NCBI GenBank assembly: GCA_973895155.1 | Contig: OZ316897.1 | Span: 8,050,470-8,114,469 of the forward strand | DNA length: 64,000 bases | From: Marsupella aquatica | Lineage: Eukaryota > Plantae > Marchantiophyta | Direction: 5' to 3' | Part shown: piece after piece, positions 1-64,000 of the stretch | How positions within the stretch are numbered: the stretch's first letter is position 1 | How the letters are laid out: each line of letters opens with the position of its first letter | Program-made: the position numbers and the translations under genes | The notes under the pieces: model-generated | Told to the model about the DNA's origin: nothing | What the model saw: only the letters and a program-made list of their open reading frames with translations | The model's database searches: none

Positions 1-3000
1 CAGCCGCCTTCTCGAATTGGCTCCCTATACTCTAAGGTACAGCTTCAGTTGGAATAAAGCTTGTCCTCATGTTTAAAGTCAGTGAATTTGTGAATTGGAA
101 ATTTCTGTGGTTTGATTGTAGCATACATATGCTCTACCATTCGACTTTTTTCTGATATCTTACGACACGGTTTTCAGCTCTGTGATTCAATACTTCTCCT
201 TCGCTCCTGCACCGTTTGAACGACTCCTGCACTCCGGTGGCAATTTGCCAGCGGTAAGAGGATCTGATTTACAAACTCAACTGAAGCTGAGAAGTTTGCT
301 ACGTGTGATGACAATGCTTGCTTTTGGTTTAGAGGATTGCGTACGTTGCTAGCTAATTTTTAATCCTTTGTATGTGATCTACTGCTGTGTACGTGTTCAT
401 TCATGTCTCCATATCTAAACCATTCTATGATTTTTTCAAAATGTTCTTTGCGGTCGCAGGATGCACCACCACTCTTGGATGTGGTTCGAGCGTCGTATCG
501 CTACTTGCAGCTTGAGCCCAAGAGTTTCCGGGATATTTGGGATTGGAGCCCATTTTTAGATCTCCTTCGTTGGACAGGCCCTGATGATCTAGGGGAATCA
601 CTGTCACAGGCTGGGCTTGATGTCCGGTGGAGTGCAGTTCAAGTTCTATCTCTAGTTCTTAGAATGAGTGACGTAACGACTAGGGCACTAAGCTCCGCCG
701 TCTCGCAATTGACAGAAGAAGATTGCTTCGCCTGCCTTATGCGGTATGTTGTATGCGAAGTGTTGTATTCCTGTCCCTGTCTATTGTCCGAGTACGGTTT
801 CTTGAATAATGTTGCACACTCAATTTTAAAGTACAATTTAGAAGAATTGCTGACTAGAAACTGGTTCTCTCGGTTTAAATAATGTTGAGTTTAAACATCC
901 ACAAAACACAAAATTGGGGCTGGAGACTGAAGAGCAAGTCGTCGAGACGGAAAACCAAAGACTTTCAAACAATTCTAAGAAGCACATGGAAGAAATTGTA
1001 GCAAAAATTTATGGATAGTGACGTCTTATCGATTCCCTCTCCTCTTCTCGTCAAGGCTCAATGAATTTCCAGACTCAGGGGAAAGCCCCTCAGAATGAAC
1101 TCTTTGGCGCACAGGTTAGGAAAAAGGATTCGTTCGTTGGTTGACGCTTCCAACACGCTTCTTTGTGCAGGTGGGAAGGCTTTTCACATGAAATCGCTGT
1201 GGAAAAAGCAGGAATGTTCTTGAGACATAGTGTAATTGTAGAAGATGAAGTGATGGATAATGTTGAAGACACAAATCTTTGCAAAAGGAATACATCATCA
1301 CTGTTTGAAGATTTTCAGTCTGTTGTGAGGTGGGGAGTGGAAGAAGATTCGTCCTTTATTGAGATTTGCGGCGTCCAGCTGCCAGTGAGAACAGGTCTCA
1401 ACAGGAAGGGGTAAGTGATTAATCACGGTAACGTGGACTATTTCGTCTCCAATTTCAAATTGATGTCATCGTAAGATCTGGTTCAAAGTAGGAGCTTTCC
1501 TAAATGTTTAACTGTTTCTTTTTTTAAATTGTGCAGCTCCATTGGGTCTCTGTCGAGGTCGTTTGTACTTACATCAACTGTAAAAAGGAACTTGGAGTCT
1601 GTTGTTTTGGCTTTGAGCCAAAGGCAGCCCATTCTGTTAGAGGGCCCAATTGGATCTGGAAAGTCTAGTCTTATCCAGGAACTTGCAAACCTGACTGGAA
1701 ATTCAGGTGTGACCACCTTGATAAGACTTTTGGTTGCATGGAATTAGGTCTGATTTTCCACATTGATGAAATTCTTCCTGTAATAAGGATTAGGAGTTGT
1801 GCTTTGGGCCATAATCTTTTGTCACTGATCGAAGAAATTACGTGTACAGATGTGATTTTCATACATTTGGATGATCAGATGGATAGCAAGATGCTACTAG
1901 GCAACTATGTGTGCACAGAAATTCCCGGAGAGTTTAAATGGCAACCAGGTGCCCTAACACAGGTGGGTGGCATGGTTTCTTGGAAGATGATATTATTCAA
2001 CTTACTGTTGGCCTGTAGAATCACTTCGCAACTATTCATGACAACAAAATCGTGACGAATCGAAATGTCAACCGGGTTCCCTAAACAGGCCGGGGGCACA
2101 GTTTCTTGATAGAGATAAAATGTCTATTGTCTGTTGTTCTTTTTTAAGGCTCATCGATTTTACTGTTTTTACTACCTTATGTCTAAATACCTCTTTTCGA
2201 TGGCTTGATCCTGGTCCTGACTTATTGTACAGGCTGTTGTTCAAGGCATGTGGGTGGTCTTCGAAGACATCGACAGAGCTCCATTTGAGATACTCTCTGC
2301 CTTAGTACCTCTACTGGAGGATCGGAAGCTTTACATTGCTGGTCGTGGTGAGGTATGTGGTCATGATTATCCATTTGTACAGCTTGATTCTTAGCCTCAA
2401 GGCGTATCTCCTCTACTGGGTAAACGGAAAATCTGACATCATCTCTGAAATTGTCATGGGAAGTAATCTCTTGTATTTGGAGAATAAGTGAACTTGGCGA
2501 CAGCCGTATTGTGGCACTTGGTCCGATTCGGTGCAAAACAGAGGGCTTTTTCTATGTGCGCATGATCAATGATGAATGACAGATAACTTAAGAAATGGCC
2601 TACAGTTGAACTCCCCTTACAAGTGGCCTGATTCTTCAGGTGATTCATGCGGCAGAGAACTTTTGCATGTTCTCTACTATCACGCGCACAAAGTTTGGAT
2701 CAGCACACAGGGGATCAGCCGGTGCGTTCTCGATGTGATGGTTCTAGTCCTACAGTGTATATAGACCGTCTTAAGAGTATCTCACTTCGCAAAGACGCTT
2801 TTATGGGCAAAAAAATCCTGGTTACACTTTTTTTCATCCTACAGAGACGGCTGACTAGCCCAAATCGAATCGACGCCTTCATGTGTCGGTGGCACTGATT
2901 TCTTACAGCATAATGTTCTCTGAAAGCTGTGCGTCGACTTCATTGGTTGCTGAGATTTTGTACATTTCTGCACAGGGAAGGATATGCTAGCTAATCTGTG

Positions 3001-6000
3001 GAGGAAAGTGATCGTTGATGCTCCAAGTGACGAAGAGCTTGCTGTTATCATTGAAGCCCGGTTCCCCATCCTGTCTACATTGGTCTCCAAACTTATTGGT
3101 ACGGTCTTAGATATTGTCATGTGGGCGTACCCTGGAGTTATACCTACAACCGCAGGATCTGAAAAATGCTTGATCTTCCATGCTTATCTGAAGGACGTTA
3201 CTTCTCTTACGGTATGTGAATTTGTGCTTAAATTTGAATCGTACAAGTGCACCGAACTTGCAGGAACCTTAAACATGGTGAGAGAGATTGCGTCTCAATC
3301 CACATTTCAAGCAGATGGTCTTGGAGCTATTTCAGTTCACATTGGAAGGCAATTTTCGACAAGGTGAGATTTTATAACATGCTGTTATAGGAGAAACTTC
3401 TAAAGGTTTTTCTTTTTCCCAGGAAAAGAAGATCTGACTGCAGGTTGATCTAAGAAATCTCACCTCTTATCATTCTGGCTGCAGGGACCTGATCAAGTGG
3501 TGTAAGAGAGTGACTATTCTTGGTTCACAGCACTTCGAGGGTCCTTATCTGACCACTTACGTGCGAGAGCGAATCTATGTTGAGGTAGATCCTGGTGACC
3601 TTCCTGTTTATTCTTCATTGCATCGATGTCAATTGTTGTTTACCCTGTAGGTTGATAAGTTACCTCAAACCTCGAGGCTTGGGTGGGACTTATTCATGTG
3701 ATTCATCTGGTAATGAGGTGCTTTTTACTTCGACGTCGGTTGCACCTTGTGGCTCCTTGTTGTACCTACTTCTCTCACAAATTCATCTCAGGATCGAGGT
3801 GCGTCCGGGAGATGATGTTAGTATTGCGTGCCTAATGAGAGCTAGGGTGCAGGCCGTTGATTGCTTTGCAGGATCAATCTCTAGTATTGCGGATCGACAG
3901 TTGGTAATGAGGGCAGTTGCAGAGCTGTGGGAGATTCCTTTAGAGCGTGTTGACTTCTTTTGGAGAATGAATAAACCATCAATGCAGGTATCTTTATGTA
4001 AGCCAATTGGAGGTGGCATGAAAAGTTTTCAATTTTGTGGAAGTTTGTTTTCGTTGTTTTCCCCAGCACCTGTTTGGTGTAGCTAGTGGATCATTTTAAA
4101 GTGGTAAAGACTGAGAAGGCGACGATACTGCACAAGAAGCTCTATCCCCATTTTAGCGCTGGAAGGTCACTTTTAGAGTGGAAGATTTATTGACCACAGC
4201 TTCGACTTGTGTGTATTCAGGTGTCAAGGTCATCGTTTGAAGTTGGGCGTGCAACCCTGCTTACCTCAACATATCAGGTTGCTTAACAGTTACTTTCGCT
4301 TGGGCTTGAAAGGTCGTAGGTTTTCACTGCTATGCATGAGTCACAGATTGAGGTTTTTAAGGGCTTCTGTTGTACATGTAGCTTATCCACACGCTGTTAA
4401 TCTCCTATGTCAATTAATTTCGCCATTTTACGACGTTTCACTCAACAGGAAAAGACTCACCCAATGCAAGTTTTTGCGCGCACTGGTTACACAATGCGCA
4501 CGCTTGAGAGCATTGCTCTGTGTGTTCAACAAAAGGAACCTGTGTTACTAGTTGGTGAGACGGGAACTGGAAAGACAAGCCTAGTTCAATACCTTGCAAG
4601 ACAGATTTCAATGCCTCTGGTAGTTTTGGTAAGGTTTTGTCATTAACCTTTTGATAAGATTTCATGCCTGCTTTACATTTGGTTTTGCCAACTGGAGGAC
4701 CGTGTATTTGGCTGCCATTGAAAAGTGTACGTCTTCTTCTTTACAGAATCTGAGTCAACAAAGTGACAGTGTGGATCTTCTGGGAGGATATAAGCCCGTA
4801 GAGGCGCAGAGTATATGTATTCCTCTGTTTGAGACATTTAGTAATCTCTTCCAAGAAACATTTCCGAGGAAGGTGAGTGATTTTGTATACAACAAGTCGT
4901 TCATGTGTTGTAGCTGTGTTATGTTTGTATCGGCTAGTAGTCAATGATGGAGAATGATATGTTGCAGGGTTAGACGGCTAGTAGCCAACTACAACTAGTC
5001 GAGAGATTTCTACGCGGACCTGTCCTCTGATCGGTACTAAATTTGTGTGTTTTGAATCAGAAAAATGCTGAGCTTCTCGTGCAAATTGGCCATTTAGTCG
5101 GAAAGAAGAAGTGGGATAAGCTTCTGAAAGCTTTTCGAAATACTGTTGGAACTGTAGGAAAGCTAGTGGGCTCTTCTTTCTCCTTGGAAAGACATGAATC
5201 TGGTTCTGTGTCAAATGGACCTCTTTCTCAAGGGACATCAATTCAGGACGTCGGAGATCGATCTTCAAAGAGAAAGAGACAACTGAGCGATAGGCTATTG
5301 GAGAACTGGCGCACATTTTCTGCTGAGCTTCACAAGGGTGAAAGACAAGTAGAGTCAGCAAAGACTGCATTTGCATTTTCCTTTATGGAAGGGGTTCTTG
5401 TCAAGGCTTTAAAAGAAGGACACTGGATTCTCTTAGACGAGGTGAATTTAGCGCCCTCGGAAACTCTGGAGAGGCTAACTGGGGTATTAGAAGGAGAGAA
5501 GGGCTCTCTTTGCCTTACTGAACGTGGTGATGTGGAGAGTATCAAATGGCATCCAGACTTTCGAATATTTGCTTGCATGAATCCTGCCACGGATGTTGGG
5601 AAGCGTGACCTACCGATCTCACTAAAAAATCGTTTCACAGAGTTTTATGTTGATGAGCTAACAAACAAGGAAGACTTGCACGTTTTAGTCTATCATTACC
5701 TTGAATCTGCTTTACCGTCTCCTCCCGTGGAGGACATAGTGGACTTCTATTTACTCGCTCGTCAAGAAGCAGAAGTACGACTACTTGATGGTGCAAATCA
5801 GAAGCCTCAGTACAGTTTACGGTCACTGGCACGTGCTCTTGAATACACTAAAGCAGCAATGCCTGTGTGTGGATTTCAAAGGTCTTTGTATGATGGCATT
5901 TGTATGTCATTCCTCACACTTCTTGATCGTCCCAGTGCCTTGATAATGGAGCAGCTTATTTTAGGAGCCATTTTCAAGCAGACAGGACCTGCTGCTGTCA

Positions 6001-9000
6001 AACTTTTAAAGTCTCTTCTTAAGGTCCCGTCACAACCCAGTTCAAGACATGTACTGTTTGAACAATTCTGGGTGGAGAGTGGTGAATCAGAGCCAAGTGA
6101 ATCCGCTCGTGAAACTTGTGAACGGTATGTCTTGACTAACAGCATACGGGAGCACTTGAAGAATCTGGCCCGGGCTGTGTTTGTTCGAAAAAACCCTGTT
6201 CTTTTGCAAGGGCCAACTTCAAGTGGAAAGACTAGTATGATCGAGTATCTTGCAGTAATAACTGGCCATCGTTTTGTGCGTATCAATAACCACGAACATA
6301 CGGACTTACAAGAGTATCTTGGGTCATATGTGACCGATCCCACTGGGAAACTAGTGTTTCAGGAGGGCATACTGGTTCAAGCTGTGCGGAAGGGATATTG
6401 GATAGTTTTAGATGAACTGAATCTGGCCCCCTCAGATGTGCTAGAGGCATTGAATCGTTTACTAGATGACAACAGAGAGCTTTTTGTTCCTGAGCTTCAG
6501 ATGATGGTAAAGCCACATCCCCACTTTATGCTATTCGCCACGCAAAATCCCCCTGGGTTATATGGGGGCCGTAAGATCTTGTCACGTGCATTTCGCAATC
6601 GTTTTATAGAGCTTCATGTCGATGACATTCCGGATGATGAGCTCCAGGCAATCCTGGAGAAGCGATGTCAGATTCCAGGTAGTTATGCCATTAAAATGGT
6701 TGAAGTGATGAAGGATTTACAGAGACATCGGCAGGGCAGTAAAGTTTTTGCGGGTAAGCATGGTTTTATCACTCCCAGGGATCTATTTCGATGGGCAGAG
6801 AGGCATGGGAATGGCTACGAGGAGCTTGCTTGGGATGGCTACATGCTTCTTGGGGAGAGATTGCGTAACCCAGAGGAGAAGGTAGTGGTACAAACTACAC
6901 TGGAAAAGCACATGCGTGTGAAGATTCAACCAGATCAGCTGCATGAGACATCTAGCTCGGAGAAAGTAAAAGAAATTCAAAAACTTCTTTCTACACCAGA
7001 GTACGTGTCGGCGTTTGGAAAGATCGTATGGACAAAAAGCATGAATAGACTCTTCAATCTTGTCGAGCACTGCGTTCGACATAAGGAACCAGTTCTTCTT
7101 GTGGGAGACACGGGTTGTGGCAAGACCACTGTCTGTCAATTGTTGGCTCTCCTGCTCCACCAAAAACTCCACATCATCAACTGTCATCAACATTCTGAAA
7201 CTGCGGACTTTCTTGGGGTTAGTAGTGTGATATCTACCTTCCTGGTTTCTCTTTACGGGCACATTGATTTTAAATTATGAAGTATTTTCTTTGAACTTTA
7301 GACCTTAAGATGTAAGTCTTAGTCTGTGTGGACCTGTTGACGGATAATGAAGATTGGATTGATGTCATGGACTCTACGTGCTATTTTCGAGTTAGTCCTC
7401 CAGAGGAAATGCGAAACGTATTCTTGCAGCGAGAAAGGTGGGATTTGTGTTAGGTGTATCTGCAATGTCTTTGAGCTACCGTCCTATTGTGAACTCTGAA
7501 GAGTTCGCTTGGTGGACCATTTGGTTGACAATGAAGGTCGGATTCATGTCAGGGTCTCCGCCCAGTTCGAGATAGAGACAATATTGCAGCCAAATACATG
7601 GCTGCCATCCGAAGATTGAGTGCTTCAAGGCTGCTCTCTGAAGTTAATGGTGGAGAGGTATTAACTCTGGTGTTCTCCGTAGATGATGTACACCAAACAC
7701 ATCCATTGTTGTACTTGAGTTGAGAGCAAAAATATCTGTCGATATCACCTACACGTCTTTTTTTGACTTTGACATGGTGATCAACTTTTAGCTCTCATTG
7801 GTCTGAATACGTGCGTTGAATTGTATGATCGACGGAGGCTAACAAGAGATACCTCTTACAGTTATCCTCCAGGGTCGAGGACTCGGCATCAACCCTGAAC
7901 ACAATTCAGCATGTCATTTCTCAAAACGAAGGCCGTCGATCTCACATTACTGTGCCAGCAGAGCTTTCTCACAGAGAACTACAAGATATTGCTGAAATCG
8001 AAGGGATCTATAATGAGATGCTGGATCTGCAACGACAGCACCAATCATTATTTCTATGGCATGATGGACCATTGGTGGAGGCCATGCGGGATGGGGATTT
8101 CTTTCTCATTGACGAAATATCACTTGCTGATGATAGTGTTCTGGAGCGCCTTAACAGTGTTCTAGAGCCCAAACGACTTTTGGTGAGCAAGAGTAGGAAG
8201 CGTGATGTTCAAGTTACTAAATGTCACCTGATGGGATCTCTCAAAATTGTATGCTTTGCAGCTTAACCTCTTTGAAAGCATAAATGTGGCTAAGACAAAC
8301 CTACAGTTTTTTTCCCTAGTCATGCCCTGGGCACCAGGTTTCCGTTTACAATGCCTACCATATAAAAATCTAAGATTTGTTCCCGACTCTCAATATACCG
8401 GACATGGTATTGTCTAAGTCTGAGACTTGTACAATCTTTTATCTTGTTGGTATAAGAGAAATCTAAATTAGTGTACGACTTGCCATTATGAAGGTCTTAG
8501 CGGAGAAGGGAGGCCCAGTTGTGGAGGAAGTTATAGCACATCCAAAGTTTCGAGTTCTAGCAACGATGAACCCAGGTGGCGATTTTGGCAAGAGGGAGCT
8601 GTCACCAGCTCTTCGCAATCGGTTCACAGAAATATGGGTTCCACCTATTAATGATATTAATGATTTGCAAAGTATTGTGGCTGACAGGTTAGTCCTACTG
8701 CTGCATATCTAATTTGCTGCTAATTTCATATCATTTACCAAAGAAAACATTTACGGCTGAGGTGGAAGGAACTCACGTGTTCTCTAAAAGCTTCACTAGA
8801 AATCGAAGGTCATCTCGTAAGCAGGGACGCTGATTTCGGAGAGCTGTGATTTTTGTTGTACTTGCAGATTTGCCAATCCAGAGCTTCTTTGTCTTCAAGA
8901 TCCACTCCTCGAGTTTTGGCAGGCAAGATAACTTTCGTAAATTGGAAAACACTTTCTGCTCTCTAGGATTTGGGAGATTTCGCTTGATTCAAATTGTTTC

Positions 9001-12000
9001 CAGCCTCTGTCCTATTCCAGCCCTGCACTGCAGTCACCTGTGGCTGCATATTAGTTTATCGCACCTCATGAGATAAGACGTTTTTTTATGTTAGATTTTT
9101 TAATTTTATTTTGCTTTATTCCTTTGACTCTTGATGTTGTTTTGAACAGTGGTTTCAACAACACGGGGAGCAAGGAAGACTGCTCTCTGTAAGAGATTTA
9201 CTGTCCTGGGTAAGCTTTGTAAATATTACCTCGAGTGATATTGGACCAAACAATGCATTTGTGCACGGAGCGCTTCTTGTTTTGCTGGACGGCATCGGTT
9301 TGGGTAAGCCCCTTCTGTGCAAGACAGAAGTCATTCTTAGCATCTTTGCTACCGTAGTACTTCGTGTTGTAAGGAAACTCTGTTAATTTATATTCGTCGT
9401 CTCTAAATGGGAAATCATTTCGTTTTCCGTTGGCTTAAATGAATAGAGAGGGTGGCCTGGTGGTGATATGTGTTGCAGGGACAGGAATGTCAACTGCGGC
9501 AGCTCAGGATTTACGAAGCAAATGCTTAGATTATTTACTGCAGAAGTTGCCCGAGGTATTCGTCTTGACCTTAGTGACAGCTGGAATGGTGTAGCTTTTC
9601 GACTGCATGTTTCGAAATTTCAAAGTAGTACCTATAAGATCTGAAGAATATACCAAATGTGAGGCACTGTATCTTGGATTTTGCACAGGGCGAAAGGGCA
9701 GCATTTTATACAAGTTCTCACCTTCAACAAGATCAAGCATTTAAGCCTAAGAAGATCGAATCGAGATTTTTAACCTCTAGTGCGGACTTGAAGGAGCAAG
9801 ACAACTCCTCTTTCCAAGGAAGGCAATTTGGGATTCACCCCTTCTATATTTCCAAAGGTAAGCCAATTTTGACCTGTCGTTGCCATGTTGATTTTAGACT
9901 TTGTTTTCACTGATGATAATTTATATTTTGAGGATTGACAAAGTATTTTGAGTTGTCTACTACTTGAGGGTTCTTCTCACTTATCCACAAGTGCTTTGGA
10001 CCTCAGGAAAGCTAGAAGCGCAAAATTTGACTTTTGAATTAGCTGCTCCGACAACAAGTTCAAACGCTCTTCGAATCTTGCGTGCCATGCAGCTTTCAAA
10101 ACCTGGCAAGTGGATAGATTCCTTCTTTGTTCTTTTCTCCATCGATCTTCTCTCTGCGTATGAGTATCATAGGAAACTGCTTAAGAATCTCGTCAATTTT
10201 GAGTTTCTCCTCAACGTGATATACCACAACCCTAGTCATTCGGTTTCCTCTCATGAATGTGCAGTACTGCTGGAGGGTAGCCCTGGAGTGGGTAAGACGA
10301 GTCTAGTGTCAGCTCTAGCTCTGAGCTCATGCCATCCTCTCGTCCGCATCAATTTGTCTGAACAGGTGTGTGGCTTGACAATTAATGTTCCCTCAAATCT
10401 AGCCTTGCAGATTGAAGCATATGCGTTATGCAATTATGTGATGGATACTAATGTTTGCCATTCTTGCAGACAGATGTCATGGATTTATTTGGCTCTGATA
10501 TGCCTGTTGAGGGAGGGAAAAGTGGAGAATTTTGCTGGTCGGATGGAGTATTCCTGCAGGTAGAAATTTTCACCCTTCTGAACGACTCGACTTGATTCTC
10601 CACTGTCAACATGGGCTGCAGATCAGATAATCATAATCATAATCATTCGTGGAAGAATAGAAGAATAAATAATATAAACAATGACCACAAAGCATTCCTC
10701 CAGATCTTGGGCTGGTTTCAATGGATGCCTACCTTGACGGTCGCATATTAGATGCAGTGTAAATCTGTTGTTTGCTTCCTTCCCAAACTCCCGGTTCACA
10801 ATATGCACCTTTGTGGCACGTTGGCAGGCCTTGAAGTCAGGCCACTGGGTTCTCTTGGATGAGCTTAACTTGGCATCTCAATCAGTGCTGGAGGTAAGTC
10901 AATAGATCCCCTGATCATCTGAAGTGATTCAAGTTTGGTTTGAATGTTGGCCCATTTTCAGATGGAAAGACTGCCCATCTGGCTGCTTGTTCAACTTCAT
11001 GTTTGACTACTGGATGGGAATGGCAGGGTTTGAACGCTTGTCTAGATCATCGTGGGGAAGTATTTATTCCAGAGCTCGGACGAGTTTTTAAGTGCCCGGA
11101 TTCTTTCCGAGTCTTTGCTTGCCAAAATCCCATATCTCAAGGAGGAGGAAGAAAAGGCCTGCCAAAGTCCTTCCTCAATCGTTTCACAAAGGTGGTTACA
11201 TAACCTTTTCACTGTCAAATTTCTGACCATATCTAGGCTTTTACTTCAAGTCACCCTAATGCAATGCCGCATCTCTGACCCAATGATTCTTTCCAGGTTT
11301 ATGTAGATACTTTACAAGAGGATGACTTTCTATTTATTGCTCGGGCACTGCATCCCTCTATTTCAGAACCGCTTCTCCAGCAGATGGTTCATTTCAACTC
11401 TCGTCTTTTCGAGGACACAATGGTCGTCCATTCATATGGTCATTTAGGATCTCCTTGGGAGTTCAATCTTCGTGACATACTGCGGTGGTGTGAGCTTATA
11501 GAAGGTTTGTGATCCATGTAGTGTTATTCATGTTCACGTCGCACATTCATAGAGCTAGGTTTTGTGTGTAAGTAAGGATGACATTGCGGTGACACCTGAG
11601 GATTTCTGGCTGGCATGCGTCAAACCGAAAGGTTATGATTGTCATCTGCATCAGCGATCAGCGATTTAACCTCATAATCAGTTTTTCTTGTAAATTCCTT
11701 TGGTGTTGCTAACGGGTTGCACGTCGTTGACGGGACACATTGTTTTTCTATACATTGCCTAGAGTTGCTTTGTTACCATTTTAAGTCAACCTTTTAAATC
11801 TTCCTCTTTTTCCTTTTGTCACTGTTCGCAGATGGTTTGATGATACCTTAGTCTTACCAGTTGCTGTATGTCTCACAGGTGTCGGTGAAAGTTTTTCTCA
11901 AAAGCAATCACTGGAGTGCTTTCTGGATGTAGTCTATCTTCAGCGGATGCGAACAAAGCAAGATCGTCATCATGTTTTACGTTTATATGAAGAGGTGTTT

Positions 12001-15000
12001 GGCAATTCTGCAGACATTGCAACTCACCCTACTGTTTCAGTCAACCCTGAGAGTCTCAAGGTTGGCCGAGCCACCCTGCAGCGCAAGCATGGTGCACAGT
12101 TGCAAAGAGATACCTTCAAGCAGGTTCAGCTTCTACCAGGGCTTGGAAACTCCCTCGAAACCCTGATGCATTGCGTAAAGATGGGTTGGATGTGCAACCT
12201 TGTTGGACCTGCTGCATCAGGGAAAACGAGCCTTGTGCGACTTTTATCTGCCCTGACCGGAAATACATTACATGAGTTTGCACTTTCTAGTGCGACAGAC
12301 ACCACGGAACTCTTAGGCTGCTTTGAGCAACATGATCCATTTCGTCACTGGCAAGATATAGTGAAAAGAACAGGAACTTCCTTAGAATCTGTTTGTAGCT
12401 ATTTCCTGAGCAATACCACGTCATCTGTGCCTGTAGATCGGAAATTGGAGTTGATTAAGAGCCTGCTTAGCTCGTGGGCTGCATTTCTGAAATGTATAGG
12501 TTCTCGGAGTAAACCAAGCAGTTGGGTGATTGTTAAGAAAGACCAAGAAAGCTTGGATCCGTTGGCCGTGAATATGCTTTTGCAAACTGTAGAGCTCCTC
12601 GAAAAAACTCGCATTGCTTGTTGCATGGAAGAATTGGATCTGAAGTTGCAACCTAGATATCTACTAGAAGGTCTTAACGTTGTTAAAGAGACTTTAGATC
12701 AAGTGAGAAACTTGGGCCGTTTTGAGTGGATCGATGGAGGCCTTTTGAAAGCACTTGAGCGTGGAGACTGGGTGCTACTGGACAATGCCAATTTATGCAA
12801 CCCCACGGTCAGTGAACATTTTGACCTATTCCTTAAATATTGTTATCATTGGCAGAGCAGAGTTATCTAAGGGTACACTTGTGCTTGAGTAGGAATGGAT
12901 CTCTAATATTTTTGTGTGGGTCCTTTCAACTGGATGCAGGTACTGGACAGGTTAAATTCGCTCCTAGAGCCTAATGGCACCATTTTGATAAATGAACGAG
13001 GGCTTGTGAACGGAGAAGCTATGGTTGTTAGACCACATCCCAATTTCCAGCTTTTTCTCACTGTTGATCCCAGCCATGGTGAAGTCTCGAGAGCAATGCG
13101 CAATCGAGGAATTGAAATCTTCATGATGCAACCCGACTGGATTGATGGTGAAAGTGGAAAAGGAGAGTCCTGGCAGTTGCTATCTGAGGGATTGAATCAA
13201 GATTCCCACCAACTGTTAGTGCATGCTGGTATACCGTGCCTATCTCTCACAAAGGCCATGTTCTTAGCTCATCATCAAATCAAGTCTTTCACAGAGTCAT
13301 TGCCTGGAGGAATGCACGTGTCCATGCGTGAGCTTTCTCATTGGATCTCCTTGCTTCAACAGTTGCTCGAAAGAGGAGCCAATCTCCCCTGGAGCTTGGC
13401 CTGCAGTTGGGTGCAAACCTATGTCCGACATCTTGATAATGTGGACGCCAGGGAAGGAGCTCTTAATATTTTTAAATCCCAGGTGGCAGGGTTGGACTTC
13501 CTCAATGCAAGGATTTCGGAGGATACCTGTCTTTATGTTCCAGGGGGGTGGCCAGTGCCTCAAAACTTGGGACTCTCTTGTATCAGCTCAAAGGAGGCCT
13601 GTGTGAAACGAGATGCTATGTATTTGGAATTCCTCGTGGCACAGTTCTTTGCGTCGAAAACCAGTCAAGAATGGCAGTCTCTGGTGCAAGCAGGGGCAGA
13701 CTCTGAGAAGCGATTATTGTGGCTCCAAAGTAAAAGGCATACTTTAACATACTTTCCTGCAGGCTTGCTGGAGATTTTCTTGAATCCGGCCATGGTTCAA
13801 CTGGAAACGAGTCTGACTTCCACATCTCAAATTACAATTCAGGAGGTGGAGACCAAGTTGCGATGTGCATGTTTGTGGATGGTAGAACGTGGGAGCTTTT
13901 CTGATATTAGGCTGCGGATGCTATGGCTAGACAATTTCGCAATGGATATGGATGGTGTGAGTCAGACTGTCGCTAATATTGCTTCGGTTCTCACAAAGGA
14001 ATTAGATCATGTGCTGGCTAAAAAGCTCTTTCTGGCTTGGGAGCAGCTGGAGGCTGTGACTGGTGGAAATATTGTGGCCAAACAGATCCCATACGCGTCA
14101 CAAGGTGTGGTCATTTCCTTGAAGTGCATCAATGAGAATAATGAGGTCGCAAAGGATGCACAAAATGAGGCTATTGTTCTTGCCAAGAAGCTACTGGCTC
14201 TTCGGCGTAGTCTTCTACAGTGGCAGCTTGAAGATGAAGTTTACAAATCTGCTTTTACTCGAGGGGTTGGCTCATCTGTGAGCGCTGCATTGCAATCATA
14301 TTTGCATCACACAAATGGAACCTTGAGGAAGAGTAGTTTTTCGCCACAGATCCCCAAGACTGTCTTGAAGTACACATATCCTTTTTTTAATTCAATGAGG
14401 AATTTTGAGAATGAGCTACTGATTGCCGCCAATTTTCATCTCTGGGAGGGTGGTGTGGGCAAAGCTTTTGAAAAGCTGCAAGAGTGGCACGAGGCGCTTT
14501 GGAAGGTTTTGCACCTGCCTACCTTCTATGTGGAAGATTTTTTGTTCCATTGGATTCAAACAAACACATGGTTGATGGTAATCATAGAACTGGTTGGTGA
14601 TAATTGTGCTGGTATGAAGAAGGCTGTGGGAGGTCTACAAGGCATAATACAAGTAGTGGATGAGACATTTAATTTGGGAGCGAACTCACATCTGAAGCCT
14701 CTGCTGTGGAAGCATGGAGGGCATCCCCGACTACTGAATTCCAAAGACTTGAATAAGATGGAGCTGGAAGTTTTAGCATCATGTGAACGCCTCTGGGAAG
14801 TTGCTGCTAGGGAAGAAGGAAAGCAGTCATTCTGCTCAGATGTTGAGCTACGACGTTACGTCACCGAGGGGCTGAGTATGAGCATGTGGTTGAGACAAAA
14901 ACGCTCTAGCAAGAATGCAGGTGATACTCAGAAGGCGTCCGATTCCATCCCCATGCGTGAAGCACAGCATGAGTGTGGAGAGATTCTGAAGATGCTCCTC

Positions 15001-18000
15001 CAAAAGTTGGATACGCAAAATTCCGTCTCCAAGGAAACAGACGAGGATATTATCACCATTACGCAGGGGATGCAAGGATTGGTGTCCAAGAAATTCAGAC
15101 TTGACCGTTGCAAGTGTACAGACCAACACCAAAATGAGCTGCTTGCAATCGGAAGTCTGACACATCTGCCAGCTTTTCGCAATATCTATCTGCAGCTGTT
15201 ACCGTGGCTTGACCATCTCAGTATCGCCTTAGATAATGCTCTGGTAGCGAAGATCTCAGCTGCTTCTATTGATCAGATGGCTGCTGATCTTCTGCAAGCT
15301 TTTAGGCAACAGGGAATAGACTCCAAGTTAGTGAGTAGTGCATTGGAGTTCTCATTGACAACGTCTTCAAGGTCACCAGTAGATTTTGTGCCTCTCCAGC
15401 ATGTTCTCTGGATCATGGATTCAGTGACATCCAAAACTCCAGATGTTTGTGTGGCTCCCCAGGATCTCATCCAGGAGATGTGGTTCCGATGGCACCAGGC
15501 AATATGGAGAAAAAGTCCCATTGAAGTTGAGCAGCTTTCTGACAGCTGGGCATTGACTGAAGGCCCGCCACGGCTCTTCCAAGCCGTACAAAGTGTGTTC
15601 TTGTCAACCAAGTTTGCCGATAGAGGTCCAGTGAAAGAGTACCCGGCAAAGCTGACGCAGCTGAGGATTTCTGCAATGCATATGTGGAACTTGCAAAAGC
15701 AAAGGTTTCCGGATGCTGCTATTTTGAACTTATGCAATTCCAGTATCCTTTTCCAACAGATTATTCTGGCCCACAGGAAGTCTTTTTTGGCTGTGGCTTT
15801 TGTTCAGATCCACCGACTGCTTGGTGCTTTGCATAAAAATACATTGATAGCTGCGCAAAGTGAGACTGAGGATGATGAGGGAAAATGGATGAACAACCAG
15901 GCTTTTGCGGAATTGGAAGCTTTACTTAGAAGTTCCCAGCATGCAGGACTGGTTTGCATACTGGACACACTTGTGCTGCCTTGTGCTTCTTTGTTATATC
16001 TCACTCCATGGAGGACTCTCGAGGGTGCTTCTACCCTATTGCATCAAGGGCGTGTGTGGCTCTTAGTTGGACTAATGCGCCTTCAGCTGCTACTGCCTGT
16101 GAATGCCTACGATCCCGTATCAAAATACGCTTATAAGCATGGACATGCCTCTAATCAGCTCACCCACATGAATCTGAATATAGAGGTGAGGCAGAAAAGT
16201 GAGATTATAACCAGGGGTTCTGGGAACAGTTCAGAAATCTGTGCTTTGCAATCAAAGGCTGAGGAGCTAAAGGAGGAGCTATCGGCCTTAAGTTCTAAGA
16301 TTGTACCTCGACCCCAGCCTCCAAAATTCAAAGATTTCTGCCGGGATGTCGAGCGCTTCATGGAGCACTCTGCTGGTCCTGAAAGGTTACTAGTTCTGTG
16401 GGCTAATCTGAAAGGAGACGACGAGTCTGCGAGGACGCATGCCGGGAGCATTGTACAAGTAGTTGTCGCCTGGCAGGGAAACTCTGAGAACTTCATTCGT
16501 CGCCTTTCTAGGGACTTTGCGGCCTACCGAGACTTTGTGCAACCCGTGCAACAAGCAATTTATGAACTGAAATTTGGGCTCTCTATAAGTCTGGCCGCCC
16601 ATTTGCAAGTTCAAACGCTGAACAAGGATGTTGTCAAGCATGACAATACAGCAGTAACGGAGTTGATATGCTTACTGATGGAGTTTCCAAGTCGGCCACC
16701 TCAAAGCCTTCTATCAGATTCAGGAGTCCCCTATGCTGCAAGTAGCAGTGCTGCCGATGAGTTGATGAATAATGCTACTGAGCGTGCTCTTTTGTGGGCA
16801 GCCTCCCTGGAGACATCTGGAAAAGTTCCTGAAGAGATTTTACAAATGGACATGAAAGTGAGGGTCCTTCAAATTGCCCTCTTGAAGGCTGGGCAGGAAG
16901 GTTTGCAATCCCATTCAACAACTAAGACACACCTAACGCTTCTTGATTCTATTTTCTCCTCTTTTTCTTCTCTATGGAGCGAGGTACGAGAATATAGGGT
17001 GGATCAAAAGAGGCAAAAGGATGAGCTGTTGAAATTTAGCACGTCCACGCACAGCATGGACGTGGAGGCTACACTAGATGAGGCGGCATTCAATACTATG
17101 TTTCCTGACTACAAATCTGATTTTGATGGTTTTGATGACAATATGGTAACAAGTGCTGAAGAGGATGATAGGCAAGCTCAGAAAGCCAACGAGGAACCTC
17201 TTAATAAGGACATCATTTTGGTTGAAAGATTGTGGGCTAGGATGGAGGAGGCCCTCTTTAGGGATGTCACTCATATTCACCAGTCTCTCTTTTGTCCTTC
17301 CAACATGTTGGGACACGTTCACCAAAATTCTAGAACGATCTCAGATCAAGAAAGATTGCACTCTTTCACTCTTTCTTATAACACGGGAAGGCAATTACTT
17401 GAAGTTGTTGGCCACTGTATTCCAGCGTCTGTAGATGAACAACTTCTTTCTGCCCACATAATGAGATCCAACTTCGAATACCAAAATCTCATCGGTGGAA
17501 GTCAAGCAGAAACTTTCGCGCCAAAAGCTGATATGTATACCGATGCTCACCCATCTGAAATTGCGCTGATGCTGGATCCTGTCGGAGGATTTCTTAGGCG
17601 CATTGCAGATTTATTGAAAGATTGGCCTGAGCATCCAATATTACAGCAGCTTCTACATATCTCAAAGACGTTACTGTCCTTCCCTCTTGATACTGTAGTC
17701 ATGAAGGCTTTGACAGGTGTGGAGTTGCTCCTTTCGAAGGCACAAGTATGGGAAGATAACGCAGCAAAGCATGTCTCTATCGCAGATGAACTGAGCAACT
17801 TGACACGACTTGTTACTCGATGGCGTAGGTTGGAGCTTGAAGGATGGGCAACTCTCCTTGAGAAAATCGAAAGGCAGCACGTTTTCAGTGCCCAGAAGTT
17901 GTGGTTTTCTTTATTTGATCTCCTTCACCGACCCGTTGAAGACAATGTTGAAAGATACTTTGAGGCTACTATCTCCAGCATCGAAGAATTTCTCCAAACG

Positions 18001-21000
18001 GCAACGTTTGGTGAATACCTTACACGGATACAACTTGTGCAAGCGTTCTATGGACACTTCTCTGTCCAAGGTCAAGTGAAGGCCCCTCTTAGAGGTCTCT
18101 CAATTGAAGTGGTCGCGAGGTTGTCTTATATTCTCTACAACGTGTTCAAATACTACTCCCAGTTTCTACCAATGCTGGATGAGATACTAATATCTGAGAA
18201 AGGAGCCATGGAGAAAGAACTCAAGGAGTTTGTGCGGCTTTCAAAATGGGATGACCGCAGCTACTATACTCTGACACTGTCGGCAGAGAAGTCCCATCGC
18301 AAGCTGCACAAGTTTGTAAAAAAGTACGATCAATTGCTGAAACGTTCAGTAAGTGAGATTCTAGGGAAGCAGTCATTGAAAATGGGTGCACAGAATCTGT
18401 CATACTTGGCTTCAACCGTCAAGAATGAAGACTGTTCTTCGCCACCAATAGCCAATGGAGACGATTCGCAAATAGAGGCGTCTTTATCATCTAAGACGAG
18501 CAAGACGAAAAAGGGTGTAGACGGGAAGGCAACCAAGCCTTTGGGGTTGCCTGCTGAGGAGTGGAAGTCAAGATGTGGCACGAAACTTGTGCAGCTAACG
18601 AAGTTATCCGACTTTCTTTCTGAGGCATATCCGAGAGGAGCATACTTGTACCGCTTGCCGGCGCTTACCTCGAAGATCAGTGACCTTCTCGGTGCAGCTG
18701 TCTTCTCAGATGCTAGTAGAAACAGCAGGGCGAAAGGAACTGATGACCTGGAGATGCTTTCCAAGTCGATTATTGTGCGTGCATCAGATCTTAGAAACGG
18801 TGAGCACCAACTTGCAGTGAAGAAGAGAGCTATGATTGATCTATTGAAGCGTTTACGAGAAATTGGGCTGTCACGGCATAAATCATCAGTGCCAAAGGGG
18901 CAGCGAGTTCCCAGCAGTTGGCTACAGTTACAGCCTGCTGAAGCTGGCACCATGCTTCTCCTCCATGATGGGAACGAATCTATGGCAGATCGGCAAGGGT
19001 ACACTGATATGTATGTTGTCGAGGGAACTACTTCACTTTGGACAAAGGCCAGTGACTACTACTACAAGAACATGGCACTTCTTCAGCAACTTCAGCGATC
19101 TGCTCTTGATTTCAAGGAAGGCCTTAGCTTAAAAGAAGTCGAAAATACGACCAAATACACGGAACATCTTCTATACCTCCAGCAAAGTCAGCGTAGCAAG
19201 GCCCATGAGTTTAGCTCAAAGTTAATGTTACTTGGGCACCTGATTCAAACGTTGTCTAGCTGTGGAAAGAACAACACTGCAATCCCAAGACAAGGACTCA
19301 TGAGGAAGTGGATGTGGCGGCAAAAGCTGTTTTTCGATTCACTTCAGCAAGTTCTTGCTGAAACATTATTGCTTTTCAAGATATCGGAGGGTATCCAACT
19401 ATGCCCTGCCAACTCCATGCGTATTGAAGCTGGTGCTGTGAAAGTTCTTTTGCAAGATTTTTTTGCGGGAGCAGAGAAGTGCAAGGCTCGTCTTGACTCT
19501 CGACTTCTTCTCAAGGGTAGCTGGATTGCTTTGGACGATAAAGGGGTTTCGTGGCCATTGTTATTCACACCTGCGATGCTTGAAGATCTTTTAGCAAACT
19601 TCGTCTTTCTGGATGGGACACGAGGTGCCTTCAAAAAGTTCTTTGGTGAGGACAAGACGAGCAGTACGGAGAATCTGTCTGGACTTCGGCCATTGCAACA
19701 GTTGCTTTCCAAGGGGTACGGAATGTTCAAGGAATTCGAAATGGAAACCCTTCGTTACAGCCAGGAAGCAGATGTGGTGGACCTATCTGATTTGAAGTCA
19801 CAGTTTACGCATCTCTATGACAAAATTATCACGGAGAGTCAACTGGCTGTCCAGAAAGTTAGTAAAACACAGTTTGGTGCTGGTAGTCTTGCTGAAAGGG
19901 AGGAGAAAGAAACCCTACAGGCTTACGAAGAAGCAATTATGGACCAGATTGTTTCTCTGCGCTTGACGTCTATTTATCAGGCAGTCATAAAAATTCTCAG
20001 CTTCAGTGAGAAACTCATCGACATCCACTGTAACGGGGAGGATGCTGACTTCGTCATGATCATGGGAAGATTGCTCGACTGTCTCCACGTACCGTTGGAG
20101 ATGATTCATGCTGTAGGAATGCGTCTCCTTGCCGACTACATCAGTTTACACAAATCCGTAAGTTTCCTCAACTTATTCGTGACTTCTGTTAGTTTCAATT
20201 GATTTTACTTGAGTAGATTGTTGTTTTGTTCTGATAGTGATGAACTGCTTCTGCCTACGATACCTAAGATAAACTATACTGTATTGAAAGCTTGGTTTTG
20301 TAGTGTTCACTTAAATAGACAACAATATTGATTGGTCCTTCCCTTGCAACGGAAAAAGAGTAAACTCGCTGATTCAAGGCAGTTCGTTCGTTAATCTTTT
20401 TTAATCGACTATTGGTGGCAAAGTTTCATGATCGTTCTAAGATTCTTTCTACCAGGATGCTTGCTCGCTAAGACAGGCAGGAATTTCAATAGAGGTTCTG
20501 TCCCATTTGCTGAGGTTGTACCATGCTTCTTGCAGGTGACAAAGTTGGGCTATGTGCTCTCAAATCTCTTTGTGACATTGTACACAGAAGGATACTGTAA
20601 TACCAAAGAAGAGGAAGGAAAGGAAGCGGCAAACAAATTTGATGATGCAGATGGCACAGGCATGGGAGAAGGAGAGGGGAAGAAGGATGTAAGTGAGCAG
20701 ATAGAGGACGAAGAGCAGCTGATGGGCGGAACAGAAAAGGTGAGCTTTGCATACTGTACTGGATGGATCTTTCTCTATGCCTCTTTGCAATCTCATATCC
20801 TCCTGTATCATTTGTGGAGTTCAAAAGTAGACTCAAATCTAACATTTTAGATAGTTTGTCTACTGTGACAAGTGTTGTTGTGAACTAATTGTTGCTATAA
20901 TGTTGGTGTGTAAAGGAGGAGGATGTGCAGAAGAATGACGCTGGAAAGAACGCCGACAAGGGCATCGAGATGGAACAAGACTTCTCTGGTGACATGATGG

Positions 21001-24000
21001 ACCTGAGTGAGGATGAACCGGAGGAAGAAGATGGAAATGACGAAGAGGAAGAGGAAAAGTTGGAGTCCAAGATGGGTGAAGGTGAGGATGACAGTGAAGT
21101 TGTGGATGAAAAACTTTGGAACAACGATGATGAGAAGGACCAAGAACCTGATGCCAAAGAGAAGTATGAGAAGGATTCTGCAGTTTCAGGAGTGAAGCCT
21201 GAAGATCTTGAGATGCGTGGAAAGGAAGATGAAACGACAAAAGACGATAGTGTGGAAGGGGAGAAAGGGGAGAAAGATAAAGATAAGAGTCTTTCTAAGG
21301 AAGAAATTGAAAATCAATCTGAACTCTTTCAGGAACCGGAGGGAAACCGTGAAGAGGATGATGATCAAGACAAGGAAGAGAAAGTCGAAGAGAGAAGTGG
21401 GGTCCAGCCATCCAAAGAAGAAACCCTCGACCTTCCTGAAAATCTTGATCTGGCTGGTGGAGAGGATGATGAGCAGGAAAAGGAACAGGAACAGGAACGT
21501 CAGCAGGAGGAACTTACAATCGCTGGTGATGAGCACGAAGGAAGCAAAACAACAGACGATAATGATTTGCCGGAAGACATGAATCTTGATGAAGACAATC
21601 CCGAAGATCATGATGAAGGATCAGGACTTCCAGACCCAAACCCTGGAGGTCCTGATACAGATGACGGTGCAGGTGAAGGAAGCCCTGACATGGAACTGGA
21701 CAACGAGGCTTTGAACAAAGAGCCTGATCTTGAGGAAAATGAAGCTTCTCAACTAGATGAAGCTTCTCAATTCAACAAGGAGATAGATGGGCCAGCTGAG
21801 GATGAGGACATGGAGGAGCCGAAAGAGCAAGGGGAGGATCCGTCAGACCCCCAGGACATGGATGCTAGAACGTCTGGGAAAAACCAAGAACAAACGAACG
21901 TGATTGCTGGCACAAAGGGCATTGCTTCACAGCTTAACAATGCAGATGATGAGGTTGACAAGAGAGGGACGATGGAGGCTCCACAGGAAGAAAGATCCAC
22001 AGCTGGCCTGGAACAGTCATCTCTTGAAGCTGTTGATGGCACAAACAGAACTTCTTTTCCGGAACCCTCTACGTCATCAACTAAAGATCGACAGAATTTG
22101 AAAAGGCCTGATATTAACCCCTATCGTAGTCTTGGTGACGCTTTGAAGCGTTGGAAGGAACGTATAAATGTAATTGATTCTAGTGAGGCTCCGTCAGCTG
22201 TTGACAACTCAGAAACAAAAGAGGAAGAGCCTCCTAGTGAAGGAGAAGAGGATAGGATGGAGAACGAGTTTGTGACGAAGGAGGAGCAAGGTAGTGCCCA
22301 AGCCCTTGGGTCTGCTACCAAAGAGCAACTTGCCGAGAGAAATGATCTTGAAGTTGTGCCCCACGAGGAAAACAATGCAGATGATCTGACGCAGCCAGAT
22401 ATAGACATTCCAGACCCTACGAAAGGTGAACTTGCTGATGCGATTGAGCAAACACAAGTTTCAGCAAATAGCAAAAAACACAGAAATATGAAGCCCGAAG
22501 CAGGTGATCGCATTGCTGTAAGCAGAGATGAAGATGTTGAAAGAGATATTGGCTCGTTGGGTCTTGACGATTTAACAGAGCTAATGAACTCTGCCGATGA
22601 GAGTATTGTTTCGTTACAGAGCCAGCACAATGGAGCAAATCTTTTGAGCGAACGGAAATTTTTGGAGACAGCCGCCGAGAATTGGAGTGAGGAGGAGATA
22701 AGCAGGGTTAGAAAGGAGCTGGAGGCAGGGCTAAAGGAGACGGCTGGTAATTTAGAAGCTGCCAGATTGATATGGCAAAAATATGAGCACTTGACTGCCA
22801 GACTTTCTCAGGAACTTGCTGAGCAGTTGCGAATGATATTGGAGCCTACATTGGCTGCCAGATTACAGGGCGACTACAGGACAGGGAAACGTATCAACAT
22901 GAAAAAGGTAATGGGCCAGCGTCGTAAATTGTATATTGAATCACCGTGGACTTTTCTCGTTCTCTGTTTACGGTCTCATGGTGAGTAGAGATTGTCTTAA
23001 GCTGCTAACCGTGTGGCATGTAAGTTTGCATCTCACACTTACTTCTCATCCTGCAGATTATTCCATACATTGCTAGCTCCTTCCGTAAAGATAAGATTTG
23101 GCTTCGACGCACAAAAGCTAACAAGCGGCAATATCAAGTCGTCCTGGCCATTGATGACTCTCGGAGTATGTCTGAGACTCATTGTGGACATTTGGCAGTG
23201 GAGGCTCTAATAACAATATGTAGAGCTATGTCTCAAGTAGAAATAGGACAGATGGCAGTCGCCAGTTTTGGACAGAAAGGAAATGTTCATCTTCTTCATG
23301 ACTTTGGTCAGCCCTTTTCAAGCGAAGCTGGTATCAATGTAAGTGATATACCTCTCTGTAGTTTGAGTGGCTCCTTTCTATATTTTGGACGACCCAAATG
23401 GGAAAACTGGTGACTAGTGGGTTGCTCCGGCTCAGTAGGCATCACTGCTTAGTAGCCTACAAGATGCAAATGATGTGGTGGGTTGAAATTCGTGGGAGTA
23501 CGTCTGCAAGAGGGACCTAACATATTTCTTTGTCGGTTGCAGATGGTATCTCGTTTCTCATTCAGCCAGGACAACACCATCGCTGACCAGCCAATGGTAG
23601 ACCTTCTCCAATTTCTAACTCGCATGCTGGACATGGCTGCTAATCATGCTGCTGTTCCGTCAGGCAATGTTAATTTACAGCAGCTCGTACTGATAATAGC
23701 TGATGGTCGTTTCCATGAAAAGGTACTTTCTTTTATCCCAGTCAGCATTTCTTCCATTGCCTCCACCGATGCTTCGTGGCGTAAATGCCGTGCATCTGAC
23801 AGACCTTGGCCGGCCGTCCTCCTTTTATTCGAGTAAAATTTCAGCTAAACATTTACTGGCCGCTGAGGCATATGTTGTACTATATGTCGGCACTGTGTGC
23901 TTGGTGGTGAGTATAATCTGGTAACTTGTCTGCAGGAGAGCTTGCGGAGATGCATAAGAGAGGCCACTAGCAGGAGACAACTCCTAGCTTTAATTGTGCT

Positions 24001-24594
24001 GGATAATCCACAACAATCTATCCTTGATATGCAGGTAGGATTTCTAATGCGTCTTTCGTTTCCTGGCATCTCGTTCCCATCTCCATTACCGGCTTGAAGT
24101 TTGCTTAGAATGATGATGATGCTGGTCTTTCTATGCGCCCACACGTAGGGGACTCATTCTTGAGAACGTTGTTGTGCAGTCTGTGTCGTTTGCGAATGGA
24201 GCACCATCCTTTTCGAAGTATCTCGATTCCTTTCCATTCCCATATTACATTGTCTTGAGGGACATTGAGTCACTTCCAAGAACTCTTGCTGACCTTATGC
24301 GACAGGTGAGCTTTGTTGTGGACATGTGGTTTTGAAAGCTTTAGACAGAGTTCTTTAAGGGCTGAAGTAGAGTAAACTCAATTTCGGTACGAAAAATGTA
24401 TTCACCTGTCAGTTGTAGAGATCTGATAGTTTGGACTATAGAATAATTGTAGAACTGCCATACAATATGGCTGTTTAGTATGAATGCATTGTGAAGAGAA
24501 GTGGTAAACCTTGGAGAGCTGGTTACCTTGTTGTAACGTTTCTGTGGTGCTGCAGTGGTTTGAATTGACACAGCAATTTTCATCGGGGCAATAG
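1..24594 (+). CDS. MDN1: Midasin (MDN1/Rea1), pre-60S ribosome biogenesis AAA+ ATPase; 5'-partial, about 38 exons in window
   Basis: Six Walker A motifs in order: GPIGSGKS, GETGTGKT, GPTSSGKT, GDTGCGKT, GSPGVGKT, GPAASGKT. Walker B-type motifs LLDEVNLA, VLDELNLA, LIDEISLA, LLDELNLA, LLDNANLC. Long linker (exon 12940-20157), Asp/Glu-rich region (about 20916-22600), MIDAS motif IDDSRSMS (about 23150) and C-terminus ..LPRTLADLMRQ/WFELTQQFSSGQ* (last exon 24556-24594). Representative exons: 178-253, 460-743, 1171-1410, 1537-1706, 1850-1962, 2233-2352, 2640-2721, 2976-3098, 5061-7217, 11879-12807, 20536-20739, 24180-24305. Confidence 0.97.
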
Positions 24595-24713
24595 TGTAGC
24601 TGTATTTATACAACACCTGGTCTTCTTTAGTTGGCCAAATTGAAGATCAATATTCATTGACGACGTGGGACTTCAAACTTTGGTATTCAATCCGGACCTG
24701 TTTTACGGCAATG

Positions 24714-24806
24714 GTAAGTCCTTAGCTTTCCATTAGCACCGGGAATGTGCTCAGATTCGCAAGCGAAGCTTCTTTGTTTTATTTACAACTTGATGTGTCC
24801 TTGCAG
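24714..24806 (+). other. Putative intron in the MDN1 3' UTR
   Basis: Perfect G|GTAAGT donor at 24714, T-rich body and TTGCAG acceptor ending at 24806. Confidence 0.5.
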
Positions 24807-25340
24807 AGACGCATAGACCTCGAGGATGCTGCTGTAATGATAACCAGACCACGAAGGAAAAGATTTGTAGTTGGAGGAAATTTTACAGCTTGATGCCAAT
24901 TTGAGAAGGAACTACAATACCGACAGCACAAGTTCCATCAATTAAACTAGGAGCTACCAGCATTCTTTCACAGAAAATGAGATAGTTTTTCACCGGCACA
25001 TAGCAGTAGTTGAGATCTTCCTGCAAAGTCTGGGTCTCAAGTTGAGTTCCATTTGTATTCAATTCACTTTTAGTAAGTACACATCAAGATGAATTCATTC
25101 AACGTTGTAACCACTTTGTCTTGTTCTCAGATTTATCTGCTTGATAAAAGAGCTTTACTTGCTCACATTTTACACATTCATCTCCTAAGACGAAGAATAT
25201 TGTAGGTGACAAATTTTCGAGTGGTAAGAATAAGAGATAGAAACAAGAGAAAAGGGAAACATTGGAAAATTGGAAAATTGTCTCAAAGAATGGGAGAGAG
25301 ATTTACAGGTACTTACAACAACCCTTCTTAACCACCAAAA

Positions 25341-25493
25341 CCATGTTACTTGATTACACTGCCTATCGTGCCTCCATTGCTGCCGCCTGCCTGGTATGAA
25401 TTGCCCTTGCCTGGCCACCATGTTACTTGATTACACTGCCTATCGTGCCTCCATTGCTGCCGCCTGCCTGGTATGAATTGCCCTTGCCTGGCC
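25341..25493. repeat. Direct tandem duplication, 77-bp period, 2 copies
   Basis: ccatgttacttgattacactgcc...cccttgcctggcc starts at 25341 and again at 25418. Confidence 0.92.
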
Positions 25494-25659
25494 TTGTGAC
25501 TCCCTTCCAATTTCCGGCACATCTCACTCCCCCACCCAACTCCCCCACCAAAGTCTATTCTTTCTACTCGGGTTCTTACCCCACCAAACTCCTAGCTTCC
25601 CTTCTCAATTCAACAACTCGTATTTGTTAGGTTGTCATCTTGTCTGACTTTGGCACGCA

Positions 25660-25804
25660 TTTTCCCAACCATCTGTCTCCATCAGTGCTCCATCAGTGTT
25701 TACCAGGCTTTTCAGTTGCTGCTGAGTAGGGTTTTAGTTTCCCAACCATCCGTCTCCATCAGTGCTTACCAGGCTTTTCAGTTGCTGCTGAGTAGGGTTT
25801 TAGT
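25660..25804. repeat. Direct tandem duplication, about 67-78 bp, 2 copies
   Basis: tttcccaaccatc.gtctccatcagtg...ttaccaggcttttcagttgctgctgagtagggttttagt occurs twice. Confidence 0.9.
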
Positions 25805-26289
25805 GAGAGTAAATCATGTCATTCTGTTTTCATTTTGGCTCTCTGTTCTTCTTGGGGTTTCCCCTTGTTTCTTCCCTTTATTGGGTCTCCTGTCTTTGGG
25901 ATCCTGTTTTGGCACTTTTTATTTGTATTTACCTTAAACTGCCACTCTCACCAAAACAAAACATAGTGGATCTAGGTTTATCAAAATTAGTCATTAATGT
26001 TCCAATTAATTGAAAAAGCGCCTTGTCCTACTTTGTCCTTTAATCAACTGTGTCCTTCTTTTACCTGGTGGACACTGTATGCAAACTGAATATCAGTTAC
26101 TTTAATTGATTGAGAATGACATGATTTACTCTCACTTCTTGTATAGTCACACACATTATGGTGACATATTTAGATATCTTGTGTTCCTAAATATTGTGTG
26201 TGAGACTAATTACAGTCATCAGTGGGGCTGGTTTGCTTTAGGCCCTGATTTAACCCTCTCTTCCTCCTTGTCGGGGCCCTGTCGGATCT

Positions 26290-26740
26290 ATGGGTATTCT
26301 CCCCTTGTGAGGACCCTACATAAAATCATATCTATCTTCTCTCCTGGGCAGGATCCTTGGATATTGTCCCTTGTGGCACCCTCCATAAAAGACATTGTCC
26401 CCTTGTGGGAACCTTACATAAAATCATATATACTGTCTGGTGGGCAGGATCCCTTAGTATTGTCCCCTTGTGGCTACTCTACATAAAATGATATCTTTGG
26501 ACATAGTCCCCTTGTGGCTGTGGGCAGAATCCCTGGGTATTGTCCCGTTGTGGCTACTCTACATTAAATGATCATTGGACATTGTCCCCTTCTGGCTGTG
26601 GGGCAGAATCCCTGGGTATTGTCCCCTTGTGGCTACTCTACATAAAATGATCTTTGGACATTGTCCCCTTGTGGTTACTCTACATAAATTGACCTTTGGA
26701 CATTGTCCCCTTGTGTCTACCTTACATAAAATCATATCTA
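26290..26740. repeat. Degenerate minisatellite array, about 10 units
   Basis: Core attgtccccttgtggc recurs about 10 times, followed either by actctacataaaatgat or by tgtgggcagaatccctgggt. Confidence 0.88.
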
Positions 26741-26832
26741 TCTTGTGTTGGGATGGGTGTGCTTTGGGTTTTCAAGGCAAAAATGAAAAATGCATTCGCC
26801 AATAAAGAACAGAAAAAACTAGACCTTGCATC

Positions 26833-28562
26833 ATGACGTCATCCAAAGTCTGGCTCATCACTGAATGCTCCTCCAGTTTCAGCAGTGAACTAGTGAGAGT
26901 TGCTCTTGGAGCTGCTCTTGCTCATGGTGACAAGGTCGTGGCAACGGGTCGGAACATAACGAGACTCGAGGGTTTAAATGCTGCGGATATCAACACAGGT
27001 GATGCAAAGGTGCAGACAGTCATGATGAGGTGCTGAAAATCTACGGCAGGATTGACATCTTGGTCAACAATGCTGCTTTTAGTCTTACAGGAGCAATTGA
27101 GGGGTTCAGGTGAGACCTTCTTTCCATGCTTTTCATGGGGCCCTTCCCCTCTTTTCCTTCCCTTCATTGGGTTGTTTTGCCTTTGGGATCATGTCTCCCG
27201 GTTTGGCGTTGTCTGCCTTTGTGCAGTGTGATATATACCCGAACCGTGACCAAACTCGTGGTCACATTATGCTGAACTTAAGAGAACAAGTATTAAATAT
27301 ACTTAGCTTAAGACAAACAAAGTGAATAAGAACAAAAGAGTGAAGTGAACCAAAAAGACAAATCATTAAATGTTCCCCTCATCTGTTTCCTCTCCCATCA
27401 TGATCTGGCCTGAATACAAATACTGTATAATACATTGGATTTTGTTTTGGTCTCTTTAGAACAAGGGAAATTGTCTAGAAGTCCACTATTGCAGTCCATG
27501 TACTGCAGTCCATTGTATTGCAGTCTATATGTATTGCAAACAAAAGTATCTTGGGGGACTTTTTTGGTCCCCCGTCACATAGCTGAACATAGTTCAACCA
27601 ATAATGCAGTCTGCAACTCCTGCGATTGTTTCGACAGTTTCCTATATCTCTATACAATGCACATCGAACCTTTAAGGGAGAGATCAACATTTTGAATTGA
27701 CAAAACATATGCCACAGTACAGCATACTTGAAGGCATGTGAATTGTTAAACAAAATTGTTTCGACAGTTTCATATCTCTGTTATCAATTTCTGCACAATT
27801 CCCTACGCAATGCACATTGAATCTTAAAAGGAGAGTTCAGCATTTTGAATTGGCAAAATATATATGCCACAGTACATGATACTGGAAGGCATGTGAATTG
27901 TGAAACAAAAGGAACTCGATCAAACCTTACCAGTACATTCATTTAGGAACTAGATCGTGTTTCTCCCCCCTAATCAAGAACAGACGTTTGATCTTCACCC
28001 CCTAATCTTTCAATTCTGCATGGTTCTCTGACGCTTAAATTCTCAGGTCCAAGTCACGGGGAATCGAATTGGATGCTTCTATACTAGAATTTCTTTGCTG
28101 ACTTGCATTAGACTCTGGCACCGAGGGCGATGTGAATCCGATGCCCCATTTCCAATATCTGTTGGCTCACTTCATTCACTCTGAAGATGTTTGAGAGGAG
28201 AATGGATGCTAATTATTCCCTAATGTGTCGAATTCACCGTTTGGTATTTCTTTCACAGCTATAAAGACGACAGTGAATTGGATGCTATTTTTCTGATACT
28301 GATATTGCCATTACGTCTCTGACAGCGACGAAGAAGTGAAGGCCCAGTTTGAAGCCTACGATTTCGGACAGCTGAGAGTCATTCGTGCCGTCTTACCTCA
28401 CATGCGTTCTCGCAAGTCCGGAGTCATTGCTAACTTCGGCTCTCTGAGCTGCTGGGAGGTATGGCCGGAAGTGGAGTGTACTGCTCCACCAAATTCGCGC
28501 TGGTGGGAGCCATGGAGGCACTCCGGCTGGAGGTGGAGGAACTGGGCATTGAAGTGACCGTC
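26833..28562 (+). pseudogene. Classical short-chain dehydrogenase/reductase (SDR) pseudogene, two exons (26833-27109, 28326-about 28562)
   Basis: KVWLITECSSSFS (degenerate TGxxxGxG), GDKVVATGRN, frameshift near 27028, YGRIDILVNNAA, GT-AG intron 27110-28325, SDEEVKAQF..VLPHMRSRKSGVIANFGS, second frameshift near 28460, catalytic YCSTK (YxxxK), EALRLEVEELGIEVTV, then similarity is lost. Confidence 0.88.
27625..27910. repeat. Diverged tandem duplication, about 135-150 bp, inside the SDR intron
   Basis: attgtttcgacagtttc...caatgcacat.gaa..ttaa..gaga...cattttgaattg.caaaa...atatgccacagtaca...gaaggcatgtgaattgt occurs twice. Confidence 0.85.
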
Positions 28563-29503
28563 GATACCCTACACTTCTCTGATAGACATAGAGACCTCCT
28601 GTCGTTTCTCATACTTGGAATCTTAAATCAGACATCGATGGGTCAGTTCGCTAGACTCCACTGTGGCTAAGGATGTGAAAGGTCAATTGCTTCTCACTAG
28701 TCATTATTGTGAACAGTTTTGGTCCTCACGACCTTTTTCTTGTTGTACTTAGCTGGCACTCTGGCGCTTTTTCAATATGTTCTTTCTCTTTTCTTGGTGG
28801 AGAAACCGTAGCAGCCAAGCTGGTAGGATGCAGCAGGTTTTACAGTGGGACTACCAGATTTTGTACAGAAAATAGATTAACTTCCCGTGGGACTACATTA
28901 GTTTCTACAGAAAACACACGTTGCCCTTGGTCGTGCCAGGCACAAGCTCTTGAATTCTAGAGCTCACTTCGGGTTTCGTGGAACGTTGTAATTTGACCCA
29001 TTGAAAGTCACTCGTATATTCCATGATGTGAACTGTCAAGCTTAATGCCATGACACGGTATAATAAAAAGAGTCTCTTCGTTCTTTGTGGAAACCAAAAA
29101 TATTGACAAATGTTTGGCCCTTGCAGATTGCAAATTAGGCTTACCAGCATTTCATGAAGAGCTGTCCAAACGAGGTAAAACAAGTGATGTCAAAGCCCTC
29201 CAAACACAGTATTCTCAGCTGCCGAATAAGTGTGGCTCCTCGAGGAAGTGTGGAGACCCAATCTCATATGTATTTTGAGCCCCTAGGGCTTTGACACCCT
29301 GCATGGCTCACTTAACACTAAACCCAAAGTTTTGGGATAGCATAGGAAAATGGAAATAAAAGCGGCATCGCGGCAAAAAGGGGGGGGAACTGAAATTCTC
29401 TTCTCTTTTGCTGACAGCATTGTGCTACTCCCCGTGTATTTCTTTAAACTCTCCAAAATGGGGGAAACAGAAAAATATGCCGATAGGAAGTCCAAATTGA
29501 TGA

Positions 29504-31848
29504 TCAGACAACGCCCTCTGTCAAATTCAATTCGTTAGTGTTGATGCGTGCCACTGCCCTCCATCCAATGTCATGCCTATAAAACCCTTCAGGCCAGTTG
29601 ATGCATTCAGCAACTTGGTAAGCTTTCCTCTGAGCATCTGCTATGTCTTTCCCCATGGCTGTCACTCCAAGTACTCTACCACCCACTGCTACCATGTTCT
29701 GTTGCGCGTCTAGTGCTGTGCCTGCATGGAATACCTGCACCTGTGGGCCAAAGCCTTCCGCCTCAACTAAGTTTTTGATGATGCTGCCTTTTTGGTAGTT
29801 TCCTGGATAACCTTTTGATGCCATGACTACCACCAAAGCAGGCTCATCTGCCCATTTCAGCTCAACGCCCTTGAGCTGCCCTTGACAAGCGGCCAGCAGC
29901 ACTTGGACCAGATCAGATCGAAATCTCAACATTAGAACCTGCAAGCCAACCTTTGGGTTACTATCAAATAATGGGAAAGACTTTCGAGGATATAGAGACA
30001 GCTAGCACCATTCTTACTTCTTAACGCTGGACTGTTGAATATAGGCACAAAGTAAACGTGGATTTCCGCCAATTTCTGCTTGAGTTGGTGATCATCCCAT
30101 CCCCTGTTATCTTCTATGTGGTTAGTCAACCACAATGATTAAATCCCACCAAAACCTTCGCTTGCTGTTTACGTTACGAAAAAGGATGGTTACTACTGCA
30201 TGTTTTAAAAAAATTATACGCAGTTTGGACAAACCGCAGAATACTTGATATAAAAAAGTTTGCAGCACAGTATTTGATATTCATTCTAATAATCAGGAAC
30301 AAATTATCAATGGACTGGTCCTTGTGAATCGACACATACCTGACACTCAGGATCACCAAACCGCACATTATACTCCAGAAGCTTTGGCAAACCATTCTTG
30401 TTTTCTACAATGACTCCCGCATAGAGGACACCAACAAATCTGCGCCCTTCGGCGGCCATTCCATTCACTGTGGGTAGAATGATCGAGTCCATGACAAGGG
30501 TTTGAAGCTCGGGTGTCAACACTGGTGCAGGGGAGTAAGCACCCATGCCTCCCGTATTGGGTCCTGTATCCCCATCGCCAACTCTCTTGTGATCTTGAGC
30601 TGAGGCCATAGGAACTGCAGTTTCGCCATCAACAATCGCAAAGAACGAGACTTCCTCTCCATCAAGAAATTCTTCCACAACCACCAGCCCTCCAGCAGAG
30701 CCGAATGTTCCTTCCACCAGCATGGAATCCACTGCTTCAAAGGCTTCTTCCAAAGTGTTGGCAATAATGACCCCTTTACCCGCTGCTAGACCATCAGCCT
30801 TCACCACGATGGGAAGCTCTTGCTCCTTGATGTACTTCTTGGCCTCCTCGGCATTGGTGAAAGATCCATACTGCAAAGCAGAGCATTAACAGAAGAAAAA
30901 ATGTTTTCAATACTTCGGTTTCTTGGTGCAACTAGACTATGACCTCAAAACTAGAACAGAAATTGGTACATATGATTCTTAGAACCGAGCTATCAGCCAC
31001 ATTTTTGCATTATTGTCGGGCTGACTGGTCACATCAGCTATTGACTTGCAAGGTTGCACTCCAGATGTCAAAAACACGCATGAGAGAGCCCCAGAGGAAG
31101 TTCACGAGTAGACCACAAGTGCAGAAAGATGTGTTCAAATAGGGTTTTCATTGTTTAGGAGTCAGTCTCTCCCTACCTGGGCGGTGGGGATGTGATACTT
31201 ATCACAGAGTCGCTTCATAAAGGTCTTGGAGCCTTCCAAGGCTGCTGCAGCAGCAGAGGGACCAAAAGTGGGGATTCCACATTCAATGAGGTCGTCAACA
31301 AGACCAGAAACAAGAGGCCCCTCAGGTCCCACGACGACCAAGCCCACCCCCCATTCCTTGCAGAAGGAAGCAACCGCGGAGCTGTCAGTAATATTGAGGT
31401 TTGAGACACAAGTGGCAGTACCAGAGCTCGATATTCCTGCATTACCCGGTGCACAGAAAACTCCGGCACATGAAACGGACCGTCTCAATCCATAGCACAA
31501 AGAGTGCTCCCTTCCTCCACCTCCTAAAACTAAGCAAACCACCCCTTCCTCTGCTGCCTTCTTGTCACTCAAATGGTCAGCAACTTCCGCACTGCTGAGA
31601 CCTTCACTCTTGCTCCGGGTGGACAAGCTCCGATCCCTGCGTGTGCCTTGCCTGGTATTAAGACTCATGGGAGCCAAGGGCATCGAAGATTTACGCAAAG
31701 CTGCGCCACCCCACCACCTCTCCCGGGAGCAGCGGACACCAGAGGCATCACCTAACCTCAATTGGTTTCCGAATACCGTTCGGTTCACAATTACCCATGA
31801 TCCAAAATTCTCCAAGGCAGCAAAAGCTGTAACAGGCAATGTCATCAT
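29504..31848 (-). CDS. PUR2: Phosphoribosylamine-glycine ligase (GAR synthetase) with organellar transit peptide; exons 31848-31177, 30870-30340, 29938-29504
   Basis: Motifs [107 protein letters not shown]. Two phase-0 GT-AG introns. The ORF-track start at 31908 is GTG; the first in-frame ATG is at 31848. Confidence 0.96.
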
Positions 31849-31974
31849 TGGAGCACCTGGGTCGTGAACCGAGAGAGTAATTCCACCAAAACCCGAGCAC
31901 CCATTCACTACTACAACTCAAAATCCTCTCCCTAACCAAATTCTTCTCCGTCCGTCCGTCCTTATGGCCTTTGT

Positions 31975-32268
31975 CTGCAGGAAGAAAGAAATCAGCGAAG
32001 GTTCTCAATTTTTTCCAGTAAGTTGGCGAACAAGAGCTGCGAGAGCAGTTCGTCTCAAGCCCAGGAGTTGTTGCGAACTGCCACTTGGGAGTCTAAGCTA
32101 CTAAGAAATGGTGGACAGGAAATTACACTGTTTTGGTGAGTCACCTCTACAGGCACTGGGTTACATGTCACGAGGGAGCTACTATTGAAGGGTGGGTCGG
32201 AGTCTCGAAGTTAGAATGCATCCTCAGCTCAAAGAGCGGAAATCACGGAGCTACCCTACGTCCCCTAC
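31975..32268 (-). other. Putative 5' UTR intron of the GARS gene
   Basis: On the minus strand: TG|GTAGGG donor at 32268, and gctgat branch plus ttctttcttcctgcag acceptor ending at 31975. Confidence 0.5.
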
Positions 32269-32409
32269 CACTCCGACTTTGGGGCAGCCATAGATGAGCG
32301 ATGTGAGGTGGCACGGGCTTGTCTCGTCAAGCACGAAATAGCTCGGACATGAAAACTTCTTAGGAAGCCATTCTTCGGTCTGGATTGAATTCTATTGAGA
32401 GGAAAACAA

Positions 32410-32421
32410 GGCCCAAACCCT
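32410..32421. promoter_or_regulatory. Overlapping site II (GGCCCA) and telo-box-like (AAACCCT) motifs upstream of GARS
   Basis: ggcccaaaccct is present. This motif pair is known from plant housekeeping and growth gene promoters, but the motifs are short and could occur by chance. Confidence 0.3.
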
Positions 32422-32742
32422 GTTCTGCTTGGCCAGTCACTGCCAATCCTTACGATGGACGTGATGTCGATCTTCTTTGCCCCGTTTGCCTGCCATAGCT
32501 TCGTGCAGTGGAGTGACAGAGGACTCGTGAGCGAGCTCATGATACTTCCCGTCTCCTCCTCCTTTTTCTTCTCGTCAGTCTACTCATTTTCAATTTCGAG
32601 GAGGACGAGCTCATGGAGTTTTCTTCCCGAGAAGAATGGGCTGCTGCTTCAATTACATGCCCACGCACAACCTTCTCCTGTTTCACCCATCGTCAGTGAT
32701 TCCCAAGCTCAGAACCCAAGTCAGAAGTCTTGGTTATGCCAA

Positions 32743-33030
32743 GAAGAAGGCCGAATATATGTAACACTGCCAAAAGGAAGAAACTGAAGTGAGGATGTGA
32801 AGAAGGCCCAATATATATATAACACTCCCAAACGAAAGAAACTAAAGTGAGGATGTGGGATGGACCTCCACTTTGCCTATGATGCCCAGATGGACTGGCA
32901 AAGCTTGGATGGACTTGCTCAGAACATCTCCACTTTGTCTATGACATGGGTTGGGCAAAGCTTGGATGGAATTGCTCATAACATCTCCACTTTGTCTATC
33001 AAGCCCAGATGGACTGGCAAAGCTTGCTCA
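32743..33030. repeat. Two adjacent short tandem arrays (about 58-bp units)
   Basis: gaagaaggcc.aatatat..aacact.ccaaa.gaa.gaaact.aagtgaggatgt occurs twice, then ctccactttg.ctat...gatggactggcaaagcttg occurs about three times. Confidence 0.82.
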
Positions 33031-33262
33031 TAATATTTAAATTGACTGAGGTAACATTGTTTACACTTTTGAGTGAAATATGACCTGTAATGGTCTCCTT
33101 ACTGTTTGCAGCCGATTTCAATAACATTATCGAACCTATTTCTTGGTAACTTGACAACTTGACTACCTTGAACCTGAAAGACATCAAGATGCCATGCCAT
33201 AACTCAAAATCACCATGACAGCTTGACTACTTTCTCCCCAATGTAGTCAAAGTTGTCAACTG
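32985..33262 (-). repeat. Dispersed repeat, copy 1 (inverted homologue of 53526-53795)
   Basis: The reverse complement aligns by eye with 53526-53795. Shared blocks: aaagtagtcaag..gtcatggtgat, gtctttcaggttcaaggt, gagaccatt, tcaaaagt.taaaca.tgtta, agtcaatttaaat, gtccatctgggctt..tagacaaagtg. Confidence 0.85.
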
Positions 33263-33339
33263 TGATCCACGACGGGTTCCTTTTTCTTTTTGGTGTAAAA
33301 ACAATGATTGCTTTTATGCACTCCATGGGGATGGACAGG

Positions 33340-34095
33340 AACTGTCTAAATCCATGCTGGCTTTTGTTTCCCAAAAGGACAGGAACGCCCAAAGGCAAAC
33401 AGACCCAATAAGAGGGGAAAAGGGAAAAAAAGCATAACACTGCCAAAAGGTATATATATATAACAGCATGCCATAAGGATGGGAACCTCAAACCAGGACA
33501 CATGGCCCCAAAGCCAAAAAGACCCAATAAGGGGGGGGGGGGGGGGGGAGGGAAAGACCCAAAAGGATGGAAACGTCAAACCCGGACACATGGCCCCAAA
33601 GCCAAAAAGACCCAATAAAGGGGGGGGGGAGGGAAGACCTCAGGAGGACCCAAAGAGGCCCAACAAAATAGTGAGTCCCCCCTCAACAACAAAGATCCCT
33701 CTACAAAGCAAACAAAGATCAAAACCCCTACTGGGCAGAAAACTGAAAAGCCTAGTAGACCTCCGAAGTAAGCCGCATAGGAGGGTCACAGAGAGGAATA
33801 TGTCTCGAGGCCCTAAAATCAACAGCCTCGGCTCGACAAAGAATAGTGAAAGTTTGAGCCCTCTCAAGTGCCACCGACGCCCTCAGCCAAAGGAAGGTCG
33901 TGAGAACAGAAATATGGGGAAAAGACCTCCACTTGATACCAAAACTGCACAAACCCAAAGAAACTGGTCAATGCAATGGTGGAGAGCACTAAAGACCTCA
34001 AGAGCAAAAGGATAGAAGAGATCTCCCCAGTAACAAATTGAATAAGCCTCCGACCTACTTGAGCCAGGCAACCTTGGCTACAGCACTTCCAAACA
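33340..34095 (-). mobile_element. 5'-truncated non-LTR retrotransposon relic with a restriction-like endonuclease (RLE, CRE-type) C-terminus and 3' tail
   Basis: Frameshifted minus-strand peptides GSAVAKVAWLK / SEAYS..GDLFYPFALEVFSALH..IDQFL / LRASVALERAQTFTI match the K..Y...F.PFA.E.FG.L...FL...SVALQR..A..I pattern of CRE-clade RLE domains. Followed by a repetitive C-rich and TA-rich tail. Confidence 0.68.
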
Positions 34096-34119
34096 CATGG
34101 GTCCAGAATGTATAGGTTT

Positions 34120-34524
34120 GCCGTCTTCCCCCAATGAAACACAATGCCATGGCCTTGTATTCAAAGAGTGGGCCATAGGACGCTCTATTTGAATAGTGCA
34201 CCAAGGGCATTTGAGTTTTGACTATGTATTTCATTTTTTGTACTTGGATGGTCTTATGTTTGAAAATGGGCATTGTGTTTGAATATTGGCATTGTCATAA
34301 TTATGATTCATGAATTTTTATTGTTTGTGTTCAATGTAGAACTGTTTAGTGTCAAAACTCAAATAGAGCGTCCAACTCAAACACAAAGCCAAAACTTGAA
34401 CACAAAGCTCGGGCGTTGTGTTAAAACGACATCGCATTCAAGTTCAAATATGTTTTTTTCATGGGACCCAAAATTTCTCAATTTCAAACACAATACTATG
34501 GTGCTATCTTTGGGGGAAGACGGC
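34120..34524. mobile_element. MITE-like element, 405 bp, with 15-bp perfect terminal inverted repeats
   Basis: gccgtcttcccccaa (34120-34134) and ttgggggaagacggc (34510-34524). Internal inverted blocks ggacgctctatttga/tcaaatagagcgtcc and atttgagttttgac/gtcaaaactcaaat. No clean target-site duplication. Confidence 0.65.
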
Positions 34525-36974
34525 TGTCTGATTGGACTAGCCTGAGTCGGGGCCTGAGTATTGTTTCCTTGAACATGCTGAAGACCCGGCTGAAGACAAT
34601 CAAAATTCCCAACAAAAAGAAATTAATATATACTATTCATCTTTGCCCCATTGGTGTTTCCTTGACAGTAAGTAGAGACAAGGACAAAAAAATACTGGCC
34701 AAGAAACATGTATATATTATTCATGCCCCATCCCTGTTTTTAGTCCACCCTCCTTTTTTTGTTTTGTCCTTAGTGAGAGTTAATCTACACTGTTGTGCAC
34801 AATTAGTCTTGGTAATACTATTTGTGTAGCCTAAATTTTTTGGGGGCTTATGTACTCTTCAATGAATGTTACTAATTGTAATTAGGGACTACACTAATCA
34901 TGTACACATTAAATAACATTAGTGTAAGACTTATTCTGGTTTTTGGATAACACTATTTGGAGAGTAAAGGTAGTACTAATTGGAGAGTAAAGATAAAAAA
35001 TGACATTGCTCTCTCACCTTAAAGAGTTAGGGAAAAGAGTGTGTCTCATGCACCCAAGATCACTACAAAAAGAAAAGTTACAATTAGGGTGCACAGTCTC
35101 AACGGAGCCACACTACTTGCCAAACAAGGTCAACACAAGCAGGAGTAGGTCTAGACAAGCTTGAATTCCAACTTTAAATAGTCTTGGCCCAAAGACCCAC
35201 CACATTTAGTGATATTTTCTATTCAAACCTGCCCCACGCTAAACTTAGAATTACCAACATTAATTATGGAGTAACACTGATTTTGAGATAAGACCAAATA
35301 TGGTGAAGAATGTAGAGGCTTCGCTCTAGACCATAGCCCTGGAAAATGGCTTTGCATCTCATTTTATTGATAAAATAGTGGGGTCTGGTCTGGGGTTACT
35401 AGGGAGTAACCCTCTGACCAGAAAGTGAGGAAAGCTTTTCTAAGCTTTCTTGGAGCAAGGTTGAGGCTCAAACCCCTGAGGATTTAGGCTAGAACCCGGC
35501 CCTGCCCAGATTTCCATTAGGGTGGCTCAAAAATTTAGAAGACACATGCTTTTAGCCAAGCCAAGAGTTCACAGTGTGGGCCGTGGACCCAAAATGTATA
35601 GTACACCAATTTGGTGACCGCACTTTTTTGCTAGGGCACTTTCGCTAACAGCAGAACTTGGACCTTGTGTTACTTCTACAGCTTTTATGACACCCCTCAA
35701 AGTTATCTCTCCCCCCTTCCCAACCCCCGTGCTTCCTCAAGCCCAAAACGCAGGACCCGGCCCTAGTTTTGGCCTTGTTTTCTAGAGGTCAGCAGCCCGG
35801 ACGCGGCTCTTGAGAGCAGCAAACTTTGAGACGTCCTATTATAGTATGTAACCAGTGTCCGCAAAAGGTTATATACTTCCGAGCAAGAGATTATGGGAAT
35901 ATATACTAGGTACCTCAAAAAATGGTTACACAAAGGTATCCTGCATTCCATACAAAAATTACATGCCATGCAGTGCATTGGGTCGGTTTGTTTGTCAGTT
36001 CTCATCTGTCCGTGTAGTTGTCCATGTAATTGTTGATTTATTTTGTCCAGCAGTATTTTTTTAATATAATTAAAAAAAGGATATCCGTGAAACCCCACAG
36101 AAAGGGAGGCAAAAGAAACCAATTACAACAATTGAACCCAAGATCTATGAGTCCTTACATACCACACATCCATGCCTGCTTTTGCTTTCTCAATCAGCAA
36201 TTAATTTAGAGTGCTGGAGTCTTGTGTTGTTACTCCAAAATTGAGTAATTGGCATTTGTTTCCTTAGTTAGACCTTCCATGTTCCAAAATGCATTTGAAC
36301 TTGCAATATGCAATTTCATGTGTTTGTCTTGTTGTGGTTTATATGAATGCGAAGATTGAGCAAAATTAGTTTTGGCACATTTCATAAATTTGCCAAAATT
36401 TGTGGGGTGAGTTTGTGTTAGGGTGTGAACTTTAAATTATCCACAGCTAGTATATGTAGATGATTTCTCTGAGTGCAGTGTGAATTGGGTATTAAATGGG
36501 AGGTATACATTTGGAGCTGTTACTTAACCAAAAGCAAGGTTAAGCAGCATGGTAAGTGTTACATGGGCTTGCAACAATTCAGGAGGGAGAAAGGGTTAAA
36601 CCAGAGACCCAAAGTGGGCCAACCAGGGGCTACGGAAAAACCAATACTTCAATCACTTTTTCTATACTTTATTGATAAGACCTTTTTCTCGGTTGGCAGC
36701 TATTGTGTTGCACAACTCACCTGCCAGTTTTTCCTCATATTTGGGAAAGGAGAGTTTACAGTGCAATACTCTAAACATAATAAGAGCTTAAGCTTCACTA
36801 TTGCCCCTTGTATTGCCCAACTTGTTCAGTAACAAGATATTAATACGCTTAAAGGCCTAGCAATTTTTTACTTTCACTAAATGTAGTAAAAGTAAAGGAG
36901 AATTTTGATAGGGAGCCCATACAATTCTTGACGGACATGTTGCCTTTAACACCCGTCCGTCTTGTGCTCAGGTT

Positions 36975-37222
36975 GGGTTCCATGAAACTCTCTCACCCTC
37001 TCATGTGAGGGCTAGGAAGTTTTTCCTCTGCTGGTGCAACGTCTATCCGTCTCTCCCACTTTCCCATCTGTCTGTTCTCGTCTGGTTCCATGAAACCCTC
37101 ACTCACCCTCTCCTGTGAGGGAAGTGGCTTTCCCCTCTACTGGCGCAATGCCCGACCGTCGCCCCGTCTCCCACCGTCTCTCGCCGTCCATCTGTGCCGT
37201 CTCCCACCGTCTCGCCGTCTCT
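36975..37222. repeat. Diverged duplication of about 108 bp plus ccgtctc microrepeats
   Basis: ggttccatgaaac.ctc..tcaccctctc.tgtgaggg...cctct.ctgg.gcaa at about 36977 and about 37084. Confidence 0.75.
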
Positions 37223-38559
37223 TCCGTTTTTCTCTCGACAGGGCAGAAACTTACTGCAGGTAATTAAAAAGGCCCCCCCATAGAAGACAAGAGAGATGAC
37301 CATTTTTCCCTTTCTTTTCTGAACGGAAAGCTTGTTTACTCACAGAGCAGAGATCTCGAGTTCTCTGCTCTCTCTGTCGATCCCGTTTCTTAATTCATCA
37401 GTGTGCATGGATTCTTCCAGGCTGGGGAGATGAGAGAAAGACACGGAATGGAGTTGTTGCACTGTCCTGTGTCTCGATCCGCGGAATGGAATGGGCGCAG
37501 AGGGAGGAACAATGCGGCAGGCTGGTGATTCACACGCAGAAAGAATGAGTGAGATGATGGAGGTGGGGTCTGCGACTCTGAGTTGATGTGAATGCAGGAG
37601 GGAGGATTAAATGACTTGTGTACCATAATGTCGTCGTCGTCGTGCTTGATATGATTACGGTCGAAGTGATATCTGGTCACTGTGTTGTCGTTAGGATGTT
37701 GTGAGAGGGAACGGGAAAAAACCCTATTGTAAAGTATGGTACAGGAGGAGCAGCAGTCACTTTGTGCCAGACGCAGCAGAGACGCAGCAGAGACGCAGCA
37801 GGGGAGGGGCCTTGTGCCACTGCAGTTGGTGTCATTGTTATTGTTCGTTATGCTTCCTTCCTCCACCTCCGTTTTGTCCGGGTGCTGCTGCTGTTTGTTG
37901 CTGCTCGAGGCTGCTGCAACTGGAAATGCCTTGGGACAGCAGCAGCAGTGTTCTGGTGACGTGAACACGTTTTCGGTATGCGTGCTTGAGTGCATTTGAG
38001 GGCGTAGTAGCGGGTTTTGAGTCTCGTTTGCGTGCCAGAAATGATCAGTCCACTCTATTTGACTGCACCTATCGCCCCCACCACCCCTTCCATTGGGCTC
38101 CATGCCAATACTAAGGCCTTCTTTGTGAACCGACAGGAAGAAACCTTCGGTTTCAGGTTCTCTGTCGGTCGTCCTACTTTCTTCAAATTGCAAATTTCGA
38201 CACTTGTTGAAATTTTCTAGCTGGTTCATGTCAGATTTCCTTCACTGAATAGCGTGAAGGAAACATCCACCCATTAGGTCGTCTGTTCCCCAATGACGAT
38301 CTGTCCTCTTGTTCGTATTTTTCATATTTCGTTTGTGGACTAAATTAAGGCTGGCTGGCACCTGATGGTCACCTCAATTTCGACGTGTTAGTCTCCCCGT
38401 ATGTCCTAGAAAGTCTGTGGAATGCATTGCATTGAGTTCTGCATCCTTTTGTTCTCTACATTCTCCGTGTTTTATTCTTCCTAAGTCAATGGTGGCACTG
38501 GCGGCGCCTTAGAGCTAGGGACTGGAGGGATCTGCGTCTTTTCTTCGTTGGGGGTTGCA

Positions 38560-41500
38560 ATGGCGGACCCAGATGATGGCGAGTATGAACTCAAAGACGA
38601 GGAGCTGGTCGACTTTGAGGGATCCGATTACGGATTTGGGTCGGACGAAGAGCTTGAATTGGACGACGAGGAGGATGCGGCCCTCCCTATTGAGACCGAG
38701 GAAGTGGTCCCGGCCCTGAATGAGCTTTCTGTATTGGAGAAGGTGGTGGGGGAGACGGAAGTGAAGAAAGGAGGAGGGGGAGGAGAGCCAGAGCCTGCCC
38801 CCGAAGTAGCAGTTGCACGCGCCACTGTCCAATCAGAGAAGCGAGAGGGAGCGGAGAGTGGAGAGATCGAAGATGATAGGGAAGAGAAAGATGATGGAGT
38901 AGTAGCGCAGCCTTTGCCGAGCTTGAGCTCCGTCCCTTCCAGAGGGGCCTATCATCATGAGGGAGGGAGGGTAAGAGAGTCTAGAAGAAGGCACCGTAAA
39001 GCTGATTTGGAGGATGGCGAGCTTGACGACGCTGCCATGGTGATCCCAATTCTCTTTTTTCTTCCCTCCTTTCGTTTGCTCCTGTTGTACCTCCTTGTCA
39101 TCCTCTTAGTGCCCACCTGTTTCTCAGAGTCCAAGCACTGCTGCTTATCGTTCTCCACTATCTTCGATCTCAACGTGACGAGCTGTAGCAGTGTTTTGTG
39201 TCTTGCCTTAACAATCGTCGTGCCTAGTGGAAAAAATCAAAAAACTTTGCGATTGCCCCAATCATTAGACCAGCACCCCCGATTTGACTATTGGCCCCAC
39301 ACACTTCATTGTTTTTTCTCGGTGGAAACCTTTGACATAGCATCATTGGAGAGTGCTAGACTCGTCGCCTCTCACAGTGGCTTTTAGTGCCAAGGAATGT
39401 TTTCTTAGTGCAATCCGTAAGACCTTTCCTTGCGTTCTCTTTGAAATTCATCAGGACTGGCTATGTGCAGTAAGTTTCCCAATGCAGTGCCTCCTTGAGT
39501 GTTCTACACGTCATTTTCATGTTCAGTTGCCCGTCAATATGGCAACATAGACGCCCATGATCCGCAGTTTTAGAAGGTTGACTACAGCTTGAATGTGCAC
39601 ATCCATGGGAATTCGCTGCCACCGACAGAGGTAGCAGTGTAGTATTTTCTGTACCTCTTTGGTCTTCACCACATGGATCCTAGGTGCGTTCTAGTTTCCA
39701 TGAGACGTTCGAGTTTCATATGCCGCCCAAGTCGGACACGCTGTTCCATTGTTCCGTCTGACCTCATTTCCTAACGTTCTATTCGCCACCAGAGAAATGA
39801 GGATTCTAGTATCTGGGTCTTGAGAGCTTGTCCTTTCTCAAGCGGTTTTCATCCGTAACCAGTTCGAACAAAGAGGCTGGGAGTGTTGTTGAAGAGTAGT
39901 ATTCCTGCTGTAGTGGCTGAGCAGCTCAACGGAACATCGCGGCATCAGTACGTATCAGGCGCGGAGATAAACACTGGAGTTACAGGGTGTCGTGGACTTC
40001 AATATGTGCTTTGGTGGACAATAGCCGGTTGACTGTCGATTCAGTTGGAACATACCTGTCATCGTGGTCTTTCTTAGATAAGTTCAGGAGTCACAAGAGA
40101 ACTCTTCTATAGCTTTGACGATCATGCGCTTCCTGTCTAGAAAAAGTGGGATGTCTGGGATTTTCTCCTTTCCAAGTTTCCACCCACACTACTCATGGGT
40201 GAGTAATGGAGTCCTCTCAGGATCATAACTGAACATAAGATTATTTTCAGTTGCTTTTTGGAGTTTCTCATGCAAGCCCTTTTTCAGAGAGAATATCACT
40301 TAGCCTCTCTATCTCTCTGCATGCGAGTTGACTGGATCATCACATCCATTTGAGAGAAATGAGGGTTTTTTTTGGACGTTGCTTCGAAACTGTGTGTGCT
40401 GAGAGACTAGGTAGTGAGGCCATCATTTGTATTTATAAGAAGGGTTGGAGGCGCGGGGGGTTCGTTTGAGCGTGTGAGATTCCTATCTGTCTCTTAGAGG
40501 ACCTGGGTATAGTGGCGTAGGGGAGAGGTTTGAGATTTGGTGTTTGCAGGATCTGCAGCACAATGCAAGAAGAAGGCTAGAAATTAGCTGATTTCAGAGT
40601 TGTGGCACTCATACGTGGACTTTGGTAATGCGGGACACAGCCCGAGGGTTCTGATCATGAAGCAGAGGGAAATGCGGATGATGACGACGAAGATGACAAG
40701 GATCGACGGGGACGGAAAAGGAGGAAGGATCGCTTCGCTGCTGAGAGACATTCAGAGGATCCGGAGAGGAAGGATAGGGAATTAGGTCCTGTCATGTCAG
40801 GTCCTGGACGACAACACAGAAGTCGGGGAAGGTATTTGTTCTATTCATTGAGTCGGACTTGCAAGATATGTCTCATGAGAATTAATGAGTGGATGGATGG
40901 GCTCTGTTGGGCCATGCAATTCGAGAATCTTCTCTTTTGCCCAGGTTAACAAAGCCGTAATTTAGTAGATTTAGCACATAGCAGACTGGAGCTTATAACT
41001 TGACGAGGGTCTTGTCAAAAGTAGGACTTTCTTGCAATTCACAGCGAAGCTTTTCGAGAAATATTTCCTTGCAGTAGATCTTCCTCTGCAGTTGACGTCG
41101 GGCATCAGATTGTGATTCGGTTACTTTTCTTAGGTTTCTCGCTTATTTTTTGTTCCCAGCTTAAAGCTGACGCAACCTTTGTGGATCTTCACTAGTGACA
41201 GGCACATGGATCGATCTGGAAGTTTATCCAAAGCTGGTAATGCAGGTACACCTCATTTGATCCATCATCTTGAGCAAGTTGATCCAGTTTGGAGGAAAAG
41301 GGAACTTGAACATTTGATTTAAATAGAATCTGAACTCTGCATTCATCCTTACCAACGGTAGTCTAGGATTGATGAACCCTCGCAGTTTCCTGGTAACTGT
41401 GATGATAAAGAAGGCCAGTGGAACTCCATAACTAGGGTCAAATTTTATTTCATTCTGATAGAATCTGTGTTTCATCACAGTGAGCTAGCCTAACTAGGTT

Positions 41501-44053
41501 CTGAAATTGATTGCAGTTGGTCGAGGAACGATGCAAATGGGTAGTTTTGCCCACAACCCAAACATGGCACCAGGTATCATGGGACCTGGAGGGCCCCTGG
41601 TTCCACTAGATATGGGGCCAGGGATGCTGCATCCCATGGGTCGGGGGTTCATGGGACCGCTTGGAGGGATGCCTTTACCTGGCGGAGTCACCGTAGGTTT
41701 CCCAACCGGTGCTTTAATCGCTCCTATTATTTGCAGATGTTTCGGTGCCCTACTATAGTATGTTCTTGAAAATCTGGTCTGAGATGTCCTAGGGTATGTT
41801 TGGCTGTCTACCCTGCTTTGGAATAGACCTCTCGTCCCTCAGAAGTACATGAATGAGTTTTTGAGCTAGATCTGAACGTTCCTGAAACCGGAGATGTTGT
41901 ACTGACGCAAGTCCTTTGTTGTCGCAGATGAGTCAGTTTCAAGAGGCAATGGCAGTTCACGAGCATATGGTGCGGTCTCACCATATGATGCAACAGTTTG
42001 CCCAAGCTGCAGCCGGTCCTGGGCGGCCTATGAATGGGCCAATGGGCGGTCCTGCAGTACGACCAATGATGGGACTTGAATTTGGTGGACCATTGCCTCG
42101 TGCCATGCTGCATATGCAGCCACGCGGCCCGGATATGGCAGCACAGATGTTCACTGGCCCCATGGATGCCTACCCAAGAAGTCCAAGGACGAGTTATGGT
42201 TCAGGCAGAGGGGGAGCTGCAAATGGAGGAGTGTTTGGTCAAGGACAAGGTCGTATGGGATCGTCTCCTAGAAGTGGTATGGGAAGGCAAGGTTCATGGT
42301 CAGCTGCCTCAGCGCAGGCTTCAGATTTACATCCTGTAGGAAGAGGGCGGGTCCAGATAAGGGGCCAGGTTATACCTCCTGCTTGGGCCGATCCACAAGG
42401 AACTGCTGTGACACAAGTTTCAGCGGGGCAAAGTGGAGTTGCTCAAGGTCTAGCACAGAATGTAAACACGGGGCATGCCCTGGGACCAGGTATGCCTGGA
42501 TCCAGATCTGCAAAAGCACACCGAGGTCCTCGTGCTTCCACAGCTGAAGGATTTTCTAATATTAAGAGGACAGAGCCGGAAGGGATATGGAAGGTCGATG
42601 GAGATCGAAGCACTAGTAATGGTGTACAGAATGCCCGAACTGGTTCTAACAACAGGTCATCAAGTAGCAGTGCTACTGCCTCCAAGCGGGATAGGGACAA
42701 TGGACGGGAAAAGCATTCGGGTTCAAATAGTAGCAACCCCCACTCAGCTAATGTACTTGCTCAAGGAAATGGAGCTACCACCGCAAGCAATCTGATCCAA
42801 CTCGGTGGACCTGTCCAGAAGAGCAGGTTAGCTTGTGATGCTTTGCTTCTCAAAACGTCGCTCCTACCCGCTAGTGTTCCTGGTATCCCAAACTTTTGAG
42901 TCCAGTGCGACAGTCATGATGTATGCAGTTTATATCGTTGAAATTCACTCAAAATAGGAAGTGGATTTCTTTACAATAAGATATCTGACAATTACTTGCT
43001 TTTAACGTTGTGCATCATGATAACGTTCACTACCTGTCATGGTAGGTTTCTGACCGTCAGTGGACTACCTGTCAACACATCAATGTCTACTGTGGTGGGA
43101 GCTTTTGAGAAGCAAGGAAAGGTTATGGTATGTGGTCCTGGCATGCAGCTCTTTCAAATTGATATTGGTCGAGTGTTCTTGGTCAGGCTAGTGTCCAGCA
43201 CCGGTCTGCATCACCTATTAAGTTCTCTATGAGTTGGAATGAGTTATTTTTCATAAGGGCAGATATTGGTACTTTGACGTTTTGAAAGTTGACAGATTTG
43301 GATATGTTTGAGACATTGAGAGATTTGAATACGTGTAAGTAGGACTCATTATGAGGACTGTGGCCGTCCTCATGGAGCCTTACGTAGGAGAGGCATGTAG
43401 AGTTGAAGTTTGAATGTCTTGTTCTGATTATGAATAAATGAATATGACGACTTGCCAAAATAGGCATTTCATGGTCTCCTCAGTCGTGAAATTGCTGACA
43501 GTAGTTGTTCTTTCTGGGAAATTGTCGTCTGGTGCAGGATTTTAGGAAAGAAGACAAAGGGAACGCCTTCACCATCACATTTGCAAGTGTCCCGGAAGCT
43601 ATTTCGGCAAAACGGCATATGCATAGGTATCTACTGGCTTTCGCCTTCTCCAAAATGAGTTTGCCTGCGTAGAACCAGGGAAAACCATGCGAGCATCGAA
43701 CAAATTATCTGAGGCTCTCGGGACCAACACAATGGTTTCTTTCGCTTGTTCTCCTTCGGATTGGAAAGCTTTATTAGCTCCCGAAATTAGCATCCTTTGG
43801 GACCTATTTGTGTTTAGATGTCCTTCATGGACCACAAAGTGTTGCTTAGGGAATCTGTGAACGGTTACAATGTGCAATTGCCAGCGATCTCATCTTTTGC
43901 CAGTTTTTTATAATTCAGTCACCAGAGCTGCCACTTGTTTCTAAAGGTTTCACAGGTCCTCACCCTAGCGATTGTGGCTTTTGTTGTTGCAGGTCAATAG
44001 TTGCCGGTCATCAGATCACAGTCGAATATTCTGTCCAGAGGACTGAAGCATAA
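38560..44053 (+). CDS. Low-complexity protein of about 673 aa (acidic N-terminus, Gly/Pro/Met/Arg-rich middle) with a single C-terminal RRM
   Basis: Eight phase-consistent GT-AG exons: 38560-39039, 40641-40831, 41202-41245, 41517-41692, 41928-42826, 43046-43127, 43538-43626, 43993-44053 (2022 nt, open). The C-terminus RFLTVSGLP..VVGAFEKQGKV..AFTITFASVPEAISAKRHMHRSIVAGHQITVEY fits the RRM fold. Confidence 0.85.
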
Positions 44054-45720
44054 AGACAGAACTTTTGTGGGGTTGCTAGCATTTCGTAAACTTAGTAAAT
44101 GCTACGAAATTTCTTACAATTCCAACAGCGTATTACAGCCTGTCACCTTCCTTCCTTTCGATTAATGTACCGGGGAAGGTCAGATGTTTCACAATTTATA
44201 CAATTTTGTCTCAATACAAACAATCCATGTTCCCAATACGGGCCATGGATATTGTTTTCCGTTATCCAACGAGTCCTATGAAGGGTTGCTTTGCGTGACC
44301 CTGGGTGCAGGTGCAAGGACCGAGCTCTGTTCCCCGATAATCAATTTATTGTCCCTTTGGGGTCAGATTTGGGGTTTTAATGTGACGTCTCTTACTACCA
44401 CTACCACTCCTTCCAAACGTGTCTAGAGTTTTTCCCTCATTTAGGAAGGTTTTTGAGTGAACGATCACAACCCACCCCAGACTTGATACTTCCGGTATGA
44501 GCAGCAGCATAGGATTTGCTTCACGTCATCCTCAGAAAAAAATACTTTCTGAAGAGTCAAAATGCAGGACGCTGGAGTGTGAAATATTTCTTTTCTAGGA
44601 GCAGCATTTTGCATTCTCCATGGCGAGGTTTCCATTCGTCTTCTGCAAGCACAGGCAGCATATGTAGTTCGATTCTACGTCTCTCGCTCTCTGCCGATTT
44701 TTGTTCTATAATGAAAGGCATGGCATACCTCGTTCGAGAACACATGGAAACATGCTGCCGAAGATTATGCAGCACAGGGCTGAACGCAACACATCAACCT
44801 CGTTCAAAGAAATTTCCACCCAAGAAAAAGTCGCACCTAATCACTCAAAGATCAATAGTGCACCAAATCCTACAAAGATTGTGGAGCAGCCTGACGCCAC
44901 ACCATCAGTTTTGCTGGGCTTCAAAGCATGGAAGGATTTGTCCTGTCACTCAATTCCTAATTCTTATGTACCTCTGATTTTCACTGTTACGATGGAAAAG
45001 ATGGGAAAGACTGCTCACAACGGTGATCCCGTGACCGCAAGTTACGGTATGGTGGAAGTTGGCACAGGGCCCCTTTAACAGCACTAAATGCACGTCCCCA
45101 CAAAAGTAGCAACCCATAAAAGAGTGCTCGGTTGTTTTATGTTGTGAAGCTTTCCTCTCTTCTTCTTGTCGGGCAATTCATTCTTTCAGTTCGCTCTGAA
45201 ACTTTTCGCTCGATTACATGATGAGTGAGACACAATAGTTGGAAGCAGTTCACGAGTCCGCTTTTTCTGATCTCGTCTCTTCTTGCTTGGGCTTGCTGGG
45301 CGTCGCTTCTCTTCTGGTCGCGGAGCGAGCGAACTGTACGAAGAAGCCGCGGGGGGTGAGGCAGAACGGAAGTAAATCATGAGACGTCTTGTACTCGGAG
45401 TATGTTGAGTAGCTGTCTCGGATAGGAGGAGGACAGATTGACAGATCGATGTCCGATTTCCGTGACCAGCAAGCCAAGCCAGGCATGAAACGAGCGAGGG
45501 AGCGAGGGAGCGAGGAAGAAGAGACTCAGGAAGGCACGAGGCAAGAGGCAAGATGGAGTAGGGAAGACACGGGAGCTTCGATGACGTGAGCGCAGACCGC
45601 GAACCGGGTGTAGGGAAATTGGATGGTAGCATCCTTGGCATACATGCAATAACAGTCTTGGTGCACCCAGGTCGTCTCTGGTCTTTTCTCCTCTGGTCTC
45701 CTCTCACTCCAACCACTCCG

Positions 45721-45748
45721 CATCGGATCGGATCGGATCGGATCGATC
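45721..45748. repeat. (GGATC)n microsatellite upstream of the MAPKK
   Basis: catcggatcggatcggatcggatcgatc. Confidence 0.8.
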
Positions 45749-46327
45749 AATGGACTGGACGAGCGAATGCTTCGTATGGAGAACTGATGGCAGCTGCGTC
45801 CGAAGCACATCCGAGGAGTAGGAAATCGAGTTCCCTACGGCTCGTTACGTGCTAGCTTGAGGGCCTGGGCATAATTGAAGTTCCATTTTGTCAACAGCGT
45901 CTTCAATAAGTAGCACTACCATTTCATCGTCGCATGATCGCTAGTAGTTTGGTTACTTGGCAGGTCGCTAAACTCGTTCGCCTTGATCCGTCGTTACTGT
46001 AGATTCCGACATGAGATATTCTCGGTTTGTCGTGTACACAAAGGGAAGTAGACAGAGAGGCATGCAGCAGAAGGCAAAAGGCACTTATGAAGGCAAACGG
46101 AATGATAGACGGCTCGCTTGCTCGCTGGGTGATTCTCCTACATTCGTGTGGGAAGGGAGAGTGTGAACTGCAGGATCGGCATTCTTTCGACATTCGGGAT
46201 AATAATTAAATAAGCAAGAGGGACGCCACAGCGGAAGCAGACGCAAATCGGCGAAGCTTAATTCGAATAGCTGATTTTAGGTGAGGCAGTGAAGGAGGTG
46301 GAGGTGGAGAGCGGCTAGATTGAAAGC

Positions 46328-47404
46328 ATGGCGGCCGCAAATGGGAGGCGACCTGCTCTGAAATTGCCAATTCCAGCCAGGGATTCTAGTAGCTTCAACA
46401 GAATGATGAGTCCTGCAGCGATGCCCCTCCCTCTGCCCCCTTCCGCGGCTTCCTCTCCTGCCGGCTCTTACCCTCCACAGTATGCGTTCACTCCCAGCCC
46501 GGGCGGGCAGTTCAGGCTGCCTTTCCCACCGTCGCAGGAGAGGGATGTGCAGCTGGAGGATCTGGAGAGATGTGGGCTGTTAGGGTGCGGAAGCGAGGGG
46601 AAAGTCTACAAGGTGCGGCACAAGAAAACCGGCAAAATGTATGCGCTGAAGATCATCCAGGAGAAGCACGAACCGGCCTTGATGAGGCAAATCATTAGGG
46701 AAATGGAGATTCTCAAGGGGGCGAATTCGAAGTACATCGTGCAGTGCTTCGGTGTTTATGAGAAGGGTGGTGAAATTTCGTTCGTGCTTGAGTATATGGA
46801 CGCTGGAACTCTAGCAGATGTGCTCCAAAAGCAGAAGAAAATATCCGAAAAGTACCTCGCTGAGATGACCAAACAAGTGCTGACTGGATTAGTATATCTC
46901 CACAAGAGGAAGATTGTGCACCGGGACATAAAGCCGTCGAATCTGCTTCTCAACCATAAACGGGAAGTAAAGATTGCGGATTTCGGAGTGAGCACAGTGC
47001 TGGCTCACACCATGGCTCAGTGCAATTCTTTTGTAGGCACTTGTGCTTACATGAGTCCCGAAAGATTCAATCCAGATGGGAATGGGGGCAACTACGATGG
47101 GTATTCGGCTGATATTTGGAGCTTGGGGCTCACTCTTTTAGAATGCGCAATTGGGCGATTTCCGTGCCTGCAGCCTGGGGAGAATCCGGATTGGCCCACT
47201 CTCATGTGCGCAATTTGCTTGGGAGATCCTCCGTCTCCACCACCCGATGCCTCACCTGAATTCAAAGATTTCATCCGGCGGTGCTTGCAAAAGGATCCCT
47301 TGCTAAGACCTCTAGCTGCAAAGCTTCTAACTCATCCGTTTCTTCTCAAGTACGAAGGATACCCTGCTGATCTTACTGCCATACTACATTCCCTTCAATT
47401 ATGA
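46328..47404 (+). CDS. Mitogen-activated protein kinase kinase, intronless, plant group C/D type (MKK4/5 or MKK7/9-like)
   Basis: Docking site RRPALKLPI, GCGSEGKV, YALK, HRDIKPSNLL, DFGVS, activation loop T-x5-S (TMAQCNS), VGTCAYMSPERF, DIWSLG. Single 358-aa ORF. Confidence 0.96.
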   Translation: MAAANGRRPALKLPIPARDSSSFNRMMSPAAMPLPLPPSAASSPAGSYPPQYAFTPSPGGQFRLPFPPSQERDVQLEDLERCGLLGCGSEGKVYKVRHKKTGKMYALKIIQEKHEPALMRQIIREMEILKGANSKYIVQCFGVYEKGGEISFVLEYMDAGTLADVLQKQKKISEKYLAEMTKQVLTGLVYLHKRKIVHRDIKPSNLLLNHKREVKIADFGVSTVLAHTMAQCNSFVGTCAYMSPERFNPDGNGGNYDGYSADIWSLGLTLLECAIGRFPCLQPGENPDWPTLMCAICLGDPPSPPPDASPEFKDFIRRCLQKDPLLRPLAAKLLTHPFLLKYEGYPADLTAILHSLQL

Positions 47405-48565
47405 ATGGCTCTTAGTCCGTTGATGCAGCTGGAACTCGGTTCAGGTCATGGTATGCTCACACTCCGTAGATCCAGTTCCTCTCTCCCTAAATGGGATGAT
47501 TTAGGGCCTTCCAAGCGGGTCACATTGACAGGAAGAGAAAGTTTTTTGCCTTTCAAAGGGCACACCTAGCAGCGATGGCCTTGCAATGCTTTTGCCCTCA
47601 CATGACGTTTTTCGTCGCCGGGATACACAGGGCCAAGCATTGCAACGTCTATCTGCGATTCGCATCATGATTGCAAGTGAGGTCAAACAAGGATTGTTTG
47701 CTGTCTTCTTATGGGCTTGCTTGTATTCTCCACGATTCTTTTTGTATTAGAGGAATTCTCAGTAATTCTTGCAGCTGTTACCGAAAAGAGGTGCGGATGA
47801 TGGAGTTTGTAGAGGGAATATTGAGGAGGGTTTGGTAGTTGATGTTCCCTATAACATCTGGGACCAGTGTCTCTGTGAATAAACTGTCCTTGTAAAATAG
47901 TTCCCTCCGATGATTGTGCATTTCCTTTTGCAGAAAGGATTCGTTGGTGACGATGGAGCCTGAAATTGATGGGTCGTTCGTGTGGAAGATAGGTGGACAT
48001 TTTTACTGTAGCTAGAGCAATCTCCACCCTTACTTGAAGTGTCGGCAGTTGATGATTCCAGATGGTTGTTACAGTTTTAGAAGTAAGGAAAATATCCTGC
48101 GGACGTAATCGTAGCAATAACTTTTGGGTTGAAGTTGGAGCTGATACTTAACCCTTTCATTTTAGTCGTTTCTCACGACATGCGATAAGGGACCTCGATC
48201 GGCCCTTACGAAGGAAGAGCTGTGTTAATGCACGTACATAAAGCTTCATGGTTCAGCAACTTACTCACTGTCTTGCTATCATCAAATACTAAGTCGGTGC
48301 TACATTGCTCTGAGGGCTATGGGTCTCAATCCTTCTGAGCTCCCACTCGTGGGTTTGTCAGGTTTGTCCAGCAATGTGACAACCACCCGTTGAGAGCTCT
48401 TCAGGCAATTTGTGCATATCTGGTACATCTGGATGACGGCATCACTTTTCAGAGAGTGGTCTTTGTAATTTGATGAGACGTTTTTTCTTCAGCCGGGATA
48501 CGCGTGCCGTTTTTGTTGAGATAACACTGTGAGGAATGTGAGTTCATGTGGTCCCAATCAAACTT

Positions 48566-48702
48566 ATCTGCTTCCTGAATTTTATACTCAAGAAAACTAA
48601 GACGTGCTATCTGCTTCCTGAATTTTAAACTCAAGAAATCTACGACGTCCTATCTGCTTCCTGAATTTTAAACTCAAGAAATCTAAGACGTCCTATCTGC
48701 TT
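48566..48702. repeat. Tandem repeat, about 43-bp unit, about 3.2 copies
   Basis: tatctgcttcctgaatttta.actcaagaaa.cta.gacgt.c occurs three times. Confidence 0.92.
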
Positions 48703-49169
48703 ATCAGTGTACATTCATATCATGTTATTGTGACTTTGAGTTGCTCTTTTTCAGTTATAACTTGGTGCAGAGCTAGTTCCCATCTCTAACCCCACAACAC
48801 CCCCTGTTTTGGTTGTCTGTCAAACCCAGCCGATGATCATGCTTTGCATTGTGGTCGATCCCCATATGTTGCGAACATTGTCAGGTGTGAGAGTTTGCTC
48901 GTTCATGCATTCTCTTGAAGTAGCTCCTAGCGGCCTCTTGGTGCGTAGGTGAAGCTGGTTCCCTAATGTACAGCAGAGCAGCAAATGCTTACCTGTTAGT
49001 CGCAATGATGTGCGAGGCAAACTTGCCAGAGTATGAAGGATTACTCTAGGTTGATGAACTGTACACTTATTAGGTTGTCTTATCGGGGCTGATTTACAAT
49101 AAATTTGACACCTGAAGTCTTACTGCGTTCTGTCATGCCACAAATGTGGGGTCTGCCAGAGTGATCAAA

Positions 49170-50900
49170 GTTACCTATGTGTATGCCTGATATGTTCCCG
49201 GGCAAAGAACGACAGATCGTGAATTACGACGGTGTACATCGGGAACCGCTTGCTTCTTATGGTAAAGGCAATGTGCCATTCATTTTAGTGCGACTGTCGA
49301 TTTACACGGATGGTGGCTTCCTTTGGTTTGACAGACAACCAAAACAGGGGGTGTTGTTATGACATCGTGACTCTCAAAAGAAACTCTCCTCGAGGTGGAA
49401 ACTTACCTCGAAATGGATCAGATGGTTGATTATGCTTCAAAGGACCAGCACCAAAAGGCTTCGTCTGACCTATATTTCATGGTCCTTAGAATAATAAATT
49501 CAATTGTTGGTCCCATTAAGTCTTGATCAGTTCAGGCAGGGAATTTACACCTGAATGGCATTGTAAATTCCGATCTATTTCGTATGCTCATACTACCTCT
49601 CGTTCACAATATGAACCTATCCTCCGCATTAACGAGAAAAAAGAAGCAAGGGTGTATGTGAAATTGCAAATGCCACTCACCTGCATTCAATTAGAAGCTT
49701 AAAATCATTTCTTTGCCTCTGATTAACAAAGTTCGTGAAGATAAAACCCAGCTGGATGCTACCTTTCAAATGTGGCAGAGTTTTCTGTCGAATTTGACTC
49801 TTATGGACAGATTGAGCTTAAAACCTCACCGTTTCCTCAACTTTCCTCTTCAATCCATCCATGTGATCATCGTTGATTATTTCCAGAAGGTAAACTGATT
49901 ACATTCCTTCAAAGCGACTTTCGTGCAAATTGCTCGATAGTGCCATATATGGTTCTCTGTTGGCACCAATAATTGCTCTACTGGTTGCCCAGGTGGATTT
50001 GAATCAGTTAGTTCTGAAATCTACGCAGTCTAAAGCTAGTTCAGCTGACACAAATTCTACTTTATGCACTAAAACGTACTCGACTAATGGAAAGCATGAA
50101 CGCGTGCAAAAATTTGTATACAATGGTTTAAGTTGTTGACTTCGGATGAATACCTCTCCATGGCGTTGTTGACCCAACTTATTGTAAGGCTTCTGCTTAT
50201 CCAGCTATAGAGTCGAAAATATGACAGCCAATCTGGAGCCACAAGTACAGTTTGCACATTCATTAGCAAGTATGCGGAGATATTTCGTCATGAATGATGC
50301 TGGACGGTGTGTCAAACATAGCCTGACGTTGCATGTCCCTCTTTTCTCTCTTGTGCAATGTCCCTGTCTTTGGCCGATGTGACTTTGACATTCTTTCCAA
50401 TTTGATTGAAATCACGACCTTTATGGATAGTTTATGGCAAAAGATTACACAACACTTTGATGCTTTTCAGCTGTTTGCCGAATCTTTGGGTTCCGAATTT
50501 GGGAAATATTAATCCCGAGACAGAAACTATAGTAAAAGAACTTGAGGAGCTGATTCAGTTATTACCATTTACTTCTGTAGATCTGTTTATAGAGAGATGT
50601 TTGGAGCGTTGCAGAACAGATTACAAACTACAATCTCAGCAAAGAGGAGTCCAAAATCCAGACTGTAATTTCCGCAAATTGTGCAAATGATGGCTCCAGC
50701 ATGGGACACTGGCGAATGTCGTGTCAAATTCTTGAGGTCGAATCGAGGTGAAGATGGCAGGAACACAAAAATCAAACAAATATTAAAGTCTGCAGGACCC
50801 AGGCAAGGCTTCTATCCTCAAGGCAGGCTAGTTGAAAGCTTTACACAGTTTTCCTCTATACCCATAATGGTAACCAGCCAATAAGTCTGGTCGACACCAT
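49170..50900 (+). pseudogene. Possible highly decayed coding relic, perhaps a CMC/CACTA-like transposase
   Basis: Run of co-oriented protein-like fragments broken by stops and frameshifts: PFILVRLSIYTDGG, LDQFRQGIYT, GCM*NCKC, EITTFMDSLWQKITQHF../..ETIVKELEELIQLLPF. Family assignment is weak. Confidence 0.25.
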
Positions 50901-53206
50901 CAAAAGTTATAATAGAAGGTTGAGCCAAAAAATGCAATGGTCTTCATTCAATTTTGACATGCTGTTTTTGAGTGATAGAAATGAGAACTTGAAAAATTGA
51001 AAGGAATAAACCAAAAGTGATTTGGTGTGGATGGCTTACCAAGCAAGAAGAAAAACCAGGAACCAATCATGACCCTTCATCAAAATATTGTTTTTTGGAC
51101 ACCATCAGATCTATCCATATACCCCATCCCTGACCCCATCTAAAATAAATCTCTACCCAAGTTGCCGTTTAGCCTGCTGTCACCTGCCTGAGGTTAAAAA
51201 ATTAATTAAATTCATTTACATTTATGTTCTTTAAATTTAAACACTTAGAAAAAAACCACAACATGGTTTTCTCACCCTTGGCATATTTTTACTCCTGGAC
51301 AATTTTTCCTCTCCTCTAGATCTTTTTTCATCTAGTTTGACATCTTTTCTCATCTCGATATCTTATCTTTTTCTCAGCTCGCCATCTTTTCTCTCCTTGA
51401 CTTCTTTTCCACACCTCTACATCTATTTCACTCATCGACATGTTTTTTTCATCTCGACATGTTTTTTTCCATCTCAACATCTTCTCTCACCTCAACATCT
51501 TTTGTGCAACACACAGACATCCAGGTAATTGTAGATAATTTTTGAAAACATCCAAACATTGAGGGATAGATAATGTAGAGGGAGATAATTTTTGGCTAGT
51601 TGTAGAGAATTTTTGCTCTAACCTGGCAGTTTCACTCAAGACTTGTTTTGGTTCCTTCTTCTGTATTGGCCTCTTGGTCTTGGTTTTTTGCCATTCTTTG
51701 AGTTTCCACTCATCATTTGAGTCTGGTATCTCCCCTTACTAGAGTAGCGATCTCCACGATTGCTAAGCACCAAGGTGAGGAAAGGACTTGATTGAGGACA
51801 ACTTAGGCAACCCTCCAAAGCAGAAGTGTCCAGTAAGCTGCCAATTGGAGGTGGCCCTTGACTGACCCATCTGAAAGCACTCGCACCAGTACACACCAAA
51901 CAAGCCTGTCATTAGGCTATGTAGCCTCATCAGGCAATATAGCCAGCTAATAAGGTGCTCACATATCCGGATCTTGAAGGGGGCTAACTTACAGTTCCCC
52001 ACTTGTCCCACAATTCACACTCACCAAAAATGGCCAGCTGCAATTCAAACTACAAGAAAAACTACCGAGTCAAGTGCACTTGCCAAGAGCAGCTGCAGAG
52101 ACGTTTGATCAAAAGTGAGATGGATGATTGCGGTCATTGATTGGTGTTGTTGGGCTTTGTCTTGCTAACTTGTGCAGTGGAGGACTGTCAGCCTAACCTG
52201 AAAACCCACAGAAGACTTATGGCAAGCTCTTTCAATCTTAAAAGGTTGATTTATCTCAATAGCACAAAGACAGCACAATGGAAACCCAAAAAGAACATTC
52301 TGCATATTTAAACTACAATCTTATGGTGAACATGAACACCATCCCTATTAATTTCTAAACAATATTTCTCACACTTTGAAATTGAAGATCCAATAGCTTG
52401 CGCCTCCCATGGCCATTGTTTGCCGTCCTCCGCCACCACCCCTCTTGCTAGCCATCGCTTGATTGCATTCAATAACATATATTGATCTTGGGAGGCAATT
52501 ACCAAAAATTGTAGGAACCACGTGCGATCCAAAATAACTATTTTTAATAAAAATAGATTAGGTTTTCAGAAAGCATAAGAGGTAAAATAAATTATTATAA
52601 ACTGAAACTTATAATCTATTCTCTAATTATACATGCACACTGTTTATCATAAGTAAAATATACCATTAATATTGAAAATAGAGAATATTTGAACAATATT
52701 TTTTTGAAACCTAGAAGTATTAAAATTAGAGTAGGGTTGGAATTACTATCCTAAAATATACTGAGTGACACTAAGTTTACCCTCCATGACGTTGATCTTT
52801 TGGATCTTGGCAAGGCCTTAGGTTTCTTGTCTCAATGCCATTTTGTAAATAAATGATGGAATAAAAAAGAATGGGATTGAATATTGTAGCTGTTGTTTAG
52901 ATATATTTCTTACGGAGTTAAGGTGAGGATTAGCTACAGTACTTGCCTTGGAAGATACTTTTTGTCATAAGTTTTCACAGTTAGAGATATGAATGTTAGA
53001 TTCTCTTATATAGCTAATAAGTCACTACTTTGCTTTATTAGAAAATTAAGAAAATTTATTTCTTGTATTGTATTGGAGAGCAATGAAAGTTTCATGGCCC
53101 GTTTCATGGTTGATAGAGAGAGAAAACCAAATCTGAGCATGAGTAGTGGAATACGTACCCACATTAAAGTAAGGGATCGTGGGCTTGAAAGGAATGACAA
53201 AGAGTT

Positions 53207-53372
53207 ATAGCACACTTTCATGTGAGGACCATTGTGCCTTGGGAGGTTAACTTAGTGTATATTTGGGGTACCAAGTGGACAGCTTGAATGACATAGAGTG
53301 ATAGCACTTTCATGAGTAAGGACCATTGCACCTTGGGGGTTAACTTAGTGTATATTGTGGGGTACCACGTGC
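53207..53372. repeat. Tandem duplication, about 93-bp period
   Basis: atagcac..tttcatg...aggaccattg..ccttggg.ggttaacttagtgtatatt..ggggtacca occurs twice. Confidence 0.85.
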
Positions 53373-53525
53373 ACAATTTCAGTGAAAACCCTATCAACTT
53401 ATTTGATAACTTTGGTACTCACAAAGTTGGTGACAAAGTAAGGTCCGTACTTACCACATGGCATAAGGTACAAAGTCAAAGCCATCACCAACTTTGAGAG
53501 TACTTAGGGCATTTCAAAAGGCAAA

Positions 53526-53795
53526 TTGATAACTTTGACTTTGTACTCTGGGGTAAAAGTAGTCAAGACGTCATGGTGATCCTGAGTATGGCATGAGGTC
53601 TTTCAGGTTCAAGGTCGCCAAGTCATCAAACTGGTTCAGTAATGTAATTGAAACCAACTGTAAACACTACAGAGACCATTTACACGCCACATTTTAGTCA
53701 AAAGTATAAACATTGTTATCTAAGTCAATTTAAATGTTCTGAGAAAGTCCATCCAAGCGTTGCTGGTCCATCTGGGCTTCGTAGACAAAGTGTGG
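53526..53795 (+). repeat. Dispersed repeat, copy 2 (homologue of 32985-33262)
   Basis: Same blocks as copy 1, in the opposite orientation. Confidence 0.85.
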
Positions 53796-54361
53796 GTCAG
53801 TCCATGCTTTAGTTTCATACATTGTGCTTTAAAAGTTTTGCCTCTAAAAGTGAAGACCTCTACTGGCTACACGAGCATCACAAGTTTTGTCCTCCTTATG
53901 CATTGTGGGTGCCTGAGAAGATCCTGTCTATATGGTCTGTATATATGGTCTACAGTTTTCAATTCCCCACTTCTCATAGACCCTATCCTGTTGATCGAGT
54001 TGCTACACTTCGAGGCTAGGCCAGAGATTAATTTCTACAGCTGACTTGCCAATTCTTTTGTCAAGATCAGTCCATCGTCTTGCCTGCTGGAGATTGACTG
54101 TTTTTGGGGATCGTTTTCTTGTCCTTCGTGCCTAGAATAGTTTACGACTGTAGTACTAAACAGGTCACGCAATTCTTTGAACAATGTCAACTTTATCATT
54201 GATGGGGCCAATTCCCAACACACTAGCTGAGGAGTCTACTTTGCAGCAGCGGTGAAGAAGGTACAGTGAGACCTCGGTAATGGGCCATCATTGCAATAAA
54301 TTAGGCAAATTGCAGGTACTGGTAAGTGCAACTGAACAAGGACTTCGCATTTATCAGAATC

Positions 54362-54820
54362 ATGATAAGTGCAATTCTTCCCTTCACTTGCACTTCTCAA
54401 TAGACTGCAACTTGAATGGGTCCAGTACTTACAAGGGCAATTTAAATGGTTACACTATTGGTAACTGGAATTCTCTAAGCAATTTTGACTTACTAATAAG
54501 TGCAATGTGAATGAACTTAATTTTGCACTTAGTGGGAATTTGCAATTTACATGGGGAAAGTTGACATGACCGATCCATCAGACCAATGTGATAAGTGCAA
54601 TTCGTGCATTCACTTGCACTTCTCAATAGACTGCAACTTGAATGGGTGCAATACCTACAAGGGCAATTTAATGGTTACACTAACTGGTAACTGGAATTCT
54701 CTAAGCAATTTTGATTTACTAATAAGTGCAATGTGAATGAACTTAATTTTGCACTTTAGTTAGTGGGAATTTGCAATTTACATGGGGAAAGTTGACATGA
54801 CCGATCCATCAGACCAATGT
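54362..54820. repeat. Near-identical tandem duplication, about 227-230 bp
   Basis: tgataagtgcaattc...ggggaaagttgacatgaccgatccatcagaccaatgtg occurs twice. This explains the duplicated peptides in ORFs 54280, 54551 and 54782. Confidence 0.93.
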
Positions 54821-55105
54821 GTCTCACTGTGTTCCATCTCATATCATCAATGCTACACAAATGTTCTTGCACTTTTCTGCAAACTCAGTTATCAAGGCTG
54901 CACTTATCAGGTCTCAAGTATGTTACCCGTATGTATTAAACAAGGCACACACAACTCTTCAATCTCAACTGTACCTTTGATGGGGGCTAATTCCACCCTG
55001 TCTGGGGAGAACACTCCATAGGAGGCTGCTGGTAAAATCACACATCAAAATGTGATAATATAAGATCTGCATTCATTGATTTAAAGGAAATAACTAGATT
55101 AAAGC

Positions 55106-55530
55106 TTATCATGGTATGGAGGGATGTCATATTTGATGTGTAGTTATTGAGACCCAGCATTATCATGGTATGGAGAGATGTTGTAAGCCATATACATCAC
55201 ATTTTGATGTGTAGTTAGTGAGACCCCAGCCCCAGCATTATTATGTTATGGAGGGAATGTTGTACATCTCCTATGTGTCATATTTTGATGTGTAGTTAGT
55301 GAGATCCCAGGTCTGGAAGGATGTTGTACACTGTAATATTTTGATGTGCAATTAGTGAGACCCCAGGTATGGAGGATATTGTAGTGTAATATTTGGATGT
55401 GCAATTAGTGAGACCCAGTTATGGAGGGATGTTGTAACACTGAAATATTTTGATGTGCAATTAGTGAGACCCAGGTATGGAGGGATGTTGTAACACTGAA
55501 ATATTTTGATGTGCAATTACTAACCCCAGC
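55106..55530. repeat. Degenerate tandem array, 7 units of about 52-78 bp
   Basis: Unit: tatggagggatgt-[variable]-attttgatgtg(t/c)a(g/a)ttagtgagacccag. Confidence 0.9.
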
Positions 55531-55650
55531 AGGAGCAGTGGAAACGTACAACGTTGAAATGATCAACCGGCCTTCTTGTTGGCTGACATGCAACCTGCCA
55601 TGTGTACAATGCTAATTATACGTATTGGCTATTTAAGCCTGTTTAGTGCT

Positions 55651-55970
55651 GCCCATACCCAAACATTCTGCTGCAGCATGATCTACCCCCTAGCTGATCA
55701 TGTGGCCCGAATCAAATCTTGTCTTGGATTTGACGCTACTAGAGCTCTTCAACTAATCTGACTAATGAATGACAAAGTTGGCTTTTTGGCAGCCATACAA
55801 AAGTCATTTTGCGATCTGGAAATGTGGACAAAAAACTTGGCCCATACCCAAACATTCTGCTGCAGTATGTTCTACCGACCTAGCTAATCATGTGAATAAA
55901 AAATCTTGTCTTGGATTTGACGCTACAGCTCTTCTACTTATCTGACTAATGAATGATGAATTTGGCTTTG
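55651..55970. repeat. Direct duplication of about 135 bp, period about 189 bp
   Basis: gcccatacccaaacattctgctgcag...aaatcttgtcttggatttgacgctac...tctgactaatgaatga at about 55651 and about 55840. Confidence 0.88.
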
Positions 55971-57379
55971 GGTTTGCATGAACCACCGGCCCTTGACGTA
56001 CATATCCTAAGGAACATGGATAGTTCTAGGAAATTGTACTAGCTTGAACTCTTCCGATCCTGAGAATATAACTGAAATGCTAAAAAAAAATTCTGATTGC
56101 TACAATTCTAACTGGACGGTGCACTTCAGGCGGATATGGCTTGGGTCCTCAGCTTCGTCAAACAGTAATTAACCAAATTTCACAGGCAGGTCAGAAGGTC
56201 ATGATCTATGTAGCTAATGGCTTTGGGTTTTTGGATTGGACCACCGGCCATGCGTGGACAAAAAGCAGGCAAGTCACGGATACTTCAAGGAAATTCTTGC
56301 TGCGCTTCACATTGCTGGGAATAGATTATCTAATAGAATTAATATCTGTACTCATCACCAGTTCATTGCTAGCATAAATTTACATGTCAATTGCAATTCA
56401 GTCGAATATGTCTTTGGGCCCTCGAATTCTGCTTGTAGTAGTAACCAAATTCACGGGTGTATTCACGTGTAGCCGAGCCTTCGGATAACTTCCATCTTTT
56501 CTTTCCCACATGAGGCATCCCACCGTCCTCTCTATGTCCGGCTTAATTGTTTTATTCCGATCCTGGTCGGACTAGTCTGAAGCTATCATCCAAGGTCATC
56601 ATCGTGTCAGGCCGCGATTCATGCTGGATCTGGAAGGTATAATGACATGTACATCTGGACAGCATGATCGACGAAAAAATCCCCCCAAGAGATCATCTCG
56701 AGACTAATGTCAGAGCGATCACACTCTCGACTTTGCTGAATGGACCTCGAAGGTCACATAAAGTCGCCCAGCACGAGTGGTTAAAGCTCCAGAACTCGAT
56801 GATCATTCAATCGATCCCCGAAACTTCAAAAACATTGTCACGAGTCTACTTGTCGGTGTAATCACAGTGCCACTAGGCTTTCATGAAATGCCGACTTCAT
56901 CCAGCTCAACCCATCGTTGATTTGTAGTACTGTTATATAGTTTCAACAGCTATATGCAGCCTCATTAGCGTAACTGCGCCTGTTCCCAAGTCTGCATACT
57001 CAGCTTAAAATATCGTAATAGAGAAGTTGAAAAAAAGGTGTCGACGAGCTTAGCAGTAAGTATAAAGAGTTCGAGGACGAGTTCCGTCAGCATCGGTTTG
57101 GAATTGTGAGCTGTTATTGTGAGCTGTTTATGTACACGTGCATACTAATTACACATGATCGTTACATCATTTTGGTCAGTTGGCTGCAGGAAGGTGAATT
57201 GAATGATCGGAGGAATGAAGAATGAAAAGATATAGTAAAGAAGCGGGAATATTGCATTTGAGCGAATGATCTCCAATATGTTGGCTGACCGTCATGTAGA
57301 TGAAGCGAATCGGGAGGGGGCTGTCGAATGTGCGAATTGTGGAAAACTAGTCGAGAGCCGAGTAGACTTGGGGCAGATC

Positions 57380-60300
57380 ATGGACAGGGATCATAGCTAC
57401 AGGAGTCGGACCGTCTGCCGACGTTCAAGTTCGGGTTATGGACTGTACGCCAAACGCTTTGACAGTTCGTTCAAACTGTCGAAGTTGCTCGTGATCGTCA
57501 TCCAATTACTCTACCTGTCCAGCTTTTGTCGCGGTGGTCTACTCGGTGGTGGATTCGATCCTACATGGGTGAAATCTGACGCAGGTATGTCGATCAGAAT
57601 CGGAACATTGCTGCAATTTACTTGCAATTACTAATTCCCACTTTTCTTGATGAACCGACTGATTATGAAAAGCTATATAATGTACAGGGGAAAGAAATCA
57701 TATAGAGTGCTAAGGAATTTCCATAAAATGGGTTCTGAATTAGATTGGTGCTTAGGTGTAGAGGCTTAGTTATAGAATGGCTGTAGATAACCTTTGGAGC
57801 CGGAGCTCCTGTATCAGTCAATTATATATGATGATGTAGTCTGAAAGTTGATTAAGCAAGACAACATTATTTACCATTTTTCAGAGAGAAAGTTTGACCG
57901 TATTGTAGAAGGGCTGTGGGAAACCTTTGGAGCCAGCAGTCTGAATGAATTTTTCAATTAATTATCGATATAGTCAAGCTGGTCCCGCACCGAAGTGGTA
58001 AAGAAACGTGACATTGAATCGAAGTCGATCAAAACCCGTACATTTTAAGCGTCTGGCCCAGAATCAAATGTTTTTTTGTTCTCAGCTGGTTGTCTTCAAT
58101 TATCAAATTAAATTATTTAAGTCAAGTCAACAATTGAATTGATGAGTTATGGAACTAGTGCCGGCAGGTATCTTTCAAGTTAGCTACCGGTGTTCAAACC
58201 AAGATGAATCATGACTCATTCTATCACACTCTCTTGATGACATAGCCACTTAGCTACTTCTCGTAACATTTGAATCTTATACATGGAGTCAAGATAACAA
58301 CTAGATAGTTACTCTCAAAGTCTTCATTTTTCCCAAGTAATTATTAACAGATTTAATAGTCAAAGAAGTGTTCCTACGATTCTTAGAACTCAAAAATTGT
58401 TCTGGTGCCTTTTGCAGAGTTGCTAGCCTCCAACTTCCTCACATTTTTTGCTGTTTGAAACGTTCAAATGACTTCATTCGTATGCCCATTTGAAACTGAC
58501 ATTGTCTATACAAACAGGAAGAGGCAAAGGAAGGTTGTTGTTCTCGAGTCTAGCATCGGTATCAAATTACTGCACGAAATCCTACACCGCAGTACAGGGC
58601 GAGACCTGTGCATCACTGCGCACTTCGTCAGGGCTGTCGCAAGAGCAGATTTTCGAAGTGAACCCGGGGCTCGACTGCAAGACGCTATCGAAGGGACAGA
58701 GCATTTGTGTGGAAGGAATTGCTGCCAACTGTGCGGCCACAATCTCTGTGAACAAAGGACCGACTAACACCACCTGCGCCAGCATTGCAGCAGGCAGGCT
58801 GTCTACGCAAGGATTCTTCGTCCTCAACCCCGGAATCAGCTGTCCAGAGGCATCGGGAAACAACAACTCGTGGCCCGCATCGCAACTGGTCTGTGTCTCT
58901 ACAGGTACGTACTAAACTGTTGGAACCATTTCGATGATTGATTTGTTCTCTTGGAAAGAAAGGACCAGCCCCCTTCGATGACTGATTGGGGAATGTCGAC
59001 GGAGTTTTGTCACAGATTTAGCCATAGACCACAAATCAATTGGTTTAATTTGCTCAATTGATGGACATCCATTGGAGATCATTAGGGCTTTCGGTCATGG
59101 AATTGCTGATGTCTGATAATTTCTCTCTTATGTTCACTGCCAGCATTATAGAGCTGTGAAGTGCGACGTCATCAGAATTATCGAAAACACCACAAACTGT
59201 CAATTCGTTAAACTTTGTGAATGGGATATTAATTGGAGAATTCTTAGAGATTTAGATCATGAATGTAATATTATCGATTGCTGATTCGTCTCTTATATAA
59301 TTCACTGCCCACCTACATGGAGCTGTGAAGTGCGACCTCTGACTCTCGAAAGACAATTGATGTGGTCTTTTTGTCTCATGGCTCATTTTGACCCAACTGA
59401 CTTCAAATTTCTTCATGAATTCTTCATCCATTTATTTCCAGGACTTGGCAGCCTCTTCACCGAGTACATAGGAGACTCAGGACTACCCATAACATTCGCA
59501 GAAGTGCAGCCTCTGTATCAAAAGTATTCATCCGTGATCACGCATCTCATTCTCGCTTTCGTCAACGACATTGACGCCAATGGCACCAGCACGAACGGCG
59601 TGTTCCATCCATATTGGAACTCAGCCCTCACTCCAGCGGCAGCGAAAGCATTCAAGGCAGCGAACCCTGACGTCCGACTGCTCATGAGCCTGGGTGGACC
59701 TTCTTCCAGCTGGAAGGACCCTGGAGCCAAAGCTACCGAGTGGATCGACACCGCGCAAGCGTCCCTCACCACCATAGCCACGGACTACTCGATTGACGGG
59801 ATCGACATCGCGTACGAGAGCTTCCCCCAGGGCAGCGCCAACTTTACTTACTGTGTGGGGACTCTGATCGCACAACTCAAAGGAAACAACACCATCGGAC
59901 TCGCAACCATGGCGCCGGCTGGGGCTGTGTTGTCGGAGTACACGAGCATAATGGACAGTTTCAGCAATCAGATTGACTATGTGAACTTCCAGTTTTACTC
60001 CTATCAGCTCCTCACTGTGGACAATTATATTGCAGAGTTCAACACTATTGCCTACTCATTCCCGCCATGGAAGCTGCTGGCCAGCACTCAGATCGGCGGA
60101 ACGAAATGCATTACCGGACCTTCGTTTTTGGAGGCCGTGGAAAAGATACAGCTCGCTAGAGGGCTTCCTGGAGTGATGATGTTTGATGTCGATCATTCCG
60201 TGGGTAATAATTTTCAGGACGAGAATCTCGTTTTGTCCCTTCTCAATGGGGAGCCGTATAACAACATCACAAACTCGACGACTCTTGGACCAACGCTCGC

Positions 60301-61427
60301 ACCATCGCCATCGCCGTCTTTCGGCCCCCCCAAGTCTCCAGTACCGAGCTCAGGTCCTGCTCAAGGTCCTCTTGCACCTGGATCCAGCAAAGCTCCCGCC
60401 CCCGGAGCAACCAATTCAAGCCAGGCTCCTGGACCTCTTGCACCTGGATCCAGCAAAGCTCCCGCCCCCGGAGCAACCAATTCAAGCCAGGCTCCTGGAC
60501 CTCTTGCACCTGGATCTAGCAAAGCTCCTGCTCTTGGTCCTGGGGCACCTCATTCAGGCTTAACGCCTGGTCTTGCTCCCGGTTCCAGTCTCGCTCCTGG
60601 ATCTGCTGCACCCGGATCTGGATCTGCTGCACCTGGGTCCAGCCCACCTGTTGGTTCTGCAGGATCACCGGGATCTAGCGCAGGCAACTTAGCTCCACAG
60701 ACACCGCCATCGAGCTCAGCGCCTAAACGTAAGTGTACTTCTTCTCCTCAGTCTCCTTCTTATATATAAGGAAGAGTCCCGTTCATTTATTTCCACCTTG
60801 AGTAGAGAACGTTTCCTGATCGAAATATCAAGATAACTTCTGGACTCATGAATGCACAGTACAAAGTAATGTCGCGCGGCAACAATTAGATGGTAGAAAA
60901 CTTCATGTACATTTCAGGAGATATTGTTAAAATCTAAAGTCAGAACCAGGCTCTGGGTGGAGACCCCTTTCGTTACAGACCTATGATTGGACCTGTAGCT
61001 GTGAAGTCTCTGAAAAAAGGGAATTAATGAATCCTTTATAATTGCGCTAACTGGCCCTAGGTTTTATTCATGAAAATTCTAAGAACAATCTCAGATTGAC
61101 CAGTCTAATAATTGGTCCTCCTGGATTTGGACGGCTAGGTCCCACTTTAAAATTCCAAATTATATCCCACCCTGTTCTTGGAATGTACATGTAGGCTTCG
61201 AATTCTAGATATTGAAGAGGCAGCAGATAATGCCAGCTTGAGCTTCAGAAGAAAGGCAGTATTGGTTCTACTGTACTTTCAAAGTCATTTTCCTCATCAG
61301 CTAGCTAACATTTGTATGAATTGTCTGGATAATGTTTCACTTCTCAGGTTTTCGAAGGACCAGAGCATGGTCTTCCCAAGGGTTCGGCCTTGTTACCGCA
61401 ATATTGGTTCTACTGCTCTCTTGGTAG
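57380..61427 (+). CDS. Chimeric 2xLysM / GH18 (class IIIb, narbonin-like) chitinase-like protein with Pro/Ala/Ser/Gly stalk and GPI-like C-terminus, about 652 aa
   Basis: Exons 57380-57584, 58518-58904, 59442-60728, 61348-61427, with three phase-1 GT-AG introns (1959 nt, open). Hydrophobic segment LLVIVIQLLYLSSFC. LysM1: CTKSYTAVQGETC..NPGLDCKTLSKGQSICV. LysM2: C..TCASIA..LNPGISC..LVCV. GH18-IIIb motifs LFTEYIG, HLILAF, MSLGG, DGIDIAYE, IDYVNFQFY. Tail SSSAPKRFRRTRAWSSQGFGLVTAILVLLLSW*. Start codon uncertain (in-frame ATGs also at 57266 and 57278). Confidence 0.88.
60365..60532 (+). repeat. Coding tandem repeat, 66 nt / 22 aa, about 2.5 copies
   Basis: GPLAPGSSKAPAPGATNSSQAP is repeated almost identically at the DNA level. 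Confidence 0.93.
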
Positions 61428-64000
61428 GGACCTTAATGCGTGCTGACAAACAAAGAGCTCCGAGGGAGATGAACATCACATCATAATGAAGCGTGTAATG
61501 AAAGTCGAGTAATCTGAGTCAAAGAGTCCGAGCTTGTGGACAACGGTATTGCACAGAAACGATAATATTTGCAATGGTCGGGTTTGGCACAAGAGATTAT
61601 GCACTCGGGGAGAAGTCTTTCTCCAGAATTTTGACCTCAAATAAGGACGTGTGATTTCAAAATCAGAGTCCATCCACGTAGTGTTCACGAACAGAATGGA
61701 ATGTAAGAATGCTCATTTGTTTGAAACTTCCTGGATGTATAGAGAACTTTCTTTCTTTTTAGTGTAGAGTGCTTGTGTATAGCAGTAATTCTGCAGACTC
61801 GGAAACTGAGGCTCCGTCAATTTTATGAAATAAAACTCATCACTGGCCTCCGATCAGTTGATTAACATGGCGTCTGATTTACTGACATATATGTCCTGCA
61901 TGATAGCTAGCTGGAGCATCTTCAGGCGAGACTAGCTTCAGGGGTAATTATGAGTTGAGCAATTGGCCAGACTCTGCGCCATTCAGTTCTGAAAATGTCA
62001 GAGGACTCGCGTGTGCCACTTTTACGGTGTTCTCAAGCCTTGGCATATGAATGAGAAGGTCAAGACCATCAGGAACCTCTTAGCTTTGGTATCTGCCGAA
62101 CAACATCAACTGAAATTTGAGTGTCATATCTCCAGATACTTTCGCAGCAGTTTTCCCCCTCATGCGACTATAAATTGATTGGGTAAACTGAGCTGAGAAT
62201 GAAATTTCAATTCAATTAAGACTTCTTTCTTTGCCAGATCAGGAAGTGCAGCATGATAATGCACCAGATGTTCTTCTTTGTGTGCGAATTACTAGAAGTT
62301 GGGTGATTCTAACATTGATGGCTTCCAACTTAATTAATTCTGTTTTGTTAGGTTGATCGCAGCAGAGCTACCTTAGTCCACACCAAAAAGGACTGATAAA
62401 ATAACAATCTCAAAATGCAGTCGCTCGTTCTCAACTTGGGGTGCCAGGAATCCTGCACAATGATGATTTTTTGTAAAACCAAATAATTTACATTGGATAA
62501 CATAATGAACTCAATTTAAACCACCACTGTCCTTCCCACTTCTCTCCTCTAGGGTGAGACTTTGCTCCACAATTTCAGGGGAAAAGTCTAAAAATGGTGA
62601 AACCTGGTGGATCCAGGTTTTGTCATGGACAGTGGCTTTTAAGGGTAAAACCAGATAAATTACATTGGATAGCAAACCGGAATTTGTTGAAGCTGAGAAT
62701 TATTTGGTATGATCTACCTAGTGTTGGACACACTTATATTCAGGTATCTCGAGTAAAGGTAGAACCAAAACTGGTCTAGGTGGCTCGTCAACTGAGTAAC
62801 ACACTGTAAGTAAAGTGTGAAAGTATTGTGCTCTGGAAACAAATAACTGATTGTAATCTATTCAGAAAATTATGTTTGAATGTACAGGATTGAGTGCTGG
62901 AGATGTCCAAAAAGTCCCAAGTTTTTTCACCTTAAGTTCAAATATCACACCAAACAGATTTCAGCTCAAACAAATTTCATTTCATGTTCTAAAAAAACAT
63001 TAGGTTTCACCAGAAATTTGCATTCTGCAGGTTTCGTGGCGCCCCTTGACGAGAAGTCGCGCCGTGGGGAGGCAGACCATGGATTAACTATCATGGGCTT
63101 ACTGCATTTTCATAATTTCAGAAGGTCTAGTAGAGAAGGTGTAAGTCCTTTGGTGGTGTAGTGTCCATCAAGTAATGAAGATGTAATGCCTTCTTTGCTG
63201 GTGGCAATCGCAGCAAGACACTTTTTACATATGGGTGAACGAGGAGTCCTGGAAACTTGGGGTCTTTTTAATATGATGTGATGTCGACGAAAATAGTCCC
63301 CGAATCTACCAATTCTGACATTCGAGCATGATCAATTATTGTCTCTATTTCTAGGCATGAGATCCATCTCAGACATTCTCAAGCCTACAGCTATTATCGT
63401 AGGTATTCTTCGCAATGCGCTGTTACTCGTCCCCAAAATCCCAGCCAAGACAGTTTTGGTGGCCTTTTTCACTGAACACGACAGTAATGGCCAAATCTTT
63501 CAGTGCCAGGGACTTGCTCCTCGCCACTTACAGCCAGGTAAGCTATGAAGGTTGGTGGCTCTCACAATTTGCTTTCCGGAGCTGGTCCTCGACACTGGAA
63601 GGGAGAGATCAAGTAACCAACACTCAACCTTATAAGGAGATTTCCATTTAACGAGTGATGCACCGGAGTCCTTTCCCTTTACACAACTATTTTCTACTGT
63701 ACCGATAGGGAAGGTTCGAGAGATCATTGGCTGGCATTCACATCGGTTTGCTCACCTTTTCTTTGTTGCATGTGTCGTTTCTTGTTTCGAATTATGAAAT
63801 GTTGTCAAGTTCTATATTAAATTCAGGAGGGGCATATCATTAATTTCCCAAAAGCGAGCGGTATCATTACAGAACTGTTGAACACGTCGATCAGTCGGAA
63901 AAATATATAAAAATTCAAAGTAGATGAAACATATGTTTTCACGGTTGGCAGCTTCAATCTTTTCTGAGCTGCAGCTCATTGTTACTGTCACTAGCACGAC

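What the first reader, a model, noticed from the sequence alone, without database searches (positions are those of the whole stretch)
57380..61427. Candidate GPI-anchored LysM-LysM-GH18-AGP chimera: a surface-tethered chitin sensor or decoy
Seen: three separate ORF-track entries plus an unlisted 80-nt exon (61348-61427) join through phase-1 introns into one protein with a hydrophobic leader, two four-Cys LysM domains, a class IIIb GH18 barrel, a Pro/Ala/Ser/Gly stalk of about 140 aa, and small residues (SSSA) plus spacer plus a terminal hydrophobic tail. Known: LysM-GH18 IIIb fusions are described from a fern and a horsetail (PrChi-A, EaChiA) as soluble chitinases, while GPI-anchored LysM proteins without an enzyme domain (CEBiP, LYM2) are chitin receptors in angiosperms. 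Inference: this protein combines both designs and could capture, present or trim chitin oligomers at the plasma membrane in immunity or fungal symbiosis. I do not know a characterised protein with this full architecture.
Basis: partly seen in the sequence, partly recalled or inferred. Interest (0 to 1): 0.85.

Follow-up and report, generated by a model that had tools for sequence, protein, structure and literature searches.

The report
Liverwort membrane-tethered LysM chitinase-like protein
This is a real four-exon liverwort gene for a cell-surface protein that joins two chitin-binding LysM modules, a chitinase-type barrel lacking one key catalytic residue, a long sugar-coated stalk and a probable lipid (GPI) anchor, so it more likely holds fungal chitin at the cell surface than digests it.

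Summary
Exons 57380-57584, 58518-58904, 59442-60728 and 61348-61427 join through GT..AG phase-1 introns. They encode a leader, two LysM domains, a class IIIb GH18 barrel (closest structure PrChi-A, 4RL3), a 156-residue Pro/Ala/Ser/Gly stalk and a 15-residue hydrophobic C-terminus.

No RNA run was available, so support is comparative.
- Annotated orthologues in Calypogeia fissa have the same four exons, phases and tail.
- Marchantia polymorpha MpGH18.7 and its M. paleacea orthologue carry a comparable tail; in M. polymorpha a separate phase-1 exon encodes it.
- Window-to-Calypogeia DNA similarity is confined to the exons, including exon 4, apart from short non-coding blocks at both ends.

Calypogeia has DGIDIYYD. 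Marchantia and the outgroups keep the canonical motif. In the tree the loss is derived, and it coincides with the long stalk.

My reading is a surface-tethered, probably GPI-anchored, catalytically impaired chitin-binding protein. Three points are untested: GPI attachment, signal-peptide cleavage (the leader is unusually long and the start codon ambiguous) and chitin binding. I found no paper on this architecture, though public gene models exist. I rate it a new variant of a known kind. The scan's only other note on this stretch (s1-787072) is the same first-stage reading.

The parts
57266..57379 (+).
   Evidence: The ORF is open from 57266. Similarity to Calypogeia begins at 57267, and the annotated Calypogeia start aligns with 57278. 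Against its use, the divergent copy in runs X3/X4 skips 20 nt at 57301-57322, which is not a multiple of 3.
57380..57584 (+). Exon 1. It holds an ATG conserved in Calypogeia, a basic 35-residue N-region, a hydrophobic core at 57485-57529 (LLVIVIQLLYLSSFC) and a phase-1 donor.
   Evidence: The same junction is present in the Calypogeia model and the Marchantia model has a matching phase-1 leader intron.
58518..58904 (+). Exon 2, with two four-Cys LysM domains at about 58571-58717 and 58730-58900.
   Evidence: Pfam LysM, PDB 5bum and 4pxv, an AF2 model with two beta-alpha-alpha-beta units and Foldseek LysM hits. The blastn block against Calypogeia, 58514-58910, matches the exon almost exactly.
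59442..60259 (+). First part of exon 3: the class IIIb GH18 (beta/alpha)8 barrel.
   Evidence: Pfam GH18, 4RL3 at 5.5e-46, a model with pLDDT 91.8 and Foldseek hits to 4rl3, 3sim, 7xmh and 1nar.
59795..59818 (+). Degenerate catalytic motif DGIDIAYE. The Ala codon GCG at 59810-59812 replaces the Asp of D-x-E, and the Glu codon at 59816-59818 is kept.
   Evidence: Alignments to 4rl3, 3sim and 7xmh, which all have D at this position. Orthologue alignment, motif survey and tree. No variant at this site is among the differences listed for the divergent copy (114 further differences were not shown).
60260..60728 (+). Second part of exon 3: a 156-residue Pro/Ser/Ala/Gly stalk with AGP-like glycomotifs. 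It includes a 66-nt tandem repeat at 60368-60528. The donor is AAC|gtaagt.
   Evidence: Composition: PAST 65%, AP x18, PG x14, GP x7, SP x5 and no PPP. Tandem repeat. Calypogeia has a longer homologous stalk.
61348..61427 (+). Exon 4: a basic spacer, then W-S-S-Q, then the hydrophobic C-terminus GFGLVTAILVLLLSW (61380-61424) and the stop codon. This is the candidate GPI-attachment signal.
   Evidence: for the translation. It sits in an isolated island of similarity to Calypogeia, 61305-61454. Calypogeia has a homologous phase-1 last exon, and so does Marchantia. The only listed change in the divergent copy is Val to Leu.
57585..58517 (+). Intron 1, phase 1.
   Evidence: GT..AG ends, no similarity to Calypogeia, and indels of the divergent copy at 58375, 58391 and 58481.
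58905..59441 (+). Intron 2, phase 1. It is absent from the Marchantia orthologue.
   Evidence: GT..AG ends. Indels at 59391 and 59435 lie inside the long ORF but upstream of the acceptor. Marchantia has one fused exon here.
60729..61347 (+). Intron 3, phase 1. Reading through it would end the protein at the stop codon at 60767-60769.
   Evidence: The donor is GTAAGT. The divergent-copy contigs from 60729 show 16 changes and 5 gaps in 284 nt, against 18 changes in 888 nt of exon 3. The read-through peptide is not shared with Calypogeia (splice context).

Best explanation
This is a functional four-exon liverwort gene. It is the orthologue of Marchantia MpGH18.7 and of two Calypogeia fissa genes.

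The product enters the secretory pathway through an N-terminal hydrophobic segment. It carries two disulphide-stabilised LysM domains of the fern and horsetail 'chitinase-A' type, followed by a class IIIb GH18 barrel. A roughly 156-residue stalk, probably Hyp-O-glycosylated and AGP-like, holds this head away from the membrane. The protein is most likely fixed to the outer leaflet of the plasma membrane by a GPI anchor, added in exchange for the 15-residue hydrophobic C-terminus encoded by the last exon.

The Asp that positions the substrate's N-acetyl group in GH18 substrate-assisted catalysis is Ala here. The head is therefore expected to bind GlcNAc oligomers or chitin with little or no hydrolysis, acting as a tethered chitin-binding lectin in the wall space at the plant-fungus interface.

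Shown: exon structure, domain folds, loss of the motif Asp, and conservation of the tail exon. Inferred: signal cleavage, GPI attachment, O-glycosylation, chitin binding, loss of activity and biological role.
For: Gene model:
- Splice sites are canonical and all introns are phase 1.
- The annotated Calypogeia model P0006 is reproduced exactly by four exons with phase-1 introns at the same positions.
- Marchantia MpGH18.7 shares the leader intron and the tail intron, both phase 1.
- Within the gene (57267-61454), DNA similarity to Calypogeia is confined to the four exons; it also appears in short non-coding blocks upstream (56607-56773) and downstream of the stop (61619-61690, 61826-61862).
- None of the 12 listed indels, nor the one listed 20-nt skip, of the 3-6% divergent copy falls in an exon, although exons make up 36% of the stretch.

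Constraint:
- Against the divergent copy, exon 3 has 8 synonymous and 5 non-synonymous changed codons.
- Against Calypogeia, the GH18 domain has dN 0.25 and dS 0.66.

Folds.

Catalytic decay:
- The motif is DGIDIAYE, against DGIDIDYE in 4rl3 and 3sim and DGVDVDYE in 7xmh.
- Calypogeia has DGIDIYYD, and Marchantia has DGIDIDFE.
- In the tree, window plus Calypogeia (support 99/97) sits inside a liverwort clade (100/99) whose sister and outgroups keep the Asp.
- D-to-A at this position appears among the GH18 point mutants crystallised with ligands (3n13 D143A; 8hw7 D129A/E131A). A review reports that mutating the stabilising aspartate abolishes hydrolysis (PMC3257436).

Tail:
- A hydrophobic C-terminus with no cytosolic residues, preceded by small residues, is conserved in three genera.
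- Among the 160 class IIIb-like proteins fetched, the automated 14-residue hydropathy screen flagged only the two Calypogeia proteins; the Marchantia tails fall below its threshold and were identified by reading.

Stalk composition.
Against: - No transcript evidence was available. All four runs are DNA, so the 60728/61348 junction rests on comparative evidence only.
- No GPI or signal-peptide predictor could be run.
- The omega region here is less canonical than in Calypogeia. Here a basic KRFRRTR spacer is followed by A-W-S, whereas Calypogeia has G-S-G.
- The N-terminal region before the hydrophobic core is 35 residues, or about 70 if the upstream ATG is used. That is long for a cleaved signal peptide and could instead make a type II signal anchor.
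- The catalytic Glu, the Q-x-Y element and every residue invariant across the 22-sequence family alignment are retained, so residual activity cannot be excluded.
- dN/dS of about 0.4 is rather relaxed.
- LysM and GH18 folds also bind peptidoglycan or other GlcNAc glycans, so chitin is not proven as the ligand.
Confidence: 0.6

Rival explanations
1. It is still an active, membrane-tethered chitinase, as its Marchantia orthologue with an intact motif probably is. It would trim fungal wall chitin or release chitin oligomers at the cell surface, and the Ala substitution would only lower its rate.
For: The catalytic Glu, the first two Asp residues of the motif, the Q-x-Y element and all residues invariant across the 22-sequence alignment are kept. 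The GH18 domain is under purifying selection. Non-canonical residues at this position are frequent in class IIIb-like proteins, for example DINYE x9 and DVYYE x6, and I could not establish which of those are active.
Against: Ala cannot hydrogen-bond to the acetamido group or to the Glu as Asp or Asn can. D-to-A at this position appears among the GH18 point mutants crystallised with ligands, and mutating the stabilising Asp abolishes hydrolysis (PMC3257436). The sister lineage Calypogeia has gone further, losing the Glu and the Gln of Q-x-Y as well, which points to relaxed selection on catalysis in this clade.
Confidence: 0.2
2. The protein is not GPI-anchored. Either transcripts read through the donor at 60729 and give a soluble secreted or wall protein ending at the stop at 60767-60769, or the hydrophobic ends act as plain membrane segments: an N-terminal signal anchor, a C-terminal helix, or both.
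For: There is no RNA evidence here. One older Marchantia model (OAE27591, 490 aa) reads through the equivalent donor. The N-region is very long. The spacer before the tail is strongly basic.
Against: Exon 4 lies in an isolated block of conservation with its acceptor, frame, hydrophobicity and stop kept in Calypogeia, and an equivalent tail exon exists in Marchantia. The read-through peptides are unrelated between species. Divergence rises to intron level right after 60728. The tail has only 12-15 hydrophobic residues, no residue follows it, and the basic residues lie on the luminal side. That layout fits a GPI signal and does not fit a type I anchor.
Confidence: 0.13
3. It is a decaying or functionless gene copy whose catalytic site is eroding because the gene is no longer needed.
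For: The catalytic Asp is lost, dN/dS is fairly high in exon 1 and the LysM exon, and the window lacks about 5-11 residues of a GH18 loop present in its liverwort orthologues.
Against: The 652-codon frame across four exons is intact and all splice sites are canonical. None of the listed differences or indels in the second, divergent copy breaks the frame within an exon (further ones were not shown). The GH18 domain has a synonymous excess. The models are of high confidence. The same design is kept in Calypogeia at dS of about 0.5-0.7.
Confidence: 0.05

Closest known systems
PrChi-A (Pteris ryukyuensis) and EaChiA (Equisetum arvense) LysM-GH18 chitinases
   Same: They have N-terminal Cys-paired LysM domain(s) followed by a class IIIb GH18 barrel. 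They are the best sequence and structure matches for both parts: 4rl3 at 5.5e-46 with TM 0.85/0.91, and 5bum, 4pxv and 5ylg at 1.0 A rmsd.
   Different: The fern PrChi-A-like protein examined here (Ceratopteris, P0031) and the 4RL3 catalytic domain have a canonical DGIDIDYE motif, and the Ceratopteris protein has no long stalk and no hydrophobic C-terminus. The window protein has D-x-A-x-E, a 156-residue Pro-rich stalk and a tail exon.
Marchantia polymorpha MpGH18.7 (PTQ30996 / BBN11987), its M. paleacea orthologue, and Calypogeia fissa CAM6127541 / CAM6097716. All are annotated but uncharacterised.
   Same: They are orthologues: a liverwort clade with 100/99 support. They share the long basic leader, two LysM domains, GH18, a Pro-rich linker and a hydrophobic C-terminus. 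In M. polymorpha and Calypogeia, whose loci were examined, a separate phase-1 last exon encodes that tail.
   Different: Marchantia keeps DGIDIDFE, has only a stalk of about 13 residues, and lacks the LysM|GH18 intron. Calypogeia has a longer stalk (about 230-250 residues) and a more degraded motif (DGIDIYYD). I found no publication on any of them.
CEBiP / LYM2 / MpLYP (LYP-type GPI-anchored LysM receptor proteins)
   Same: The proposed working principle is the same: an extracellular LysM chitin binder held at the plasma membrane by a GPI anchor, with no cytoplasmic domain (background: PMC2728734; bioRxiv 10.1101/2022.12.28.521631).
   Different: LYPs have three tightly packed LysM domains and no enzyme-like domain. 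The LysM domains here are of the chitinase-A type, and OsCEBiP appears only as a weak structural match with probability 0.57. The window protein is not a member of that family.
Fungal GPI-anchored GH18 chitinases (for example Aspergillus nidulans ChiA)
   Same: A GH18 domain is tethered to the cell surface by a GPI anchor (PMC3257436). That these fungal enzymes also carry a Ser/Thr-rich glycosylated linker is from memory, not from the paper.
   Different: They are fungal enzymes that act on the organism's own chitin wall, belong to a different GH18 subgroup, have no LysM domains and are catalytically intact.
Plant GH18 chitinase-like proteins without activity (narbonin, concanavalin B, XIP-type inhibitors, tamarind TCLL)
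   Same: They keep a GH18 barrel with substitutions in the DxxDxDxE motif and are reused for binding. Narbonin (1nar) is the fourth-best structural match. Background: PMC3091745 and the abstract of PMC3662789.
   Different: The narbonin chain matched here (290 residues) is a bare GH18 barrel with no LysM region; none of these proteins is, to my knowledge, described with LysM domains, a stalk or a membrane anchor.

Membership tests
GH18 class IIIb (plant chitinase-A / tulip-type clade) | A (beta/alpha)8 GH18 fold closest to class IIIb structures. | tested here: met
   Pfam PF00704 at 8.5e-14. PDB sequence hits 4rl3, 3sim, 7xmh (rice class IIIb) and 1nar. AF2 model with pLDDT 91.8. The Foldseek top four are the same entries.
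GH18 class IIIb (plant chitinase-A / tulip-type clade) | An intact catalytic DxxDxDxE motif, required of an active chitinase. | tested here: not met
   The motif is DGIDIAYE, with Ala at 59810-59812 in place of the Asp next to the Glu. It belongs to the fold family but probably not to the active enzymes.
GH18 class IIIb (plant chitinase-A / tulip-type clade) | Measurable chitinase activity. | not testable with these tools
   This needs recombinant protein and an enzyme assay.
LysM-chitinase (PrChi-A / EaChiA type) | N-terminal LysM domain(s) with conserved Cys pairs, fused to the GH18 domain in one polypeptide. | tested here: met
   Two beta-alpha-alpha-beta units with four Cys each. The fusion is supported by phase-compatible splice sites and by orthologues in which LysM and GH18 are joined, within a single exon in Marchantia. 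The second LysM is not detected by the Pfam HMM; it is seen only in the model.
GPI-anchored proteins | An N-terminal cleavable signal peptide. | tested here: inconclusive
   There is a 15-residue hydrophobic core followed by small residues (S-F-C-R-G), but it is preceded by at least 35 mostly basic residues. The long N-region is shared with the Calypogeia and Marchantia orthologues. No SignalP-type tool was available.
GPI-anchored proteins | A C-terminal signal: small omega residues, a polar spacer, and a hydrophobic stretch of 10-20 residues ending the protein. | tested here: inconclusive
   By inspection, SSSA or A-W-S are candidate omega sites, and the 15-residue hydrophobic end has mean Kyte-Doolittle hydropathy 2.2 with nothing after it. 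The tail is conserved in Calypogeia, which has G-S-G, a 7-residue spacer and 12 hydrophobic residues, and in Marchantia. No NetGPI, PredGPI or big-PI tool was available.
GPI-anchored proteins | Actual lipid anchoring, shown by PI-PLC release or mass spectrometry. | not testable with these tools
   This needs an experiment.
Chimeric arabinogalactan proteins | A Pro/Ala/Ser/Thr-rich region (over 50%) with non-contiguous AP/SP/TP/GP glycomotifs next to a non-AGP domain. | tested here: met
   The stalk is 156 residues with PAST 65%, AP x18, PG x14, GP x7, SP x5, TP x2 and no PPP.
Chimeric arabinogalactan proteins | Hyp-O-arabinogalactan glycosylation, or beta-Yariv reactivity. | not testable with these tools
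   This needs biochemistry.
LYP / LYM (CEBiP-type) LysM receptor proteins | Three LysM domains packed into one ectodomain by CxC disulphides, with no enzyme domain. | tested here: not met
   There are only two LysM domains, of chitinase-A type, plus a GH18 barrel. CEBiP and CERK1 ectodomains appear only as weak Foldseek matches, with probability 0.57 or less.
GH18 chitinase-like lectins (pseudo-enzymes) | A GH18 fold with a substitution of a catalytic-motif residue. | tested here: met
   D to A in D-x-E. The change is derived within the window plus Calypogeia clade.
GH18 chitinase-like lectins (pseudo-enzymes) | Glycan binding without hydrolysis. | not testable with these tools
   This needs binding and activity assays.

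The most novel reading that the evidence does not exclude
In the liverwort lineage that holds this genome and Calypogeia, an ancestral membrane-tethered LysM-chitinase (the state still seen in Marchantia) has been converted into a non-catalytic chitin receptor or lectin. It stands on an AGP-like stalk and carries a GPI anchor. This would be a CEBiP-like surface chitin binder that arose independently from an enzyme. Catalytic decay and stalk elongation would have evolved together, and the protein could feed chitin fragments to LysM receptor kinases or shield against fungal hyphae.
Probability: 0.3. Interest if true: 0.75.

Novelty: new variant of a known kind. Interest (0 to 1): 0.55.

Why it matters
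Two designs for handling chitin at the plant surface are well studied: soluble chitinases, and GPI-anchored LysM receptor proteins with no enzyme domain. This liverwort family combines them in one polypeptide.

Within the family, the catalytic motif ranges from intact to degraded. Marchantia has an intact motif and a short stalk. This genome has lost the Asp and has a long stalk. Calypogeia has lost both the Asp and the Glu and has a longer stalk.

That series is a natural case for asking how an enzyme becomes a receptor or lectin. The Marchantia orthologue, MpGH18.7, sits in a genetically tractable model, so the question can be tested directly. It also shows that automated annotation can drop the short tail exon and so miss the membrane tether, as one older Marchantia model did.

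Tried and rejected
RNA evidence. The look-up of sequencing runs listed four holders, none recorded as RNA. Laying them showed contigs across all introns and GATC-ended loose ends, which suggests Hi-C-type DNA libraries, and no splice joints at the predicted junctions. Transcription and the junctions therefore remain unobserved.

Word-indexed protein search. The GH18 part found only relatives at 36% identity or less. A three-sequence profile was swamped by low-complexity stalk words and added only the M. paleacea orthologue. The exhaustive representative search is what found the orthologues.

Literature. Four searches found no paper on a LysM-GH18 protein with a membrane anchor in plants, and none on MpGH18.7.

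Joined protein. Every search and fold used single exons by reference. A local script only counted the length, frame and stops of the joined CDS, and its temporary file was deleted in the script.

Ideas rejected:
- An alternative first exon inside intron 1. The LysM frame has no ATG upstream of 58518, and Calypogeia uses the same exon-1 junction.
- Read-through to the stop at 60767-60769 as the main form. See the rival explanations.
- A paralogue elsewhere in the window. There is none.
- The upstream conserved block as a known RNA. Rfam gave no hit and the consensus fold showed no covariation.

Full report
**1. What is in the sequence**

The region 57380-61427 holds four open pieces in compatible frames on the + strand.
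- Exon 1: 57380-57584, donor CGCAG|gtatgt.
- Exon 2: 58518-58904, acceptor caaacag|, donor TACAG|gtacgt.
- Exon 3: 59442-60728, acceptor tttccag|, donor TAAAC|gtaagt.
- Exon 4: 61348-61427, acceptor cttctcag|, stop at 61425-61427.

All three introns are phase 1. The exon lengths sum to 1959 nt, which is 652 codons plus a stop, with no internal stop. Every database search and structure prediction used one exon at a time by reference. only counted length, frame and stops locally, and its temporary file was deleted in the script.

**2. Domains, exon by exon**

*Exon 1.* It encodes a basic 35-residue N-region with net charge +5, then the hydrophobic core LLVIVIQLLYLSSFC.

*Exon 2.*
- Pfam LysM scores 5e-6.
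- Its best PDB sequence matches are the LysM domains of the Equisetum and Pteris chitinase-A proteins, 5bum and 4pxv.
- An AlphaFold model built from an orthologue alignment has pLDDT 82 and shows two beta-alpha-alpha-beta units, at residues 18-66 and 73-127.
- Foldseek returns almost only LysM proteins, with 1.0 A rmsd to the PrChi-A LysM.
- So there are two LysM domains. The Pfam HMM misses the second, which carries an insertion before its last strand.

*Exon 3, first part.*
- It begins exactly where the GH18 domain of PrChi-A begins.
- Scores are Pfam GH18 8.5e-14, 4RL3 5.5e-46, Crocus 3SIM 7.9e-32, rice class IIIb 7XMH 2.8e-29 and narbonin 9e-17.
- The model has pLDDT 91.8 and superposes on 4RL3 with TM-scores of 0.85 and 0.91 at 1.6 A.

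*Exon 3, second part.* This is a 156-residue stalk.
- Composition is 23% Pro, 21% Ser, 17% Ala and 15% Gly.
- Pro+Ala+Ser+Thr is 65%.
- Motif counts are AP x18, PG x14, GP x7 and SP x5, with no contiguous PPP.
- It includes a 66-nt tandem repeat.
- By established knowledge (the Hyp-contiguity rule), this is the arabinogalactan-type pattern, not the extensin type.

*Exon 4.* It encodes a basic spacer and then GFGLVTAILVLLLSW as the very end of the protein.

**3. Is the gene model right?**

No RNA evidence could be obtained. The four runs that hold the stretch are DNA contigs covering the introns. The support is therefore comparative, and it is good.

(a) An exhaustive profile-free search with the GH18 part found a 774-residue protein at 65% identity. 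It and a 795-residue sister come from the leafy liverwort Calypogeia fissa. They share the same leader, the same exon-1/exon-2 junction residues, two LysM domains, GH18, a longer Pro/Ser/Ala/Gly stalk, and a tail ending in a 12-15-residue hydrophobic stretch.

(b) I mapped that model onto its locus L001. It has four exons, all introns are phase 1, and the junctions sit at positions homologous to those in the window. The joined exons translate exactly to the deposited protein.

(c) Within the gene, blastn between the window and L001 finds similarity only at these places:
- 57267-57597, which is exon 1 plus the upstream ORF;
- 58514-58910, which is exon 2;
- 59396-60619, which is exon 3;
- 61305-61454, an island that holds exon 4.

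Outside the gene it also finds a short upstream block (56607-56773) and two blocks downstream of the stop (61619-61690, 61826-61862), which are probably 3' UTR. The introns do not align.

(d) Marchantia polymorpha MpGH18.7 (516 aa) and its M. paleacea orthologue (515 aa) belong to the same clade. They also end in a hydrophobic tail. In M. polymorpha a separate 95-nt phase-1 exon encodes it. The leader intron is shared too, and the LysM|GH18 intron is absent there.

(e) Runs X3 and X4 hold a second copy of the locus that is 3-6% divergent. None of its 12 listed indels, nor the one listed 20-nt skip, falls in an exon, although exons make up 36% of the stretch. Two indels, at 59391 and 59435, lie inside the long ORF just upstream of the proposed acceptor at 59442. 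Divergence jumps to intron level immediately after 60728. Only part of the differences was listed by the tool.

(f) The read-through alternative would end at the stop at 60767-60769. It gives peptides that are unrelated between the window and Calypogeia. One older Marchantia model (490 aa) does read through the equivalent donor, which shows how annotation loses the tail.

**4. Selection**

- Against the divergent copy, exon 3 has 8 synonymous and 5 non-synonymous changed codons. Exons 1 and 2 have mostly non-synonymous changes, and exon 4 has one Val-to-Leu change.
- Against Calypogeia, Nei-Gojobori dN/dS is 0.25/0.66 for GH18, 0.25/0.60 for LysM1, 0.27/0.44 for LysM2 and 0.30/0.70 for exon 4.
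- The gene is constrained, though less tightly than a housekeeping enzyme. It is not a pseudogene.

**5.

- In 4RL3 and 3SIM the motif is DGIDIDYE, and in 7XMH it is DGVDVDYE. The window has DGIDIAYE, with the GCG codon at 59810-59812.
- By established knowledge of GH18 substrate-assisted catalysis, the Asp next to the catalytic Glu orients the substrate's N-acetyl group and stabilises the oxazolinium intermediate.
- D-to-A at this position appears among the GH18 point mutants crystallised with ligands, for example 3n13 D143A and 8hw7 D129A/E131A (listed). A review notes that mutating the stabilising aspartate abolishes hydrolysis (PMC3257436).
- Calypogeia has DGIDIYYD and has also changed the Gln of the Q-x-Y element to Lys. 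Both Marchantia species keep DGIDIDFE.
- In a maximum-likelihood tree the liverwort proteins form a clade (support 100/99). Window plus Calypogeia (99/97) is sister to Marchantia, and the outgroups keep the Asp. The loss is therefore derived.
- The replacements differ: Ala here, from a GCG codon, and Tyr in Calypogeia. Ala and Tyr codons are each one step from an Asp codon but two steps from each other, so the changes may be independent.
- The same clade has the long stalk: 156 residues here and about 230-250 in Calypogeia, against about 13 in Marchantia.
- All residues invariant across the 22-sequence family alignment are retained in the window protein. The fold and the binding groove are probably intact.
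- Non-canonical motifs are common in the wider class IIIb-like family. This fits the literature view that the GH18 scaffold is often reused for non-enzymatic roles (PMC3091745; PMC3662789 abstract).

**6. Most likely mechanism**

*Shown:* the exon structure, the two LysM folds, the GH18 fold, the motif change, the stalk composition and the conserved tail exon.

*Inferred:*
- The hydrophobic N-terminal segment targets the protein to the ER.
- The C-terminal 15-residue hydrophobic end is exchanged for a GPI anchor. It has no cytosolic residues after it, basic residues on its luminal side, and small residues upstream.
- The stalk is Hyp-O-glycosylated.
- The LysM pair and the GH18 groove bind GlcNAc oligomers with little turnover.

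The result would be a chitin-binding head held tens of nanometres out from the plasma membrane.

The gene is kept in M. polymorpha. From my own knowledge, not tested here, that species does not form mycorrhiza. This argues for a general surface or immune role rather than a symbiosis-specific one.

**7. Open points**

- *Leader.* It is atypical. There are 35 residues before the hydrophobic core if translation starts at 57380. There are about 70 if it starts at 57266 or 57278, and the Calypogeia model starts at the ATG homologous to 57278. The divergent copy skips 20 nt at 57301-57322, which argues against the upstream start at least in that copy. A type II signal anchor cannot be excluded.
- *Omega region.* It is less canonical here (A-W-S after a KRFRRTR spacer, or SSSA with a 13-residue basic spacer) than in Calypogeia (G-S-G).
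- *Tools.* No SignalP or NetGPI-type tool was available.

**8. Comparison with what is known, and novelty**

- By fold and descent, this is a member of the LysM plus GH18 class IIIb 'chitinase-A' family, but it fails the intact-motif test for an active enzyme.
- By proposed mechanism, it resembles GPI-anchored LysM receptor proteins such as CEBiP, LYM2 and MpLYP. It is not a member of that family, because it has two chitinase-type LysM domains rather than a three-LysM bundle.
- Fungal GPI-anchored GH18 chitinases such as A. nidulans ChiA share the tether design.
- I found no paper describing a plant LysM-GH18 protein with a membrane tether, and none on MpGH18.7.
- Orthologous gene models are public, so the family itself is not new.
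- The points I did not find described in any paper are the combination of tether, stalk and LysM-GH18 head, and the graded catalytic decay across liverworts. I rate this a new variant of a known kind.
- The scan's findings index holds only the same first-stage reading of this stretch.

Noticed in passing
window 56607-56773 (compare L001:5183-5364): A non-coding block about 500-650 nt upstream of the ORF is about 81% identical to the Calypogeia locus in the MAFFT alignment (74% in the blastn hit), at least as well kept as the coding exons (70-75%). Rfam gave no hit and the consensus fold showed no covariation. It could be a promoter element or a 5' UTR exon, since it contains GGAAG|GTA.
   Followed up: partly
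window 56800-62200, runs X3 and X4: The runs labelled organism B hold both a copy identical to the window and a copy 3-6% divergent across the whole locus. This suggests an allopolyploid, a hybrid or a mixed sample that includes the window's genome.
   Followed up: partly
window 60368-60528: A 66-nt tandem repeat (2.4 copies, 98% identical) encodes a 22-residue stalk repeat. The contigs of run X1 break exactly here, so stalk length may vary or be mis-assembled.
   Followed up: partly
L002:3001-5384 (Marchantia polymorpha MpGH18.7): The Marchantia orthologue has three exons (3001-3181, 3530-4804, 5290-5384). It shares the leader and tail introns, both phase 1, but lacks the LysM|GH18 intron. 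An older model of the same gene (OAE27591, 490 aa) reads through the last donor and so loses the hydrophobic tail.
   Followed up: yes
proteins P0001-P0155 (class IIIb-like GH18 representatives): Non-canonical catalytic motifs are frequent in this family: DINYE x9, DVYYE x6, DIHYD x5, and DIAYE in two angiosperm-type sequences. Many members may be pseudo-enzymes. One representative, P0017, carries a hevein-type chitin-binding domain instead of LysM.
   Followed up: partly
window 5043-23000 (+), 29504-31908 (-), 46328-47404 (+): The neighbouring genes are a midasin-type AAA ATPase with a single 2,428-codon exon at 12916-20202, phosphoribosylglycinamide synthetase (GARS), and a protein kinase in one exon.
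   Followed up: partly
window exon 3 residues about 86-92 (around 59700-59720): Relative to Calypogeia and Marchantia, the window protein lacks about 5-11 residues of the loop after the S-L-G-G strand (the xxYVNSxD segment). The effect on the substrate groove is unknown.
   Followed up: no
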